A stretch of DNA of 32,393 bases, from positions 2,039-34,431 of the forward strand of contig CAYJDP010000002.1 of assembly GCA_964368975.1 (NCBI GenBank), in the 5' to 3' direction. Source of the DNA: an uncultured Muribaculaceae bacterium. Its GTDB lineage: Bacteria > Bacillota_I > Bacilli_A > RF39 > UBA660. The notes beneath the pieces were generated by a model. The model saw only the letters and a list, made by a program, of their open reading frames with translations, was not told where the DNA came from and ran no database searches. The translations under genes were made by a program, and so were the position numbers. This document shows positions 1 to 32,393 of the stretch, piece after piece. How positions within the stretch are numbered: the stretch's first letter is position 1; the number at the start of each line of letters is the position of its first letter.

Positions 1-1901
1 GGTTTGGATTTATATTTTTATCTAATTTTGTTAAAGAAAAAATTAAAATAACTAGTACAGTAGTTAGTTATTTTGTATTAGGATTATTATTTTTATTATT
101 TTCATTTATAGCTATTTCTTCTTTTGAAGTATTTGGTTCTTGGTTTAGCTTAAATGGTGCTGGTAAATACTTATATAGAAGTATTTTATGTTATATAGGG
201 GCTTTATTAATATGGGTTGCTTATAAAAGGTTTAATAAAGAATATTTGTTATACTTTGGTGGTATATTAAAGTTAAGTATGCTTGCATATTTAATTGTAT
301 TCTTTAATTTAAGAGATTTCTTGTGGTTAATATTATTATTAGTTACTGGATTTGGATTGTTTTTAAACGATAAAGGAAATACTTATATCAAGGTATATTA
401 TAATCTTTCTAAAATTACTTTTTTGATTACAAGTAGTTTAGTTTTTATTAATAATTTTATTTTAAGTGCAGGAGATATTTATTCAATTACATTTACTAAT
501 AAAATTGTTTCAATTATATCTGTTTTATTTATATTTATATTTTATTTTTATAATTATCATAGAAATAAGAATATTTTATCTAAAATAGCATTTCCTTTAA
601 GTAATATTATTAGTATTGTTTCAGTTATTGGTTTATTTAATTTATTAGGTTCTATTAATATAATTGTATTAACTATATTAGGTTTATTTACTTATGGTAT
701 AGGGGTATTACTTGGTGATAAAAAATTATTATTTATTAGTTCTATTATTAGTAACTCTTTCTTATTTTTTGTATTTATATTTTCATTTAATTATTTTTAT
801 ACACCTTTGATAGTTACTAGTGTTTTGTTATTTATTAATTTGTTTAGTTTATATTCTTTAAGTACTAATAAGTATGAAGTTTGGTTACAACCAATTAAAT
901 TAGTTTTTTTAATTAGTAGTATTGTTCATTTTATTAGTTTAGTTAATTATAAATTTATGATTATTTATATTTTAAGTAGTGTTATATTTATATGTATGTA
1001 TTTACTTAATAAAAATAAAACTATTAGAGCAGTCTATTTATTTACTGGTTTAGTGGCTTTACTTTTATCTAATTTTTTAACAAATGTGGATGATTTTGCT
1101 ATATTATTTAGGTTATGTATTTTAGTTATTAATATTAGTTATGTATATATATTAAGAAATAGTATAGATAAAGTGTTTATTATTGCGAAAGAATTAAGTT
1201 ATTTATTATTGTATGTAGTTATTTATGCTGTATTAGACTGTGTTAGTATGAATTTTGCTAGTAATATGGTTTCTTATATTTTACTTCTTAGTTCTTACTT
1301 AGGGTTATTATTAATTTATAATAAGAATAAATTATATAATATGATTGGTTCTCTAGTATTAGTAATTCCTTTATTTAGTTTAGTTAATACAATTGGGTTT
1401 TCTTTTGAATTTGATTTAATATTTAATAGTTTAATTTTATTATATGGACTATATATTATTAATAGATTATTTATTAATAATATGAGAGTTAGAAATATTT
1501 TATATACTATCGGTATTTCTTTGATTTATTTACCTATATTATTTAATGGGTCAATTGTAGTAGTTATATTTATTGCTATTAGTGCATTAATATTTATATT
1601 TATTGGATATTATAATAAGTATTATAATTACTTATATACTTTAGGCATTTTTATTACTATATTTAATTTGTTAGTCAGTTTAGGTAATTTATGGGATAGT
1701 ATATCTATTTGGATTTATTTATTAATATTTGGATTAGGTATTATGGTATTTGGTACTTATAAGTTAATGAGATTAGATAAGAATAAATTATTAGATAAAC
1801 AAGATGATGCTTTAGTATTAGCATTTAGGCTTGATGGTATTTTACTATTAAAGTCAATTTTATATTCATGTTTAATTATTATTTTAGTGTTGATGGTGTA
1901 G
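1..1901 (+). CDS. Large polytopic membrane protein of unknown function (5'-partial, enters from the left edge)
   Basis: Frame 3 has no stop codon from base 3 to the TAG at 1899-1901. The TTG at 246 in the ORF track is therefore only the first start-like codon, not the real start. The translation is almost entirely hydrophobic helices (well over a dozen) joined by short K/N/Y-rich loops. No catalytic motif recognised. Confidence 0.75.
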   Translation, partial: FGFIFLSNFVKEKIKITSTVVSYFVLGLLFLLFSFIAISSFEVFGSWFSLNGAGKYLYRSILCYIGALLIWVAYKRFNKEYLLYFGGILKLSMLAYLIVFFNLRDFLWLILLLVTGFGLFLNDKGNTYIKVYYNLSKITFLITSSLVFINNFILSAGDIYSITFTNKIVSIISVLFIFIFYFYNYHRNKNILSKIAFPLSNIISIVSVIGLFNLLGSINIIVLTILGLFTYGIGVLLGDKKLLFISSIISNSFLFFVFIFSFNYFYTPLIVTSVLLFINLFSLYSLSTNKYEVWLQPIKLVFLISSIVHFISLVNYKFMIIYILSSVIFICMYLLNKNKTIRAVYLFTGLVALLLSNFLTNVDDFAILFRLCILVINISYVYILRNSIDKVFIIAKELSYLLLYVVIYAVLDCVSMNFASNMVSYILLLSSYLGLLLIYNKNKLYNMIGSLVLVIPLFSLVNTIGFSFEFDLIFNSLILLYGLYIINRLFINNMRVRNILYTIGISLIYLPILFNGSIVVVIFIAISALIFIFIGYYNKYYNYLYTLGIFITIFNLLVSLGNLWDSISIWIYLLIFGLGIMVFGTYKLMRLDKNKLLDKQDDALVLAFRLDGILLLKSILYSCLIIILVLMV

Positions 1902-1910
1902 GAGGTATTT

Positions 1911-2699
1911 ATGTATTGTGCTTATTGTGGTAATTTATTAAAAGAAGATGATACTTTTTGTGGTTCTTGTGGTAGAAAACGTATTACTCCTAATGAAATA
2001 AAGAAAAAGAAAATTATAATATTAGAAGATTCTACTAATAAAGATAATTCTGTGTTATTGAGTAATATTGGGATTGTGTTATTAACTTTAACTTCACTTG
2101 TTGTTTTAATAGTAGTATTATTTGGTACTTATGATTTGAATGATTATATTTCTAATCAGTATAGAAACATTAGAGATTATAAGAATATATCTCTTAGTGG
2201 TATTAATAAATATAATGGAGATATCTATTTAGAAGATTTTGGTATTTCTGATATTAATGATAGTTATGATTATATGTATATTAATGGTGATTATACTAAG
2301 CTTGATACTATTGAAGGATATAGTAATCCTTATAATAATTTATATGATCAAGATAAGTTTGTATTGGGATTTGATAATAATGAATTGATTTTTACAAATA
2401 TTTCTATGGTTTTTGTAGGAAGTGATTCTTTATATAAAAATATTATAAATGAATTAGAGATTGTCGGAGAAAGTTTTTCTATTGATAAGATAGATGAGAA
2501 TATTCTTAAAGAAGCTTATGATGATACATATAAAATTTATTTAGATAATGGTTATTACGTAGAAAGTGAAGAATATAAATATTCTAGTGAAGAATATAAT
2601 TATTTTCTTACAGTTACTATTACTAAAGAAATAGTTAATTTTGATGATATTGATAATATAGATTTATATAAGATTAATTTAGTTCAAATAAAAAAATAA
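1911..2699 (+). CDS. Zinc-ribbon membrane protein (N-terminal CxxC-x12-CxxC, one TM helix, extracytoplasmic D/Y/N-rich domain)
   Basis: AGGAGG lies 6 nt upstream of the ATG, 9 nt after the previous stop. The N-terminus MYCAYCGNLLKEDDTFCGSCG is a classic zinc ribbon. The TM helix is LLSNIGIVLLTLTSLVVLIVVLF. The remainder has no recognisable family. Confidence 0.8.
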   Translation: MYCAYCGNLLKEDDTFCGSCGRKRITPNEIKKKKIIILEDSTNKDNSVLLSNIGIVLLTLTSLVVLIVVLFGTYDLNDYISNQYRNIRDYKNISLSGINKYNGDIYLEDFGISDINDSYDYMYINGDYTKLDTIEGYSNPYNNLYDQDKFVLGFDNNELIFTNISMVFVGSDSLYKNIINELEIVGESFSIDKIDENILKEAYDDTYKIYLDNGYYVESEEYKYSSEEYNYFLTVTITKEIVNFDDIDNIDLYKINLVQIKK

Positions 2700-2750
2700 A
2701 TTTTGAATAATAGTATTATATTTGGATATAATATTGTTAGGAGGGAATTT

Positions 2751-2951
2751 ATGGAAACATTACAAAAGATTGCGTTAGTAGTTACTATTATTGGTGCTAT
2801 TAATTGGGGATTTGTAGGAATACTTGATTTTAATTTAGTAGATACAATTTTTGGAGTAGGTAGTGTGTTTAGTAGAATTATTTATTCTTTAGTTGGTATT
2901 ACTGGATTAATTAATATAGGTATATTATTTAATAAATTAGAATCTATGTAA
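2751..2951 (+). CDS. DUF378-family small membrane protein
   Basis: METLQKIALVVTIIGAINWGFVGILDFNLV... matches my memory of the DUF378 signature (IGAxNWG). AGGAGGG lies 7 nt upstream of the ATG at 2751. The track start at 2703 is a TTG with no RBS. Confidence 0.8.
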   Translation: METLQKIALVVTIIGAINWGFVGILDFNLVDTIFGVGSVFSRIIYSLVGITGLINIGILFNKLESM

Positions 2952-2952
2952 A

Positions 2953-2979
2953 AGACTTAACTTATGTTAAGTTTTTTTA
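2953..2979 (+). terminator. Rho-independent terminator
   Basis: Stem ACTTAAC (2955-2961) pairs with GTTAAGT (2966-2972), loop TTAT, then a T-run. Confidence 0.65.
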
Positions 2980-3022
2980 TTATATAAAAAAAGGGTTATT
3001 ATCTATTCTTTAGAATAGGTGG

Positions 3023-3051
3023 TTGCTAAAATCAGAAAAAAATGTTATCAT
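3023..3051 (+). promoter_or_regulatory. Sigma-A-type promoter of the cdaA operon
   Basis: TTGCTA (3023-3028), 17 nt spacer, TATCAT (3046-3051) preceded by TG (extended -10). It lies inside the track ORF 3019..3258, which argues for a downstream start. Confidence 0.55.
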
Positions 3052-3066
3052 ATTAGGAGAATAGAG

Positions 3067-3258
3067 GTGGAAATTGTGGAAATATTTATTACATTTTTTC
3101 GAGATATATTGGATGGTCCTTTATATATAGTTATTGTTGTAGTTTTTTCCATTTTAATTGCATCTTCTATTGGTTATTTGGGTGAGAGATACTTAGATAA
3201 TAAGAAAAAGAAACAATTTATTAAAAATACTTATGTAGAAGTTAATAATAAGAAATAA
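3067..3258 (+). CDS. Small single-pass membrane protein, unknown function, first gene of the cdaA operon
   Basis: GTG at 3067 is preceded by AGGAGA (3055-3060). The GTG at 3076 is an alternative start. One hydrophobic helix (LYIVIVVVFSILIASSIGYL) and a basic tail. It ends 19 nt before cdaA. Confidence 0.55.
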   Translation: MEIVEIFITFFRDILDGPLYIVIVVVFSILIASSIGYLGERYLDNKKKKQFIKNTYVEVNNKK

Positions 3259-3277
3259 TTAATGTTAGGAGAAAAGT

Positions 3278-4105
3278 ATGAATATTACATTTACAGATAT
3301 AGTTACTGTATTAAGAGATATTGCGGATATTTTGTTAGTATGGTTAATAATTTATTTTATATTAAAAAACATTAAAAATAATGTTAAATTATCTTTAATA
3401 TTTAAAGGGGTTGCGATAGTAGTTTTATTAAAAGTTGTTAGTGATTTCTTTGGGTTTACTACAATTGGAGTTTTATTAGAATATGTTATTCAATGGGGAC
3501 CTATTGCTTTAATTGTAATATTTCAACCAGAGATTAGATCTATTCTTGAACAACTTGGAAGAAGTCAATTACTTGGAAGACATAAAGTTTTAAGTGTTGA
3601 TGAGAGAGAGAGAGTTGTTTATGAGTTAGTAGGTGCAATTGATTATCTTCGTAAAGAGAAGATTGGTGCTTTAATTGTTTTAGAGAGAGATGTTAGTTTA
3701 ATGGATTACATTAATAAGTCTAAGAAGTTATATGCTAATTTAAGTAGTGACTTGTTAATTTCTATTTTTTACAATGGTAATCCTTTACATGATGGTGGTG
3801 TTATAATACAAGGTAATACTATTACTTGTGCGGGAGCTGTTTTTCCAACAAGTGATAGCTCTAAATTAAATAAACGATTAGGTACTAGACATAGAGCGGC
3901 ATTAGGGTTAGCTGAAGAAACTGATGCTATATGTTTAGTTGTATCTGAAGAAACTGGTAGAATTTCGGTTTCTGTATCAGGTGAGTTATTATATAACTTA
4001 ACTATTGATGATGTTAGAATGTTATTAATAGATGAGTTAAGACCTAAGAGAGAAATAGATTTAGATGAAGTGGAAGAGGAAGAAATTTATGAAGAAAATA
4101 ATTAA
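3278..4105 (+). CDS. cdaA: Diadenylate cyclase CdaA (DisA_N/DAC domain, three N-terminal TM helices)
   Basis: Hallmark DAC motifs are present: HDGGVII and GTRHRAALG, with SEETG downstream. The N-terminal TM segments and the size (275 aa) are typical of CdaA/DacA. Confidence 0.95.
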   Translation: MNITFTDIVTVLRDIADILLVWLIIYFILKNIKNNVKLSLIFKGVAIVVLLKVVSDFFGFTTIGVLLEYVIQWGPIALIVIFQPEIRSILEQLGRSQLLGRHKVLSVDERERVVYELVGAIDYLRKEKIGALIVLERDVSLMDYINKSKKLYANLSSDLLISIFYNGNPLHDGGVIIQGNTITCAGAVFPTSDSSKLNKRLGTRHRAALGLAEETDAICLVVSEETGRISVSVSGELLYNLTIDDVRMLLIDELRPKREIDLDEVEEEEIYEENN

Positions 4106-5444
4106 AATATTTATGAAAATTATTCGGCTAATTGGTAATTTCTTTGATAAATGGTTAATTACTCCTATTACTAAATTTATTTTAAATTTCATGAGATTAA
4201 TAAAAGGTAATAATAGAAGTTTTGAATCTTTGTTGAAAAAGAAATCTACTATGATAATTACAAGTTTAATACTTGCATTTGGTATTTTTGTAGTAATAGA
4301 TCAAGAATCTAATATTATAATAGATCAATATGCAGAAATTTTATATAATCAACCGGTTACTGCGTATTATAATGAAGAAAAATATGTTGTAGAGGGTTTA
4401 CCTGATGAAGTAGATATTACTTTAATTGGAGATAGAACTCATATATTTTTAGCTAAGCAGGCTCCTTCTAAAGGTGTATCTGTTGATTTAAATGATTTGG
4501 GTGAAGGAAATCATTCTGTTACTTTAAAATATAATCAGAGACTAGAATCAGTTGAATATAAGTTGGATCCTTCAACTGTTACTGTTACAATTTATGAAAA
4601 AGTTAGTGAGACTATTAGTTTGGATTATGATATCTTAAATCAATCTAAATTAGATTCTAAATTATATATTAATAATGTTAAACTTGATAGAAGTGATGTA
4701 ATTATAAAGGGTGCAGAATATAAATTAGATCAAGTTGCTACTGTTAAAGCTTTAGTTGATGTATTAGAAATTGCTAATGCTGATGAAGGAGAAGTAGAAT
4801 TAAAAGATATTCCTTTAGTTGCATATGATACTAATGGAGAAGTTATTGATGTGGAAATTGTTCCTAATTCAATAAATGCAACTGTAGAAATAACGTCACC
4901 TAATAAAACAGTTCCTGTTAGAATTGTTCCAGTTGGAGATGTTGCTTTTGGTAAATCTATTAAAGAAATTACTACTAGTGTGGATAGTGTTGTAATATAT
5001 GGAGAACAAGAAGCTGTTGATAATTTAGATGAGTTAGAGATTGAAATTGATGTAGATGGTCTTGCTGAAAATAAGAATTATAATGTAACAATTAAGAATC
5101 CTAGTGGTATTACTGATGTATCTAGCAAAAGTATTAGTGTATCTATTATTATGGATGACTCTATTACTAGAGAGTTTGATAATATATCTATAGGTACAGA
5201 GAATTTAGATGATAATTATAAAGTACAAGCATTATCTAAAGAAGATAGTTTAATTACAGTTGTTGTTAGTGGTAGTGAATCTAATGTTAATCTATTAGAT
5301 CCTACATCAATAAAAGCGTATCTTGATTTAGAAGGTTATGGAGTAGGTGAATATGAAGTTCCAGTAATTGTATCTGGTGATGATTTAAAATTAACTTATA
5401 CTTCTAAAACTACAAAAGTTAAAGTACGTATTTCTGAAAAGTAG
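4089..5444 (+). CDS. cdaR: CdaA regulator CdaR (YbbR-like repeat protein)
   Basis: It overlaps the cdaA 3' end (ATG at 4089; the in-frame ATG at 4065 is also possible). N-terminal TM anchor followed by about four beta-rich repeats (V-x-V-x-P-x-x-V type) typical of YbbR domains. The position after cdaA is the canonical one. Confidence 0.85.
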   Translation: MKKIIKIFMKIIRLIGNFFDKWLITPITKFILNFMRLIKGNNRSFESLLKKKSTMIITSLILAFGIFVVIDQESNIIIDQYAEILYNQPVTAYYNEEKYVVEGLPDEVDITLIGDRTHIFLAKQAPSKGVSVDLNDLGEGNHSVTLKYNQRLESVEYKLDPSTVTVTIYEKVSETISLDYDILNQSKLDSKLYINNVKLDRSDVIIKGAEYKLDQVATVKALVDVLEIANADEGEVELKDIPLVAYDTNGEVIDVEIVPNSINATVEITSPNKTVPVRIVPVGDVAFGKSIKEITTSVDSVVIYGEQEAVDNLDELEIEIDVDGLAENKNYNVTIKNPSGITDVSSKSISVSIIMDDSITREFDNISIGTENLDDNYKVQALSKEDSLITVVVSGSESNVNLLDPTSIKAYLDLEGYGVGEYEVPVIVSGDDLKLTYTSKTTKVKVRISEK

Positions 5445-5463
5445 ATTTTTCTACTTTTTTTTA
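5437..5463 (+). terminator. Rho-independent terminator (AT-rich stem)
   Basis: AAAAGTAG (5437-5444) pairs with CTACTTTT (5451-5458), followed by a T-run. The stem is weak but is placed directly at the cdaR stop. Confidence 0.5.
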
Positions 5464-5491
5464 TGTAAATTGATTTTTTTTGTATAGACAA

Positions 5492-5519
5492 TTGACATAT
5501 GGGTATGCTATACTTTAAT
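5492..5519 (+). promoter_or_regulatory. Promoter of the TasA-like fibre operon
   Basis: TTGACA (5492-5497), 16 nt spacer, TTTAAT (5514-5519). An overlapping extended -10, TGcTATACT (5506-5514), is an alternative. Both lie inside the track's N-terminal extension (5499), which supports the ATG at 5538. Confidence 0.5.
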
Positions 5520-5537
5520 AGTAAAGGTAGTGATTAT

Positions 5538-6110
5538 ATGCGTGAGAATACATTAAAGTTTATATTGATAGTTTCAATACTATGTTCGGTGTTTGCTATT
5601 AGTGTATCCTATGCAACATTTTCAGCGTTACTAGTAATTGATGGAACTGCAACAGTTGCCAGTAAAAACTGGAGTATTTATTTTAGTAACTTAGATAGTA
5701 CTAGAATATTTGGTAATGCTGTTGAAGTGGTTAGACCATCTTTTAATAGTGATTCTACAATGTTAAATAATTTTGATGTTGAGTTTTATGCTATGAATGA
5801 TGCTGTTGAATATGAATTTGATGTTGTTAATTCAGGTTCATTTGATGCAATTATTACTACTTTAGATAAATCTACTCCAACTTGTGTTGGTTCTGGTGTT
5901 AATCAGATTGTAGATGAAAATTATGTGTGTAGTCATATAGATTATAGATTATCATATACTGATGGAACTATTGTTGATGTTAATGATACTTTAAATGCAG
6001 GAGAAACTAAAACTGTTATTTTAAGAGTAAGTTATACAGGTAATAATACTCCAACGAATCCAGTAGATATTACTAATCTTAATTTATCTGTGATATATAC
6101 ACAAAATTAA
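5538..6110 (+). CDS. TasA/camelysin/BsaA-like secreted protein with SipW-type signal peptide, paralog 1 (AT-rich copy)
   Basis: N-terminus is basic, then a hydrophobic helix, then SYATFSALLVIDGTATV, resembling the A-A-F-x motif at the TasA cleavage region. Downstream YEFDVVNSGSFDAII resembles the TasA-family PGD...F.(V)xNxGS(L/F)DA block. SD-like AAAGGTAGTGAT lies upstream of the ATG at 5538. Confidence 0.7.
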   Translation: MRENTLKFILIVSILCSVFAISVSYATFSALLVIDGTATVASKNWSIYFSNLDSTRIFGNAVEVVRPSFNSDSTMLNNFDVEFYAMNDAVEYEFDVVNSGSFDAIITTLDKSTPTCVGSGVNQIVDENYVCSHIDYRLSYTDGTIVDVNDTLNAGETKTVILRVSYTGNNTPTNPVDITNLNLSVIYTQN

Positions 6111-6134
6111 ATTCAAAATTTGAGAGGAGATTTT

Positions 6135-6737
6135 ATGAAATCAGAAAAACAAGTAAAAGTTTTAGCAATAGTTGCAATTTTAATTGCAGTGGTAGGATTA
6201 TCTTTAGGGTTTGCTGCATTCTCTGAAACGTTACAAATTAACGGGACTGGGGAAGTTTCAGCTGCTAATTGGGATATTCATTTTGAAAATTTAGCTGCAG
6301 GTGTTACTTCTGGTACAGCTGTTGAAGTTACTGCTCCAGCGATTGATGGAACTACTACAGTAATTGAAGATTATTCAGTAAGATTCCAAACTCCAGGCGA
6401 TTCTATTAGTTATAGTTTTGATGTTGTAAATGGTGGATCTTTTGATGCTGAAATTACATCTTTATCAGAGTTAGCTACTATTCCAGTTTGTACTGGTGTT
6501 AATGCTACTACTGGATTAGTAGATGGTACTAACGTTTGTGATAACTTAGTTTATACATTAACTTATGCTGATTTAACTCCAGTTGCAGTTACTGATACAT
6601 TAGCATCAGGGGCAACTGCAAGTATGGTTTTAACACTTACTTATACAGGTGCTGTTGTTACTGATCCTTCGTTACTACCAGCAGATACTGTTAATATTAC
6701 AGGTCTTGGTGTAACAATGGTTTATACTCAAGATTAA
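6135..6737 (+). CDS. TasA/camelysin/BsaA-like secreted protein with SipW-type signal peptide, paralog 2 (likely major subunit)
   Basis: GAGGAG lies 7 nt before the ATG at 6135. It contains LGFAAFSETLQINGTGEV and PGDSISYSFDVVNGGSFDAEI. It is collinear with paralog 1, including two conserved Cys and the C-terminal VYTQ(N/D). It is visibly richer in GCT/GCA/GGT/ACT codons than its neighbours. Confidence 0.75.
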   Translation: MKSEKQVKVLAIVAILIAVVGLSLGFAAFSETLQINGTGEVSAANWDIHFENLAAGVTSGTAVEVTAPAIDGTTTVIEDYSVRFQTPGDSISYSFDVVNGGSFDAEITSLSELATIPVCTGVNATTGLVDGTNVCDNLVYTLTYADLTPVAVTDTLASGATASMVLTLTYTGAVVTDPSLLPADTVNITGLGVTMVYTQD

Positions 6738-6776
6738 TATTTATATTTATAGGGAAAAATATTTGGAGGCGCTATT

Positions 6777-7901
6777 ATGAAGACTAGTCATATTAAATTG
6801 ATATTAATAGAAGTAGTTTTAGTTGTACTGGTTCTTTTGAATATTTTTTTCTCTATAATTACTAATGTATTTTTAGTTAATATTATTTTAGCTTTATTTT
6901 GTGGTTTAATAATTTTTTTATTAGGATTTGAAAAGGAACGAGGTCGTTATAAAACGGATATGATTATGTCTGTTGTTATAGTAACTTTTATTTTTCAAAT
7001 TATATATTTTGTTTCAGGTCTTATTTTTGGATATTTAAAAAGTGGATATAGTTTAGAATTTGTTGATATAATAATGAATATACTACCATTATTAATTACT
7101 ATTTTTGTGTGTGAAGTTTTTAGATATTCAATTAATAGAAAAGGGGATAACTCTGTAATAGTATTGATTTTATCAGTTGTATTATTTACATTGATAGATA
7201 TTATGTTACAGATTATTATTATAGGTAATATTTCTAAAGTTAATTTATTTGATTTAGTTGGTAATGTTATATTTTTTAGTGTATCTAAAAATATTTTATT
7301 GACTTATATGACTACTAAAATTGGATATTCTCCAGCTATAGTTTTTAGATTAATTATGGAACTACCTATTTATATTTTACCGATTATTCCTAATATTAAT
7401 GAGTATTTTGATACTGTAATTATGTTTATATTTCCTTTTATAGTGTTATATATATTTAATAAAACTTATACTAAGATAAAAAAAGAAGTTGTAGTTTCTA
7501 GGAAGAAATATAAGTTCGCCTCTTATATAATGATTTTATTAATTATTTTTATAGTATTTTTTACAAGTGGGGTTTTTAGATTTTATGCTTTAAGTATAGG
7601 ATCAGGTTCTATGGAACCAAATATAGATACTGGAGATATTGTTATCGTTGATAAAGGTATTTCTATAGATTCAATTAAAGAGGGAGACGTTTTAGTCTAT
7701 AATAAATTTAATAAGGTTGTTGTTCATAGGGTTATTGAAGTAGTTGATAATGGTAAAGATATTATTTTTTATACTAAAGGAGATAACAATGATGAAGATG
7801 ATAATTATGTAGTTGTTGAAGATGAAGTAATTGGTAAGACTTTATTTAGAGTTAGATTTTTAGGTTATCCAACTTTATGGTTTAATGAAATTCTTACTTA
7901 G
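6777..7901 (+). CDS. Type I signal peptidase (S26, ER/archaeal/SipW-type Ser-His) fused to a roughly 255 aa N-terminal polytopic membrane domain
   Basis: The C-terminal roughly 115 aa carry GSGSMEP (Ser278, codon 7608-7610), VVVHRV (His317, codon 7725-7727) and TKGDNN, the SipW/Sec11-type boxes. The N-terminal 255 aa form about 7-8 hydrophobic helices with no recognised motif. GGAGG RBS is present. Confidence 0.8.
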   Translation: MKTSHIKLILIEVVLVVLVLLNIFFSIITNVFLVNIILALFCGLIIFLLGFEKERGRYKTDMIMSVVIVTFIFQIIYFVSGLIFGYLKSGYSLEFVDIIMNILPLLITIFVCEVFRYSINRKGDNSVIVLILSVVLFTLIDIMLQIIIIGNISKVNLFDLVGNVIFFSVSKNILLTYMTTKIGYSPAIVFRLIMELPIYILPIIPNINEYFDTVIMFIFPFIVLYIFNKTYTKIKKEVVVSRKKYKFASYIMILLIIFIVFFTSGVFRFYALSIGSGSMEPNIDTGDIVIVDKGISIDSIKEGDVLVYNKFNKVVVHRVIEVVDNGKDIIFYTKGDNNDEDDNYVVVEDEVIGKTLFRVRFLGYPTLWFNEILT

Positions 7902-7920
7902 ATAGTTTGGGGTGATAAGA

Positions 7921-9030
7921 ATGAGACAAGTTAAGTATGAAGGTTTTGAGAAACAATTTGTTGTAAAAAGAAAAATTAAAAGAAGTTTTATTAAGAAAAC
8001 TATTTTAATTTTTCTTACAATTATTCTATTTTATCTTTCTGTTTTAGCAGGTTTATATACATTTAAAGTGGAAAATGATTATATTGGTTATAATGAAAAA
8101 GGTACTATTGATTATAAGGTTTATTTAAAAGATAATAGTTATTACGGTGAAGAGTTTTTCACTAAAAGTGATAATATGTCTTTTGTTTCTAATTTAATTA
8201 AAACTATTAATGTAGATTTTATATATGAAATTAGTGCATTAGAAGAAATTACTAATAGTTATGATTATAATATTTCTGCTGAATTGTTTATATATGATAA
8301 AGATGATCAAACAAAAGTTTTGTATTCGGATAAAGAAATATTAAAAGAAGTTAATGTTGATAGTTTTGATAAAAATAAGTATATTGTTAAAGATAGTATA
8401 GATGTAGATTATGATTATTATAATGAACAGGTATTAAACTTTAAAAAAGATTATTCATTATCTGTTATTAGTGAGTTAATTCTTACAATGAATGTTCAAT
8501 CTAAATTAGAGGTAAATGGAAATAGTTCTTCTAATAATAGCGATATTAAAGTTAGTATTCCATTAACTGTTCAAACGTTAGATATTAATATGGCTACTAG
8601 CGAATTTAATAATCCTTTAAAATTAGGTAGTACAATTAGTAATGTTAATTTTTTTAATATTATGATATTTAGTATTTTGTGTTTATTAACAATAATAACT
8701 ATTACATTATTTTTCTTAGTATCTAGAAATGTTAAGAAAGATATTTATCAACAGACAATTAAAAAATATTTAAGACAGTATGATAGAGTAATTATTGCTA
8801 GTAAACAACCAAATCTTAATGAAGCAAGATTTGATCAAAAAATTAGAATTATGTCTATTGAGGAGTTAATAGATGCTCATGATACTTTAGGTAAACCTAT
8901 ATTATATTATGAAGTAGTTCCTAACGAGAAGAGTTATTTTATTATAATTGCTGATGGTGTTTTATATAAACTTACTATTAGTAGAGCTTATTTAGAAAAG
9001 CAAGAAATGGAAAAAAAGGCTAGTTTATAG
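7921..9030 (+). CDS. Two-TM membrane protein, DUF5305-like (large extracytoplasmic loop, roughly 100 aa cytoplasmic C-terminal domain)
   Basis: ATG at 7921 follows GGGGTGA; the GTG at 7912 is also possible. TM1 is ILIFLTIILFYLSVLAGLYTF and TM2 is IMIFSILCLLTIITITLFFLV. The architecture and the position next to a SipW-type peptidase match my recollection of DUF5305 proteins. The family assignment is from memory, not a search. Confidence 0.6.
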   Translation: MRQVKYEGFEKQFVVKRKIKRSFIKKTILIFLTIILFYLSVLAGLYTFKVENDYIGYNEKGTIDYKVYLKDNSYYGEEFFTKSDNMSFVSNLIKTINVDFIYEISALEEITNSYDYNISAELFIYDKDDQTKVLYSDKEILKEVNVDSFDKNKYIVKDSIDVDYDYYNEQVLNFKKDYSLSVISELILTMNVQSKLEVNGNSSSNNSDIKVSIPLTVQTLDINMATSEFNNPLKLGSTISNVNFFNIMIFSILCLLTIITITLFFLVSRNVKKDIYQQTIKKYLRQYDRVIIASKQPNLNEARFDQKIRIMSIEELIDAHDTLGKPILYYEVVPNEKSYFIIIADGVLYKLTISRAYLEKQEMEKKASL

Positions 9031-9040
9031 TCTTTTTTTT
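9015..9040 (+). terminator. Possible weak terminator
   Basis: AAGGCTA pairs with TAGTCTT (one G-U pair), followed by T8. Confidence 0.35.
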
Positions 9041-9094
9041 GTAATAATTTAATTCATTAATAATATATTTAATTAGAAAGTGGAGGTATTATTA

Positions 9095-10195
9095 ATGAAA
9101 AAGTTATTTGTAATATTTAGTTTATCTTTATTATTAGTAGGATGTGGTAGTTATGGTGAAAACGATGTTTTATATGATTTGAATGAAATGAATGATGATA
9201 TGGAAGCTTATGTTGCTACTGGTACTTTAGATATTTTAAATAATGATCAAATGTATAATTACGATGTTGAAGTTAGTTATAAGAAAGGGGATTATTATAG
9301 AGTTATTTTAACTAATACTGATAATAAATATACTCAAATTATTCTAAAAAATGATGAAGGAGTTTTTGTACTTACGCCTGCTTTAAACAAGAGTTTTAAA
9401 TTTCAAAGTGAGTGGCCTTATTCTGATTCACAGAGCTATATAATTTCTTCAATTATTGCAGATATTGATAGTGATAAAGATAGGGAATATAAAGAAGTTG
9501 ATAATGGATATGAATTTATTACAAAAATTAATTATCCGAATAATGATAAATTAGTTAGACAAAAGATTTTATTAGATAAAGAATTAAGTGTTAAAGAAGT
9601 TACAGTATATGATTCTAATGATGTAGAAATTTTAAAAATGAGTTTTTCTAATATTGATTATGAACCTAATTTTTTAGATGATCATTTTGATTTAGAGGCT
9701 ATTATGAAAGAGTTTGCACCTGAGGAAGAATTAGTAGAGGACAATAGTGAAGAAAATAATAATGCTCAAGATGAGACAGTTGATGAAGATAGTGTCGAAG
9801 AAGAACAGGATAAAGCAGAAGAAGATACTGAAATTGATAGTGAGGTTACTGGTTTATTAGAAGATTCAATATATCCTTTGTTTATACCAGATGGTACTAA
9901 ACTAGTTAGTGAAGAAGAAATTGTTATGGATGATGGTAAGCGTATTATTATGACGTTTGATGGAGAAAAGTCGTTTCTATTAGTTCAAGAAACAGTTAAA
10001 GCAGAGGATGAAATGGTAGTTATTCCTACTTTTGGAGAACCTTATCAACTTTTAGATACTCTTGGGGTTATGACAGATAATTCACTTACATGGCATACTG
10101 GTGGAGTTGAATATTATATTGTCAGTGATGTTTTAAGTACTAATGAATTAATTGAAGTTGCTCAATCTATTAGTGTTTTACCTACTATGAAGTAA
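9095..10195 (+). CDS. Lipoprotein: LolA-like (lipoprotein-sorting-fold) N-terminal half, acidic linker, DUF4367-like C-terminal domain
   Basis: MKKLFVIFSLSLLLVGC-GS is a clear lipobox, with GGAGG upstream of the ATG at 9095. The N-terminal half resembles COG2834/YdcC-type proteins. The linker is E/D-rich (EEELVEDNSEENNNAQDE...). The C-terminal ...GVEYYIVSDVLSTNELIEVAQSI resembles DUF4367 ends. Domain calls are from memory. Confidence 0.6.
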   Translation: MKKLFVIFSLSLLLVGCGSYGENDVLYDLNEMNDDMEAYVATGTLDILNNDQMYNYDVEVSYKKGDYYRVILTNTDNKYTQIILKNDEGVFVLTPALNKSFKFQSEWPYSDSQSYIISSIIADIDSDKDREYKEVDNGYEFITKINYPNNDKLVRQKILLDKELSVKEVTVYDSNDVEILKMSFSNIDYEPNFLDDHFDLEAIMKEFAPEEELVEDNSEENNNAQDETVDEDSVEEEQDKAEEDTEIDSEVTGLLEDSIYPLFIPDGTKLVSEEEIVMDDGKRIIMTFDGEKSFLLVQETVKAEDEMVVIPTFGEPYQLLDTLGVMTDNSLTWHTGGVEYYIVSDVLSTNELIEVAQSISVLPTMK

Positions 10196-10219
10196 AAAAG
10201 AGTTTACCTCTTTTTTTTA
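10195..10219 (+). terminator. Rho-independent terminator
   Basis: AAGAG (10198-10202) pairs with CTCTT (10208-10212), extended by A/T pairs, followed by T8. Confidence 0.5.
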
Positions 10220-10246
10220 CTATGATATAATTAAAGGGGTGATAAT

Positions 10247-10744
10247 ATGAAAAAGGAAAACAATTCAAAATTAAGTGTAGATAAAGATATTAGAGGGGTA
10301 CTTATAACAATTGGAGTAGTATTTTTATTTATAACTGTATTCTATTTTATTTCTTTATATTTAAATAATAGTGATAGTATAGATTATAGTAGTACTGAAG
10401 GTGAAGCTTATATACAATATGATGAAATATTAGCTGGATCTAGTTTTACTATTAACGAAGGTGAATATATAGTAGTTTATTATGATAAAATGAACGAAGA
10501 GTATGCTTCTAATTTATATTCTACTATTGCAAATTATCAATTATTAGATGATAGTTTAAGAATATACAGTGTAGATATGAGTGATGATATTAATAAAAAT
10601 TATTTGGCAGATGAATCTACATTGGATGTGGATAATGTTAATGATTTGAAAATTAATGATGCTACTTTAATTAAATTTAATAATGGAGAAATAGTAGAAT
10701 CAGTTACTAGTAGTGATTCAATTGTAGAGTACTTAAATAAATAA
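10247..10744 (+). CDS. N-terminally anchored exported protein, unknown function (possibly a thioredoxin-like fold without CxxC)
   Basis: GGGGTGA RBS and one TM helix (VLITIGVVFLFITVFYFISLYL). The beta-alpha-beta style pattern (YIVVYYDK ... IYSVDMSD ... TLIKFNNGEIVE) is reminiscent of a Trx fold, but there is no Cys. Confidence 0.6.
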   Translation: MKKENNSKLSVDKDIRGVLITIGVVFLFITVFYFISLYLNNSDSIDYSSTEGEAYIQYDEILAGSSFTINEGEYIVVYYDKMNEEYASNLYSTIANYQLLDDSLRIYSVDMSDDINKNYLADESTLDVDNVNDLKINDATLIKFNNGEIVESVTSSDSIVEYLNK

Positions 10745-10766
10745 CTTCTTTTAGAAGTTTTTTATT
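10743..10766 (+). terminator. Rho-independent terminator
   Basis: AACTTCT (10743-10749) pairs with AGAAGTT (10753-10759), followed by a T-run. Confidence 0.6.
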
Positions 10767-10816
10767 TTTATATTAAGAAATTTATGTTATTATAGATATA
10801 GAGCGTAGAGGTGGAT

Positions 10817-12028
10817 ATGAAATACAAAATAAAAAATAACATGAAAAAATTCGTTAAAAGTAAAGATACTTTTACAATGATTGAAGTTGTAATAATAATA
10901 ATAGTAGCTATGATATTAGGGGTTTCTATAGGGGCGGTAATATCTTATCATAATAGTTTTGATGATAATAATATACAAGAGTTTATTGATACTTACAATG
11001 ATATTTCGAATAATTATTATGATGAAGTAGATAAAAATTTATTAATTGAATATGCGATTGCAGGAATGATTGAATCATTAGATGATCCTTATTCTGAGTA
11101 TTTAGATATAGAAGAAAGTGAATCTTTTAACCAAAGTGTAAATGGTAACTATGTTGGTATTGGTACTACTGTTGGTGTAAGTGTAGATGGTGTTGCTTAT
11201 ATATTAGGAGTATTTGAAAATTCTCCTGCTAGTGAAGTTGGTTTAGAAGTTAATGATATTATTTTAAAAATCGACGAAGAAGATGTTAGTAATACAGATA
11301 TGGATACGTTAACTGGATTAATAAAAGGTGAAGAAAATACTAAAGTAACACTTCTTATTAAAAGGGGTGATGAAGAACTATCTTTTGAATTGGAAAGAGC
11401 AGTAGTAGATTTACCATCTGTTACTAACGAAGTTATTGAAGAAGATGGTAAAAAAATTGGAGTATTAAGTGTATCAATGTTTGCTGCAAATACATATGAT
11501 CAATTTGAAGAACAATTAAATGAATTAGAAGATCAAGATATTGAATCTTTGATAATTGATGTTAGAGGTAATCCAGGAGGTCATTTAACCCAAGTTAGTG
11601 ATATGCTCTCATTGTTCTTAAATGAAGGCGATATATTATATCAACTAGAAACAAAAGGTAAAATTGAAAAATATAAAGATGAAACTGAAGAAAGTAGAAA
11701 CTATCCTATAGTAGTTTTAGTTGATGGTTCTTCAGCTTCTGCTTCTGAATTATTTACTGTAGGATTAAAAGAATCTTATGAAAAAATAGATATTATAGGT
11801 GTTAATACTTATGGTAAAGGTTCTGTTCAAGAAGCTTATGATTTAGATTCTGGTTCTACATATAAATATACTGTGCAAAAGTGGTTATCTCCAGAAGGGA
11901 ATTCTATAGATGAAGTTGGAGTTGCACCTACTGAAGAAGTTGTTTTGGATGAAATATATTTTACTGATCCAACTATAGAAAATGACAATCAATTTCAAAA
12001 GGCTTTAGAAATTTTAAAAAACAAATAA
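10817..12028 (+). CDS. S41 family C-terminal processing peptidase with PDZ domain (Ctp-like)
   Basis: It contains VRGNPGGHL and DGSSASASE (the S41 catalytic Ser box), a PDZ-like GLEVNDIILKIDEEDV segment and the Lys region YGKGSVQ. AGAGGTGG lies upstream of the ATG at 10817. Confidence 0.9.
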   Translation: MKYKIKNNMKKFVKSKDTFTMIEVVIIIIVAMILGVSIGAVISYHNSFDDNNIQEFIDTYNDISNNYYDEVDKNLLIEYAIAGMIESLDDPYSEYLDIEESESFNQSVNGNYVGIGTTVGVSVDGVAYILGVFENSPASEVGLEVNDIILKIDEEDVSNTDMDTLTGLIKGEENTKVTLLIKRGDEELSFELERAVVDLPSVTNEVIEEDGKKIGVLSVSMFAANTYDQFEEQLNELEDQDIESLIIDVRGNPGGHLTQVSDMLSLFLNEGDILYQLETKGKIEKYKDETEESRNYPIVVLVDGSSASASELFTVGLKESYEKIDIIGVNTYGKGSVQEAYDLDSGSTYKYTVQKWLSPEGNSIDEVGVAPTEEVVLDEIYFTDPTIENDNQFQKALEILKNK

Positions 12029-12049
12029 GAGTCTAGATAGACTCTTTTA
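12027..12049. terminator. Bidirectional terminator between convergent genes
   Basis: AAGAGTCT (12027-12034) pairs with AGACTCTT (12039-12046), with A/T runs on both sides. It overlaps both stop codons. Confidence 0.6.
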
Positions 12050-12584
12050 ATTTACTTATTATTACTAGTTGTTGATTTTCTATATTGCTACACGTTGTTA
12101 AAATAAGATTTGTTTCATTATTTTTTTTAATTTCAATATTTCCATCTTTTATTTGGTTACTTATAGAATTTATTTGATATGTATATGTTATACTGTTATG
12201 ATTTAAATATATTAAATCATTTTCTTTTATGTTAAATAATTCATTGAAGTATGCTGTATTTCCTTCGCCGGAGTGTGCCGCTAAATAAATATTAGTATTT
12301 GGTATTGGTGGTATAGTAGAGTCACTTAATATTTCTACGTTTTTTTCTACAGTATTTTCATTACTAATAGGGTCATACAGTAAATATGTTTTATTATTTA
12401 TTGTTAATGTTGCAATACTAGTTATTGGGTTTTTCAATTTTTTTTGCTCTTCATTTATTTCTGTTAATTTAGGTGTAGATATAGTATTTTCTAATGGTTT
12501 GATTTTAGAAATACTATTTTCATTTATGTTTATATTAAATATATTAATAATTATTAGAAAGATTAGGGTTATTTTTTTTAACAT
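12033..12584 (-). CDS. Sortase-family transpeptidase, atypical (no Arg anywhere in the protein)
   Basis: N-terminal TM anchor, His box IYLAAHSGEG, and Cys box LILTTCS (Cys165, codon 12090-12092). The protein contains no arginine. The position where the catalytic Arg normally follows the TLxTC box reads NIENQQLVIISKL. It overlaps the upstream adhesin gene by 41 nt. Confidence 0.8.
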   Translation of the reverse strand: MLKKITLIFLIIINIFNININENSISKIKPLENTISTPKLTEINEEQKKLKNPITSIATLTINNKTYLLYDPISNENTVEKNVEILSDSTIPPIPNTNIYLAAHSGEGNTAYFNELFNIKENDLIYLNHNSITYTYQINSISNQIKDGNIEIKKNNETNLILTTCSNIENQQLVIISKLKESI

Positions 12585-14001
12585 AACATATTCCTATACA
12601 AATTATTAAAGAAATTAAAGAGATTGTAGATTTTTTAGTTGTATTAGTATCAGGTACTGGTATTTTATAATCATATAATTCGATTGTTTCTGGATTGTTA
12701 TCTTCTATTATTATTTTAAAATCATCTGTTTCTTTATATCCAGCAGTTGTATTTAATTGTTTAACTGTATAAGTTCCATAAGGTAAGTTAGCTGTTGCGA
12801 TACCTAAATTATTTGTTGTAATAGTCTCTACTAAGGTGTTTTTGTTATTATATATTTCAAATGAAATATTTTCTTCTGGTATAAAGTTATTAGTAGTACC
12901 ATAGTATTTTTTTAGAGTTATTTCTTTTTCTATAACTTTATTTTCTACAGTTAATTCTATATTTGTGTTATCTTGTCTTGGAAATACTTCATAGATTGTT
13001 TCATTTAGAGTGTAACCGATTCCTGCTTTTATTTCTTTTATATAATATTTTGCGTATTGAATATCATTTATTATAGTTTGATTATTTTCATCAATTGTTA
13101 CTTGATAAAGTTCATTCATTTGATTATCGTATACTTGATATACTGAGCCTATAAGTGATGCTTCTCCACTAGGAGTTATACTATTAGTATCTTTATCTAT
13201 TTTTGTTATTTTTATTTCTGTATTTTTAACTGCTACATTAAATGATATATTAATAGCCGGTATATCACCTACAGTCATTAATGTTTGTGATGTATTTGAT
13301 TGATAATAAATAATTGGTTTATTATATGCTGGTTTATTTTTTGTTAGTGTTATAGTTTCGATTCCACTAGAGATAGGATTTATTGTTATTGTATCTTTGC
13401 TAATAGTTGCATTGTTTGATGTTACTGTATATTCACTTAATCCTGAATACGATATATTTACTAAATTGTTTGCTGCACTATAATAAGTTTTACCATCAAT
13501 ATTATTTTTCGTTGTATAATTGTTAATTAAATTATTTATTTCGTTTATTTCATTATTAAATGGTTCTATTCTTTGACCGTTTAAAGTTTGTGTAAAATAA
13601 TAGTCTGCATTAGGATCTGCTACTTGCCATATCATTAATTGTGTTATTGCATACCATTTTGAATCAGTATGATTTTGATATCCATATCCAAAATGAGATA
13701 TAAGTGCTATTTTATTTTGTTGTTCAATAGTTAAATTATTTGGATTGAAAGTTGGTGTATAAACTGAATTAGCATTAAACATTACAAATGGCTCTATACA
13801 ATATGCATGTTGATTAGAGTGATTTTCTCTTACTATTTTACCTGTTAAATAATAAGTTATTCCGGCCTTTTCTTTATTTAAATACACTCCAGGAATTGTT
13901 TCTGCTTCATAAAAAGTAGTTGATTCTGCTTTTACATTTATATTATTAGTAAAAGATAATACTGCTACAATTATTATTAAGAAAATATTTATTTTTTTCA
14001 T
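12544..14001 (-). CDS. Cell-wall-anchored adhesin: signal peptide, thioester (TED/TQXA-like) domain, two CnaB/SpaA-type domains, C-terminal sorting signal VPDTN
   Basis: AAGGAGGAA RBS and signal peptide MKKINIFLIIIVAVLSF...VKA. AYCIEP (Cys68, codon 13798-13800) and AITQLMIWQ (Gln121) fit the TED motifs [YFL]C-hydrophobic-[DENQ] and TQxA-hydrophobic-W. Two segments are typical of CnaB folds: IKITKIDKD...GSVYQVYD...YYIKEIKAGIGY and YGTYTVKQLNTTAGY. The tail is VPDTN (12643-12657), then a hydrophobic helix, then KK. Confidence 0.85.
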   Translation of the reverse strand: MKKINIFLIIIVAVLSFTNNINVKAESTTFYEAETIPGVYLNKEKAGITYYLTGKIVRENHSNQHAYCIEPFVMFNANSVYTPTFNPNNLTIEQQNKIALISHFGYGYQNHTDSKWYAITQLMIWQVADPNADYYFTQTLNGQRIEPFNNEINEINNLINNYTTKNNIDGKTYYSAANNLVNISYSGLSEYTVTSNNATISKDTITINPISSGIETITLTKNKPAYNKPIIYYQSNTSQTLMTVGDIPAINISFNVAVKNTEIKITKIDKDTNSITPSGEASLIGSVYQVYDNQMNELYQVTIDENNQTIINDIQYAKYYIKEIKAGIGYTLNETIYEVFPRQDNTNIELTVENKVIEKEITLKKYYGTTNNFIPEENISFEIYNNKNTLVETITTNNLGIATANLPYGTYTVKQLNTTAGYKETDDFKIIIEDNNPETIELYDYKIPVPDTNTTKKSTISLISLIICIGICYVKKNNPNLSNNY

Positions 14002-14168
14002 TTTTATTCCTCCTTTTTTCTTAATGAAGAAATATTAACATGAATTAGGTTTTTATTGCAAAGTGTACTTTTTTTATTTTTGTTTATAATTTTTTATGAA
14101 TTATTTGTTTTTGTTAAGAGATTTTTTTATTTTCATAAAAAAAAAATAAAGAATATACAAGTTTGATG

Positions 14169-14177
14169 TGTTATAAT
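14169..14177 (+). promoter_or_regulatory. Extended -10 promoter element for fhs
   Basis: TGtTATAAT at 14169-14177, 24 nt upstream of the fhs ATG. There is no good -35. Confidence 0.45.
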
Positions 14178-14201
14178 ATTAATTAATGAAAGGGTGATTC
14201 T

Positions 14202-15728
14202 ATGATTAAAATAGAAGATATTGCTAAAGAATTAGGAATTATAAATGATATTGAAAAGTATGGTGATTATTTAGCTAAAGTTAATATTAACTCTAATGAA
14301 AGAGTAGGTAAATTGATTTTAGTTACTGCTATTAATCCTACTCCTTATGGGGAAGGTAAAACTACTGTTAGTATTGGTCTTGCTGATGGATTAAGACAAC
14401 TTGATAAAAAGAGTATTGCAGTTTTGAGAGAACCATCTATTGGTCCTGTTTTTGGGATGAAAGGTGGTGCTACTGGTGGGGGTCTTTCACAAGTGGTTCC
14501 TTCTACTGAAATTAATTTGCATTTTACTGGGGATTTTCATGCTATAGGTGTTTGTAATAATTTATTATGTGCTGCAGTTGATAATCATATTTTTCAAGGG
14601 AATGAGTTGGATATTGTAAAAAAGACTTTAAAAAGATGTGTCGATGTTAATGATAGATATTTACGAGATAAAGGATTTGTTATTACTGCTGCTAGTGAAA
14701 TTATGAGTATATTTACATTATCTAATGATTTTGGAGATTTAAGAAGAAGACTTGGTAATATTATAATAGGATATAATAGTTTAGATAAAATTGTTTTAGC
14801 TAAAGAATTAGGTATAGTAGGTTCTTTAGTTGCATTACTTAAAGATTCTTTTAAACCTAATTTAGTTCAAACACTAGAAAAAACTCCAGTATTAATACAT
14901 GGAGGTCCTTTTGCAAATATTGCTCATGGTTGTAACAGTGTTGTTTCTACTAAGTTAGGGCTTTCACTTGGTGATTATGTGATTACTGAAGCAGGTTTTG
15001 GGGCTGATTTAGGAGCTTTTAAGTTTTTAGATATAAAATGTCGTAATATGAATATTTATCCAGATGTAGTGGTTTTAGTTGCTACTATAAAGGCTTTAAA
15101 ATACAATGGTGATAATAATTTGGAAAGTGGCCTTTGTAATTTAGAAAAGCACATTTCTAATTTAAAGTTAATGAATTGTAATTTAGTTGTTTGTTTAAAT
15201 AAATTTATTGATGATACTGATGAAGATATTGATATAGTTAGAAATTTATGTGTTGAATTAGGTGTTGAATTTTCAATTAGTGAAGCATACCTAAAAGGTG
15301 GAGCTGGCGCAATTGATTTATCTAATAAAGTAATTAAACTTTGTGAAAAAGATAACTTTATAAAACAGATATATGATATTGATTTAAATATTAAAGATAA
15401 AATTAGTATTGTAGCCAAAGAAATATTTGGATCTAGTAGAGTTAACTATACGGATAAAGCTTTAGATAAAATAGAGTTAATTCGACATAATAATTTAGAG
15501 AAAATGCCTATTTGTGTATCAAAAACCCCTTATTCGTTTTCAGATAATCCTAAGTTATTAGGTGCACCTAAGGATTTTGATATTTTAGTTACTGATGTAG
15601 ATATTAATAATGGGGGAGAGTTTATTACTATTTATTTAGGTGGAGTTATTACTATGCCTGGTTTATCAAAGGAACCTAATTATTTAAAAATAGATGTTAT
15701 TGATGATGAGATAATTGGAGTAGAGTAA
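14202..15728 (+). CDS. fhs: Formate--tetrahydrofolate ligase (compact 508 aa form)
   Basis: P-loop region TPYGEGKTT, then REPSIGPVFGMKGGATGGG, HGGPFANIAHGCNS, and the C-terminal TMPGLSKEP. The match to FTHFS is unmistakable. Confidence 0.95.
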   Translation: MIKIEDIAKELGIINDIEKYGDYLAKVNINSNERVGKLILVTAINPTPYGEGKTTVSIGLADGLRQLDKKSIAVLREPSIGPVFGMKGGATGGGLSQVVPSTEINLHFTGDFHAIGVCNNLLCAAVDNHIFQGNELDIVKKTLKRCVDVNDRYLRDKGFVITAASEIMSIFTLSNDFGDLRRRLGNIIIGYNSLDKIVLAKELGIVGSLVALLKDSFKPNLVQTLEKTPVLIHGGPFANIAHGCNSVVSTKLGLSLGDYVITEAGFGADLGAFKFLDIKCRNMNIYPDVVVLVATIKALKYNGDNNLESGLCNLEKHISNLKLMNCNLVVCLNKFIDDTDEDIDIVRNLCVELGVEFSISEAYLKGGAGAIDLSNKVIKLCEKDNFIKQIYDIDLNIKDKISIVAKEIFGSSRVNYTDKALDKIELIRHNNLEKMPICVSKTPYSFSDNPKLLGAPKDFDILVTDVDINNGGEFITIYLGGVITMPGLSKEPNYLKIDVIDDEIIGVE

Positions 15729-15743
15729 TCTACTTTTTTTTAT

Positions 15744-15772
15744 AAAAAAAAATGTCAAAAGACATTTTTAAT
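15744..15772. terminator. Bidirectional terminator
   Basis: AAAAATGTC (15747-15756 region) pairs with GACATTTTT (15761-15769), loop AAAA, flanked by T-runs and A-runs. It lies between the convergent fhs and the minus-strand oxidoreductase. Confidence 0.65.
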
Positions 15773-16844
15773 ATGTATAATCAGAAAGATTACCTGTACA
15801 ATGTTTTAATGGATCCATTTCACAAGTTGGAATAAATCCTGGTACTGCATTAATTACATCAGGTATTCTATTTACTACTGTTGCACATGTTAATTCTACA
15901 GTATTAGGTCTGTTTATAATCATTGTTGTTTCTGGCTCTCCTTCTATAGTCCATTCATTTTTATCAAATTCTGATTCTGAATAAACTTTTCCAATACATT
16001 CACTTTCAATAATTATTCCTTCTTCTGTTTCTGTAGTTACTACAGCACTCATTCCAGTAGCGTGACCTTTTGGAATAGTCATATTTAGGGTAGATGAGTT
16101 TATATCAGTATCACTAACTTGTGGGATACATTTTTGTGTTTGTGCTATTACATTTAGTCCTAGACAATCTGCAAGCCAACCATTTACATTCCACATATAA
16201 GATGGTAAGAATTTTCCTTCCATAATTGTTTTTAGTCTTTCATCTTCACTTACATTATCAGCACTTGCTATTTGTTTATCGAATTCTTCAAGTGATAAAC
16301 CTGCTCCATGAGCTTGAGCTAAAGCAATACCATAATCTTCTACATTATAAGAAGAACTTCCTTTAATTTTAATTATTTTATGAGTTGCTCCTGCAAGATT
16401 TGCAATTAGATTACCCCAAAATACATCTTGATATCCACTTCCTGTAATTGTACAGTTATTATCTTCTGCTAAATTATTTATTTTTTCTGTTAATACTGGA
16501 TTTGAGTTCCAAGAGAATAAGGCTTCTTCACATGTTGTAATAGCATTTATTCCAAGTTTTGCACAGATCATTAAAGCATCTTCTATATCAGTAAGTAGAC
16601 TCATTGTAGTTACTAAACATACATCAGGTTTAGTTTTTTTCATCATAGCTTCTGCATCTTTAACACTGGTTATTTTTACTCCTATATCTTTTCCACCTAA
16701 AACTGTGGAAATATCTTTTCCGATTAAACTTTCATTGGAATCAACTGCCCCAACTATTTCACAGCCTTTTTCTATAGCATATTTCATAGTATATAATGAC
16801 ATTTTTCCTGTACCATATTGTACTATTTTAATTTTTTCTTTCAT
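15768..16844 (-). CDS. NAD(P)-binding oxidoreductase, DapB-N-like / 2,4-diaminopentanoate dehydrogenase (amine dehydrogenase)-like family
   Basis: AGGAGGA RBS. N-terminal Rossmann signature KIVQYGTGKMS, size about 358 aa, and overall resemblance to the roughly 350 aa DapB-like amine dehydrogenases as I remember them. Substrate unknown. Confidence 0.55.
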   Translation of the reverse strand: MKEKIKIVQYGTGKMSLYTMKYAIEKGCEIVGAVDSNESLIGKDISTVLGGKDIGVKITSVKDAEAMMKKTKPDVCLVTTMSLLTDIEDALMICAKLGINAITTCEEALFSWNSNPVLTEKINNLAEDNNCTITGSGYQDVFWGNLIANLAGATHKIIKIKGSSSYNVEDYGIALAQAHGAGLSLEEFDKQIASADNVSEDERLKTIMEGKFLPSYMWNVNGWLADCLGLNVIAQTQKCIPQVSDTDINSSTLNMTIPKGHATGMSAVVTTETEEGIIIESECIGKVYSESEFDKNEWTIEGEPETTMIINRPNTVELTCATVVNRIPDVINAVPGFIPTCEMDPLKHCTGNLSDYTY

Positions 16845-16891
16845 ATATATCCTCCTATAATTAATCTACCCTATAAATAGATTTTATGCAA

Positions 16892-16921
16892 TAAAAAAGC
16901 AAACATTTGAGTGTTTGCTTT
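16892..16921 (-). terminator. Rho-independent terminator of the 16925..17659 gene
   Basis: AGCAAACA (16898-16905) pairs with TGTTTGCT (16912-16919). The A-run on the plus strand is the T-run on the minus strand. Confidence 0.7.
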
Positions 16922-16924
16922 ACA

Positions 16925-17659
16925 TTAAGGAGTTATTGTTGTATCTGTTTCTGGTGTAGTTGGTATTTCTGGTTCTACATCTGGAATTACAGGTGATACT
17001 TCAACTTCTGGTTGTACTGGTAGATTTGGTTCATATACATCTATTGTTCCTGTATACATTCTATTATTATATGTTACTGTATATTGATATGTACCTGCTA
17101 TATTTGTATTTACTTTAGTAATATCTAAAGTAATTAAATTTATTATTTCTGGTGTTAATACTTCTGCAATATAAGTAGATAATTCTTTTGATAAAATAGT
17201 ATTAGTTTCTACAGATAAAGATTTTAGTGTTAATGTATCTATTGAATTTTGTTCTTCATCTATTACTGTTACTTGTCCATTATAAATTGTTTTATCTTTT
17301 ATAATGGTATATGTATATATTCCTGCTTGATTAGGATTTACATCTGAAATGTTTAATTCTAAATCATTGATTAATTCACTATCTAGTAAATTACCATCTA
17401 CTAAATAATCCATTACATTAATACTTAGTTGTTCTCCTGTTTTTATTTCTATTTCTTTTAATATTATTTCATTTGAAGAGTTAGTTGAAACTCTTTTTTG
17501 TGTTATATTTATTGTTTTTACAATATCTTCAGTTATTGGTTTATCTATTATTAACATAGTTGTACCACTACCTATGAATATTAATCCCCAAGTAGTAATA
17601 GCTCCTATAATCATAAATTTATTTTTAGTAGATAAATCTTTATATTTAATTATTTTCAT
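16925..17659 (-). CDS. N-terminally anchored surface protein with two tandem Ig-like repeats and a Pro/Glu/Thr-rich C-terminal tail
   Basis: GAGGGA RBS and TM helix FMIIGAITTWGLIFIGSGTTMLII. Two roughly 80 aa repeats end in ...NQAGIYTYTIIKDKTIYNGQVTVIDE and ...NIAGTYQYTVTYNNRMYTGTIDVYEP. The tail is PVQPEVEVSPVIPDVEPEIPTTPETD. Confidence 0.75.
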   Translation of the reverse strand: MKIIKYKDLSTKNKFMIIGAITTWGLIFIGSGTTMLIIDKPITEDIVKTINITQKRVSTNSSNEIILKEIEIKTGEQLSINVMDYLVDGNLLDSELINDLELNISDVNPNQAGIYTYTIIKDKTIYNGQVTVIDEEQNSIDTLTLKSLSVETNTILSKELSTYIAEVLTPEIINLITLDITKVNTNIAGTYQYTVTYNNRMYTGTIDVYEPNLPVQPEVEVSPVIPDVEPEIPTTPETDTTITP

Positions 17660-17730
17660 ATAGTAATCCCTCTCTATTATATATTTATAATTATAATATA
17701 TTTTTTTTTATAATACAAGTTTTAATTTTA

Positions 17731-17759
17731 TTGATTTTTTGTGTTTTAAAGAGTATACT
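17731..17759 (+). promoter_or_regulatory. Sigma-A-type promoter of the nfeD-SPFH operon
   Basis: TTGATT (17731-17736), 17 nt spacer, TATACT (17754-17759). It lies within the track's N-terminal extension of the next ORF. Confidence 0.55.
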
Positions 17760-17780
17760 TTAGTAAAGGAGTTAAATTTT

Positions 17781-18191
17781 ATGAGTATTTGGTTATTATT
17801 ATTTATTATTTTATTAATTGTTGAACTTGCTACTGTTAATTTAGTTACAATTTGGTTTGCTATTGGATGTATCGCTTCATACATTACTTCATTTTTTATA
17901 GATAGTTGGATTATTCAATTAGTAATATTTATTTTTATTAGTACTGTTACTTTATTACTTACTAAACCTATAATTAAGAAAGTTAAAAAGGGTATTATTG
18001 AGAATAAAGATATTATTATTGATAAAATTGGTATTGTTACTGAAGATATTGATGATTTAGGAAATGGTAGAGTAATTATAGATGGTATTACTTGGAAAGC
18101 TGTTAGTAATAAAGTAATTGAAAAAAATAGTAAAATTGTAGTAAAAGATATTGATGGGATTAAACTTTTAGTTGAAAAAAGGAGAGATTAG
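17781..18191 (+). CDS. NfeD-family membrane protein
   Basis: AAAGGAG RBS before the ATG at 17781. Two or three TM helices, then a C-terminal OB-like domain (GRVIIDGITWKAVS...). It lies immediately upstream of an SPFH gene, the canonical pairing. Confidence 0.85.
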   Translation: MSIWLLLFIILLIVELATVNLVTIWFAIGCIASYITSFFIDSWIIQLVIFIFISTVTLLLTKPIIKKVKKGIIENKDIIIDKIGIVTEDIDDLGNGRVIIDGITWKAVSNKVIEKNSKIVVKDIDGIKLLVEKRRD

Positions 18192-18193
18192 TT

Positions 18194-19081
18194 ATGTGGA
18201 TTATTTTTATAATTATTTTAGTTTTAGTTATTTCAGGTATTAGAATTATACCTCAATCAACTGCGAAAGTAGTTGAAAGATTAGGGTCTTACAAAAGTAC
18301 TTTAAATAATGGAGTACATTATGTAATACCGATTATTGATAGAGTTGCGAATACAGTTAGTTTAAAGGAAACAGTTAAGGATTTTGTTCCTCAATCTGTT
18401 ATTACTAAAGATAATGTTACTATGCATATAGATACAGTTGTATATTATAGAATTACTGATCCTAAGTTATATACTTATGGAGTGGATTATCCAATTAATG
18501 CAATTGAGAATTTAACTGCTACAACATTAAGAAATATTATTGGGGAATTAGAGTTGGATGAAACTTTAACTTCAAGAGATGCGATTAATGACAAGATGAG
18601 ATTAATCTTAGATGAGGCTACTGATCAATGGGGAATTAAAGTTATTAGAGTAGAAGTTAAAAATATTTTACCACCTAAAGATATTCAAGATGCTATGGAA
18701 AAACAAATGAGAGCCGAAAGAGAAAGACGTGAGTCAATTCTTAGAGCAGAAGGTGAGAAAAAAGCCGCTATTTTAATTGCAGAAGGTGAAAAACAAAGTG
18801 CTATTTTAAGAGCAGAAGCTAAGAAAGAAACTCAAATTAGAGAGGCTGAAGGAGAAGCTGAAGCTATTCTTTCTGTTCAAGCTGCTAATGCTCAGGGGTT
18901 AAAACTTTTAAAGGATGTTAATATGGATGAAGCTATATTAAAATATAAGAGTTATGAAGCAATGGTTGAGGTTAGTAAAGGTAATGCAACTAAAATAATT
19001 GTTCCTAGTGATTTACAAAATTTAGTTACTACAGGTACTATTTTAGGCGATACTATTGGAATAGACAAAAAAGAGCAATAA
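18194..19081 (+). CDS. SPFH/Band 7 (stomatin-like, slipin) protein
   Basis: N-terminal TM helix and an SPFH core (IIPQSTAKVVERLGSY...TKDNV...YRITDP). The coiled-coil tail has repeated AEGEK/RAEA motifs typical of stomatin/HflC-like proteins. Confidence 0.92.
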   Translation: MWIIFIIILVLVISGIRIIPQSTAKVVERLGSYKSTLNNGVHYVIPIIDRVANTVSLKETVKDFVPQSVITKDNVTMHIDTVVYYRITDPKLYTYGVDYPINAIENLTATTLRNIIGELELDETLTSRDAINDKMRLILDEATDQWGIKVIRVEVKNILPPKDIQDAMEKQMRAERERRESILRAEGEKKAAILIAEGEKQSAILRAEAKKETQIREAEGEAEAILSVQAANAQGLKLLKDVNMDEAILKYKSYEAMVEVSKGNATKIIVPSDLQNLVTTGTILGDTIGIDKKEQ

Positions 19082-19093
19082 AGCTCTTTTTTT
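19067..19093. terminator. Bidirectional terminator between convergent genes
   Basis: AAGAGC (19071-19076) pairs with GCTCTT (19083-19088), followed by T-run 19087-19093. Confidence 0.6.
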
Positions 19094-20024
19094 ATGTATA
19101 TATTCCTTGGTAAGTATCTTGTTTTTTCATTTCTTTATCTATATCATTTAGTACACAGAACTTTTTTGTTAGCCAAATTGGTTCAATTAAATCATCTAAT
19201 TTAGGATCTCCTGTTATTCTATGAATTACAATTTCTTTTCTTAAATATTTAAGTTGTTCTACTACTGTTGTTATATATTCTTCTTTAGAAAGAATTTTAA
19301 ATGGTTTTTCATTATATAGTTTTGCTAGTTTTGTATCTTTTGTAATACTTAGCATATGTATTTTTATACCTTGAATATCTAAGTTATTTAAATGTTTTAC
19401 AGTATTAATCATATCTTCTTGTGATTCATAAGGAAGTCCATTTATTATGTGAACTATAGTAGTAATATTTCTTTTTCTTAGTTCTTTTACCATATTATCA
19501 AAACATTCTAGAGAGTGACATCTATTTATTAATTGATTTGTCTTTTCTTTGATGGTTTGTAGTCCTAATTCAATAGTTAGGTTAGTTCTTTTATTTAAAT
19601 CTTCTAAATAATCTAAGCACTCGTCTGAAATTGAATCTGGTCTTGTTGATATGTTTAGACCTACTACGTTTTCTATTTTTAATACTGGTTCATATAATTC
19701 TTTTAATTTTTCAATAGGAGCATGTGTATTAGTTCTTGCTTGGAAGTAAGCTATATATTTAGCATTTGGCCATTTATTATGCATTACTTTTTTTATTTTA
19801 CTAAATTGTTCTATAACATTATCATTTATATTACCAGCATATTCTCCAGCGCCTTCTTTATTACAAAAAATACATCCTCCATATCCTGTTGTTCCATCAA
19901 TATTAGGGCAAGTAAATCCTCCGTTTAGACTTACTTTAAATACTTTAGAATTATATTTTTGTTTGTAATAATAATTTAGTGTATGATATCTTTTATTATC
20001 TAATGTGTATTTAAAATTATTCAT
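19092..20024 (-). CDS. TIGR01212-family radical SAM protein (YhcC/YtqA-like)
   Basis: FTCPNIDGTTGYGGCIFC is the family-specific cluster motif. Size about 310 aa, with the TIM-barrel-like remainder. Confidence 0.88.
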   Translation of the reverse strand: MNNFKYTLDNKRYHTLNYYYKQKYNSKVFKVSLNGGFTCPNIDGTTGYGGCIFCNKEGAGEYAGNINDNVIEQFSKIKKVMHNKWPNAKYIAYFQARTNTHAPIEKLKELYEPVLKIENVVGLNISTRPDSISDECLDYLEDLNKRTNLTIELGLQTIKEKTNQLINRCHSLECFDNMVKELRKRNITTIVHIINGLPYESQEDMINTVKHLNNLDIQGIKIHMLSITKDTKLAKLYNEKPFKILSKEEYITTVVEQLKYLRKEIVIHRITGDPKLDDLIEPIWLTKKFCVLNDIDKEMKKQDTYQGIYT

Positions 20025-21180
20025 AAGTACCTTTCGTAATTGTGTATAAATAGATTGCTTTTAATAATTCATAAGGGAACAAATTAGCATCAAATATAGC
20101 TTTATCAAAATCATAATTAACTAATGCTTGGTATTTTTTTATAAGGGGTTTGTTTCTAGATGTTTTTAATTCATATTTTAGTTTTTTCTTTATTAATCTA
20201 TTTAATTTATTATGATTATATATTTTTGTTTCATCTATATTAAAGTAATATGCTAAATCTTCAATTAAAATATGAAAGAATTTATTATTTATAGAAGAGT
20301 GTGATATTAGGGTTTTTGTTATCTTTTTTAATATAGGTTTTTTATTGATAATTGTATCTAAATTTTTAATATATTTGTCAATATATTTATTTGTATTTTT
20401 TTCTATACTACCTAGTTTAAAGGTGTATTTTTTTCCTTCGTATTTATTAAATACTTTCATTGTATCATTATATCCGAACTTTATATTTCTTTTTATACCT
20501 TCTTGGGATAAATCTAATAAAGTGCATAATTTATTATTTGGTTTAATTATAGTAGTAGGTATTCTTTTTTTAGTTATTCTTTTAAATCCTATAGCTTTTA
20601 AATCAACTGCTATTATTTCAGTTGCTTTCATATCAATTGCTAAATTAATAGGTAGGTTATCGTAGTATCCACCATCTATATATTTATGACCATCAATCTC
20701 TTTAGATTTAAAAGCTGGATAACAAGAGCAAGATGCTATAATATAGTCGAATAGTTTATCTTTTGGTATTTTATCTTTTGTAAAGTAAGTTGATTTTCTT
20801 GATGTAAGGTTAGTTGCTACTAAACCATAATGTATTTTAGAATTATAAAATTTATTTACATTTAAGTATTTTTTTGCTAGATTTTCTAAATTATCTGAAT
20901 TTAGTCCATCGTTATTTATAACGTTTTTAAGACTTAATTTTAATAAGCCAAGATTGGATACATCAGCATGATGTGTGTCATATAACAATTTATTATTTAA
21001 TTTTTTCCACATATTTTTTGCTTTTCTATAATTATTTTGTGTCATTAATGCTGCATTAATTGAACCAATAGATGTTCCTGTTACTATATCATATTTTATA
21101 TTTAATTTTTTTAATGCTTTCCAAGCTCCGATTTGATATGCGCCTTTTCCGCCACCGCCTGCTAATACAATTGCTTTCAT
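20017..21180 (-). CDS. Patatin-like phospholipase
   Basis: Oxyanion box LAGGGGKGAY, nucleophile elbow GTSIGS and catalytic Asp box IDGGYYDN. The stop overlaps the downstream radical SAM start by 8 nt. Confidence 0.9.
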   Translation of the reverse strand: MKAIVLAGGGGKGAYQIGAWKALKKLNIKYDIVTGTSIGSINAALMTQNNYRKAKNMWKKLNNKLLYDTHHADVSNLGLLKLSLKNVINNDGLNSDNLENLAKKYLNVNKFYNSKIHYGLVATNLTSRKSTYFTKDKIPKDKLFDYIIASCSCYPAFKSKEIDGHKYIDGGYYDNLPINLAIDMKATEIIAVDLKAIGFKRITKKRIPTTIIKPNNKLCTLLDLSQEGIKRNIKFGYNDTMKVFNKYEGKKYTFKLGSIEKNTNKYIDKYIKNLDTIINKKPILKKITKTLISHSSINNKFFHILIEDLAYYFNIDETKIYNHNKLNRLIKKKLKYELKTSRNKPLIKKYQALVNYDFDKAIFDANLFPYELLKAIYLYTITKGTYE

Positions 21181-21214
21181 TTAAATCACCTGGAGAAATT
21201 ATATCATATTTTTA

Positions 21215-21244
21215 TTGATTTTTGTAGTGTTTTGTTGTTATACT
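21215..21244 (+). promoter_or_regulatory. Sigma-A-type promoter of the VanY-like gene
   Basis: TTGATT (21215-21220), 18 nt spacer, TATACT (21239-21244). The track's TTG start at 21215 is in fact the -35 box. Confidence 0.5.
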
Positions 21245-21265
21245 TTAATTAAAGTAGGTGATAGT

Positions 21266-22393
21266 ATGGTTAAGAAAAAAAGGTATAAATTAAAGGGTCC
21301 AGTGGCTTTATTCTGTAAGATATTTATTTTTATTGTAGTAGTTTTTGTTGGTATATTAATCTTTTATTTAGTTAATCTTAATAGTTTAATGGATCTTTCT
21401 TATAGTGAGGATGCTAGTAGAGAAATTTTATTTGAATTTAAAAAAGATTATGTTATGAAAATAGGGGAAAATAAAACTTTAAACGCAGCTTTTGAAAGTA
21501 AAGACAGAATTGAATCTAATTATGATTTTTATAGTGATATTGAATATCAAGATCAAGAAAATATTATTAAAAATATAAATGAATTATTAAAAAAAGGTTA
21601 TAATACAGATGATATTTCTACTATTTTGGCACATGGTAGTGATAGTGAAGTTACTGAATTTGCAAAAAGAGAAAAAATAAAATATTTAGATGAATTTTAT
21701 CAATATGATTTTGCTAATATATCTTTATATGATAGATATGTTGCATATACAGAAGAAACAGGTGAAGATAATGAAATTGCAATATTACATGTAAATCTTA
21801 ATTTAGATAAGGTAATGTATGATGATGCAGTTTTAGTAGATGAATTTAGTGAATTAATGTTAGTTAATAAGTATAACTTTTTAGGAGAAGATTTTATTCC
21901 TGATGACTTAATAAAATTTGATGAAGATTATGCAAGTAGTGATGATATTAGAGCTAATGAAGCGGTAGTTGATGCTTTTAGTAAAATGGCAGATGAAGCT
22001 TTATTGGAAGGGTATAATTTGATTGTTAATTCCGGATATAGAAGTTATCAAGAACAGTTAGATATTATTGATACATATTATAATTTATACGGACAAAGTT
22101 ATATAGATAATTATGTTGCAAAAGCCGGTTTTTCTGAGCATCAGACTGGTTTGGGAATTGATGTTGGTAGTCGTGATACTAAGATATTTGCAGAGAGTGA
22201 TGAATATAAATGGATGGTTGATAATGCTCATAAATATGGGTTTATTTTAAGATTTCCTGAGTGGGGAGAAGAAATAACATTGTTTAATAACGAACCTTGG
22301 CATTATCGTTATGTTGGAGTCCCTGCAGCTACATATATTTATGAAAATGATATGACTTTTGAAGAATATTATGTTAAAGTTTTAAATAAATAA
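21266..22393 (+). CDS. D-alanyl-D-alanine carboxypeptidase, VanY / M15B family, membrane anchored
   Basis: AGGTGA RBS before the ATG at 21266. One TM helix. Zn-ligand and active-site boxes SGYRSYQEQ, SEHQTGLGIDV and EPWHYRYVG are present. Confidence 0.9.
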   Translation: MVKKKRYKLKGPVALFCKIFIFIVVVFVGILIFYLVNLNSLMDLSYSEDASREILFEFKKDYVMKIGENKTLNAAFESKDRIESNYDFYSDIEYQDQENIIKNINELLKKGYNTDDISTILAHGSDSEVTEFAKREKIKYLDEFYQYDFANISLYDRYVAYTEETGEDNEIAILHVNLNLDKVMYDDAVLVDEFSELMLVNKYNFLGEDFIPDDLIKFDEDYASSDDIRANEAVVDAFSKMADEALLEGYNLIVNSGYRSYQEQLDIIDTYYNLYGQSYIDNYVAKAGFSEHQTGLGIDVGSRDTKIFAESDEYKWMVDNAHKYGFILRFPEWGEEITLFNNEPWHYRYVGVPAATYIYENDMTFEEYYVKVLNK

Positions 22394-22394
22394 A

Positions 22395-22427
22395 AAATAG
22401 CAATACTATAAAGTGTTGCTATTTTTA
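22395..22427. terminator. Bidirectional terminator
   Basis: AATAGCAATAC (22396-22406) pairs with GTGTTGCTATT (22413-22423), one G-U pair, followed by a T-run. Confidence 0.65.
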
Positions 22428-23428
22428 TATCTTGATAATTCTGCTATTTCTAGAGTAATTAATTCTTTGTTATCTTTATCATTTAATATTATACGAGTAT
22501 TTGGATAATCGCTTTTATAAGTGGAAGAAATATATCCTTTTATTTTAATATTTAGTATTTCTAAATTAAAAGTATAGTCACTTAATAAATTATTAGTGGT
22601 TTTAGTTTCAAAAATTGTATTGTGATAATATGCTGCTAGTAATATATCCTCGTTTATGTTTTGGTTATGTATAATTTTATAATAGTTATTTAATCCTAAA
22701 ATAATGTCATCAATTAATTTTTGATTATCTGATGGATTAAAGTTTTCTTGTTGATAAAGTATATATAATTTATTTATATTATTAATTAACGTTGTAGCAT
22801 TAGATAAGTCATTATCTATTTTTAGTAATTCGTCTATTATGATACTTATTTTTGGGTTATATCGAAATTCTTTTATTGATTCGATGTCTATTATTTCTGA
22901 TAGTGTATAAATAATAGGCATTAGGTTGCTATATCCATTTCCTTGTTTACTGTTATATTCGTTTGTATATAATTGATTAGTTAGTTCTATTAATAAGTGT
23001 TCTGTTGTTGAGTAGTTGTTGTAATTAGTTAATAAGTGAGCATTTTCATGATAAATAGATTCAGATGTCTGATTATAAATTGTTATATTATTTTGATATC
23101 TATTATATTCTCCACCTACTAATTTGTTTGTTTCTTTATAATCAATTGTTACTGTATTAAATATTTCTTTTATTGAGGTGAAACTAATATATTTTTGATT
23201 TTCTATTATTTCTGTTTGTAATAATAATAGATTTTCTTTTTCTAATGGCGTTAAGTTAATATTTGTATTTATGGCAGTGATTAAATCTTCTATATTTTTT
23301 TCTTCTTTATTAATAGTTGTAATATTAGAAGAAATTGAATCCATATAATATTTCATTTCTATAGGTCTTTGATATATAAATGCTGATATTATAAGAATTA
23401 TTATTGAAAATATTATTGTTTTTTTCAT
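22406..23428 (-). CDS. Exported protein with conserved HExxH core, putative zincin-like metallopeptidase, paralog A
   Basis: GAAAGGA RBS and signal/anchor MKKTIIFSIIILIISAFIY. The core is GGEYNRYQNNITIY...YHENAHLLTNYN (HENAH at 23036-23050), with conserved Glu at +12 and +17 after the second His. It is collinear with the upstream paralog. Confidence 0.6.
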   Translation of the reverse strand: MKKTIIFSIIILIISAFIYQRPIEMKYYMDSISSNITTINKEEKNIEDLITAINTNINLTPLEKENLLLLQTEIIENQKYISFTSIKEIFNTVTIDYKETNKLVGGEYNRYQNNITIYNQTSESIYHENAHLLTNYNNYSTTEHLLIELTNQLYTNEYNSKQGNGYSNLMPIIYTLSEIIDIESIKEFRYNPKISIIIDELLKIDNDLSNATTLINNINKLYILYQQENFNPSDNQKLIDDIILGLNNYYKIIHNQNINEDILLAAYYHNTIFETKTTNNLLSDYTFNLEILNIKIKGYISSTYKSDYPNTRIILNDKDNKELITLEIAELSRYKNSNTL

Positions 23429-23439
23429 ATAAATCCTTT

Positions 23440-24573
23440 CTATTTTGTATATGTTTTTTGAAATTGATTGTTATTTATTGTTATTAACTCTAATTTATTT
23501 GTTCCTTTTGTTGTAGTATAATTTATCTCGTAGAATGAATTAGGCATTTTTTCTTTGTATGTTGGTGATACATGACCTTTATATCCTTTAGAAACTATAA
23601 TTGGTTCTATATTTTGATTTAAATCTGTAATATATGTTTTTGCATATTCTAGTAATGTGTTTTTTGTTTCTTTTGTTTCAAAGATAGTATCGTAAAAATA
23701 TAAAGATATTTCTGGATTATTTATCATGTCTTCATTGTGCTTTTTTTTATAATAATGATTTAAGTCTTCTAATACGTCTAGTATTAATTCATTGTTAGTT
23801 AATTCTTTAGCACTAGAAGAATTTATGTATTCTTTAAATAATTTATTTATATTAGTTATTAAAGATTCTGCTTGGAAATAATTGTTATCTAGTAGAAGTA
23901 ATTCATCTATAATTATTTTTATTTGCGGATTATATCTGTATTCTTTTATTTTTTCTTCTGGTAATATTTCAGATAAGGTATAAATAATAGGCATTAAATC
24001 TTTATAACCAACGCATTCTGTATAAGAATATTCTTTAGTAAAAAGTTGATTTGTTAACTCCAATAATGCTTGTTCTGTAATCCATGTTTTATTATAATTT
24101 GTTAATAAATGAGCATATTCATGATAAAGGATTTCGTCTGATGTGAATTTTGAATCAGTATTATTTATAAAAAAATCTATTTTATTTGTATTTTTATTAT
24201 AAATTCCTCCTGTGTTATCATTAGTGCCTTTAGAATAATTAATTTCTAAAGAGGACAACCTTTCTGTTAATTCATTTTCATTTAAATAAGTTGTACTATT
24301 ATTTATTTCTTCAGTTAATCTTAGAATTGACAATATTTCATTTTTTGATAAATTAGGATTGTTATTTAGTGATTCTATGAATTCAGTTATACTAAGTAAA
24401 TCTTCTTGTGTTGTAGAAGATATTGGAGTCAATTGATCATATAAATATTTTATGGTAGTAGACTCTTCTTCTAATAAATATATTAAAGATAAACAAGTTG
24501 CAAAGAATGTTATATTTTGTTTAAAACTTATTTTTGGTAATTTTTTATTGAACTTAATTTTCTGTTCTTTCAT
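23440..24573 (-). CDS. Exported protein with conserved HExxH core, putative zincin-like metallopeptidase, paralog B
   Basis: ATG at 24573 is preceded by AGGGGAAAA. The core is GGIYNKNTNKIDFF...YHEYAHLLTNYN (HEYAH at 24109-24123). A strong promoter sits inside the track's upstream extension, so the TTG at 24633 is rejected. Confidence 0.6.
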   Translation of the reverse strand: MKEQKIKFNKKLPKISFKQNITFFATCLSLIYLLEEESTTIKYLYDQLTPISSTTQEDLLSITEFIESLNNNPNLSKNEILSILRLTEEINNSTTYLNENELTERLSSLEINYSKGTNDNTGGIYNKNTNKIDFFINNTDSKFTSDEILYHEYAHLLTNYNKTWITEQALLELTNQLFTKEYSYTECVGYKDLMPIIYTLSEILPEEKIKEYRYNPQIKIIIDELLLLDNNYFQAESLITNINKLFKEYINSSSAKELTNNELILDVLEDLNHYYKKKHNEDMINNPEISLYFYDTIFETKETKNTLLEYAKTYITDLNQNIEPIIVSKGYKGHVSPTYKEKMPNSFYEINYTTTKGTNKLELITINNNQFQKTYTK

Positions 24574-24604
24574 AAATTTTCCCCTGACGTTTTTGATAGG
24601 GCAT

Positions 24605-24633
24605 ATTATATCATAAATTGTCTGTAAAATCAA
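24605..24633 (-). promoter_or_regulatory. Sigma-A-type promoter of the HExxH paralog pair
   Basis: On the minus strand: TTGATT (24633-24628), 17 nt spacer, TATAAT (24610-24605). Confidence 0.6.
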
Positions 24634-24644
24634 GAAATTATTAC

Positions 24645-24673
24645 TTGGAAATCTTTTTTTTTTATGTTATTAT
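24645..24673 (+). promoter_or_regulatory. Promoter of the GH31 gene (divergent)
   Basis: TTGGAA (24645-24650), 17 nt spacer ending in TG, TATTAT (24668-24673). Confidence 0.45.
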
Positions 24674-24698
24674 ATATATAGAATAAGAAGGTGTATAT

Positions 24699-27119
24699 AT
24701 GTATCCATTAGGAAAACAATTTGAACCGGAAACTTCTAAACTAAAGTGTGATGATAAAAGTGTAATACGTGGAAAAAATTATCGTATTAGTGTTATTACT
24801 GATAGAGTAATTAGACTTGAATATTCGCCTAGTGGGGAGTTTGTAGATAAAGCTACACAGTTAATTTCAAAAAGAAATTTGGGATTAGCTAATTTTAAGG
24901 TGGAACAAAATACGCAATCTTTATTAATATCTACTAGATATTTTAACTTAAGTTATACTAAAGAGAGTTCTTTTTTAGGTAATAAAGTAGATCCTGGTAA
25001 AAACTTAAGAATTACTTTAAATACTAGGGATAATAAAAATATAAGAGATTGGTATTATACTAAGGCAGAAGCTAGAAATATGTTAGGTAATAGTGTTTCT
25101 GTTGATGTTAAGACTGATTTTAATTTAAATAAGGGGTTATATTCATTAGATGGTTTTTCTTCTATTGATGATAGTTATACTAAGATAATTGATGCTGATG
25201 GAACTTTATTAAATAAACCTGAAGGTTATATTGATATTTATGTATTTATGTATGATAGAGATTTTAAACAAGCTATGCTTGACTATTATAAAATGACTGG
25301 TTTTCCTGAGTTAATACCTAGGTATGCTTTTGGTAATTGGTGGAGTAGAAACATTACGTATGATGATAAGGGTGTTGATCAATTAATTAGGAATTTTGAA
25401 AAGAAAAAAATACCATTATCAGTTATGTTATTTGATCATGATTGGCATTATAGAGATGTTGGTGCTGCTAGAGGTTTGAAAACTGGTTATACTTTTAATG
25501 CGAATATTATAAAAAAGCCTGAAGATATGATGGCTAAATTTCATAAAAGAGGGATTAGGGTTGGTTTAGTAATTGATCCTACAGATGGATTTTATACTCA
25601 TGAACAATTTTATCCACAAGCAAAGCAATTTCTTGGATTGAGTGAGAATAGTTTGATTAAATTTGATCCATTGAACCCTAAGTTATTAGATATTTTATTT
25701 AAAGTGTTTATACATCCACTTGAATCTTTTGGAGTTGACTTTTTTTGGAGTGATTATAAAGGTGATAATAATATATTAAGACTTTGGGCTTTTAATCATT
25801 ATATGGCGCTAGATTCATCTAGAAATCTAAATAAGAGAAGAATGTTACTTGGTAGAAATGGTATATATGCCGGTCATAAGTATGGTGTTTTATATGGTGG
25901 TTCTAGTGAAATTAGTTGGAATGATTTAGCTAAATTACCTTTTCGTTATTTAAATGCATCTAATATAGGAAATAGTTTTTGGTCTTATGATGTTGGTGGT
26001 AACCATGGTGGTGTTGAAGATAGTGAATTATATATTAGACATTTAGAATTAGGAGTATTTTCGCCAATACTTAGATTTCATGCTGCAAGAGGTGCTTATT
26101 ATAAAAGAGAACCATGGAATTGGGATGCTAAGACTGAGGCAATTGCTGTTGAATATTTACGATTAAGACATAGATTAATTCCTTATATTTATACTGAGGC
26201 ATATAATTATGTTAAGTCAGGGACTCCTTTAATCCAACCATTTTATTATAATTATATGTGGACTTATGATGATGATTTATATAAGAATCAATATTATTTT
26301 GGTTCTCAATTACTAGTTTGTCCTATTCTTACTAAAAAAGATCCAGTAATGAATCGTACTGTACATAGATTTTTTATACCTGAAGGAATTTGGTATGATT
26401 TTAAAACTGGTAAGAAGTTTTTAGGTAATAAAAAACATTTGATGTTTTTTAAAGAAGAAGATTATCCTGTATTTGCCCATGCAGGTAGTATTATTCCTTT
26501 ATCTAATAGGAGTGATTATAATAATACAGGTATTCCAACTGACTTGGAAATCAATATATTTCCAGGGGTTAGTAATACTTATAATTTGTATGAAGATGAT
26601 GGAGTTACTTCTTTATATAAAGAAGGGTACTTTTTAAAGACTTCGATTGATTATAATTATTTATTTAATAACTATACAGTTATTATTAGATCAGTTGAGG
26701 GTAAGAGTGGGATAGTTCCTGAGAAAAGAAATTATAAGATGGTATTTAGAAATACTCGACTTGCTGATAGTGTGGTAATATATTTTAATAATCAAAAATT
26801 AGAATCAAATAGTTATATTGATGGAAATGACTTTATTGTTGAAGTAAAAGATGTTCCTACGGTAGGACAATTAACTATAAACTGTAAAGGAAAAGACATT
26901 GAAATAGATGCAGTTAGATTAATTAATGATGATGTTGATTCGATATTAAAAGATCTATTAATTAATACATATTTAAAAGAGGATATAGCTAGTGTTATGT
27001 TTTCTAAACTTCCTATTAGGAAGAAAAGAGTTCAAATACGTAAGTTAAAGAAAAAAGGTCTTACTAAAGAATATATTAATTTATTCTTGAAATTACTTGA
27101 TTATATTAGTGAAGTATAA
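24699..27119 (+). CDS. Glycoside hydrolase family 31 (alpha-glucosidase/alpha-xylosidase-type), cytoplasmic
   Basis: MTGFPELIPRYAFGNWWSRNITY is the GH31 hallmark before the barrel. GVDFFWSDYKG is the nucleophile-Asp region and FWSYDVGGNHGG the acid/base region. Size 806 aa. No signal peptide. Confidence 0.88.
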   Translation: MYPLGKQFEPETSKLKCDDKSVIRGKNYRISVITDRVIRLEYSPSGEFVDKATQLISKRNLGLANFKVEQNTQSLLISTRYFNLSYTKESSFLGNKVDPGKNLRITLNTRDNKNIRDWYYTKAEARNMLGNSVSVDVKTDFNLNKGLYSLDGFSSIDDSYTKIIDADGTLLNKPEGYIDIYVFMYDRDFKQAMLDYYKMTGFPELIPRYAFGNWWSRNITYDDKGVDQLIRNFEKKKIPLSVMLFDHDWHYRDVGAARGLKTGYTFNANIIKKPEDMMAKFHKRGIRVGLVIDPTDGFYTHEQFYPQAKQFLGLSENSLIKFDPLNPKLLDILFKVFIHPLESFGVDFFWSDYKGDNNILRLWAFNHYMALDSSRNLNKRRMLLGRNGIYAGHKYGVLYGGSSEISWNDLAKLPFRYLNASNIGNSFWSYDVGGNHGGVEDSELYIRHLELGVFSPILRFHAARGAYYKREPWNWDAKTEAIAVEYLRLRHRLIPYIYTEAYNYVKSGTPLIQPFYYNYMWTYDDDLYKNQYYFGSQLLVCPILTKKDPVMNRTVHRFFIPEGIWYDFKTGKKFLGNKKHLMFFKEEDYPVFAHAGSIIPLSNRSDYNNTGIPTDLEINIFPGVSNTYNLYEDDGVTSLYKEGYFLKTSIDYNYLFNNYTVIIRSVEGKSGIVPEKRNYKMVFRNTRLADSVVIYFNNQKLESNSYIDGNDFIVEVKDVPTVGQLTINCKGKDIEIDAVRLINDDVDSILKDLLINTYLKEDIASVMFSKLPIRKKRVQIRKLKKKGLTKEYINLFLKLLDYISEV

Positions 27120-27169
27120 TATAATAAATTTACTTTTTAAATATTTTTAGTAGTAGTAATTAATTATTT

Positions 27170-27345
27170 TATTAAAAGAGAGTTTGTGTTGGTGAGAGCA
27201 AATATAAAGTATTAATGAACTTGACTAAACATTACAATATTAGGGTAAGACCTTTATCTCTATTAAGATGCATAGTTTTATACTATGAATTAAGGTGGTA
27301 CCGCGAATAATTCGTCCTTATATATTTATATAGGGACTTTTTTTA
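27170..27345 (+). promoter_or_regulatory. T-box leader (tRNA-Leu-sensing transcription attenuator) with intrinsic terminator
   Basis: Stem I starts at AGAGAG (27177-27182) and closes on TCTCT (27257-27261). The candidate specifier GAA-CUU-G is at 27220-22; UUG at 27221-23 is also Leu. Stem III is CATAGT/ACTATG. The T-box core AATTAAGGTGGTACCGCG is at 27288-27305, and its UGGU would pair with an ACCA 3' end. The terminator GTCCTTATATA/TATATAGGGAC (27314-27337) is followed by T7. Confidence 0.85.
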
Positions 27346-27361
27346 TTATAAGGAGGAAGTT

Positions 27362-27739
27362 ATGTTAGTAGATGTATTGTTAGCTATATTTATTTTTATT
27401 ATTACTTATTTTATACTAGCTTTTATATATAGATTTTATATTATAAAAAAGTTAAAAAATGATAAGAATAATTTACCTAGTGAGATATTATATATATTAA
27501 ATGTATATAAAATAAATAAAGATGAAGTTGATTTAGATAAATTAATTAAATTGGTTATATTAGGAACTACATTTATATTTTCTTTATCTATTACTGTTGC
27601 TTTATATGGAGATAATTATGGTGATCAGTTGATTATAGGACTTATATTGATGATTCCTTTAATATTTATTTGTTATCATATTATTGGGTGCTACGCTAAG
27701 AAAAAGTTAATTAAAAATAAAAAGAAAGTTGAGGAGTGA
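27362..27739 (+). CDS. Small three-TM membrane protein, unknown function, first ORF of the T-box-controlled leuS transcript
   Basis: AAGGAGGAAG lies 5 nt before the ATG. Three hydrophobic helices and a basic tail. The TGA stop lies 5 nt before the leuS ATG. Confidence 0.65.
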   Translation: MLVDVLLAIFIFIITYFILAFIYRFYIIKKLKNDKNNLPSEILYILNVYKINKDEVDLDKLIKLVILGTTFIFSLSITVALYGDNYGDQLIIGLILMIPLIFICYHIIGCYAKKKLIKNKKKVEE

Positions 27740-27744
27740 GAAAA

Positions 27745-30138
27745 ATGGATATAAAAAAAATAGAGGCTAAATGGCAAAAGTATTGGATAGATAATAAGGT
27801 GTTTGAAGCAGATAATAATAGTGATAAAGAGAAATATTATTATTTAGTTGAGTTTCCTTATCCATCAGGTGCTGGTTTACATGTTGGGCATGCTAGAAGT
27901 TATACTGCGTTAGATAGTTTAAGTCGTAAGAAAAGAATGAATGGATATAATGTTTTATTTCCGATGGGGTGGGATGCTTTTGGTGCTCCTGCAGAGCAGT
28001 TTGCTATTAAGAATAAAATTCATCCTAGTAGTGCTGTTAGAGAATGTATTAAAACTTTTAAAGGACAAATGCAATCACTTGGGTTTTCACTTGATTGGTC
28101 TAGGGAGTTTTCTACTACTGATCCAGATTATTATAAGTGGACACAGTGGCAATTTTTGAAGTTTTTTGAACATGGACTTGCTTATAAAGCTAAAAAGAAT
28201 ATTAATTGGTGCCCTAATTGTAAAATAGGTTTATCTAATGAAGATTCTAGTGGTGGAGTATGTGAGAGATGTGGAGAGAAAGTTGTTCAAAAAGAAAAAG
28301 AGCAATGGATGCTTAAAATGAGTGATTATTCAGAACAGTTATTAGAAGGATTAGATGATACTAAGTTTCATGAGAGAATTAAGACTGCTCAAGTTAATTG
28401 GATTGGTAAAAGTGTTGGGGCAGAAGTTAAGTTTAAGTTAGATGAAGTTGATGAAGAATTAGTTGTTTATACTACTAGAGTTGATACTTTATATGGTGTT
28501 ACTTTTATGGTTGTTGCTCCAGAACATCCTTTAATAGATAAATATAGTGAAAATATTTCTAATATGGATGAGGTTATTTCTTATAGAGATATTGCTAATA
28601 GCAAGAGTGAGTTTGAAAGAGTAGAATTAAATAAAGAAAAAACTGGTGTTAAAATAGAAGGTATTAGTGCTATTAATCCAGCTACTGGTAAAAATATTCC
28701 TGTTTATATTTCTGATTATGTAATGATGACTTATGGTACTGGTGCTATTATGGCAGTTCCTGCACATGATGAGAGAGATTATGAGTTTGCTAAGAAATTT
28801 GGTATTGAGATTATTCAGGTTTTAGAAAATGAAGATGGTGTATCAGATAAAGCTTTTGTAGGGGACGGAGTTCATATTAATTCAGATATTATTAATGGAT
28901 TAAATAAGAGTGATGCAATTAATAAAATGTTAAATTGGTTAGAAGAGAATAATCTTGGTAAGAGTAAAACTAATTATAAATTACAAGATTGGGTATTTTC
29001 TAGACAGAGATTTTGGGGTGAACCAATTCCAATAATTCATTGTGATGATTGTGGTTATGTTGCTGATAATAATTTACCAGTAGTTTTACCAGATGTTGCT
29101 AATTATGAACCTACTGATGATGGGGAAAGTCCATTAGCGAATATTACTGAATGGGTTAATGTTAAGTGTCCTAAGTGTGGGAAAAGTGCTAAAAGAGAAA
29201 CTGATACTATGCCTAACTGGGCTGGATCTAGTTGGTATTATTTAAGATATATGGATTCTAAAAATACCGAGGAGTTTGCTAGTAGTGATGCTTTAAAATA
29301 TTTTGGTAAAGTAGATTTTTATAATGGTGGTATGGAACATGCTACTAGACATTTACTTTATGCTAGATTTTGGAATCAATTTTTATATAATATTGGATTA
29401 GTACCAAATAAAGAACCTTTTGAAACAAGAATAGCTCATGGGATGATTCTTGGAGAAGGTGGAGAAAAAATGAGTAAGTCTAAAGGTAATGTAGTTAATC
29501 CAGATGATATGGTTGAATTATATGGAGCTGATAGTCTTAGATGTTATGAGATGTTTATTGGGGACTATGAAAAAGAAGTTGTTTGGAGTGAACAAGGTCT
29601 TAGAGGATGTAGACGTTTTATAGATAGAGTTATTCGTATTGGAGAGAAAGTTAATTCAGATAATGGGTATAGTAAATCTTTAGAGAAGTTAATTCATAAA
29701 ACTATTAAGAAAGTTACTGATGATTATGATAATATTAAATTTAATACTGTTGTATCGGCTTTAATGATTTTATTAAATGAATATGATAAAGAAGATGCTA
29801 TTACTAAAGAAGATTATCGTGTATTACTTATGTTATTTAATCCAATTGCTCCACATATAACAGAGGAATTAAATGAGAAATATAATTTAGGAGAAGCTAT
29901 TTGTAAAAGTAGTTGGCCTGTATATGATGAAGATATGTTAGTTGATGAATCAATGGATATAGCTGTTCAAGTAAATGGTAAAGTTAGAGCTACTATAAAT
30001 ATTTCTATTAATGATAGTGAAGAAGTTATAAAAGAAAAGGCTTTAAGTGATGAAAATGTTATTAAGCATACAGAAGGTTTAGAAATAATTAAAATAATTG
30101 TAATAAAAGGTCGTATTGTTAATATAGTTGTAAAATAA
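27745..30138 (+). CDS. leuS: Leucine--tRNA ligase
   Basis: N-terminal IEAKWQKYW, HIGH-type motif (HVGHARSY), KMSKS present, CP1 editing insertion, Zn-binding CxxC pairs. GAGGAG lies 8 nt upstream of the ATG at 27745; the GTG at 27736 is less likely. Confidence 0.97.
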   Translation: MDIKKIEAKWQKYWIDNKVFEADNNSDKEKYYYLVEFPYPSGAGLHVGHARSYTALDSLSRKKRMNGYNVLFPMGWDAFGAPAEQFAIKNKIHPSSAVRECIKTFKGQMQSLGFSLDWSREFSTTDPDYYKWTQWQFLKFFEHGLAYKAKKNINWCPNCKIGLSNEDSSGGVCERCGEKVVQKEKEQWMLKMSDYSEQLLEGLDDTKFHERIKTAQVNWIGKSVGAEVKFKLDEVDEELVVYTTRVDTLYGVTFMVVAPEHPLIDKYSENISNMDEVISYRDIANSKSEFERVELNKEKTGVKIEGISAINPATGKNIPVYISDYVMMTYGTGAIMAVPAHDERDYEFAKKFGIEIIQVLENEDGVSDKAFVGDGVHINSDIINGLNKSDAINKMLNWLEENNLGKSKTNYKLQDWVFSRQRFWGEPIPIIHCDDCGYVADNNLPVVLPDVANYEPTDDGESPLANITEWVNVKCPKCGKSAKRETDTMPNWAGSSWYYLRYMDSKNTEEFASSDALKYFGKVDFYNGGMEHATRHLLYARFWNQFLYNIGLVPNKEPFETRIAHGMILGEGGEKMSKSKGNVVNPDDMVELYGADSLRCYEMFIGDYEKEVVWSEQGLRGCRRFIDRVIRIGEKVNSDNGYSKSLEKLIHKTIKKVTDDYDNIKFNTVVSALMILLNEYDKEDAITKEDYRVLLMLFNPIAPHITEELNEKYNLGEAICKSSWPVYDEDMLVDESMDIAVQVNGKVRATINISINDSEEVIKEKALSDENVIKHTEGLEIIKIIVIKGRIVNIVVK

Positions 30139-30167
30139 GAAATTACTTTAAGTAGTTTCTTTTTTTG
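30138..30167 (+). terminator. Rho-independent terminator of leuS
   Basis: AGAAATTACT (30138-30147) pairs with AGTAGTTTCT (30151-30160), one G-U pair, followed by T7. Confidence 0.65.
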
Positions 30168-30244
30168 TTATATATTTATTAATTTTATGATATAATTAGT
30201 TTAGTAGAGATGATTCTCTTAAAAAATCAGAAAGAGGTGTGAAT

Positions 30245-31417
30245 ATGGGATTTATTCAAGCATTTACTGGAGCATTAGGTGGAACTTTTGCTGATCAATG
30301 GAAAGATTTTTATCAACCAATGTCAGGTGTTCCTGCAACAGCAGCGTTATTTCCTGCAGTACCTGTAGGTACGAATAATGGAAGAGGGGAAAATACTAAG
30401 GGTAGTGATAATATTATTTCTAATGGAAGTAGAATTGTTGTACCTGAAGGGTTAGCTCTTATTACTATGCAAGAAGGGGCTATTACTGGGTTAATTGCTG
30501 AAGCTGGTGGTTATACTTATAATAGTGATGATGTTAATTCAAAATCTATTTTTGCAGGAGATGGAATTATTGCTCCGTTATTAAAACAAACTTGGGAAAG
30601 ATTTAAATTTGGAGGGCAACCTGGAGCTCAACAAGCAGCTTTTTATGTTAATATGAAAGAAATTCCAAATAATAGATTTGGAACTCAATCAGAAATTTAT
30701 TGGGATGATGCATATTTAAATGCACAAGTTGGTGCGATTACTCGTGGAACTTATACATTAAAAATTGAAGATCCAATGTTATTTATTAAACAATTTGTTC
30801 CGGCTACTTATTTAGAAGCTGGTACGGGAGTATTTGATTTTGCAGATATGGATAATGATGCAGCAGCTCAATTATTTAATGAAGTAGTTAGTAGTTTATC
30901 TGGAGCATTTTCTAATTATACAAATGATCCTAGTAAAGGGAATAGAATTAATAAAATTCAAGGTGATCAAATTGGTTTTGCACAATCTTTATCTGCGCAA
31001 GTTGAAAATGATTATCAATGGAAAACTGATAGAGGATTATCTATTGTAAAAGTTGCAATTCAAGCTATTGAATATGATGAAGATACTAAAAAACTTCTTA
31101 GTGATGTTAAAAAAGCTGATGCACTTAGTGGAGCTAGAGGTAATTCATTTATGCAACAATCTGTTGCTCGTGGAATGCAGGCCGCTGGAGAAAATGAAAA
31201 CGGTGGTGGTGCCATGGGTATGGGATTCATGGGAATGGGAATGAATGCTGTTGGTGGAGGAATTGCTGGATTACAACAACCAGTTCAACAAGAACAACAA
31301 GCAGCTCAAGCTGAAGATCCATATGCTAAACTTACTTCTATGAAGCAATTACTTGATCAAGGAGTTATTACGCAAGAAGATTTTGATAAAGCTAAAAAAG
31401 ATTTATTAGGACTTTAA
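30245..31417 (+). CDS. SPFH-domain protein (YdjI / virion-core-like Band_7_1 type) with Gly/Met-rich linker and C-terminal SHOCT domain
   Basis: AAGAGGTG RBS before the ATG at 30245. The N-terminus MGFIQAFTGALGGTFADQWKDFY and overall layout resemble the cytoplasmic SPFH subgroup (COG4260). The low-complexity stretch is GGGAMGMGFMGMGMNAVGGG. The last roughly 30 aa, DPYAKLTSMKQLLDQGVITQEDFDKAKKDLLGL, fit the SHOCT consensus. Confidence 0.75.
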   Translation: MGFIQAFTGALGGTFADQWKDFYQPMSGVPATAALFPAVPVGTNNGRGENTKGSDNIISNGSRIVVPEGLALITMQEGAITGLIAEAGGYTYNSDDVNSKSIFAGDGIIAPLLKQTWERFKFGGQPGAQQAAFYVNMKEIPNNRFGTQSEIYWDDAYLNAQVGAITRGTYTLKIEDPMLFIKQFVPATYLEAGTGVFDFADMDNDAAAQLFNEVVSSLSGAFSNYTNDPSKGNRINKIQGDQIGFAQSLSAQVENDYQWKTDRGLSIVKVAIQAIEYDEDTKKLLSDVKKADALSGARGNSFMQQSVARGMQAAGENENGGGAMGMGFMGMGMNAVGGGIAGLQQPVQQEQQAAQAEDPYAKLTSMKQLLDQGVITQEDFDKAKKDLLGL

Positions 31418-31418
31418 T

Positions 31419-32393
31419 ATGAAAAAAGAAGAAGTTGTAGAAGAAAAGAAACTTAAGGAAACAGTAGTTGTAGATACTGCAAAGGGTGCAGTTGATGGGC
31501 AAACTAAATGTCCTAAATGTGGTGCTACTGATATAACTTATAGTGAAAAAAAGAAAAAATTAAGATGTAATTATTGTCGTCATGAATTTGTTGAAGAAAA
31601 AGTTGAAACAGTTAATGGGGATATTAAAAAATTAAAAGGTAGAAAAGTAGGTAGTGGTGCTACTAAGATAGATAAAGATGCAGATGATTTAGTTACTATT
31701 AAGTGTACTAGTTGTGGGTCTGAGGTTGTAGTTGATACAAAAGAAGCTTTACAAAGTAGATGTCACTGGTGTCGTAATTTCTTATCAATTAATAATAAAC
31801 TTCCTAATGGGGCTGTACCTGACGTTGTTTTACCTTTTACTATTACTAAAGATGAAGCTAGAAAATCGATTGAAGATTTTGTTGGTAAAAGAAAGTTTTA
31901 TGCTCATCCTACTTTTAGTAAGGAATTTACTACAGAAAATATAATGGGAGTATTCTTTCCTTATATGGTAGTTGATTTGAATGTTCATTCTAAGTATGAT
32001 GGTGAAGCTGAAATATTAATTAGAAGTTATCGTGTTAGTGATGGAAATGATAGTAGTCATACTGAATATGATGCTGATTTATATAATGTTAGTAGAGAGT
32101 TTGATTTAGCTATTGATAATCTAACAATTGAATCTAATGTTGATAAACTTAATTATAAAGATAGTAAAAAGACTACTAATATAATTAATTCTATTATGCC
32201 TTTTGATATCGAAAATTCTGTTAAATGGGATGCTAATTATATAAAAGGTTATACTTCAGAAAAAAGAGATACTGATATTGATCAATTAGAAGCAATGGTT
32301 CATGTTCAAGCAGAAGATATTTCTAGACATGCTTGTAATCCAACGATAAAGAAATTTACTCGTGGTGCAAAATGGAAAACTGAAGAAGTAGAT
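31419..32393 (+). CDS. Double zinc-ribbon protein (YdjG-like architecture), 3'-partial (runs off the right edge)
   Basis: It is absent from the ORF track because it has no stop. I translated 325 codons from the ATG at 31419, which overlaps the upstream TAA as TAATATG, and found no stop. Zinc ribbon 1 is CPKCG-x16-CNYC (31509-31577). Zinc ribbon 2 is CTSCG-x14-CHWC (31704-31772). Confidence 0.75.
   Translation, partial: MKKEEVVEEKKLKETVVVDTAKGAVDGQTKCPKCGATDITYSEKKKKLRCNYCRHEFVEEKVETVNGDIKKLKGRKVGSGATKIDKDADDLVTIKCTSCGSEVVVDTKEALQSRCHWCRNFLSINNKLPNGAVPDVVLPFTITKDEARKSIEDFVGKRKFYAHPTFSKEFTTENIMGVFFPYMVVDLNVHSKYDGEAEILIRSYRVSDGNDSSHTEYDADLYNVSREFDLAIDNLTIESNVDKLNYKDSKKTTNIINSIMPFDIENSVKWDANYIKGYTSEKRDTDIDQLEAMVHVQAEDISRHACNPTIKKFTRGAKWKTEEVD

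Follow-up and report, generated by a model that had tools for sequence, protein, structure and literature searches.

AbpX-like loci of archaea and of the Bacillota and Chloroflexota encode pilins, a signal peptidase I with ten transmembrane (TM) helices, and a DUF5305 protein that has an outside beta-sandwich, two TM helices and a cytoplasmic domain; the calcium-dependent assembly of AbpX uses an acidic residue at mature position 4 (bioRxiv 10.64898/2026.01.04.697558). The haloarchaeal Tafi loci contain pilins, the signal peptidase TafD and the DUF5305 protein TafG (PMC11821415, PMC12337348), and deletion of tafD leaves TafA unprocessed with loss of fimbriae (PMC11821415). For both the Tafi and the AbpX-like loci, DUF5305 (TafG) has been proposed in the literature as a signal-peptidase accessory subunit. 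In Clostridium perfringens, sipW-bsaABCRSD encodes a SipW-dependent, self-polymerising matrix protein of ~23 kDa, whose polymers are resistant to SDS and formic acid and contain intermolecular isopeptide bonds (PMC7395162; PMC11580942).

The window described here – the whole stretch of DNA that was analysed, 32,393 nucleotides – derives from a gut-dwelling bacterium whose DNA is very AT-rich. It contains the four co-directional genes reported in the first-pass annotation, all on the plus strand, whose products we refer to as P1 to P4. With moderate confidence we interpret them as an operon whose products build a fibre or pilus outside the cell, one that belongs to the TasA superfamily and within it to the AbpX/Tafi type. 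The features are as follows.

~5437..5465, plus strand: candidate terminator, AT-rich hairpin AAAAGTAGA/TCTACTTTT with T-run (RNAfold scan, dG -8.3 kcal/mol)
5485..5520, plus strand: promoter-like region, TAGACA-18-TGcTATACT or TTGACA(5492)-17-TTTAAT (consensus match only)
5538..6110, plus strand: P1, 190-aa pre-protein with Sec-type signal peptide (ORF; AF2 model, pLDDT 93.6)
5616..5675, plus strand: predicted mature N-terminal extension of P1, TFSALLVIDGTATVASKNWS, candidate donor strand (DSSP, family conservation)
6135..6737, plus strand: P2, 200-aa pre-protein with signal peptide (ORF; AF2 model, pLDDT 90.6)
6216..6269, plus strand: predicted mature N-terminal extension of P2, AFSETLQINGTGEVSAAN, candidate donor strand (DSSP, family conservation)
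6777..7511, plus strand: P3 N-terminal domain, ~245 aa, ~9 TM helices (hydropathy, orthologue conservation)
7512..7901, plus strand: P3 catalytic domain, ER/archaeal (Sec11/SipW)-type signal peptidase I (TIGR02228, motifs)
7921..9030, plus strand: P4, 369-aa DUF5305-family two-TM protein (orthologue PF17231 matches, TM helices)
~9015..9043, plus strand: candidate terminator, AT-rich hairpin with T-run (RNAfold scan, dG -6.6 kcal/mol)

The probable starts are the ATG codons at 5538 (P1), 6135 (P2), 6777 (P3, 374 aa) and 7921 (P4, 369 aa, as in the form on record), each preceded by a Shine-Dalgarno-like motif; ORFs of 203 and 205 aa in the mechanical ORF list were rejected, as their starts fall within the promoter or an intergenic spacer. 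A single promoter with no internal terminator had been claimed, and this agrees with what we see: the first pair of promoter-like hexamers agrees with the consensus at 10/12 positions and includes an extended -10 TG, the second was read by eye, and the scan for hairpins with T-runs found none inside the block. The upstream hairpin lies directly 3' of the cdaR stop codon and is likely a terminator setting cdaA-cdaR apart from the four genes; it is absent from a consensus terminator scan because that scan demands three G-C pairs. The downstream hairpin, overlapping the P4 stop codon, is likely the terminator of the unit. The four genes form a single operon unit with terminator hairpins on both sides. 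The window has no anchor or tip gene, which counts against the fibre interpretation, and the block has no SLH anchor, LPXTG anchor or regulator gene. A gene for a sortase is found at a distance of 3 kb.

Judged by its sequence, P3 is a Ser-His signal peptidase of the Sec11/archaeal type. It matches TIGR02228 with 98 bits (cut-off 52; 4.3e-28) and human SEC11A/C with an E-value of 3.5e-18, as against >=0.06 for bacterial LepB-type enzymes, and carries the catalytic motifs SGS278MEP, H317R and GD336NN, in which S278, H317 and D336 are invariant among 32 homologues. The catalytic domain is predicted to lie outside the membrane, behind a K/R-rich cytoplasmic loop. The multi-TM domain before it, which bears out the earlier description of P3 as a fusion protein, has invariant polar residues (E113, R116, K122, D141 and N172) and is kept in orthologues (E 5e-14 to 2e-54), and has no Pfam or PDB match and no known family. 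P4 has the two TM helices originally described (by hydropathy), with a K/R-rich N-terminus inside, an outside domain of ~200 aa, and a cytoplasmic tail of ~100 aa after TM2. It had been regarded as uncharacterised, but it is no orphan, and its orthologues belong to DUF5305: 10/10 are above the PF17231 cut-off, and P4 is 43% identical (E 4e-79) to the protein encoded at L001 9805-10914, which matches PF17231 at 3e-18. By these relationships P4 is a diverged DUF5305 protein and, by analogy, a candidate TafG-like accessory subunit of the signal peptidase.

Whether the block is conserved in relatives had been proposed as a check, with a lack of synteny named as refuting the idea. The block is syntenic in relatives: small gene(s), the fused peptidase and DUF5305 occur together in 18 of the 25 related loci, which come from metagenome-assembled genomes of low-GC gut Bacilli. 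The order is one to seven P1/P2-like genes, then a multi-TM signal peptidase of ~375-395 aa, then DUF5305; the flanks are unrelated between loci, and the peptidase gene is strictly linked to P1/P2-like genes. P2-type genes are found in every syntenic locus, and P2 is the candidate major subunit; P1, which has an orthologue upstream of the P2-type gene in at least 11 loci, is a candidate minor or accessory subunit. Longer paralogues elsewhere in these genomes join the same N-terminal module to passenger domains, and the module is also found on enzymes, a GDSL lipase among them.

As described in the first-pass annotation, the two proteins of roughly 190-200 aa, P1 and P2, are paralogous; they share 39% identity (E 3e-47). 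Cleavage is predicted at SYA26↓T27FSALLVIDGTATV in P1 and LGFA27↓A28FSETLQINGTGEV in P2, giving acidic mature proteins of 164 and 173 aa (both pI 4.05), each with two cysteines, which in P2 are conserved; mature P2 has no lysine. Both share the site (G/A)(F/Y)A↓(A/S)F(S/T)xxLxIxG with the whole family, and in an alignment of 220 members this N-terminal motif is the most conserved stretch (A27 214/220, L33 219/220, I35 215/220, G37 200/220), with a near-invariant alternating pattern L-x-I-x-G-x-A-x-V. In the models, residues 1-20 of mature P1 are in no beta-sheet and residues 29-47 of P2 are coil (DSSP). The PDB TasA fibre chain 8aur_A begins at A28 (AFND...), which places TasA cleavage at TWA↓AFND; the SipW-class N-termini pointed out earlier (SYATFSAL and LGFAAFSETL) are real motifs, and their resemblance to the TasA site holds (P2 GFA↓AFSE). 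The P2 extension is also patterned like the AbpX segment QWSETLSLSATI (AbpX sequence from the preprint supplement), the contexts being GFA↓AFSETLQINGT in P2 and TYA↓QWSETLSLSAT in AbpX. An acidic residue at mature position 4 is present in P2 and absent from P1, and its absence there weighs against the fibre interpretation.

The AF2 monomer models of P1 and P2 are high-confidence beta-sandwiches. Donor-strand pilins rank top in Foldseek with both, weakly (E about 0.01-0.02), and include AbpA 7ueg (E 0.013, probability 0.95) and the TasA fibre 8aur (E 0.018, probability 0.97); FimI, FimA, PapK/G/H and CS20 also match. The structural likeness to TasA that the first-pass annotation anticipated is present among the top matches, but all matches are weak (E >= 0.009, TM <= 0.39); many are generic beta-sandwiches, and carbohydrate-binding modules (CBMs) and appendage domains occur as well. 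Of the TasA-family-like core block described there, the PGD stands for P2 only, since P1 reads MNDAVEYEFDVVNSGSFDA, and the block is not specific to TasA, being a hallmark of beta-sandwich repeats of the DUF11/DUF7507/CARDB type. The core matches 37-38 tandem DUF7507 repeats in one 4825-aa protein, and Peptidase_M73 fits it less well than do the DUF11/DUF7507 repeats of giant surface proteins that are not pili; sub-threshold matches among 42 family members scanned are to DUF11/TIGR01451 in 12-19 and to Peptidase_M73, the commonest Pfam family, in 13. The repeat matches, together with the CBMs and appendage domains, favour a different account, in which P1 and P2 would be monomers, secreted or on the cell surface (adhesin, binding or coat proteins), with P3 and DUF5305 for their processing and no fibre, and in which the module on the GDSL lipase could serve for display or anchoring. 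We consider this possible but unlikely, as it leaves unexplained why conservation peaks in an N-terminal, alternating hydrophobic segment off the fold, why each locus has up to seven tandem paralogues, and why the gene composition is that of characterised fibre loci.

A long hydrophobic h-region (~19 residues, hydropathy 2.4-2.8) would suit P1 and P2 as uncleaved, type II membrane-anchored surface proteins, with other substrates for P3. This is quite improbable: the family keeps the -3/-1 rule (Ala at -1 in 214/220; G, A or V at -3), the site is followed by a motif common to the mature N-termini of TasA and AbpX, and the linkage of the peptidase to P1/P2-like genes is strict.

P1 and P2 could not be placed in the TasA/camelysin or BsaA families. 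Neither P1 nor P2 has a Pfam or NCBIfam match at threshold, including PF12389 (Peptidase_M73) and TIGR04090, no TasA appeared in PDB sequence and profile searches, and no DUF1102 or Tafi pilin sequence match was seen; the suggested profile searches did place P3 (TIGR02228) and the P4 orthologues (PF17231). The family aligns with AbpX at an hhalign probability of 88-92% (E ~1e-6, 158-171 columns; HMMER E 1.8e-7 in a single comparison), and its 220-sequence profile with a TasA alignment at 84% (E 8e-6, 85 columns), a weak match that spans only the signal peptide, cleavage site and PGD..N.G block, aligned in register. Removal of the signal peptide lowers the AbpX probability to 17-22% and that of TasA to 9-38%, so that the signal peptide and the cleavage region account for much of the match; mature sequences alone score 26-30 against AbpX (shuffles, maximum 15-20), and BLASTP of P2 against AbpX gives nothing significant (E 0.85). 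Profile kinship to TasA and AbpX outside the signal peptide is thus only suggestive. The in-register motif and block, and weak Peptidase_M73, TIGR04090 and TapA matches in some family members, might indicate a true tapA-sipW-tasA or sipW-bsaA orthologue, with covalent isopeptide polymerisation as in BsaA. This fails on the defining features tested and is very improbable: PF12389, TIGR04090 and the SipW equivalog NF046067 (82 bits for P3, cut-off 190) are all below threshold, TapA is missing, the peptidase has nine additional TM helices and is partnered by DUF5305, and lysine-based isopeptide links are impossible in a mature P2 that lacks lysine. Type IV pilins, pseudopilins or sortase-assembled pilins have virtually no chance of being the answer, for although P1 and P2 are small, look abundant and carry G-F and E in a conserved N-terminus, with a sortase gene not far off, the sequence contradicts this in that the hydrophobic stretch lies before and not after the G(F/Y)A site, a prepilin peptidase is missing, the C-termini (...VYTQD and ...IYTQN) have no LPXTG or TM sorting signal, and the linked peptidase is a signal peptidase I.

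Under the AbpX/Tafi-type interpretation, the P1 and P2 pre-proteins would be exported via Sec and cleaved by P3 past the invariant alanine (SYA↓TF and GFA↓AF); P3 would be held in the membrane by its ~9 helices, probably in complex with P4 as accessory subunit. Cleavage would release the conserved amphipathic strand xFSxTLxIxGTAxV, outside the subunit's own beta-sandwich, for insertion into the adjacent subunit. We infer polymerisation by such strand donation into non-covalent acidic filaments, most likely a donor-strand-complemented surface fibre, in which P2-type proteins would be the major subunit, P1-type proteins minor or adaptor subunits, and the longer paralogues with passenger domains tip or decorating subunits.

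Chaperone-usher pilins (FimA/FimI, PapK/H/G) and the archaeal bundling pilin AbpA (7ueg), the top structural neighbours of both models, have an Ig-like or jelly-roll subunit whose N-terminal extension serves donor-strand complementation. They resemble the models weakly (E 0.01-0.1, TM < 0.45), the block has no chaperone or usher and the organism is Gram-positive-type, and we regard the likeness as an analogy of mechanism, homology not being demonstrated. C. perfringens sipW-bsaABCRSD also has paralogous accessory secreted proteins in its operon, but its polymers have isopeptide bonds where mature P2 lacks lysine, P1 and P2 are below the TIGR04090 threshold, and the P1-P4 block comes with no two-component system. 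Bacillus subtilis tapA-sipW-tasA likewise encodes a dedicated ER-type signal peptidase beside its substrates, and TasA, whose fibres assemble by donor-strand exchange (8aur), shares the A↓AF(N/S)(D/E) cleavage context and PGD..N.G(S) block; unlike P3, SipW is small, without the 9-TM domain or a DUF5305 partner, the P1-P4 block has no TapA, and P1 and P2 are below the Peptidase_M73 threshold and ~60 residues shorter than TasA.

In Tafi loci, as here, pilin genes (TafA/TafE) adjoin a dedicated S26 signal peptidase and DUF5305. Peptidase-dependent processing and strand-donation assembly are experimentally shown for Tafi. Tafi pilins mostly have Tat signals, in contrast to the Sec-type n-regions of P1 and P2, which have no RR, although Sec-dependent relatives occur in Thermococcales and Archaeoglobales; TafD has four TM helices and an extra C-terminal domain where P3 has ~9 N-terminal helices, and Tafi loci also carry TafB, TafC and TafF. 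AbpX of Pyrodictium abyssi is similar in its mature form (163 aa, pI ~4), its donor-strand motif (A↓QWSETLSLSAT; P2 A↓AFSETLQINGT) and its cysteine pair, the spacing of which differs; the near full-length hhalign match falls to ~20% for mature proteins, and the P1/P2 family does not conserve the acidic residue at position 4. AbpX-like loci share minor-subunit paralogues, a TIGR02228-type many-TM signal peptidase I and a DUF5305 gene, and differ in having SLH/LPXTG anchors or a regulator and in their hosts, those of the P1-P4 block being low-GC gut Bacilli with small genomes. The logic of substrates with a dedicated peptidase is sound, with P1, P2 and the Sec11-type P3 in one operon, but the composition is not non-standard as first thought: it is standard for the Tafi/AbpX-type loci reported in 2025-2026. 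As the composition matches, the proposed uncharacterised fibre or matrix system is better described as an uncharacterised member of a recognised kind than as an odd tapA-sipW-tasA variant, and the locus adds another member to the loci for TasA-like biofilm fibres recently described in archaea and bacteria.

The four genes form a co-directional block on the + strand of a window with a G+C content of about 25%. The features of the block and of the region before it are as follows, in window coordinates.

3278–4105, upstream of the block: cdaA, with a DAC domain (Pfam)
4065–5444, upstream of the block: cdaR, with YbbR repeats (Pfam)
about 5437–5465, after the cdaR stop: AT-rich hairpin and T-run, dG −8.3 kcal/mol
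5485–5520, downstream of the first hairpin: promoter-like hexamers
5538–6110, + strand: P1, small secreted protein, 190 aa
6135–6737, + strand: P2, paralogue of P1, 200 aa
6777–7901, + strand: P3, signal peptidase with an N-terminal transmembrane (TM) domain, 374 aa
7921–9030, + strand: P4, two-TM DUF5305 protein, 369 aa, the form on the database record
about 9015–9043, overlapping the P4 stop: second hairpin and T-run

The spacers between the genes are 19–39 nt, Shine-Dalgarno-like motifs are present, and a scan for hairpins with T-runs found none within the block. From this layout, the promoter-like hexamers and the flanking hairpins we conclude that the first-pass annotation described the four-gene operon correctly. 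All four genes stop at TAA or TAG, so that their reading is independent of the genetic code.

Upstream, cdaA and cdaR overlap by 41 nt (3278–5444) and are followed by the terminator and then the block; the usual order in Firmicutes is cdaA-cdaR-glmM, and no candidate glmM is found among the window's Pfam hits. GC skew is strongly positive over most of the window (1–32393), at 0.3–0.5 in the majority of 1-kb bins, and the + strand carries most of the genes, which is what a leading-strand segment should show; the stop codons are TAA (19), TAG (8) and TGA (1). Downstream (9095–12028) are three genes: one for a lipoprotein (9095–10195) whose GerS/LolA-like match is weak (E 3e-6) and falls well short of the cut-off, one for a membrane protein of 165 aa, and one for a PDZ-containing, CtpB-like S41 peptidase. 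At 12033–14001, on the − strand, the gene of a sortase (PF04203; 183 aa) overlaps that of a surface protein of 485 aa, which contains a thioester domain (TED) and SpaA prealbumin-like domains and ends in ...VPDTNTTKK and then a hydrophobic tail. This sortase-dependent adhesin or pilin module is distinct from the block, which lies 3 kb away, and shows that the organism has a cell wall. Sizeable open reading frames of 551, 244, 340 and 397 aa (246–1901, 16925–17659, 22406–24633) have no Pfam match at E ≤ 0.001 (E ≤ 0.0001 in the scan of the 340- and 397-aa frames).

P1 is a paralogue of P2 (39% identity, E 3e-47). Each begins with a basic n-region (the two read MRENTLK and MKSEKQVK, with no RR motif), followed by a hydrophobic segment of about 19 residues that leads into a conserved site. 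Across 220 homologues the site follows the pattern (G/A/V)-(F/Y/W)-A ↓ (A/S)-(F/L/M)-(S/T)-x-x-L-x-I-x-G-x-(A/G)-x-V....W-x-(I/V)-x-F, in which Ala-1 is kept in 214, L33 in 219, I35 in 215 and G37 in 200; the cleavage site (arrow) conforms to the −3/−1 rule of signal peptidase I. The predicted contexts are GFA↓AFSE in P2 and SYA↓TFSA in P1, giving A-F-S-E and T-F-S-A (no acid) as mature positions 1–4; in the family, position 2 is F, L or M and position 4 mostly T, Q or R. The predicted mature proteins have 164 (P1) and 173 (P2) residues and a pI of 4.05, mature P2 contains no lysine and one arginine, and a Cys pair is kept in about 80% of the family. Confident AF2 models of both proteins (pLDDT 90.6 for full-length P2, 93.6 for mature P1) are beta-sandwiches with one short helix. 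In both monomer models mature residues 1–18/20, the most conserved part of the family, lie outside any sheet.

The C-terminal 130 residues of P3 constitute a signal peptidase of the ER/archaeal type (TIGR02228, 98.2 bits against a cut-off of 51.85). Human SEC11A/C match a profile of 32 P3 homologues at E 3.5e-18, and LepB-type enzymes at 0.06 or worse; S278 (SGSMEP), H317 (HR) and D336 (GDNN) are invariant, and there is no catalytic Lys. The Ser-His, SipW/Sec11-type assignment made from the sequence is thus confirmed, although P3 does not reach the cut-off of the Bacillus SipW equivalog (NF046067; 82.3 bits against 190). Together with the cleavage sites of P1 and P2, it gives a SipW-class cleavage context beside an ER-type peptidase, as had been proposed. 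The description of the enzyme as a fusion protein also holds: about nine hydrophobic helices precede the catalytic domain, which the placement of K/R-rich loops puts outside the membrane. This N-terminal domain is kept in all orthologues and in more than 120 clusters of 352–395 aa, and the architecture recurs in 18 loci. Within residues 1–245 (window 6777–7511), E113, R116, K122, D141, N172, P202, P205 and Y210 are invariant in the 32 homologues, and searches of Pfam and the PDB returned no known family, which suggests that the domain may do more than anchor the enzyme.

P4 has a K/R-rich N-terminus, a first TM helix (30–48), about 200 residues outside, a second TM helix (252–270) and about 100 cytoplasmic residues, the inner flanks of both helices being K/R-rich. 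P4 itself has no direct match to the Pfam DUF5305 model, even at E ≤ 10; one protein that does match shares 43% identity with it (E 4e-79), its 43%-identical orthologues score 48–80 bits against the model, and PF17231 is above cut-off in all ten of the P4 orthologues examined. The fourth gene, called uncharacterised in the first-pass annotation, is therefore a DUF5305 gene. That P4 escapes the model is probably an effect of its extreme AT-driven composition, and annotation pipelines will miss it.

A word-indexed search places 113 clusters at 90% identity in the P2 family, all 'hypothetical' and nearly all without a Pfam domain. Of the 50%-identity representatives, 1,324 match at E ≤ 1e-30; a threshold of E ≤ 1e-3 gives 9,423, a count inflated by DUF7507/DUF11 repeat proteins. 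Using an alignment of 12 closer family sequences as query, we compared 25 loci, 24 from GTDB species representatives and one on a 1.0-Mb ENA contig. In eighteen of these, one to seven P1/P2-like genes are followed by the fused peptidase and this in turn by DUF5305, in constant order, so that the block is syntenic in related genomes. Where there are two small genes the P1-type is first and the P2-type second, and single-copy loci retain the P2-type. The loci all have a G+C content of 24–31%, are labelled 'Bacilli bacterium', 'Tenericutes' or similar, and come from human, rabbit and other guts; one P3 homologue belongs to Candidatus Faecisoma, which is classified in Mycoplasmatota. Flanks differ between loci, and neither cdaR nor the downstream lipoprotein—the only one of the three downstream genes used as a query—recurs in any of them; both were rejected as parts of the system.

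In a rabbit-gut metagenome-assembled genome (locus L024, 2197–9686) the subunit set is extremely expanded, with seven tandem P1/P2-like genes (181–201 aa) ahead of those for the peptidase and DUF5305. Elsewhere in these genomes are longer paralogues, in which the signal peptide, the strand AAFSxTLxIxG and the first beta-sandwich are retained and passenger domains added: FGE-sulfatase/lectin-like (weak), GDSL lipase, or two to seven DUF6273 repeats. These candidates for tip or decorating subunits are as follows.

L001, 10948–12363: a longer paralogue; one in this locus lies directly 3' of the DUF5305 gene
L021, 6989–8389: longer paralogue
L022, 4758–6059: longer paralogue
L023, 6998–8431: longer paralogue
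L025, 6962–8704: longer paralogue
P0145, P0176 and P0186: longer paralogues

Membership of P1 and P2 in the TasA/camelysin family, suggested by the first-pass annotation, is not upheld by profile-HMM searches. Neither protein matches any Pfam or NCBIfam model at threshold, Peptidase_M73 (PF12389) included; P1 has no Pfam match and P2 only DUF7507 at E 0.008. When 42 family members were searched singly, sub-threshold matches were to Peptidase_M73 (13 of 42, best E 0.0016), DUF11 and DUF7507 (12 each) and TIGR01451 (19). The BsaA family fares no better: TIGR04090 is weakly matched by four of the 42 (best E 0.027, below its cut-off), and mature P2 lacks Lys. TIGR04088, the SipW-cognate signal region, is unmatched by P1 and P2 at E ≤ 0.1 or ≤ 1, in a search whose HMMER filters may drop short weak matches. 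Searches of all PDB chains with the P2 sequence and the family profile gave nothing meaningful, and neither 8aur nor 5of1. The operon was rightly said to have no TapA-like gene, since TIGR04087/TapA is unmatched by all four window proteins; the single TapA match among the 42 members (E 0.066) is at chance level.

The TasA sequence was checked against the PDB, and its family was collected, aligned and compared using hhalign. The 42-sequence profile aligns with TasA at a probability of 14% (E 0.0019, 86 columns) and the 220-sequence profile at 84% (E 7.7e-6, 85 columns), covering the signal peptide, cleavage site and PGD..N.G block only; with signal peptides removed, 9–38% over 27–28 columns remains, confined to that block. 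The P2 cleavage context resembles that of TasA, TWA↓AFND, a cut placed by the PDB fibre chain 8aur_A, which begins at A28. The block that had been called TasA-like thus does align with TasA, but it is not specific to it, being common to DUF7507 repeats: the top match of the family profile is P0114, a protein of 4825 aa with 38 DUF7507 repeats that themselves weakly match Peptidase_M73. P0114 (annotated by Pfam as DUF7507 ×38 plus DUF11, with a weak Peptidase_M73 signal) and P0229 (5697 aa) carry 24–38 tandem copies of a domain matching family-profile positions 65–194, and DUF11-type repeats accordingly look related to the beta-sandwich with the PGD..N.G block that TasA-like subunits have.

A closer likeness is seen with AbpX, a donor-strand fibril protein characterised by cryo-EM (bioRxiv 10.64898/2026.01.04.697558). 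Its mature N-terminus, TYA↓QWSETLSLSATI (supplement of the same preprint), resembles the one predicted for P2, GFA↓AFSETLQINGTG. The family profiles align with AbpX at 88–92% (hhalign, E ~1e-6, 158–171 columns) and at E 1.8e-7 in a single HMMER comparison. With the signal peptide removed the hhalign probability is 17–22% (score 26–30 against a shuffle maximum of 15–20), and because of this fall to about 20% we do not claim membership of the AbpX clade. A metagenome scan for AbpX relatives, for the AbpX profile, gave no confirmed match. Foldseek found no strong match in the PDB (best E 0.009, none at E ≤ 0.001), and the top neighbours of the two independent models are mostly donor-strand pilins: AbpA (7ueg_A; E 0.013, probability 0.95), the TasA fibre (8aur_A; E 0.018, probability 0.97, TMq 0.39), FimI/FimA, PapK/G/H and CS20. 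P1 and P2 may plausibly belong to the TasA superfamily in its wider sense, where AbpX would be nearest to them.

We consider it reasonably probable that the four genes make a surface or matrix fibre of the TasA superfamily held together by donor-strand complementation, P3 being its dedicated Sec11-type peptidase and P4 the DUF5305 partner. The alternative that P1 and P2 are surface beta-sandwich modules that do not polymerise is the main rival and seems unlikely to us. The only indirect sign that points to polymerisation by donor-strand complementation is the conserved N-terminal segment of 18–20 residues, which in the models falls outside the monomer fold. Three other polymers can be dismissed: a BsaA-type isopeptide polymer by the absence of Lys in P2; a sortase pilin by C-termini (...VYTQD and ...IYTQN) without a sorting signal and, again, the lack of Lys in P2; and a type IV pilin by a hydrophobic stretch N-terminal to the conserved site and the absence of a prepilin peptidase.

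If P1 and P2 do form fibres, TasA-superfamily bundling pili would reach abundant, uncultured gut bacteria with genomes near 1–1.3 Mb, and since such genomes keep few surface structures, the fibre would be likely to matter for gut attachment or biofilm life. A bolder reading, which we offer as speculative, is that these donor-strand fibres may form a large unnamed clade (1,300 or more full-length clusters at 50% identity and E ≤ 1e-30, possibly several thousand) and would serve gut Bacilli with small, low-GC genomes, in humans and animals, as their chief organelle for adhesion or matrix. The nine-TM domain of P3 (invariant E113, R116, K122, D141, N172) and DUF5305 would then do more than anchor the enzyme: as a platform in the membrane on which the fibre is assembled, they would link the cutting of signal peptides with strand exchange and add subunits with passenger domains (lipase, lectin-like, DUF6273) to the fibre. 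For a family so far annotated only as 'hypothetical protein', without a Pfam model and with no paper on it in gut Bacilli found by a literature search, the analysis supplies a name and a function that can be tested. It also provides further cases, from bacteria, of a pilin, a Sec11-type peptidase with many TM helices and a DUF5305 protein occurring as a trio; DUF5305 may be a bacterial counterpart of the accessory subunits of the eukaryotic signal-peptidase complex.

Several known systems share this logic. In C. perfringens, sipW-bsaABCRSD encodes a self-polymerising matrix protein whose secretion is SipW-dependent (PMC7395162; PMC11580942). In the Tafi system of Haloarcula and Natrinema one gene cluster encodes TafA/TafE as pilins, TafD as signal peptidase and TafG as DUF5305 protein, strand donation is seen by cryo-EM, and Sec-dependent versions occur in Thermococcales and Archaeoglobales (PMC11821415; PMC12337348); deletion of tafD abolishes processing and fimbriae (PMC11821415). 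Tafi pilins mostly have a Tat signal, whereas the n-regions of P1 and P2 have no RR. AbpX-like loci, known from archaea and Bacillota/Chloroflexota (January 2026 preprint, bioRxiv 10.64898/2026.01.04.697558), encode acidic subunits with a conserved donor strand, minor-subunit paralogues, a dedicated signal peptidase I of about ten TM helices, comparable with the roughly nine of P3, and a DUF5305 'accessory' protein of the same architecture as P4. The composition of the block, earlier called non-standard, is so only against tapA-sipW-tasA; judged by the gene content of Tafi and AbpX-like loci it is the standard of this wider class, and P1 and P2 are a new, unnamed family inside an already described kind of system.

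Follow-up and report, generated by a model that had tools for sequence, protein, structure and literature searches.

A SipW-type signal peptidase fused to an eight-helix membrane domain in an operon for AbpX-like pilins of an uncultured Bacillota bacterium

Why should the signal peptidase of a pilin operon carry eight membrane helices ahead of its own anchor, and what could these helices do? The question is raised by an open reading frame at positions 6777..7901 (+ strand, ATG start, product of 374 aa) of the window, i.e., the whole stretch of 32,393 nucleotides analyzed here, whose host is an uncultured low-GC Bacillota bacterium. A preliminary description of this DNA had recognized a SipW-type peptidase joined to a polytopic membrane domain beside two TasA-like proteins, and had suggested that the extra domain could act as a substrate-docking platform, a secretion conduit or a polymerization platform. 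Our analysis establishes that the gene is real and widely conserved, and that it encodes a SipW-type signal peptidase fused to an eight-helix membrane domain. The features of the locus are collected in Table 1.

Table 1. Features of the fused peptidase gene and its neighbors, with positions in the window.
Feature	Position	Strand	Evidence
AbpX-like pilin 1, 203 aa precursor, N-terminal signal anchor	5499..6110	+	39% identical to pilin 2; pilin HMM match
AbpX-like pilin 2, 205 aa from TTG start	6120..6737	+	hhalign, AF2, Foldseek
N-terminal eight-TM domain, residues 1-244	6777..7508	+	AF2 model, conservation
E113-x-x-R116 motif codons, TM4	7113..7124	+	conservation
Predicted ninth TM helix, peptidase's own N-in/C-out anchor, residues ~247-270	7515..7586	+	hydropathy and charge; TIGR02228 match from residue 249
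Extracytoplasmic SipW/Sec11-type catalytic domain, residues 271-374, and stop codon	7587..7901	+	TIGR02228 match, invariant catalytic residues
GSGSMEP codons	7599-7619	+	junction DNA read
Ser278 codon	7608-7610	+	
His317 codon	7725-7727	+	
DUF5305-like protein, 372 aa	7912..9030	+	37% identity to Pfam-annotated DUF5305 protein

A single reading frame runs uninterrupted through the junction DNA (7440-7640). Shortly 5' of the domain boundary, a run of seven A occupies positions 7481-7487. More than 275 full-length relatives were found among database proteins, with 33-49% identity across ~100% of the length, and linker and anchor helix are conserved among the fused relatives as well. A scan of species-representative genomes with a six-sequence alignment as query gave at least 435 loci, and in the best 80 of these loci both domains lay within one ORF without exception (80/80). 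The survey of fused versus split genes that the preliminary description had called for thus comes out on the side of the fusion. Shorter matches (230-275 aa) appear to be mostly fragments at contig ends. The one examined among them as a candidate split-gene version, P0137 (found in two metagenomes, L011 and L012), bears an in-frame TAA exactly at the linker, beyond which the peptidase continues in-frame; a pseudogene or an error seems likelier here than a two-gene version.

The catalytic module is restricted to the C-terminal third of the protein, where the preliminary description had placed it. TIGR02228 (archaeal/Sec11-type signal peptidase I) matched residues 249-367 of 374 at 98.2 bits, where the cut-off is 51.85, and Pfam S26 and S24 were reached with 25.4 (threshold 22.9) and 24.5 (threshold 23.3), respectively. 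All 86 distinct homologues compared share Ser278, His317, Asp336 and Asp342, the two aspartates sitting in a KGDNN...D box of the GDN type (Asp336 within KGDNN itself). This arrangement, a Ser/His pair without a catalytic Lys and with conserved Asp residues, strongly supports the assignment of the C-terminal domain as a catalytically intact Ser/His/Asp peptidase of the SipW/Sec11 type, the roles of these four residues being presumed from what is established for SipW and Sec11. NF046067, the equivalog model for SipW, gave 82.3 bits, under its cut-off of 190, and the fused peptidase is therefore not a SipW orthologue.

Ahead of this module, the estimate of about 7-8 TM helices could be refined to eight, the number given both by a scan of hydropathy and by the AlphaFold2 model built for residues 1-244 (pLDDT 91.4, pTM 0.88). 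The peptidase's own anchor, which stands directly before the catalytic Ser and is immediately preceded by a predicted Lys/Arg-rich cytoplasmic loop (229-246), brings the predicted total to nine, and the hydropathy scan gave no C-terminal TM helix. Positively charged loops occur at 51-61, 117-125 and 229-246, and the predicted topology therefore has an inside N-terminus and an extracytoplasmic catalytic domain. Hydropathy and charge strongly support that helix 9 holds the catalytic domain at the outer membrane face.

The N-terminal domain forms a large family of its own, since its profile retrieved 1523 clusters at 50% identity (E<=1e-3, representative library). Searched alone, it had no match in Pfam, NCBIfam or PDB sequences, and no internal 4+4 helix duplication was found in it. 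In 86 distinct fused proteins, whose N-domains are 17-40% identical to that of the window protein, the conserved residues are G81, N101, E113, R116, D141, N172, Y177, P202, P205 and P220. Glu113 (85/86) and Arg116 (86/86) are the sole near-invariant charged residues of the domain; the predicted topology places them near the cytoplasmic end of TM4, distant from the extracytoplasmic active site. Further conserved polar residues lie on TM5-TM7 (TM7 being kinked), and most of the conserved residues point to the membrane interior or the cytoplasmic side, not outward. On the outer face, the conserved loops G81...F86 and P202-x-x-P205 are predicted by the AF2 model to come together in a small sheet of two strands (E86-88 with E203-205). 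The alignment supports the view that the N-domain is under selection. Genomes with two loci keep one peptidase per locus, and in these paralogues the N-domains are only ~25% identical versus 33-50% for the catalytic domains, which fits a system-specific recognition.

The fold search with the N-domain alone that had been recommended did return matches, none of them significant. The best Foldseek matches of the model (residues 1-244) were four Rce1 chains (4CAD; probability 0.51-0.80, TM 0.42-0.49, 262-266 columns, E 0.4-0.8, rmsd 7-8 A), followed by APH-1, the rest being much worse. APH-1 is a non-catalytic relative of the Rce1/CPBP fold (PF02517, type II CAAX protease). The similarity of the modeled N-domain to Rce1/APH-1 is weak. 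The N-domain and Rce1 are both eight-TM bundles, and they share conserved acidic and Arg residues on TM4 and more conserved polar residues on TM5-TM7. The domain might then be a second active intramembrane enzyme, either a diverged Rce1/CPBP-type glutamyl protease or a pilin-modifying transferase, a reading that we consider improbable, with something like one chance in five. As a protease, it would destroy the released signal peptide or perform a second trimming of the pilins, in the manner of myxosortase, which PMC11980579 presents as a CPBP enzyme processing membrane-tethered surface proteins and which gives a precedent in surface-protein sorting. The ranking of the Foldseek matches and the common number of helices speak for such an enzyme; the TM4 pair and the polar residues of TM5-TM7 fall on the helices that bear the catalytic residues of Rce1, and a near-invariant Glu and Arg inside a membrane helix are what one would expect of a catalytic or transport site. 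However, the Foldseek E-values are not significant, and Rce1 requires two His and an Asn besides its Glu, whereas the N-domain shows no conserved His or Cys across the 86 homologues, as the preliminary description had already noticed for the single protein. Among the CPBP motifs EExxxR, FxxxH and HxxxN, only E113-x-x-R116 is present, with the spacing E-x-x-R and not E-E-x-x-x-R. PF02517 gave no match in 32 family members, even at E<=10, and the hhalign probability was 0.2% against vertebrate Rce1 (a shallow template, Neff 1.8) and 0.7% against one bacterial CPBP (L074:3-716, a shallow template too). The vertebrate profile had been built from a human RCE1 query, with which a phmmer search did not reach 4CAD; the bacterial CPBP was the one genuine hit in a motif search of 92 loci, where two polysaccharide deacetylases were false positives. 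The termini of MmRce1 are lumenal as reported, whereas those of the N-domain are predicted inside. With probabilities under 1% and no PF02517 match, homology to CPBP/Rce1 was rejected on profile comparison, and judging from this and from the absent histidines the N-domain is probably not a second protease. Glu113 and Arg116 could equally well be needed for folding, for the binding of lipids or for a partner in the cytoplasm.

The genes around the peptidase give a better indication of its task. The two upstream genes, which had been called TasA-like, can be assigned to AbpX-like donor-strand pilins of the TasA superfamily from profile and model comparisons. The family of pilin 2 aligned with AbpX of Pyrodictium abyssi at an hhalign probability of 92% (E 6.6e-7, 156 columns); the AF2 model of pilin 2 (pLDDT 91.9) had AbpA (7UEG), FimF, the Saci_0406 thread (7PNB) and TasA (8AUR) as top Foldseek matches, and donor-strand pilins prevail among its matches. 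No Pfam match to PF12389 (TasA/camelysin) was obtained for the pilins at E<=0.1, the only Pfam match being a weak one to DUF7507. The database form of pilin 2 begins at Met6 and counts 200 aa. Cleavage is predicted between SYA and TFSALLVIDG in pilin 1 and between GFA and AFSETL in pilin 2, leaving mature proteins that start with TFSA, without acidic residue, and AFSE, respectively. Both have a mature pI of 4.05 and two Cys, invariant in both pilins, and the low pI and the two Cys agree with AbpX. The predicted AFSETL start of pilin 2 resembles the QWSETL start of mature AbpX, which rests on a predicted cleavage site too (doi 10.64898/2026.01.04.697558).

The downstream product consists of a TM helix, an extracytoplasmic domain, a second TM helix (~247-290) and a cytoplasmic C-terminal domain. 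It had no direct match to PF17231 at E<=0.1; an alignment along the entire protein (E 1e-78) shows 37% identity with the product of L004:11158-12282, which has a Pfam DUF5305 match. By analogy, we propose this DUF5305-like protein as a putative accessory subunit of the peptidase. Pilin genes are adjacent to the fused peptidase in 76 of the 80 best loci and the DUF5305-like gene in 75, whereas the genes flanking the module vary between loci, so that the conserved non-pilin genes of the module are only the fused peptidase and DUF5305. In the window, no gene for a chaperone, an usher, a TapA-like factor or an anchor was found between or beside the four genes. A promoter and terminator scan was uninformative (49 matches versus 45.8 expected in AT-rich DNA). 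The fused peptidase thus sits in an operon for TasA/AbpX-like surface fibers. Its hosts are mostly MAGs of uncultured gut-type Bacilli, 'Tenericutes' and Clostridia from gut and rumen, and it is also present in the complete genome of the presumably cultured Phosphitispora sp. TUW77 (NZ_CP156677.1, positions 2166883-2174010). Clostridium amylolyticum and Heliobacterium are among the tractable carriers too.

We propose that the protein is the dedicated pilin peptidase of an AbpX-type fiber operon and that its extra N-domain is a non-catalytic docking scaffold, an assignment to which we give about even chances and in which we infer the scaffold step. The two pilin precursors, each with an N-terminal signal anchor, are presumably exported by Sec, and the fused peptidase would most likely cut them after G-[F/Y]-A and before [A/T]-F-S, a site predicted by analogy. 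The cut would free the N-terminal strand AFSETLQING..., which would enter the groove of the adjacent subunit and thereby build the fiber. The aromatic residue two positions past the cut is what keeps ordinary LepB-type peptidases from processing TasA well, and it explains the need for a private peptidase. The N-domain may provide a lateral docking site for the pilin signal anchor within the bilayer and offer the cleavage site to Ser278/His317; in addition or instead, it may bind the two-TM DUF5305 partner, and the three parts would then form a small holoenzyme working like the multi-subunit eukaryotic signal peptidase complex. Topology and conservation suggest that Glu113 and Arg116, low on TM4, would line a polar pocket together with Asn101, Asp141, Asn172 and Tyr177. 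If the fold is Rce1-like, the opposite orientation would open this pocket outward, beneath the catalytic domain.

The data agree with the first of the roles suggested at the outset, that of a docking platform. The second, a secretion conduit, is improbable, because the pilins bear ordinary cleavable Sec-type signal anchors and because a single bundle of eight helices offers little room for a channel. Docking is not intrinsically required, since TasA is processed by plain SipW enzymes that have no such domain. The third role, in which the N-domain is a platform for fiber assembly or anchoring that holds the basal or uncleaved pilin and couples cleavage to donor-strand insertion, would make it in effect a minimal usher, possibly jointly with DUF5305; we hold this to be rather unlikely. 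The gene content of the module is in its favor, besides the outer-face sheet predicted in the N-domain, which could take a donor strand by strand addition, and the statement in a preprint that the anchoring and assembly factors of AbpX fibers are unknown (doi 10.64898/2026.01.04.697558). Nevertheless, the same preprint reports that recombinant AbpX forms fibrils in vitro without a membrane factor and describes other loci in which anchoring falls to SLH or LPXTG anchors, and the inward orientation of the most conserved residues of the N-domain also argues against a platform. Finally, the idea of an artifact, i.e., a sequencing or assembly error that merged two genes (the missed stop or frameshift that the preliminary description wanted checked) or a chance ORF, retains practically no probability and is rejected, since, although the seven-A run lies close to the domain boundary and P0137 carries its TAA precisely at the linker, the one-frame fusion is conserved throughout the best loci and the database proteins together with linker and anchor helix.

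The locus bears on the way in which donor-strand fibers of the TasA, AbpX and Tafi types are assembled at the membrane without a chaperone-usher system. As the sole conserved non-pilin genes of the module, the fused peptidase and DUF5305 are the obvious assembly candidates. The size of the family (at least 435 loci, 1523 clusters) and its concentration in gut and rumen Bacilli, 'Tenericutes' and Clostridia imply that many of these bacteria make TasA-like fibers, and the near-invariant E113 and R116 offer a direct handle for mutagenesis. A more speculative view, to which we grant only a small chance, is that the eight-TM domain represents a new Rce1/APH-1-like family without the protease histidines and that, with the Sec11-type domain and DUF5305, it makes up a prokaryotic counterpart of the signal peptidase complex, recognizing the pilin signal anchor in the membrane and coupling cleavage to chaperone-free donor-strand polymerization. 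In that case, the peptidase itself would act as the machine that assembles AbpX/TasA-type fibers in many uncultured gut Bacillota.

Compared with known systems, SipW of Bacillus subtilis has the same Ser/His/Asp Sec11-like catalytic type and is likewise the private peptidase of a TasA-superfamily fiber operon, cutting before an A-F-x-acidic N-terminus. It differs by its size of ~190 aa and by having a single TM helix at either terminus in place of an eight-TM domain, and no DUF5305 partner is encoded in the tapA-sipW-tasA operon. According to PMC10269814, the Phe at P2' of TasA is incompatible with LepB and requires SipW. In the haloarchaeal Tat-fimbriae (Tafi) system, the genes for an S26 peptidase (TafD), a DUF5305 protein (TafG) and two or three small pilins form one compact cluster; this dedicated SPase I is genetically required for pilin processing, and TafG was proposed as its helper (PMC11821415, PMC12337348). 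However, this system is archaeal, its pilins follow the Tat pathway, and TafD crosses the membrane with four TM helices and carries its additional domain at the C-terminus, outside the cell, without the N-terminal eight-TM domain.

In the eukaryotic signal peptidase complex, Sec11 is associated with Spc3/SPC22-23, Spc2/SPC25 and Spc1/SPC12. As in the fused peptidase, a Sec11-type subunit stands amid extra TM segments, with an accessory beta-rich domain on the non-cytosolic side. The accessory parts share no detectable homology, and the analogy is functional only; moreover, the eukaryotic complex serves general secretion, whereas the fused peptidase serves one operon and carries its extra helices in one chain.

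The closest description is found in a bioRxiv preprint of January 2026 (Sleutel et al., doi 10.64898/2026.01.04.697558), which mentions in one sentence that ten TM helices are present in the dedicated SPase I of bacterial and archaeal AbpX loci, gives no function for them, regards the neighboring DUF5305 protein as a likely accessory subunit and draws for it the analogy to the eukaryotic complex. The earlier statement that no function has been described for such a fusion thus stands as regards the extra helices, whereas the many-helix type itself had already been noted. Conversely, the concern that the N-domain might belong to a characterized family routinely fused to S26 peptidases did not materialize, because the domain is routinely fused (80/80) yet uncharacterized. 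The AbpX-locus enzymes (e.g., A0A1M6GRN4, A0A2R7Y7S8, WP_338249487.1) resemble the fused peptidase by description and locus: they are of the TIGR02228 type, stand beside AbpX-like pilins and DUF5305, are polytopic instead of having one or two TM helices, and are found not only in archaea but also in Bacillota and Chloroflexota. The published number of ten TM helices differs from the nine predicted here, a discrepancy that may come from the kinked TM7 or from a C-terminal helix that other members possess. The fused peptidase is probably a new example of this recently noted kind of many-helix peptidase.

The 374-aa open reading frame of the fused peptidase was confirmed in the window, and its junction, re-checked for a missed stop or frameshift, is open in a single frame from 7440 to 7640 through GSGSMEP (Ser278 codon at 7608-7610). 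Residues 249-367 scored 98.2 bits against TIGR02228, the archaeal/Sec11-type signal peptidase I model (cut-off 51.85), the Bacillus SipW equivalog model gave 82, below its cut-off of 190, and the Pfam S26 and S24 scores were barely over threshold. The preliminary description had claimed about 7-8 transmembrane (TM) helices ahead of the catalytic module; hydropathy and charge indeed placed eight in residues 1-244, and a ninth at about 247-270 as the peptidase anchor. No C-terminal TM helix appeared in the hydropathy scan of the 374 residues. By the positive-inside rule, applied to the Lys/Arg-rich loops at 51-61, 117-125 and 229-246, the N-terminus is predicted to be cytoplasmic and the catalytic domain to lie outside.

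The two upstream proteins, initially called TasA-like, are AbpX-like, with TasA fibres among their PDB matches. They share 39% identity, and their family presents a signal anchor, then a strongly conserved G-F-A-A-F-S-x-x-L-x-I-x-G, and two invariant Cys. The best PDB matches of the AlphaFold2 pilin model (pLDDT 91.9) were donor-strand pilins: Pyrobaculum AbpA (7UEG, probability 0.97), FimF, the Sulfolobus 0406 thread (7PNB) and TasA fibres (8AUR). The family aligned by hhalign to Pyrodictium abyssi AbpX, taken from the supplement of the AbpX preprint (92% probability, E 6.6e-7, 156 columns). The downstream gene product shares 37% identity along its entire length with a protein that Pfam annotates as DUF5305. 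Support is strong for an intact Sec11/SipW-type peptidase at the outer face whose operon also encodes AbpX-like pilin precursors and a DUF5305 protein.

The same module, with varied flanks, was found in ten context loci and 80 genome loci, and comprises 1-5 small paralogous genes (~170-215 aa), the fused peptidase and a DUF5305 gene, separated in the window by gaps of 9-39 nt. Among the 80 best loci, 76 carried pilin genes, 75 DUF5305-like genes and 71 both. In two relatives (L026, L027) the order was inverted, with DUF5305 ahead of the peptidase, and a second N-domain ORF begins at the end of L026. Large proteins matching the pilin HMM (~300-1330 aa), which may be tip adhesins or anchors that incorporate a pilin domain, adjoin the module in 13/80 loci; none is present beside the window's module. 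In L007 and L008 a phage-type integrase gene lies directly upstream of the pilin genes which, together with different flanks at every locus, hints that the four-gene module is mobile.

The fusion belongs to a large, uncharacterised family, mostly in uncultured gut Bacillota. More than 275 proteins of ~375 aa came up in a homologue search (33-49% identity across ~100% of the query), one of them carrying the name 'signal peptidase I [Candidatus Faecisoma merdavium]'. An N-domain-only profile searched against 1.84 billion cluster representatives matched 1523 clusters at E<=1e-3, of which 344 also passed E<=1e-30; nearly all of the best 150 are ~375 aa long, hence fused. Scanning a single genome for each species gave at least 435 loci; in the 80 best, HMM analysis of all ORFs placed the two domains within one ORF every time (80/80), which excludes an artefact of joined genes. 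The hosts were labelled as uncultured Bacilli, Tenericutes, Mollicutes, Erysipelotrichaceae, Clostridia and Oscillospiraceae, with one Chloroflexi bin and Phosphitispora sp. TUW77 (complete genome). Several MAGs with this Bacillota-type module (L013-L015, L017, L019, L027, L036, L045, L073) are labelled 'uncultured Muribaculaceae bacterium' (Bacteroidota); these labels are evidently wrong, look like automatic misassignments and are unfit for taxonomy. The one apparent split gene checked, a relative on two metagenome contigs from independent samples (L011, L012), does not look like a two-gene version: an in-frame TAA interrupts the cytoplasmic linker, beyond which the anchor helix and peptidase carry on in frame and lack an obvious start of their own. 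This TAA could reflect a pseudogene, read-through or an error. The homologue P0159 (812 aa, representative library) has the N-domain and a peptidase ending after the Ser motif, then ~500 aa resembling a 5'-nucleotidase/metallophosphoesterase; the probable cause is chimeric assembly or disruption of the gene.

The N-domain had no match in Pfam, NCBIfam or PDB sequences. AlphaFold2 modelled eight helices (pLDDT 91.4, pTM 0.88) and a small two-stranded sheet from outer loops 86-88 and 203-205, and no internal duplication was detected. Foldseek gave no significant match in the PDB. The top places went to four Methanococcus Rce1 chains (4CAD; E 0.4-0.8, probability 0.51-0.80; TM 0.42-0.49 over ~265 columns), followed by APH-1 (TM 0.32) and by clearly worse matches. 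APH-1 is said, after work by Pei et al. in 2011, to be a non-catalytic relative of the Rce1 fold. Membership of the N-domain in CPBP was unsupported: the hhalign probabilities were 0.2% for vertebrate Rce1 and 0.7% for a single bacterial CPBP, with shallow templates in both cases.

In a set of 86 distinct fused proteins sharing 17-40% N-domain identity with the window protein, R116 is present in 86/86, E113 in 85/86, P202 in 99%, G81, P205 and P220 in 97%, Y177 in 95%, N101 in 90%, N172 in 85% and D141 (D or E) in 84%. Mean pairwise identity was 26% in the N-domain against 41% in the catalytic domain. Six genomes carry two complete modules (L024/L033, L016/L051, L018/L058, L022/L065, L031/L071, L017/L045), and their paralogous peptidases share 24-27% identity in the N-domain against 33-50% in the catalytic domain.

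The first observation stands, and its interpretation was borne out in part. A polymerisation or anchoring platform is unlikely. An active second enzyme, which the Rce1 matches and the conserved E113 and R116 might evoke, is improbable as well; the two His and the Asn of the Rce1 active site have no counterpart in the N-domain. With moderate to low confidence, we favour a non-catalytic scaffold that docks the signal anchor and/or the DUF5305 partner. On family knowledge, the fused peptidase would cut the pilin precursors between A and (A/T)-F-S, freeing the donor strand. A private peptidase would be needed because the P2' residue is aromatic, as with TasA and SipW (PMC10269814). The N-domain, the catalytic domain and DUF5305 may thus act as a small signal peptidase complex. 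The termini of MmRce1 are lumenal, whereas those of the N-domain are predicted to be cytoplasmic; with an Rce1-like fold so inverted, the cavity would open outward beneath the catalytic domain and, on topology, its base would hold E113, R116 and Y177, with N101 and D141 close to the rim. The family supplies clear targets for mutational work on how donor-strand fibres are built in the absence of a chaperone.

Elsewhere in the window, a diadenylate cyclase gene (cdaA; its product has CdaA's N-terminal TM domain) and a YbbR/CdaR gene lie directly upstream of the pilin genes, three genes (9080-12028) directly follow the DUF5305 gene, and another surface system, a sortase-dependent adhesin or pilus, lies 3 kb downstream of the module. 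The DNA is very GC-poor (18-33% GC per kb), nearly every kb shows a strongly positive GC skew, and most genes are on the forward strand. Long table 11 ORFs tile the window, including a full-length LeuRS, and the code is therefore the standard bacterial one, not Mycoplasma-type.

Coordinates of features in the window and in loci of relatives (L handles)
Feature	Position	Strand	Remark
cdaA and YbbR/CdaR genes	3278-5444		four YbbR/CdaR repeats; 41-nt overlap
Pilin gene	5499-6110
Pilin gene	6120-6737
Fused peptidase gene	6777-7901	+
DUF5305 gene	7912-9030	+
Lipoprotein	9080-10195	+	weak GerS-like N-terminal half, very acidic linker
165-aa membrane protein	10247-10744	+	no family
CtpB-like S41 protease	10811-12028	+	PDZ domain
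Sortase and 485-aa protein genes	12033-14001	-	overlapping; 485-aa protein has thioester (TED) and SpaA prealbumin-like domains
LeuRS	27736-30138
In-frame TAA	L011:856-858
Large pilin-HMM proteins	L002:9615-13592, L016:5667-7139, L020:5275-7134, L007:12281-13849		among others
Integrase genes	L007:7700-8641, L008:6117-7058
Inverted gene order	L026:1740-4029, L027:1722-3972
Second N-domain ORF	L026:6486-7028

The existence of such peptidases is already known to specialists of TasA-type fibres. In the Tafi system, a dedicated S26 peptidase, TafD, is genetically required for pilin processing, and the DUF5305 protein TafG has been proposed as its helper (PMC11821415, PMC12337348). According to the AbpX preprint of January 2026 (doi 10.64898/2026.01.04.697558), homologues of AbpX occur in Bacillota and Chloroflexota, and DUF5305 is an accessory subunit with two TM helices that recalls the eukaryotic complex. 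The preprint gives the signal peptidase ten TM helices and proposes no function for the extra ones; we found no other literature treating them. The statement that the fusion has no described function holds for function; the architecture itself had already been noted. The mature pI of 4.05 and the two Cys of the window pilins are stated traits of the AbpX family, and since the preprint already reports such peptidases, the window gene is a further example of a just-noticed kind rather than an unknown architecture.

Follow-up and report, generated by a model that had tools for sequence, protein, structure and literature searches.

A sortase without arginine and its neighbouring thioester adhesin in an uncultured member of the Bacilli

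All sortases are said to contain a His-Cys-Arg triad (2026 paper, PMC13257024). The role of the Arg is debated, the residue being regarded either as a stabiliser of the oxyanion or as a holder of the substrate (PMC9520033), and its mutation to Ala in several natural sortases resulted in inactive enzymes (PMC13257024, PMC9520033). In crystals of S. pyogenes SrtA with substrate mimics bound, the Arg contacts the P4 and P3 carbonyls rather than the scissile carbonyl, and the oxyanion hole of SrtA is formed by the Thr preceding the Cys together with backbone amides (PMC9520033). An evolved S. aureus SrtA specific for LMVGG, in which the Arg is replaced by Ser, is arginine-less yet efficient, and in this enzyme changed selectivity goes with the loss of the Arg (PMC9520033). 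Here we describe a sortase from an uncultured bacterium that also has no Arg. The evolved SrtA is artificial and carries many other mutations, whereas the change in the clade described here is natural, ancient and family-wide, and is accompanied by a new conserved Lys. The sequence analysed, referred to as the window, is a stretch of 32,393 nucleotides with a G+C content of 25.7% from a genome of ~1.0 Mb that is 92% complete.

The nearest described enzymes by sequence are the class D sortases (B. anthracis SrtC/'SrtD' 2ln7, C. perfringens SrtD 4d70 and B. subtilis YhcS), alongside those of class C. Among solved structures a class D enzyme gives the window protein its best profile match (2ln7, E 9.5e-13), and at class level the NCBIfam scores are likewise highest for class D. 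These enzymes use non-Gly P1' residues and anchor their substrates to the wall nonetheless. Like the window enzyme they are small, have an N-terminal anchor only, lie beside the substrate gene, and accept Asp or Asn at P2 and a residue other than Gly at P1' (LPDTS/LPDTA for YhcS, LPNTA in B. anthracis). The window enzyme differs from class D in having Gln for the β8 Arg, Lys146, Val instead of Leu at P4 of its signal, and a β7/β8 loop of only 6 residues.

Similar profile and fold scores come from the pilus sortases of class C (S. pneumoniae SrtC-3 with its substrate RrgC, S. agalactiae SrtC1 4d7w, C. perfringens SrtC 6ixz). The class C signal VPDTG of RrgC is also the end of one paralogue's substrate in the present genome, and the substrates of both groups have SpaA or pilin-like domains. 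Unlike class C, the window enzyme has a single substrate and is found without a C-terminal membrane helix, an evident lid (its sequence has no DP(F/W/Y) motif) or a pilus gene set, and Gln stands in place of the HRLLVRG Arg. The best structural matches are short-loop class A enzymes (S. agalactiae SrtA 3rcc, S. pyogenes SrtA 3fn6), with the same His, Thr-Cys and β-barrel core; unlike the window enzyme, these serve as housekeeping sortases for LPXTG signals and depend on their Arg (spySrtA R216A is dead).

Sortase superfamily members are recognised by a match to Pfam PF04203, the MEROPS C60 fold, and an eight-stranded β-barrel in which the His closes β4 and the TLxTC Cys closes β7. The window protein matches PF04203 with 45.8 bits (cut-off 26.6), its residues 72-177 covering profile positions 15-122 of 125, and has the barrel fold and the His and Cys in these positions. 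An AlphaFold2 (AF2) model built with 38 homologues has a mean pLDDT of 80, with the core above 90, and consists of an N-terminal helix (residues 2-16), a disordered linker that is of low confidence at residues 33-53, and a β-barrel in which β7 spans residues 159-165 and β8 residues 171-182. Top Foldseek matches to this model were solved sortases throughout, the best being 3rcc (TM 0.76, E 1e-9). None of the NCBIfam class cut-offs was reached by the window protein (33.7 bits of the 165 required for class D, 32.7 of 160 for class C and 20.1 of 160 for class E), classes A, B and F gave no match at E <= 0.01, and the generic model TIGR01076 scored 38.5, below its threshold of 39.35. The hallmark of the canonical classes, an Arg at the start of β8, is absent, with Gln172 there instead. 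The protein is thus a member of the sortase superfamily within an arginine-less clade outside classes A-F, in which it is not filed because its scores fall short of the class cut-offs and the defining Arg is missing. We call this grouping, which is defined in the present analysis and not in the literature, the Gln-type sortase clade: Gln, or rarely Tyr, His or Asn, in the Arg column, Lys or Arg at position 146, Gly148, and a gene that overlaps a TED/SpaA gene ending in V-P-x-T-x. The window locus has each of these features. A Pfam scan of the window's own genome listed three other sortases without the window copy, which was recovered by the profile search.

The original prediction, made from the DNA alone, held that the 183-residue protein has no Arg at all, and neither an Arg residue nor an Arg codon is present. 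Its other readings of the gene also proved correct: the His box LAAHSGEG (His104), the Cys box LILTTCS (Cys165), two Gln residues at 12069-12074 (Gln171-Gln172), a 41-nt overlap with the adhesin gene, and a VPDTN signal at the end of the adhesin. Arg makes up 2.85% of residues in the genome's ORFs of at least 150 aa, giving a probability of ~0.005 for its absence from 183 aa; since 9 of 808 such ORFs are Arg-free, the window sortase is unusual but not unique. The nine are mostly membrane- or secreted-protein-like.

The position of the missing Arg was examined by alignment. Alignment by hhalign of the family profile with S. aureus SrtA paired His104 with His120 and Cys165 with Cys184. This alignment and the top profile matches to solved structures end just past the Cys, because the β7/β8 loop lengths differ, and leave the Arg unplaced. 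When 165 sequences, close Arg-type relatives among them, were aligned with MAFFT, Gln172 fell in the column of S. aureus SrtA (SaSrtA) Arg197 and of the HRLLVRG Arg of class-C-like sortases. The Arg site is thus filled by Gln172 at Cys+7, and not at Cys+8 to +13 as had been expected; the chain stops 11 residues further on. In the 38 homologues Gln172, His104, Cys165, Asn77, Lys146 and Gly148 are all invariant, and a Gln that leads into hydrophobic residues lies beyond the TC motif in 249 of the 263 relatives found in two database searches, although pairwise identity within the clade is only 35-45%. In a larger set of 383 arginine-less relatives the Arg column holds Gln in 369+3, the remainder having Tyr, His or Asn, so that comparison with other sortases and with orthologues finds the loss of Arg to be conserved. 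The suggestion that the catalytic Arg is supplied from a mis-assigned region elsewhere in the chain was rejected, as Arg does not exceed 37% in any column of the clade and 47 of the 263 relatives have no Arg anywhere.

The loss of the Arg is accompanied by a change at position 146, the first residue past β6. We aligned 452 sortase sequences in which both the His and the Cys are retained and tabulated the Arg column against position 146. The pairings (Arg column/position 146) were Gln/Lys (369 sequences), Gln/Arg (3), Tyr/Lys (6), His/Lys (2), Asn/Lys (2), Arg/Pro (54), Arg/Glu (10), Arg/Asp (4) and Arg/Asn (1). A basic residue (Lys or Arg) is therefore found at 146 in 383/383 arginine-less sequences and in 0/69 of the Arg type. 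Both hhalign and MAFFT align this position with Pro163 of SrtA, which in the S. aureus enzyme is counted among the residues of the active-site tunnel with Cys184 and Arg197 (PMC7696255; also Table 2, PMC3166054). On the alignment with SaSrtA and this published residue list, Lys146 is a candidate for a position near Gln172 and Cys165.

A quick maximum-likelihood tree gathered all arginine-less sequences into one group (SH-aLRT 89), whose sister is formed by three Arg-type sequences from related genomes (L019-L021), and points to a single origin of the clade. Because the arginine-less sequences form one group, the Lys146/Gln172 pair is best read as one evolutionary event that has been strictly retained, not as repeated covariation. 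Some sub-lineages (L008, L018, L012, P0160, P0187, P0207, P0214, P0204 and P0251) have Tyr, His or Asn in the Arg column with Lys146 retained in all, and the Tyr group is a well-supported clade. The closest Arg-type relatives, L020 and L021 (G008, G018), are preceded by proteins of ~500 aa whose ends read KELPQLYESK... or KLPFLGVYYEK..., not V-P-x-T; these ends may be a different, unrecognised signal.

The gene that the sortase overlaps encodes a 485-residue adhesin with a signal peptide, a thioester domain (TED, 39.2 bits against a cut-off of 22) and two SpaA domains (63 bits against 23.1). The thioester itself is predicted from a Cys motif (AYCIEP) and a Gln motif (ITQLMIWQ). The protein ends with the VPDTN motif, a hydrophobic segment and a basic KKNN tail (Table 1). 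The adhesin and sortase genes are translationally linked, the Shine-Dalgarno sequence of the sortase (AGGA, 7 nt ahead of its ATG) lying inside the adhesin gene. Directly 3' of this ATG, within the overlap, is an A8 homopolymer (12572-12579, minus strand) in which a one-base slip would alter the adhesin tail and the sortase anchor alike; it could be a phase-variation site or merely AT-rich Lys codons. At the other end of the sortase gene, where it converges with the S41 protease gene, a perfect 8-bp palindrome covers both stop codons and resembles a bidirectional terminator used by the adhesin-sortase operon and the protease gene alike. A promoter scan was at background, with 24 sites against 22.8 expected.

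Table 1. Features of the adhesin-sortase locus, by position in the window.
Feature	Position	Strand	Evidence
Palindromic hairpin, T-runs on both sides	12027..12046	.	Terminator scan: 2 terminator-like sites vs 0.3 expected
Gln-type (arginine-less) sortase gene, 183 aa	12033..12584	-	ORF; Pfam Sortase; AF2 model; Foldseek; no Arg
Gln172, start of β8, catalytic-Arg column	12069..12071	-	MAFFT column of SaSrtA Arg197; β8 171-182 in model
Thr164-Cys165 of LILTTC (predicted nucleophile and preceding oxyanion-hole Thr)	12090..12095	-	Cys invariant, Thr 99% conserved; Thr role from PMC9520033
Lys146-Asp-Gly148, end of β6, candidate substitute for the lost positive charge	12141..12149	-	Lys/Arg at 146 in arginine-less set; aligns with SaSrtA Pro163
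His104 (LAAHSG), equivalent to SrtA His120	12273..12275	-	Invariant in all aligned sequences; hhalign to His120
Asn77	12354..12356	-	Kept in 96% of Gln clade, other residue in Arg-type sortases
N-terminal membrane anchor of sortase, residues 2-16, LKKITLIFLIIINIF	12537..12581	-	Helix 2-16 in AF2 model; MLKKI + hydrophobic start common to homologues
Adhesin/sortase overlap of 41 nt (12544-12584) and sortase Shine-Dalgarno AGGA (12592-12595) inside adhesin gene	12544..12595	-	
Substrate gene: thioester (TED) + 2x SpaA adhesin, 485 aa, signal peptide	12544..14001	-	Pfam TED, SpaA; Cys and Gln motifs
Hydrophobic segment and basic tail (STISLISLIICIGICYV KKNNPNLSNNY) past VPDTN	12547..12630	-	
VPDTN sorting motif, adhesin residues 449-453; predicted cleavage after Thr452	12643..12657	-	

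The window's genome encodes two further Gln-type sortases (L001 on G000 contig 35 and L002 on G000 contig 28), each overlapping a thioester adhesin gene; their signals are VPDTA and VPDTG. An end of VPDT-x and a membrane segment occurs in just three of the genome's ORFs, each beside its own Gln-sortase, and because of this each enzyme appears to be dedicated to its neighbour. Another locus, L003 (G000 contig 4), encodes a SrtB-like sortase of 258 residues that retains the usual Arg (LVTCTRMFGIDDNRSIKIDARL). Its gene is flanked by those of two large secreted proteins, and the enzyme may be the only Arg-type sortase that the genome has.

Comparison of 80 loci from related genomes, retrieved with a 13-sequence alignment, distinguished two sub-clades. 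Type 1, to which the window copy belongs, has an enzyme of ~180 aa with the motifs L-x-LTTCS ... Q-L-(I/V)-(I/V) in a two-gene unit without a co-directional downstream gene, and the genes overlap by 4-44 nt in nearly all loci. The partners in 50/50 type 1 loci share the consensus end Y-K-I-(P/K)-V-P-(N/D)-T, followed at P1' by His, Tyr, Ser, Arg, Lys, Asn or Gln and never by Gly or Ala. All ten partners tested have a TED and two SpaA domains, and 19 of the 50 substrates have a short hydrophobic end without a basic tail, unlike classical sorting signals. In type 2, which comprises the genome's two other copies, an enzyme of ~220 aa (LTLITC ... Q-T-(I/V)-(Y/F)) and a substrate with the signal V-P-x-T-(G/D/N/A) form part of a three-gene unit completed by a membrane protein of 5-6 helices; this third gene also follows L001 and L002. 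The hosts are uncultured gut and rumen Bacilli, variously labelled Bacilli, Mollicutes, Tenericutes or Candidatus Onthousia, and no cultured host was found among the cluster members. Of 24 genomes from the window's own family, 18 carry Gln-type sortases.

Two database proteins, P0210 (1292 aa) and P0265 (1190 aa), are putative fusions of adhesin and sortase in a single chain, in the order TED, six or seven SpaA domains, VPNT(Y/G), TM helix, short basic loop, TM helix and Gln-type sortase. With this topology the signal and the catalytic domain would both face the exterior of the cell. Unless their gene calls are frameshift read-throughs, the two proteins suggest self-processing adhesins and are independent evidence, at the level of sequence, that a Gln-type sortase acts on a V-P-N-T-x signal.

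Taken as a whole, we consider it probable that the product of the window gene is a functional sortase, anchored in the membrane and devoted to the thioester adhesin whose gene lies upstream, and that it belongs to a clade of single origin, carried by gut and rumen Bacilli with small genomes, in which the Arg was exchanged for Gln together with Lys146. Most likely Gln172 and Lys146 take over the substrate-positioning role of the Arg in an active, dedicated transpeptidase. The adhesin would be exported and retained in the membrane through its C-terminal segment. Cys165 of the catalytic domain (approximately residues 55-183) would attack the Thr452-Asn453 bond (VPDT|N), with an oxyanion hole made up of Thr164 and backbone amides, while the P4/P3 backbone of the signal would be held by Gln172 and by Lys146 from a neighbouring strand in place of the Arg. 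The thioacyl intermediate would then be resolved by the amine of a cell-wall precursor, fixing the adhesin to the wall. The exchange of Arg for Gln and Lys may be coupled to the altered signal, which has Val at P4, Asn or Asp at P2 and no Gly at P1'.

This scheme bears on two proposals of the original prediction. That of a divergent sortase with Lys or Gln in the role of the Arg fits the family-wide Gln172, the co-conserved Lys146 and the purifying selection described below, but the Lys residues that follow the Cys are not conserved, the conserved one being Lys146, which precedes it. The accompanying phrase, that such a residue stabilises the oxyanion, is probably the wrong description, as the structural work (PMC9520033) gives the oxyanion hole to the Thr, here equivalent to Thr164, and the P4/P3 carbonyls to the Arg. 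A further-reaching interpretation, which we regard as possible but somewhat short of an even chance, is that these enzymes form a seventh, re-wired sortase class in which the charge has moved from β8 to the end of β6, giving a His-Cys-Gln/Lys site that reads V-P-(N/D)-T-x with any polar P1' residue. On this interpretation the polar or basic P1' side chain of the substrate (His, Tyr, Arg, Lys, Ser or Asn) might itself contribute to catalysis.

The enzyme could instead be active but serve something other than peptidoglycan anchoring: hydrolytic release of the adhesin, assembly of a Lys-linked adhesin fibre, or transfer to another envelope acceptor. The signals lend this some weight, since P1' is never Gly or Ala in the 50 type 1 loci and many substrates have no basic tail, unlike housekeeping signals, as do the pilin-like SpaA domains and the occurrence of VPDTG as the pilin signal of S. 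pneumoniae RrgC. Each cassette, however, has one substrate and no second pilin gene, no YPKN-type pilin motif was seen, and the enzyme is without the class C lid or a C-terminal membrane segment. A full set of wall-synthesis genes is present, and because several penicillin-binding proteins, MraY and Mur ligases are encoded the genome makes a wall to anchor to; class D enzymes, as noted above, likewise anchor to the wall with a P1' residue other than Gly. We judge a non-anchoring function unlikely on this balance.

Activity is not a given once the Arg is lost, because Arg-to-Ala mutants of several natural sortases are inactive, and this, together with the failure to reach any NCBIfam class cut-off, is what speaks for a catalytically dead sortase-like protein with a non-enzymatic role as an adhesin chaperone or retention factor. 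Pseudo-enzymes usually lose the nucleophile, however, whereas here Cys165, His104 and Thr164 are invariant or 99% conserved at 35-45% identity, and the strict V-P-x-T of the partners is understandable only for a motif that is recognised and cleaved. A dead protein is accordingly a still less plausible explanation than an active enzyme with another acceptor.

The window gene has a syntenic orthologue (L084) between the same formate-tetrahydrofolate ligase (FTHFS) and S41 protease genes, present in two independent assemblies, with the identical 41-nt overlap and the same Gln. Comparison with this locus gave dN/dS values of 0.19 for the sortase and 0.29 for the adhesin and, among the neighbours, 0.22 (S41 protease) and 0.26 (FTHFS); with dS ~1 in a 26% GC genome the absolute values are rough, and only the comparison between genes is reliable. 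The window sortase is thus under purifying selection similar to that on its housekeeping neighbours. The idea of an inactive relic is contradicted by the low dN/dS, by a His, Thr-Cys and Gln that are invariant in hundreds of relatives, by three cassettes in a 1-Mb genome and by the natural fusions, and the decay in this copy beside orthologues with a normal Arg that it would imply was not what the orthologue displayed. It is very improbable that the window copy is a pseudogene in decay or the product of faulty sequencing or assembly: a complete absence of Arg is rare in this genome, but the frame is intact, the ratio is low, many relatives are equally Arg-free, and the two assemblies of the orthologue, which are independent, show the same Gln and the same overlap, which excludes error.

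Literature searches for VPDTN/VPNTH-type signals and for arginine-less or His-Cys-Gln sortases found nothing relevant. New here are type 1 as a two-gene sub-clade with a signal of its own and no membrane-protein gene behind it, the association with Lys146, the selection test and the natural, if putative, fusions. With the reading of an active, dedicated sortase as the preferred one, a large natural arginine-less clade that has kept the Thr-Cys-His core and gained a Lys at a tunnel-lining site is a ready-made test of the role of the Arg. If these enzymes do form a seventh class, the 'universal' Arg would be a substrate-positioning device and not a catalytic necessity. The orthogonal pair of sortase and signal could be useful for protein ligation. 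V-P-(N/D)-T-x would be a new sorting signal that LPXTG-based searches miss, so that in many uncultured Bacilli of gut and rumen the surface proteome is likely to be under-annotated.
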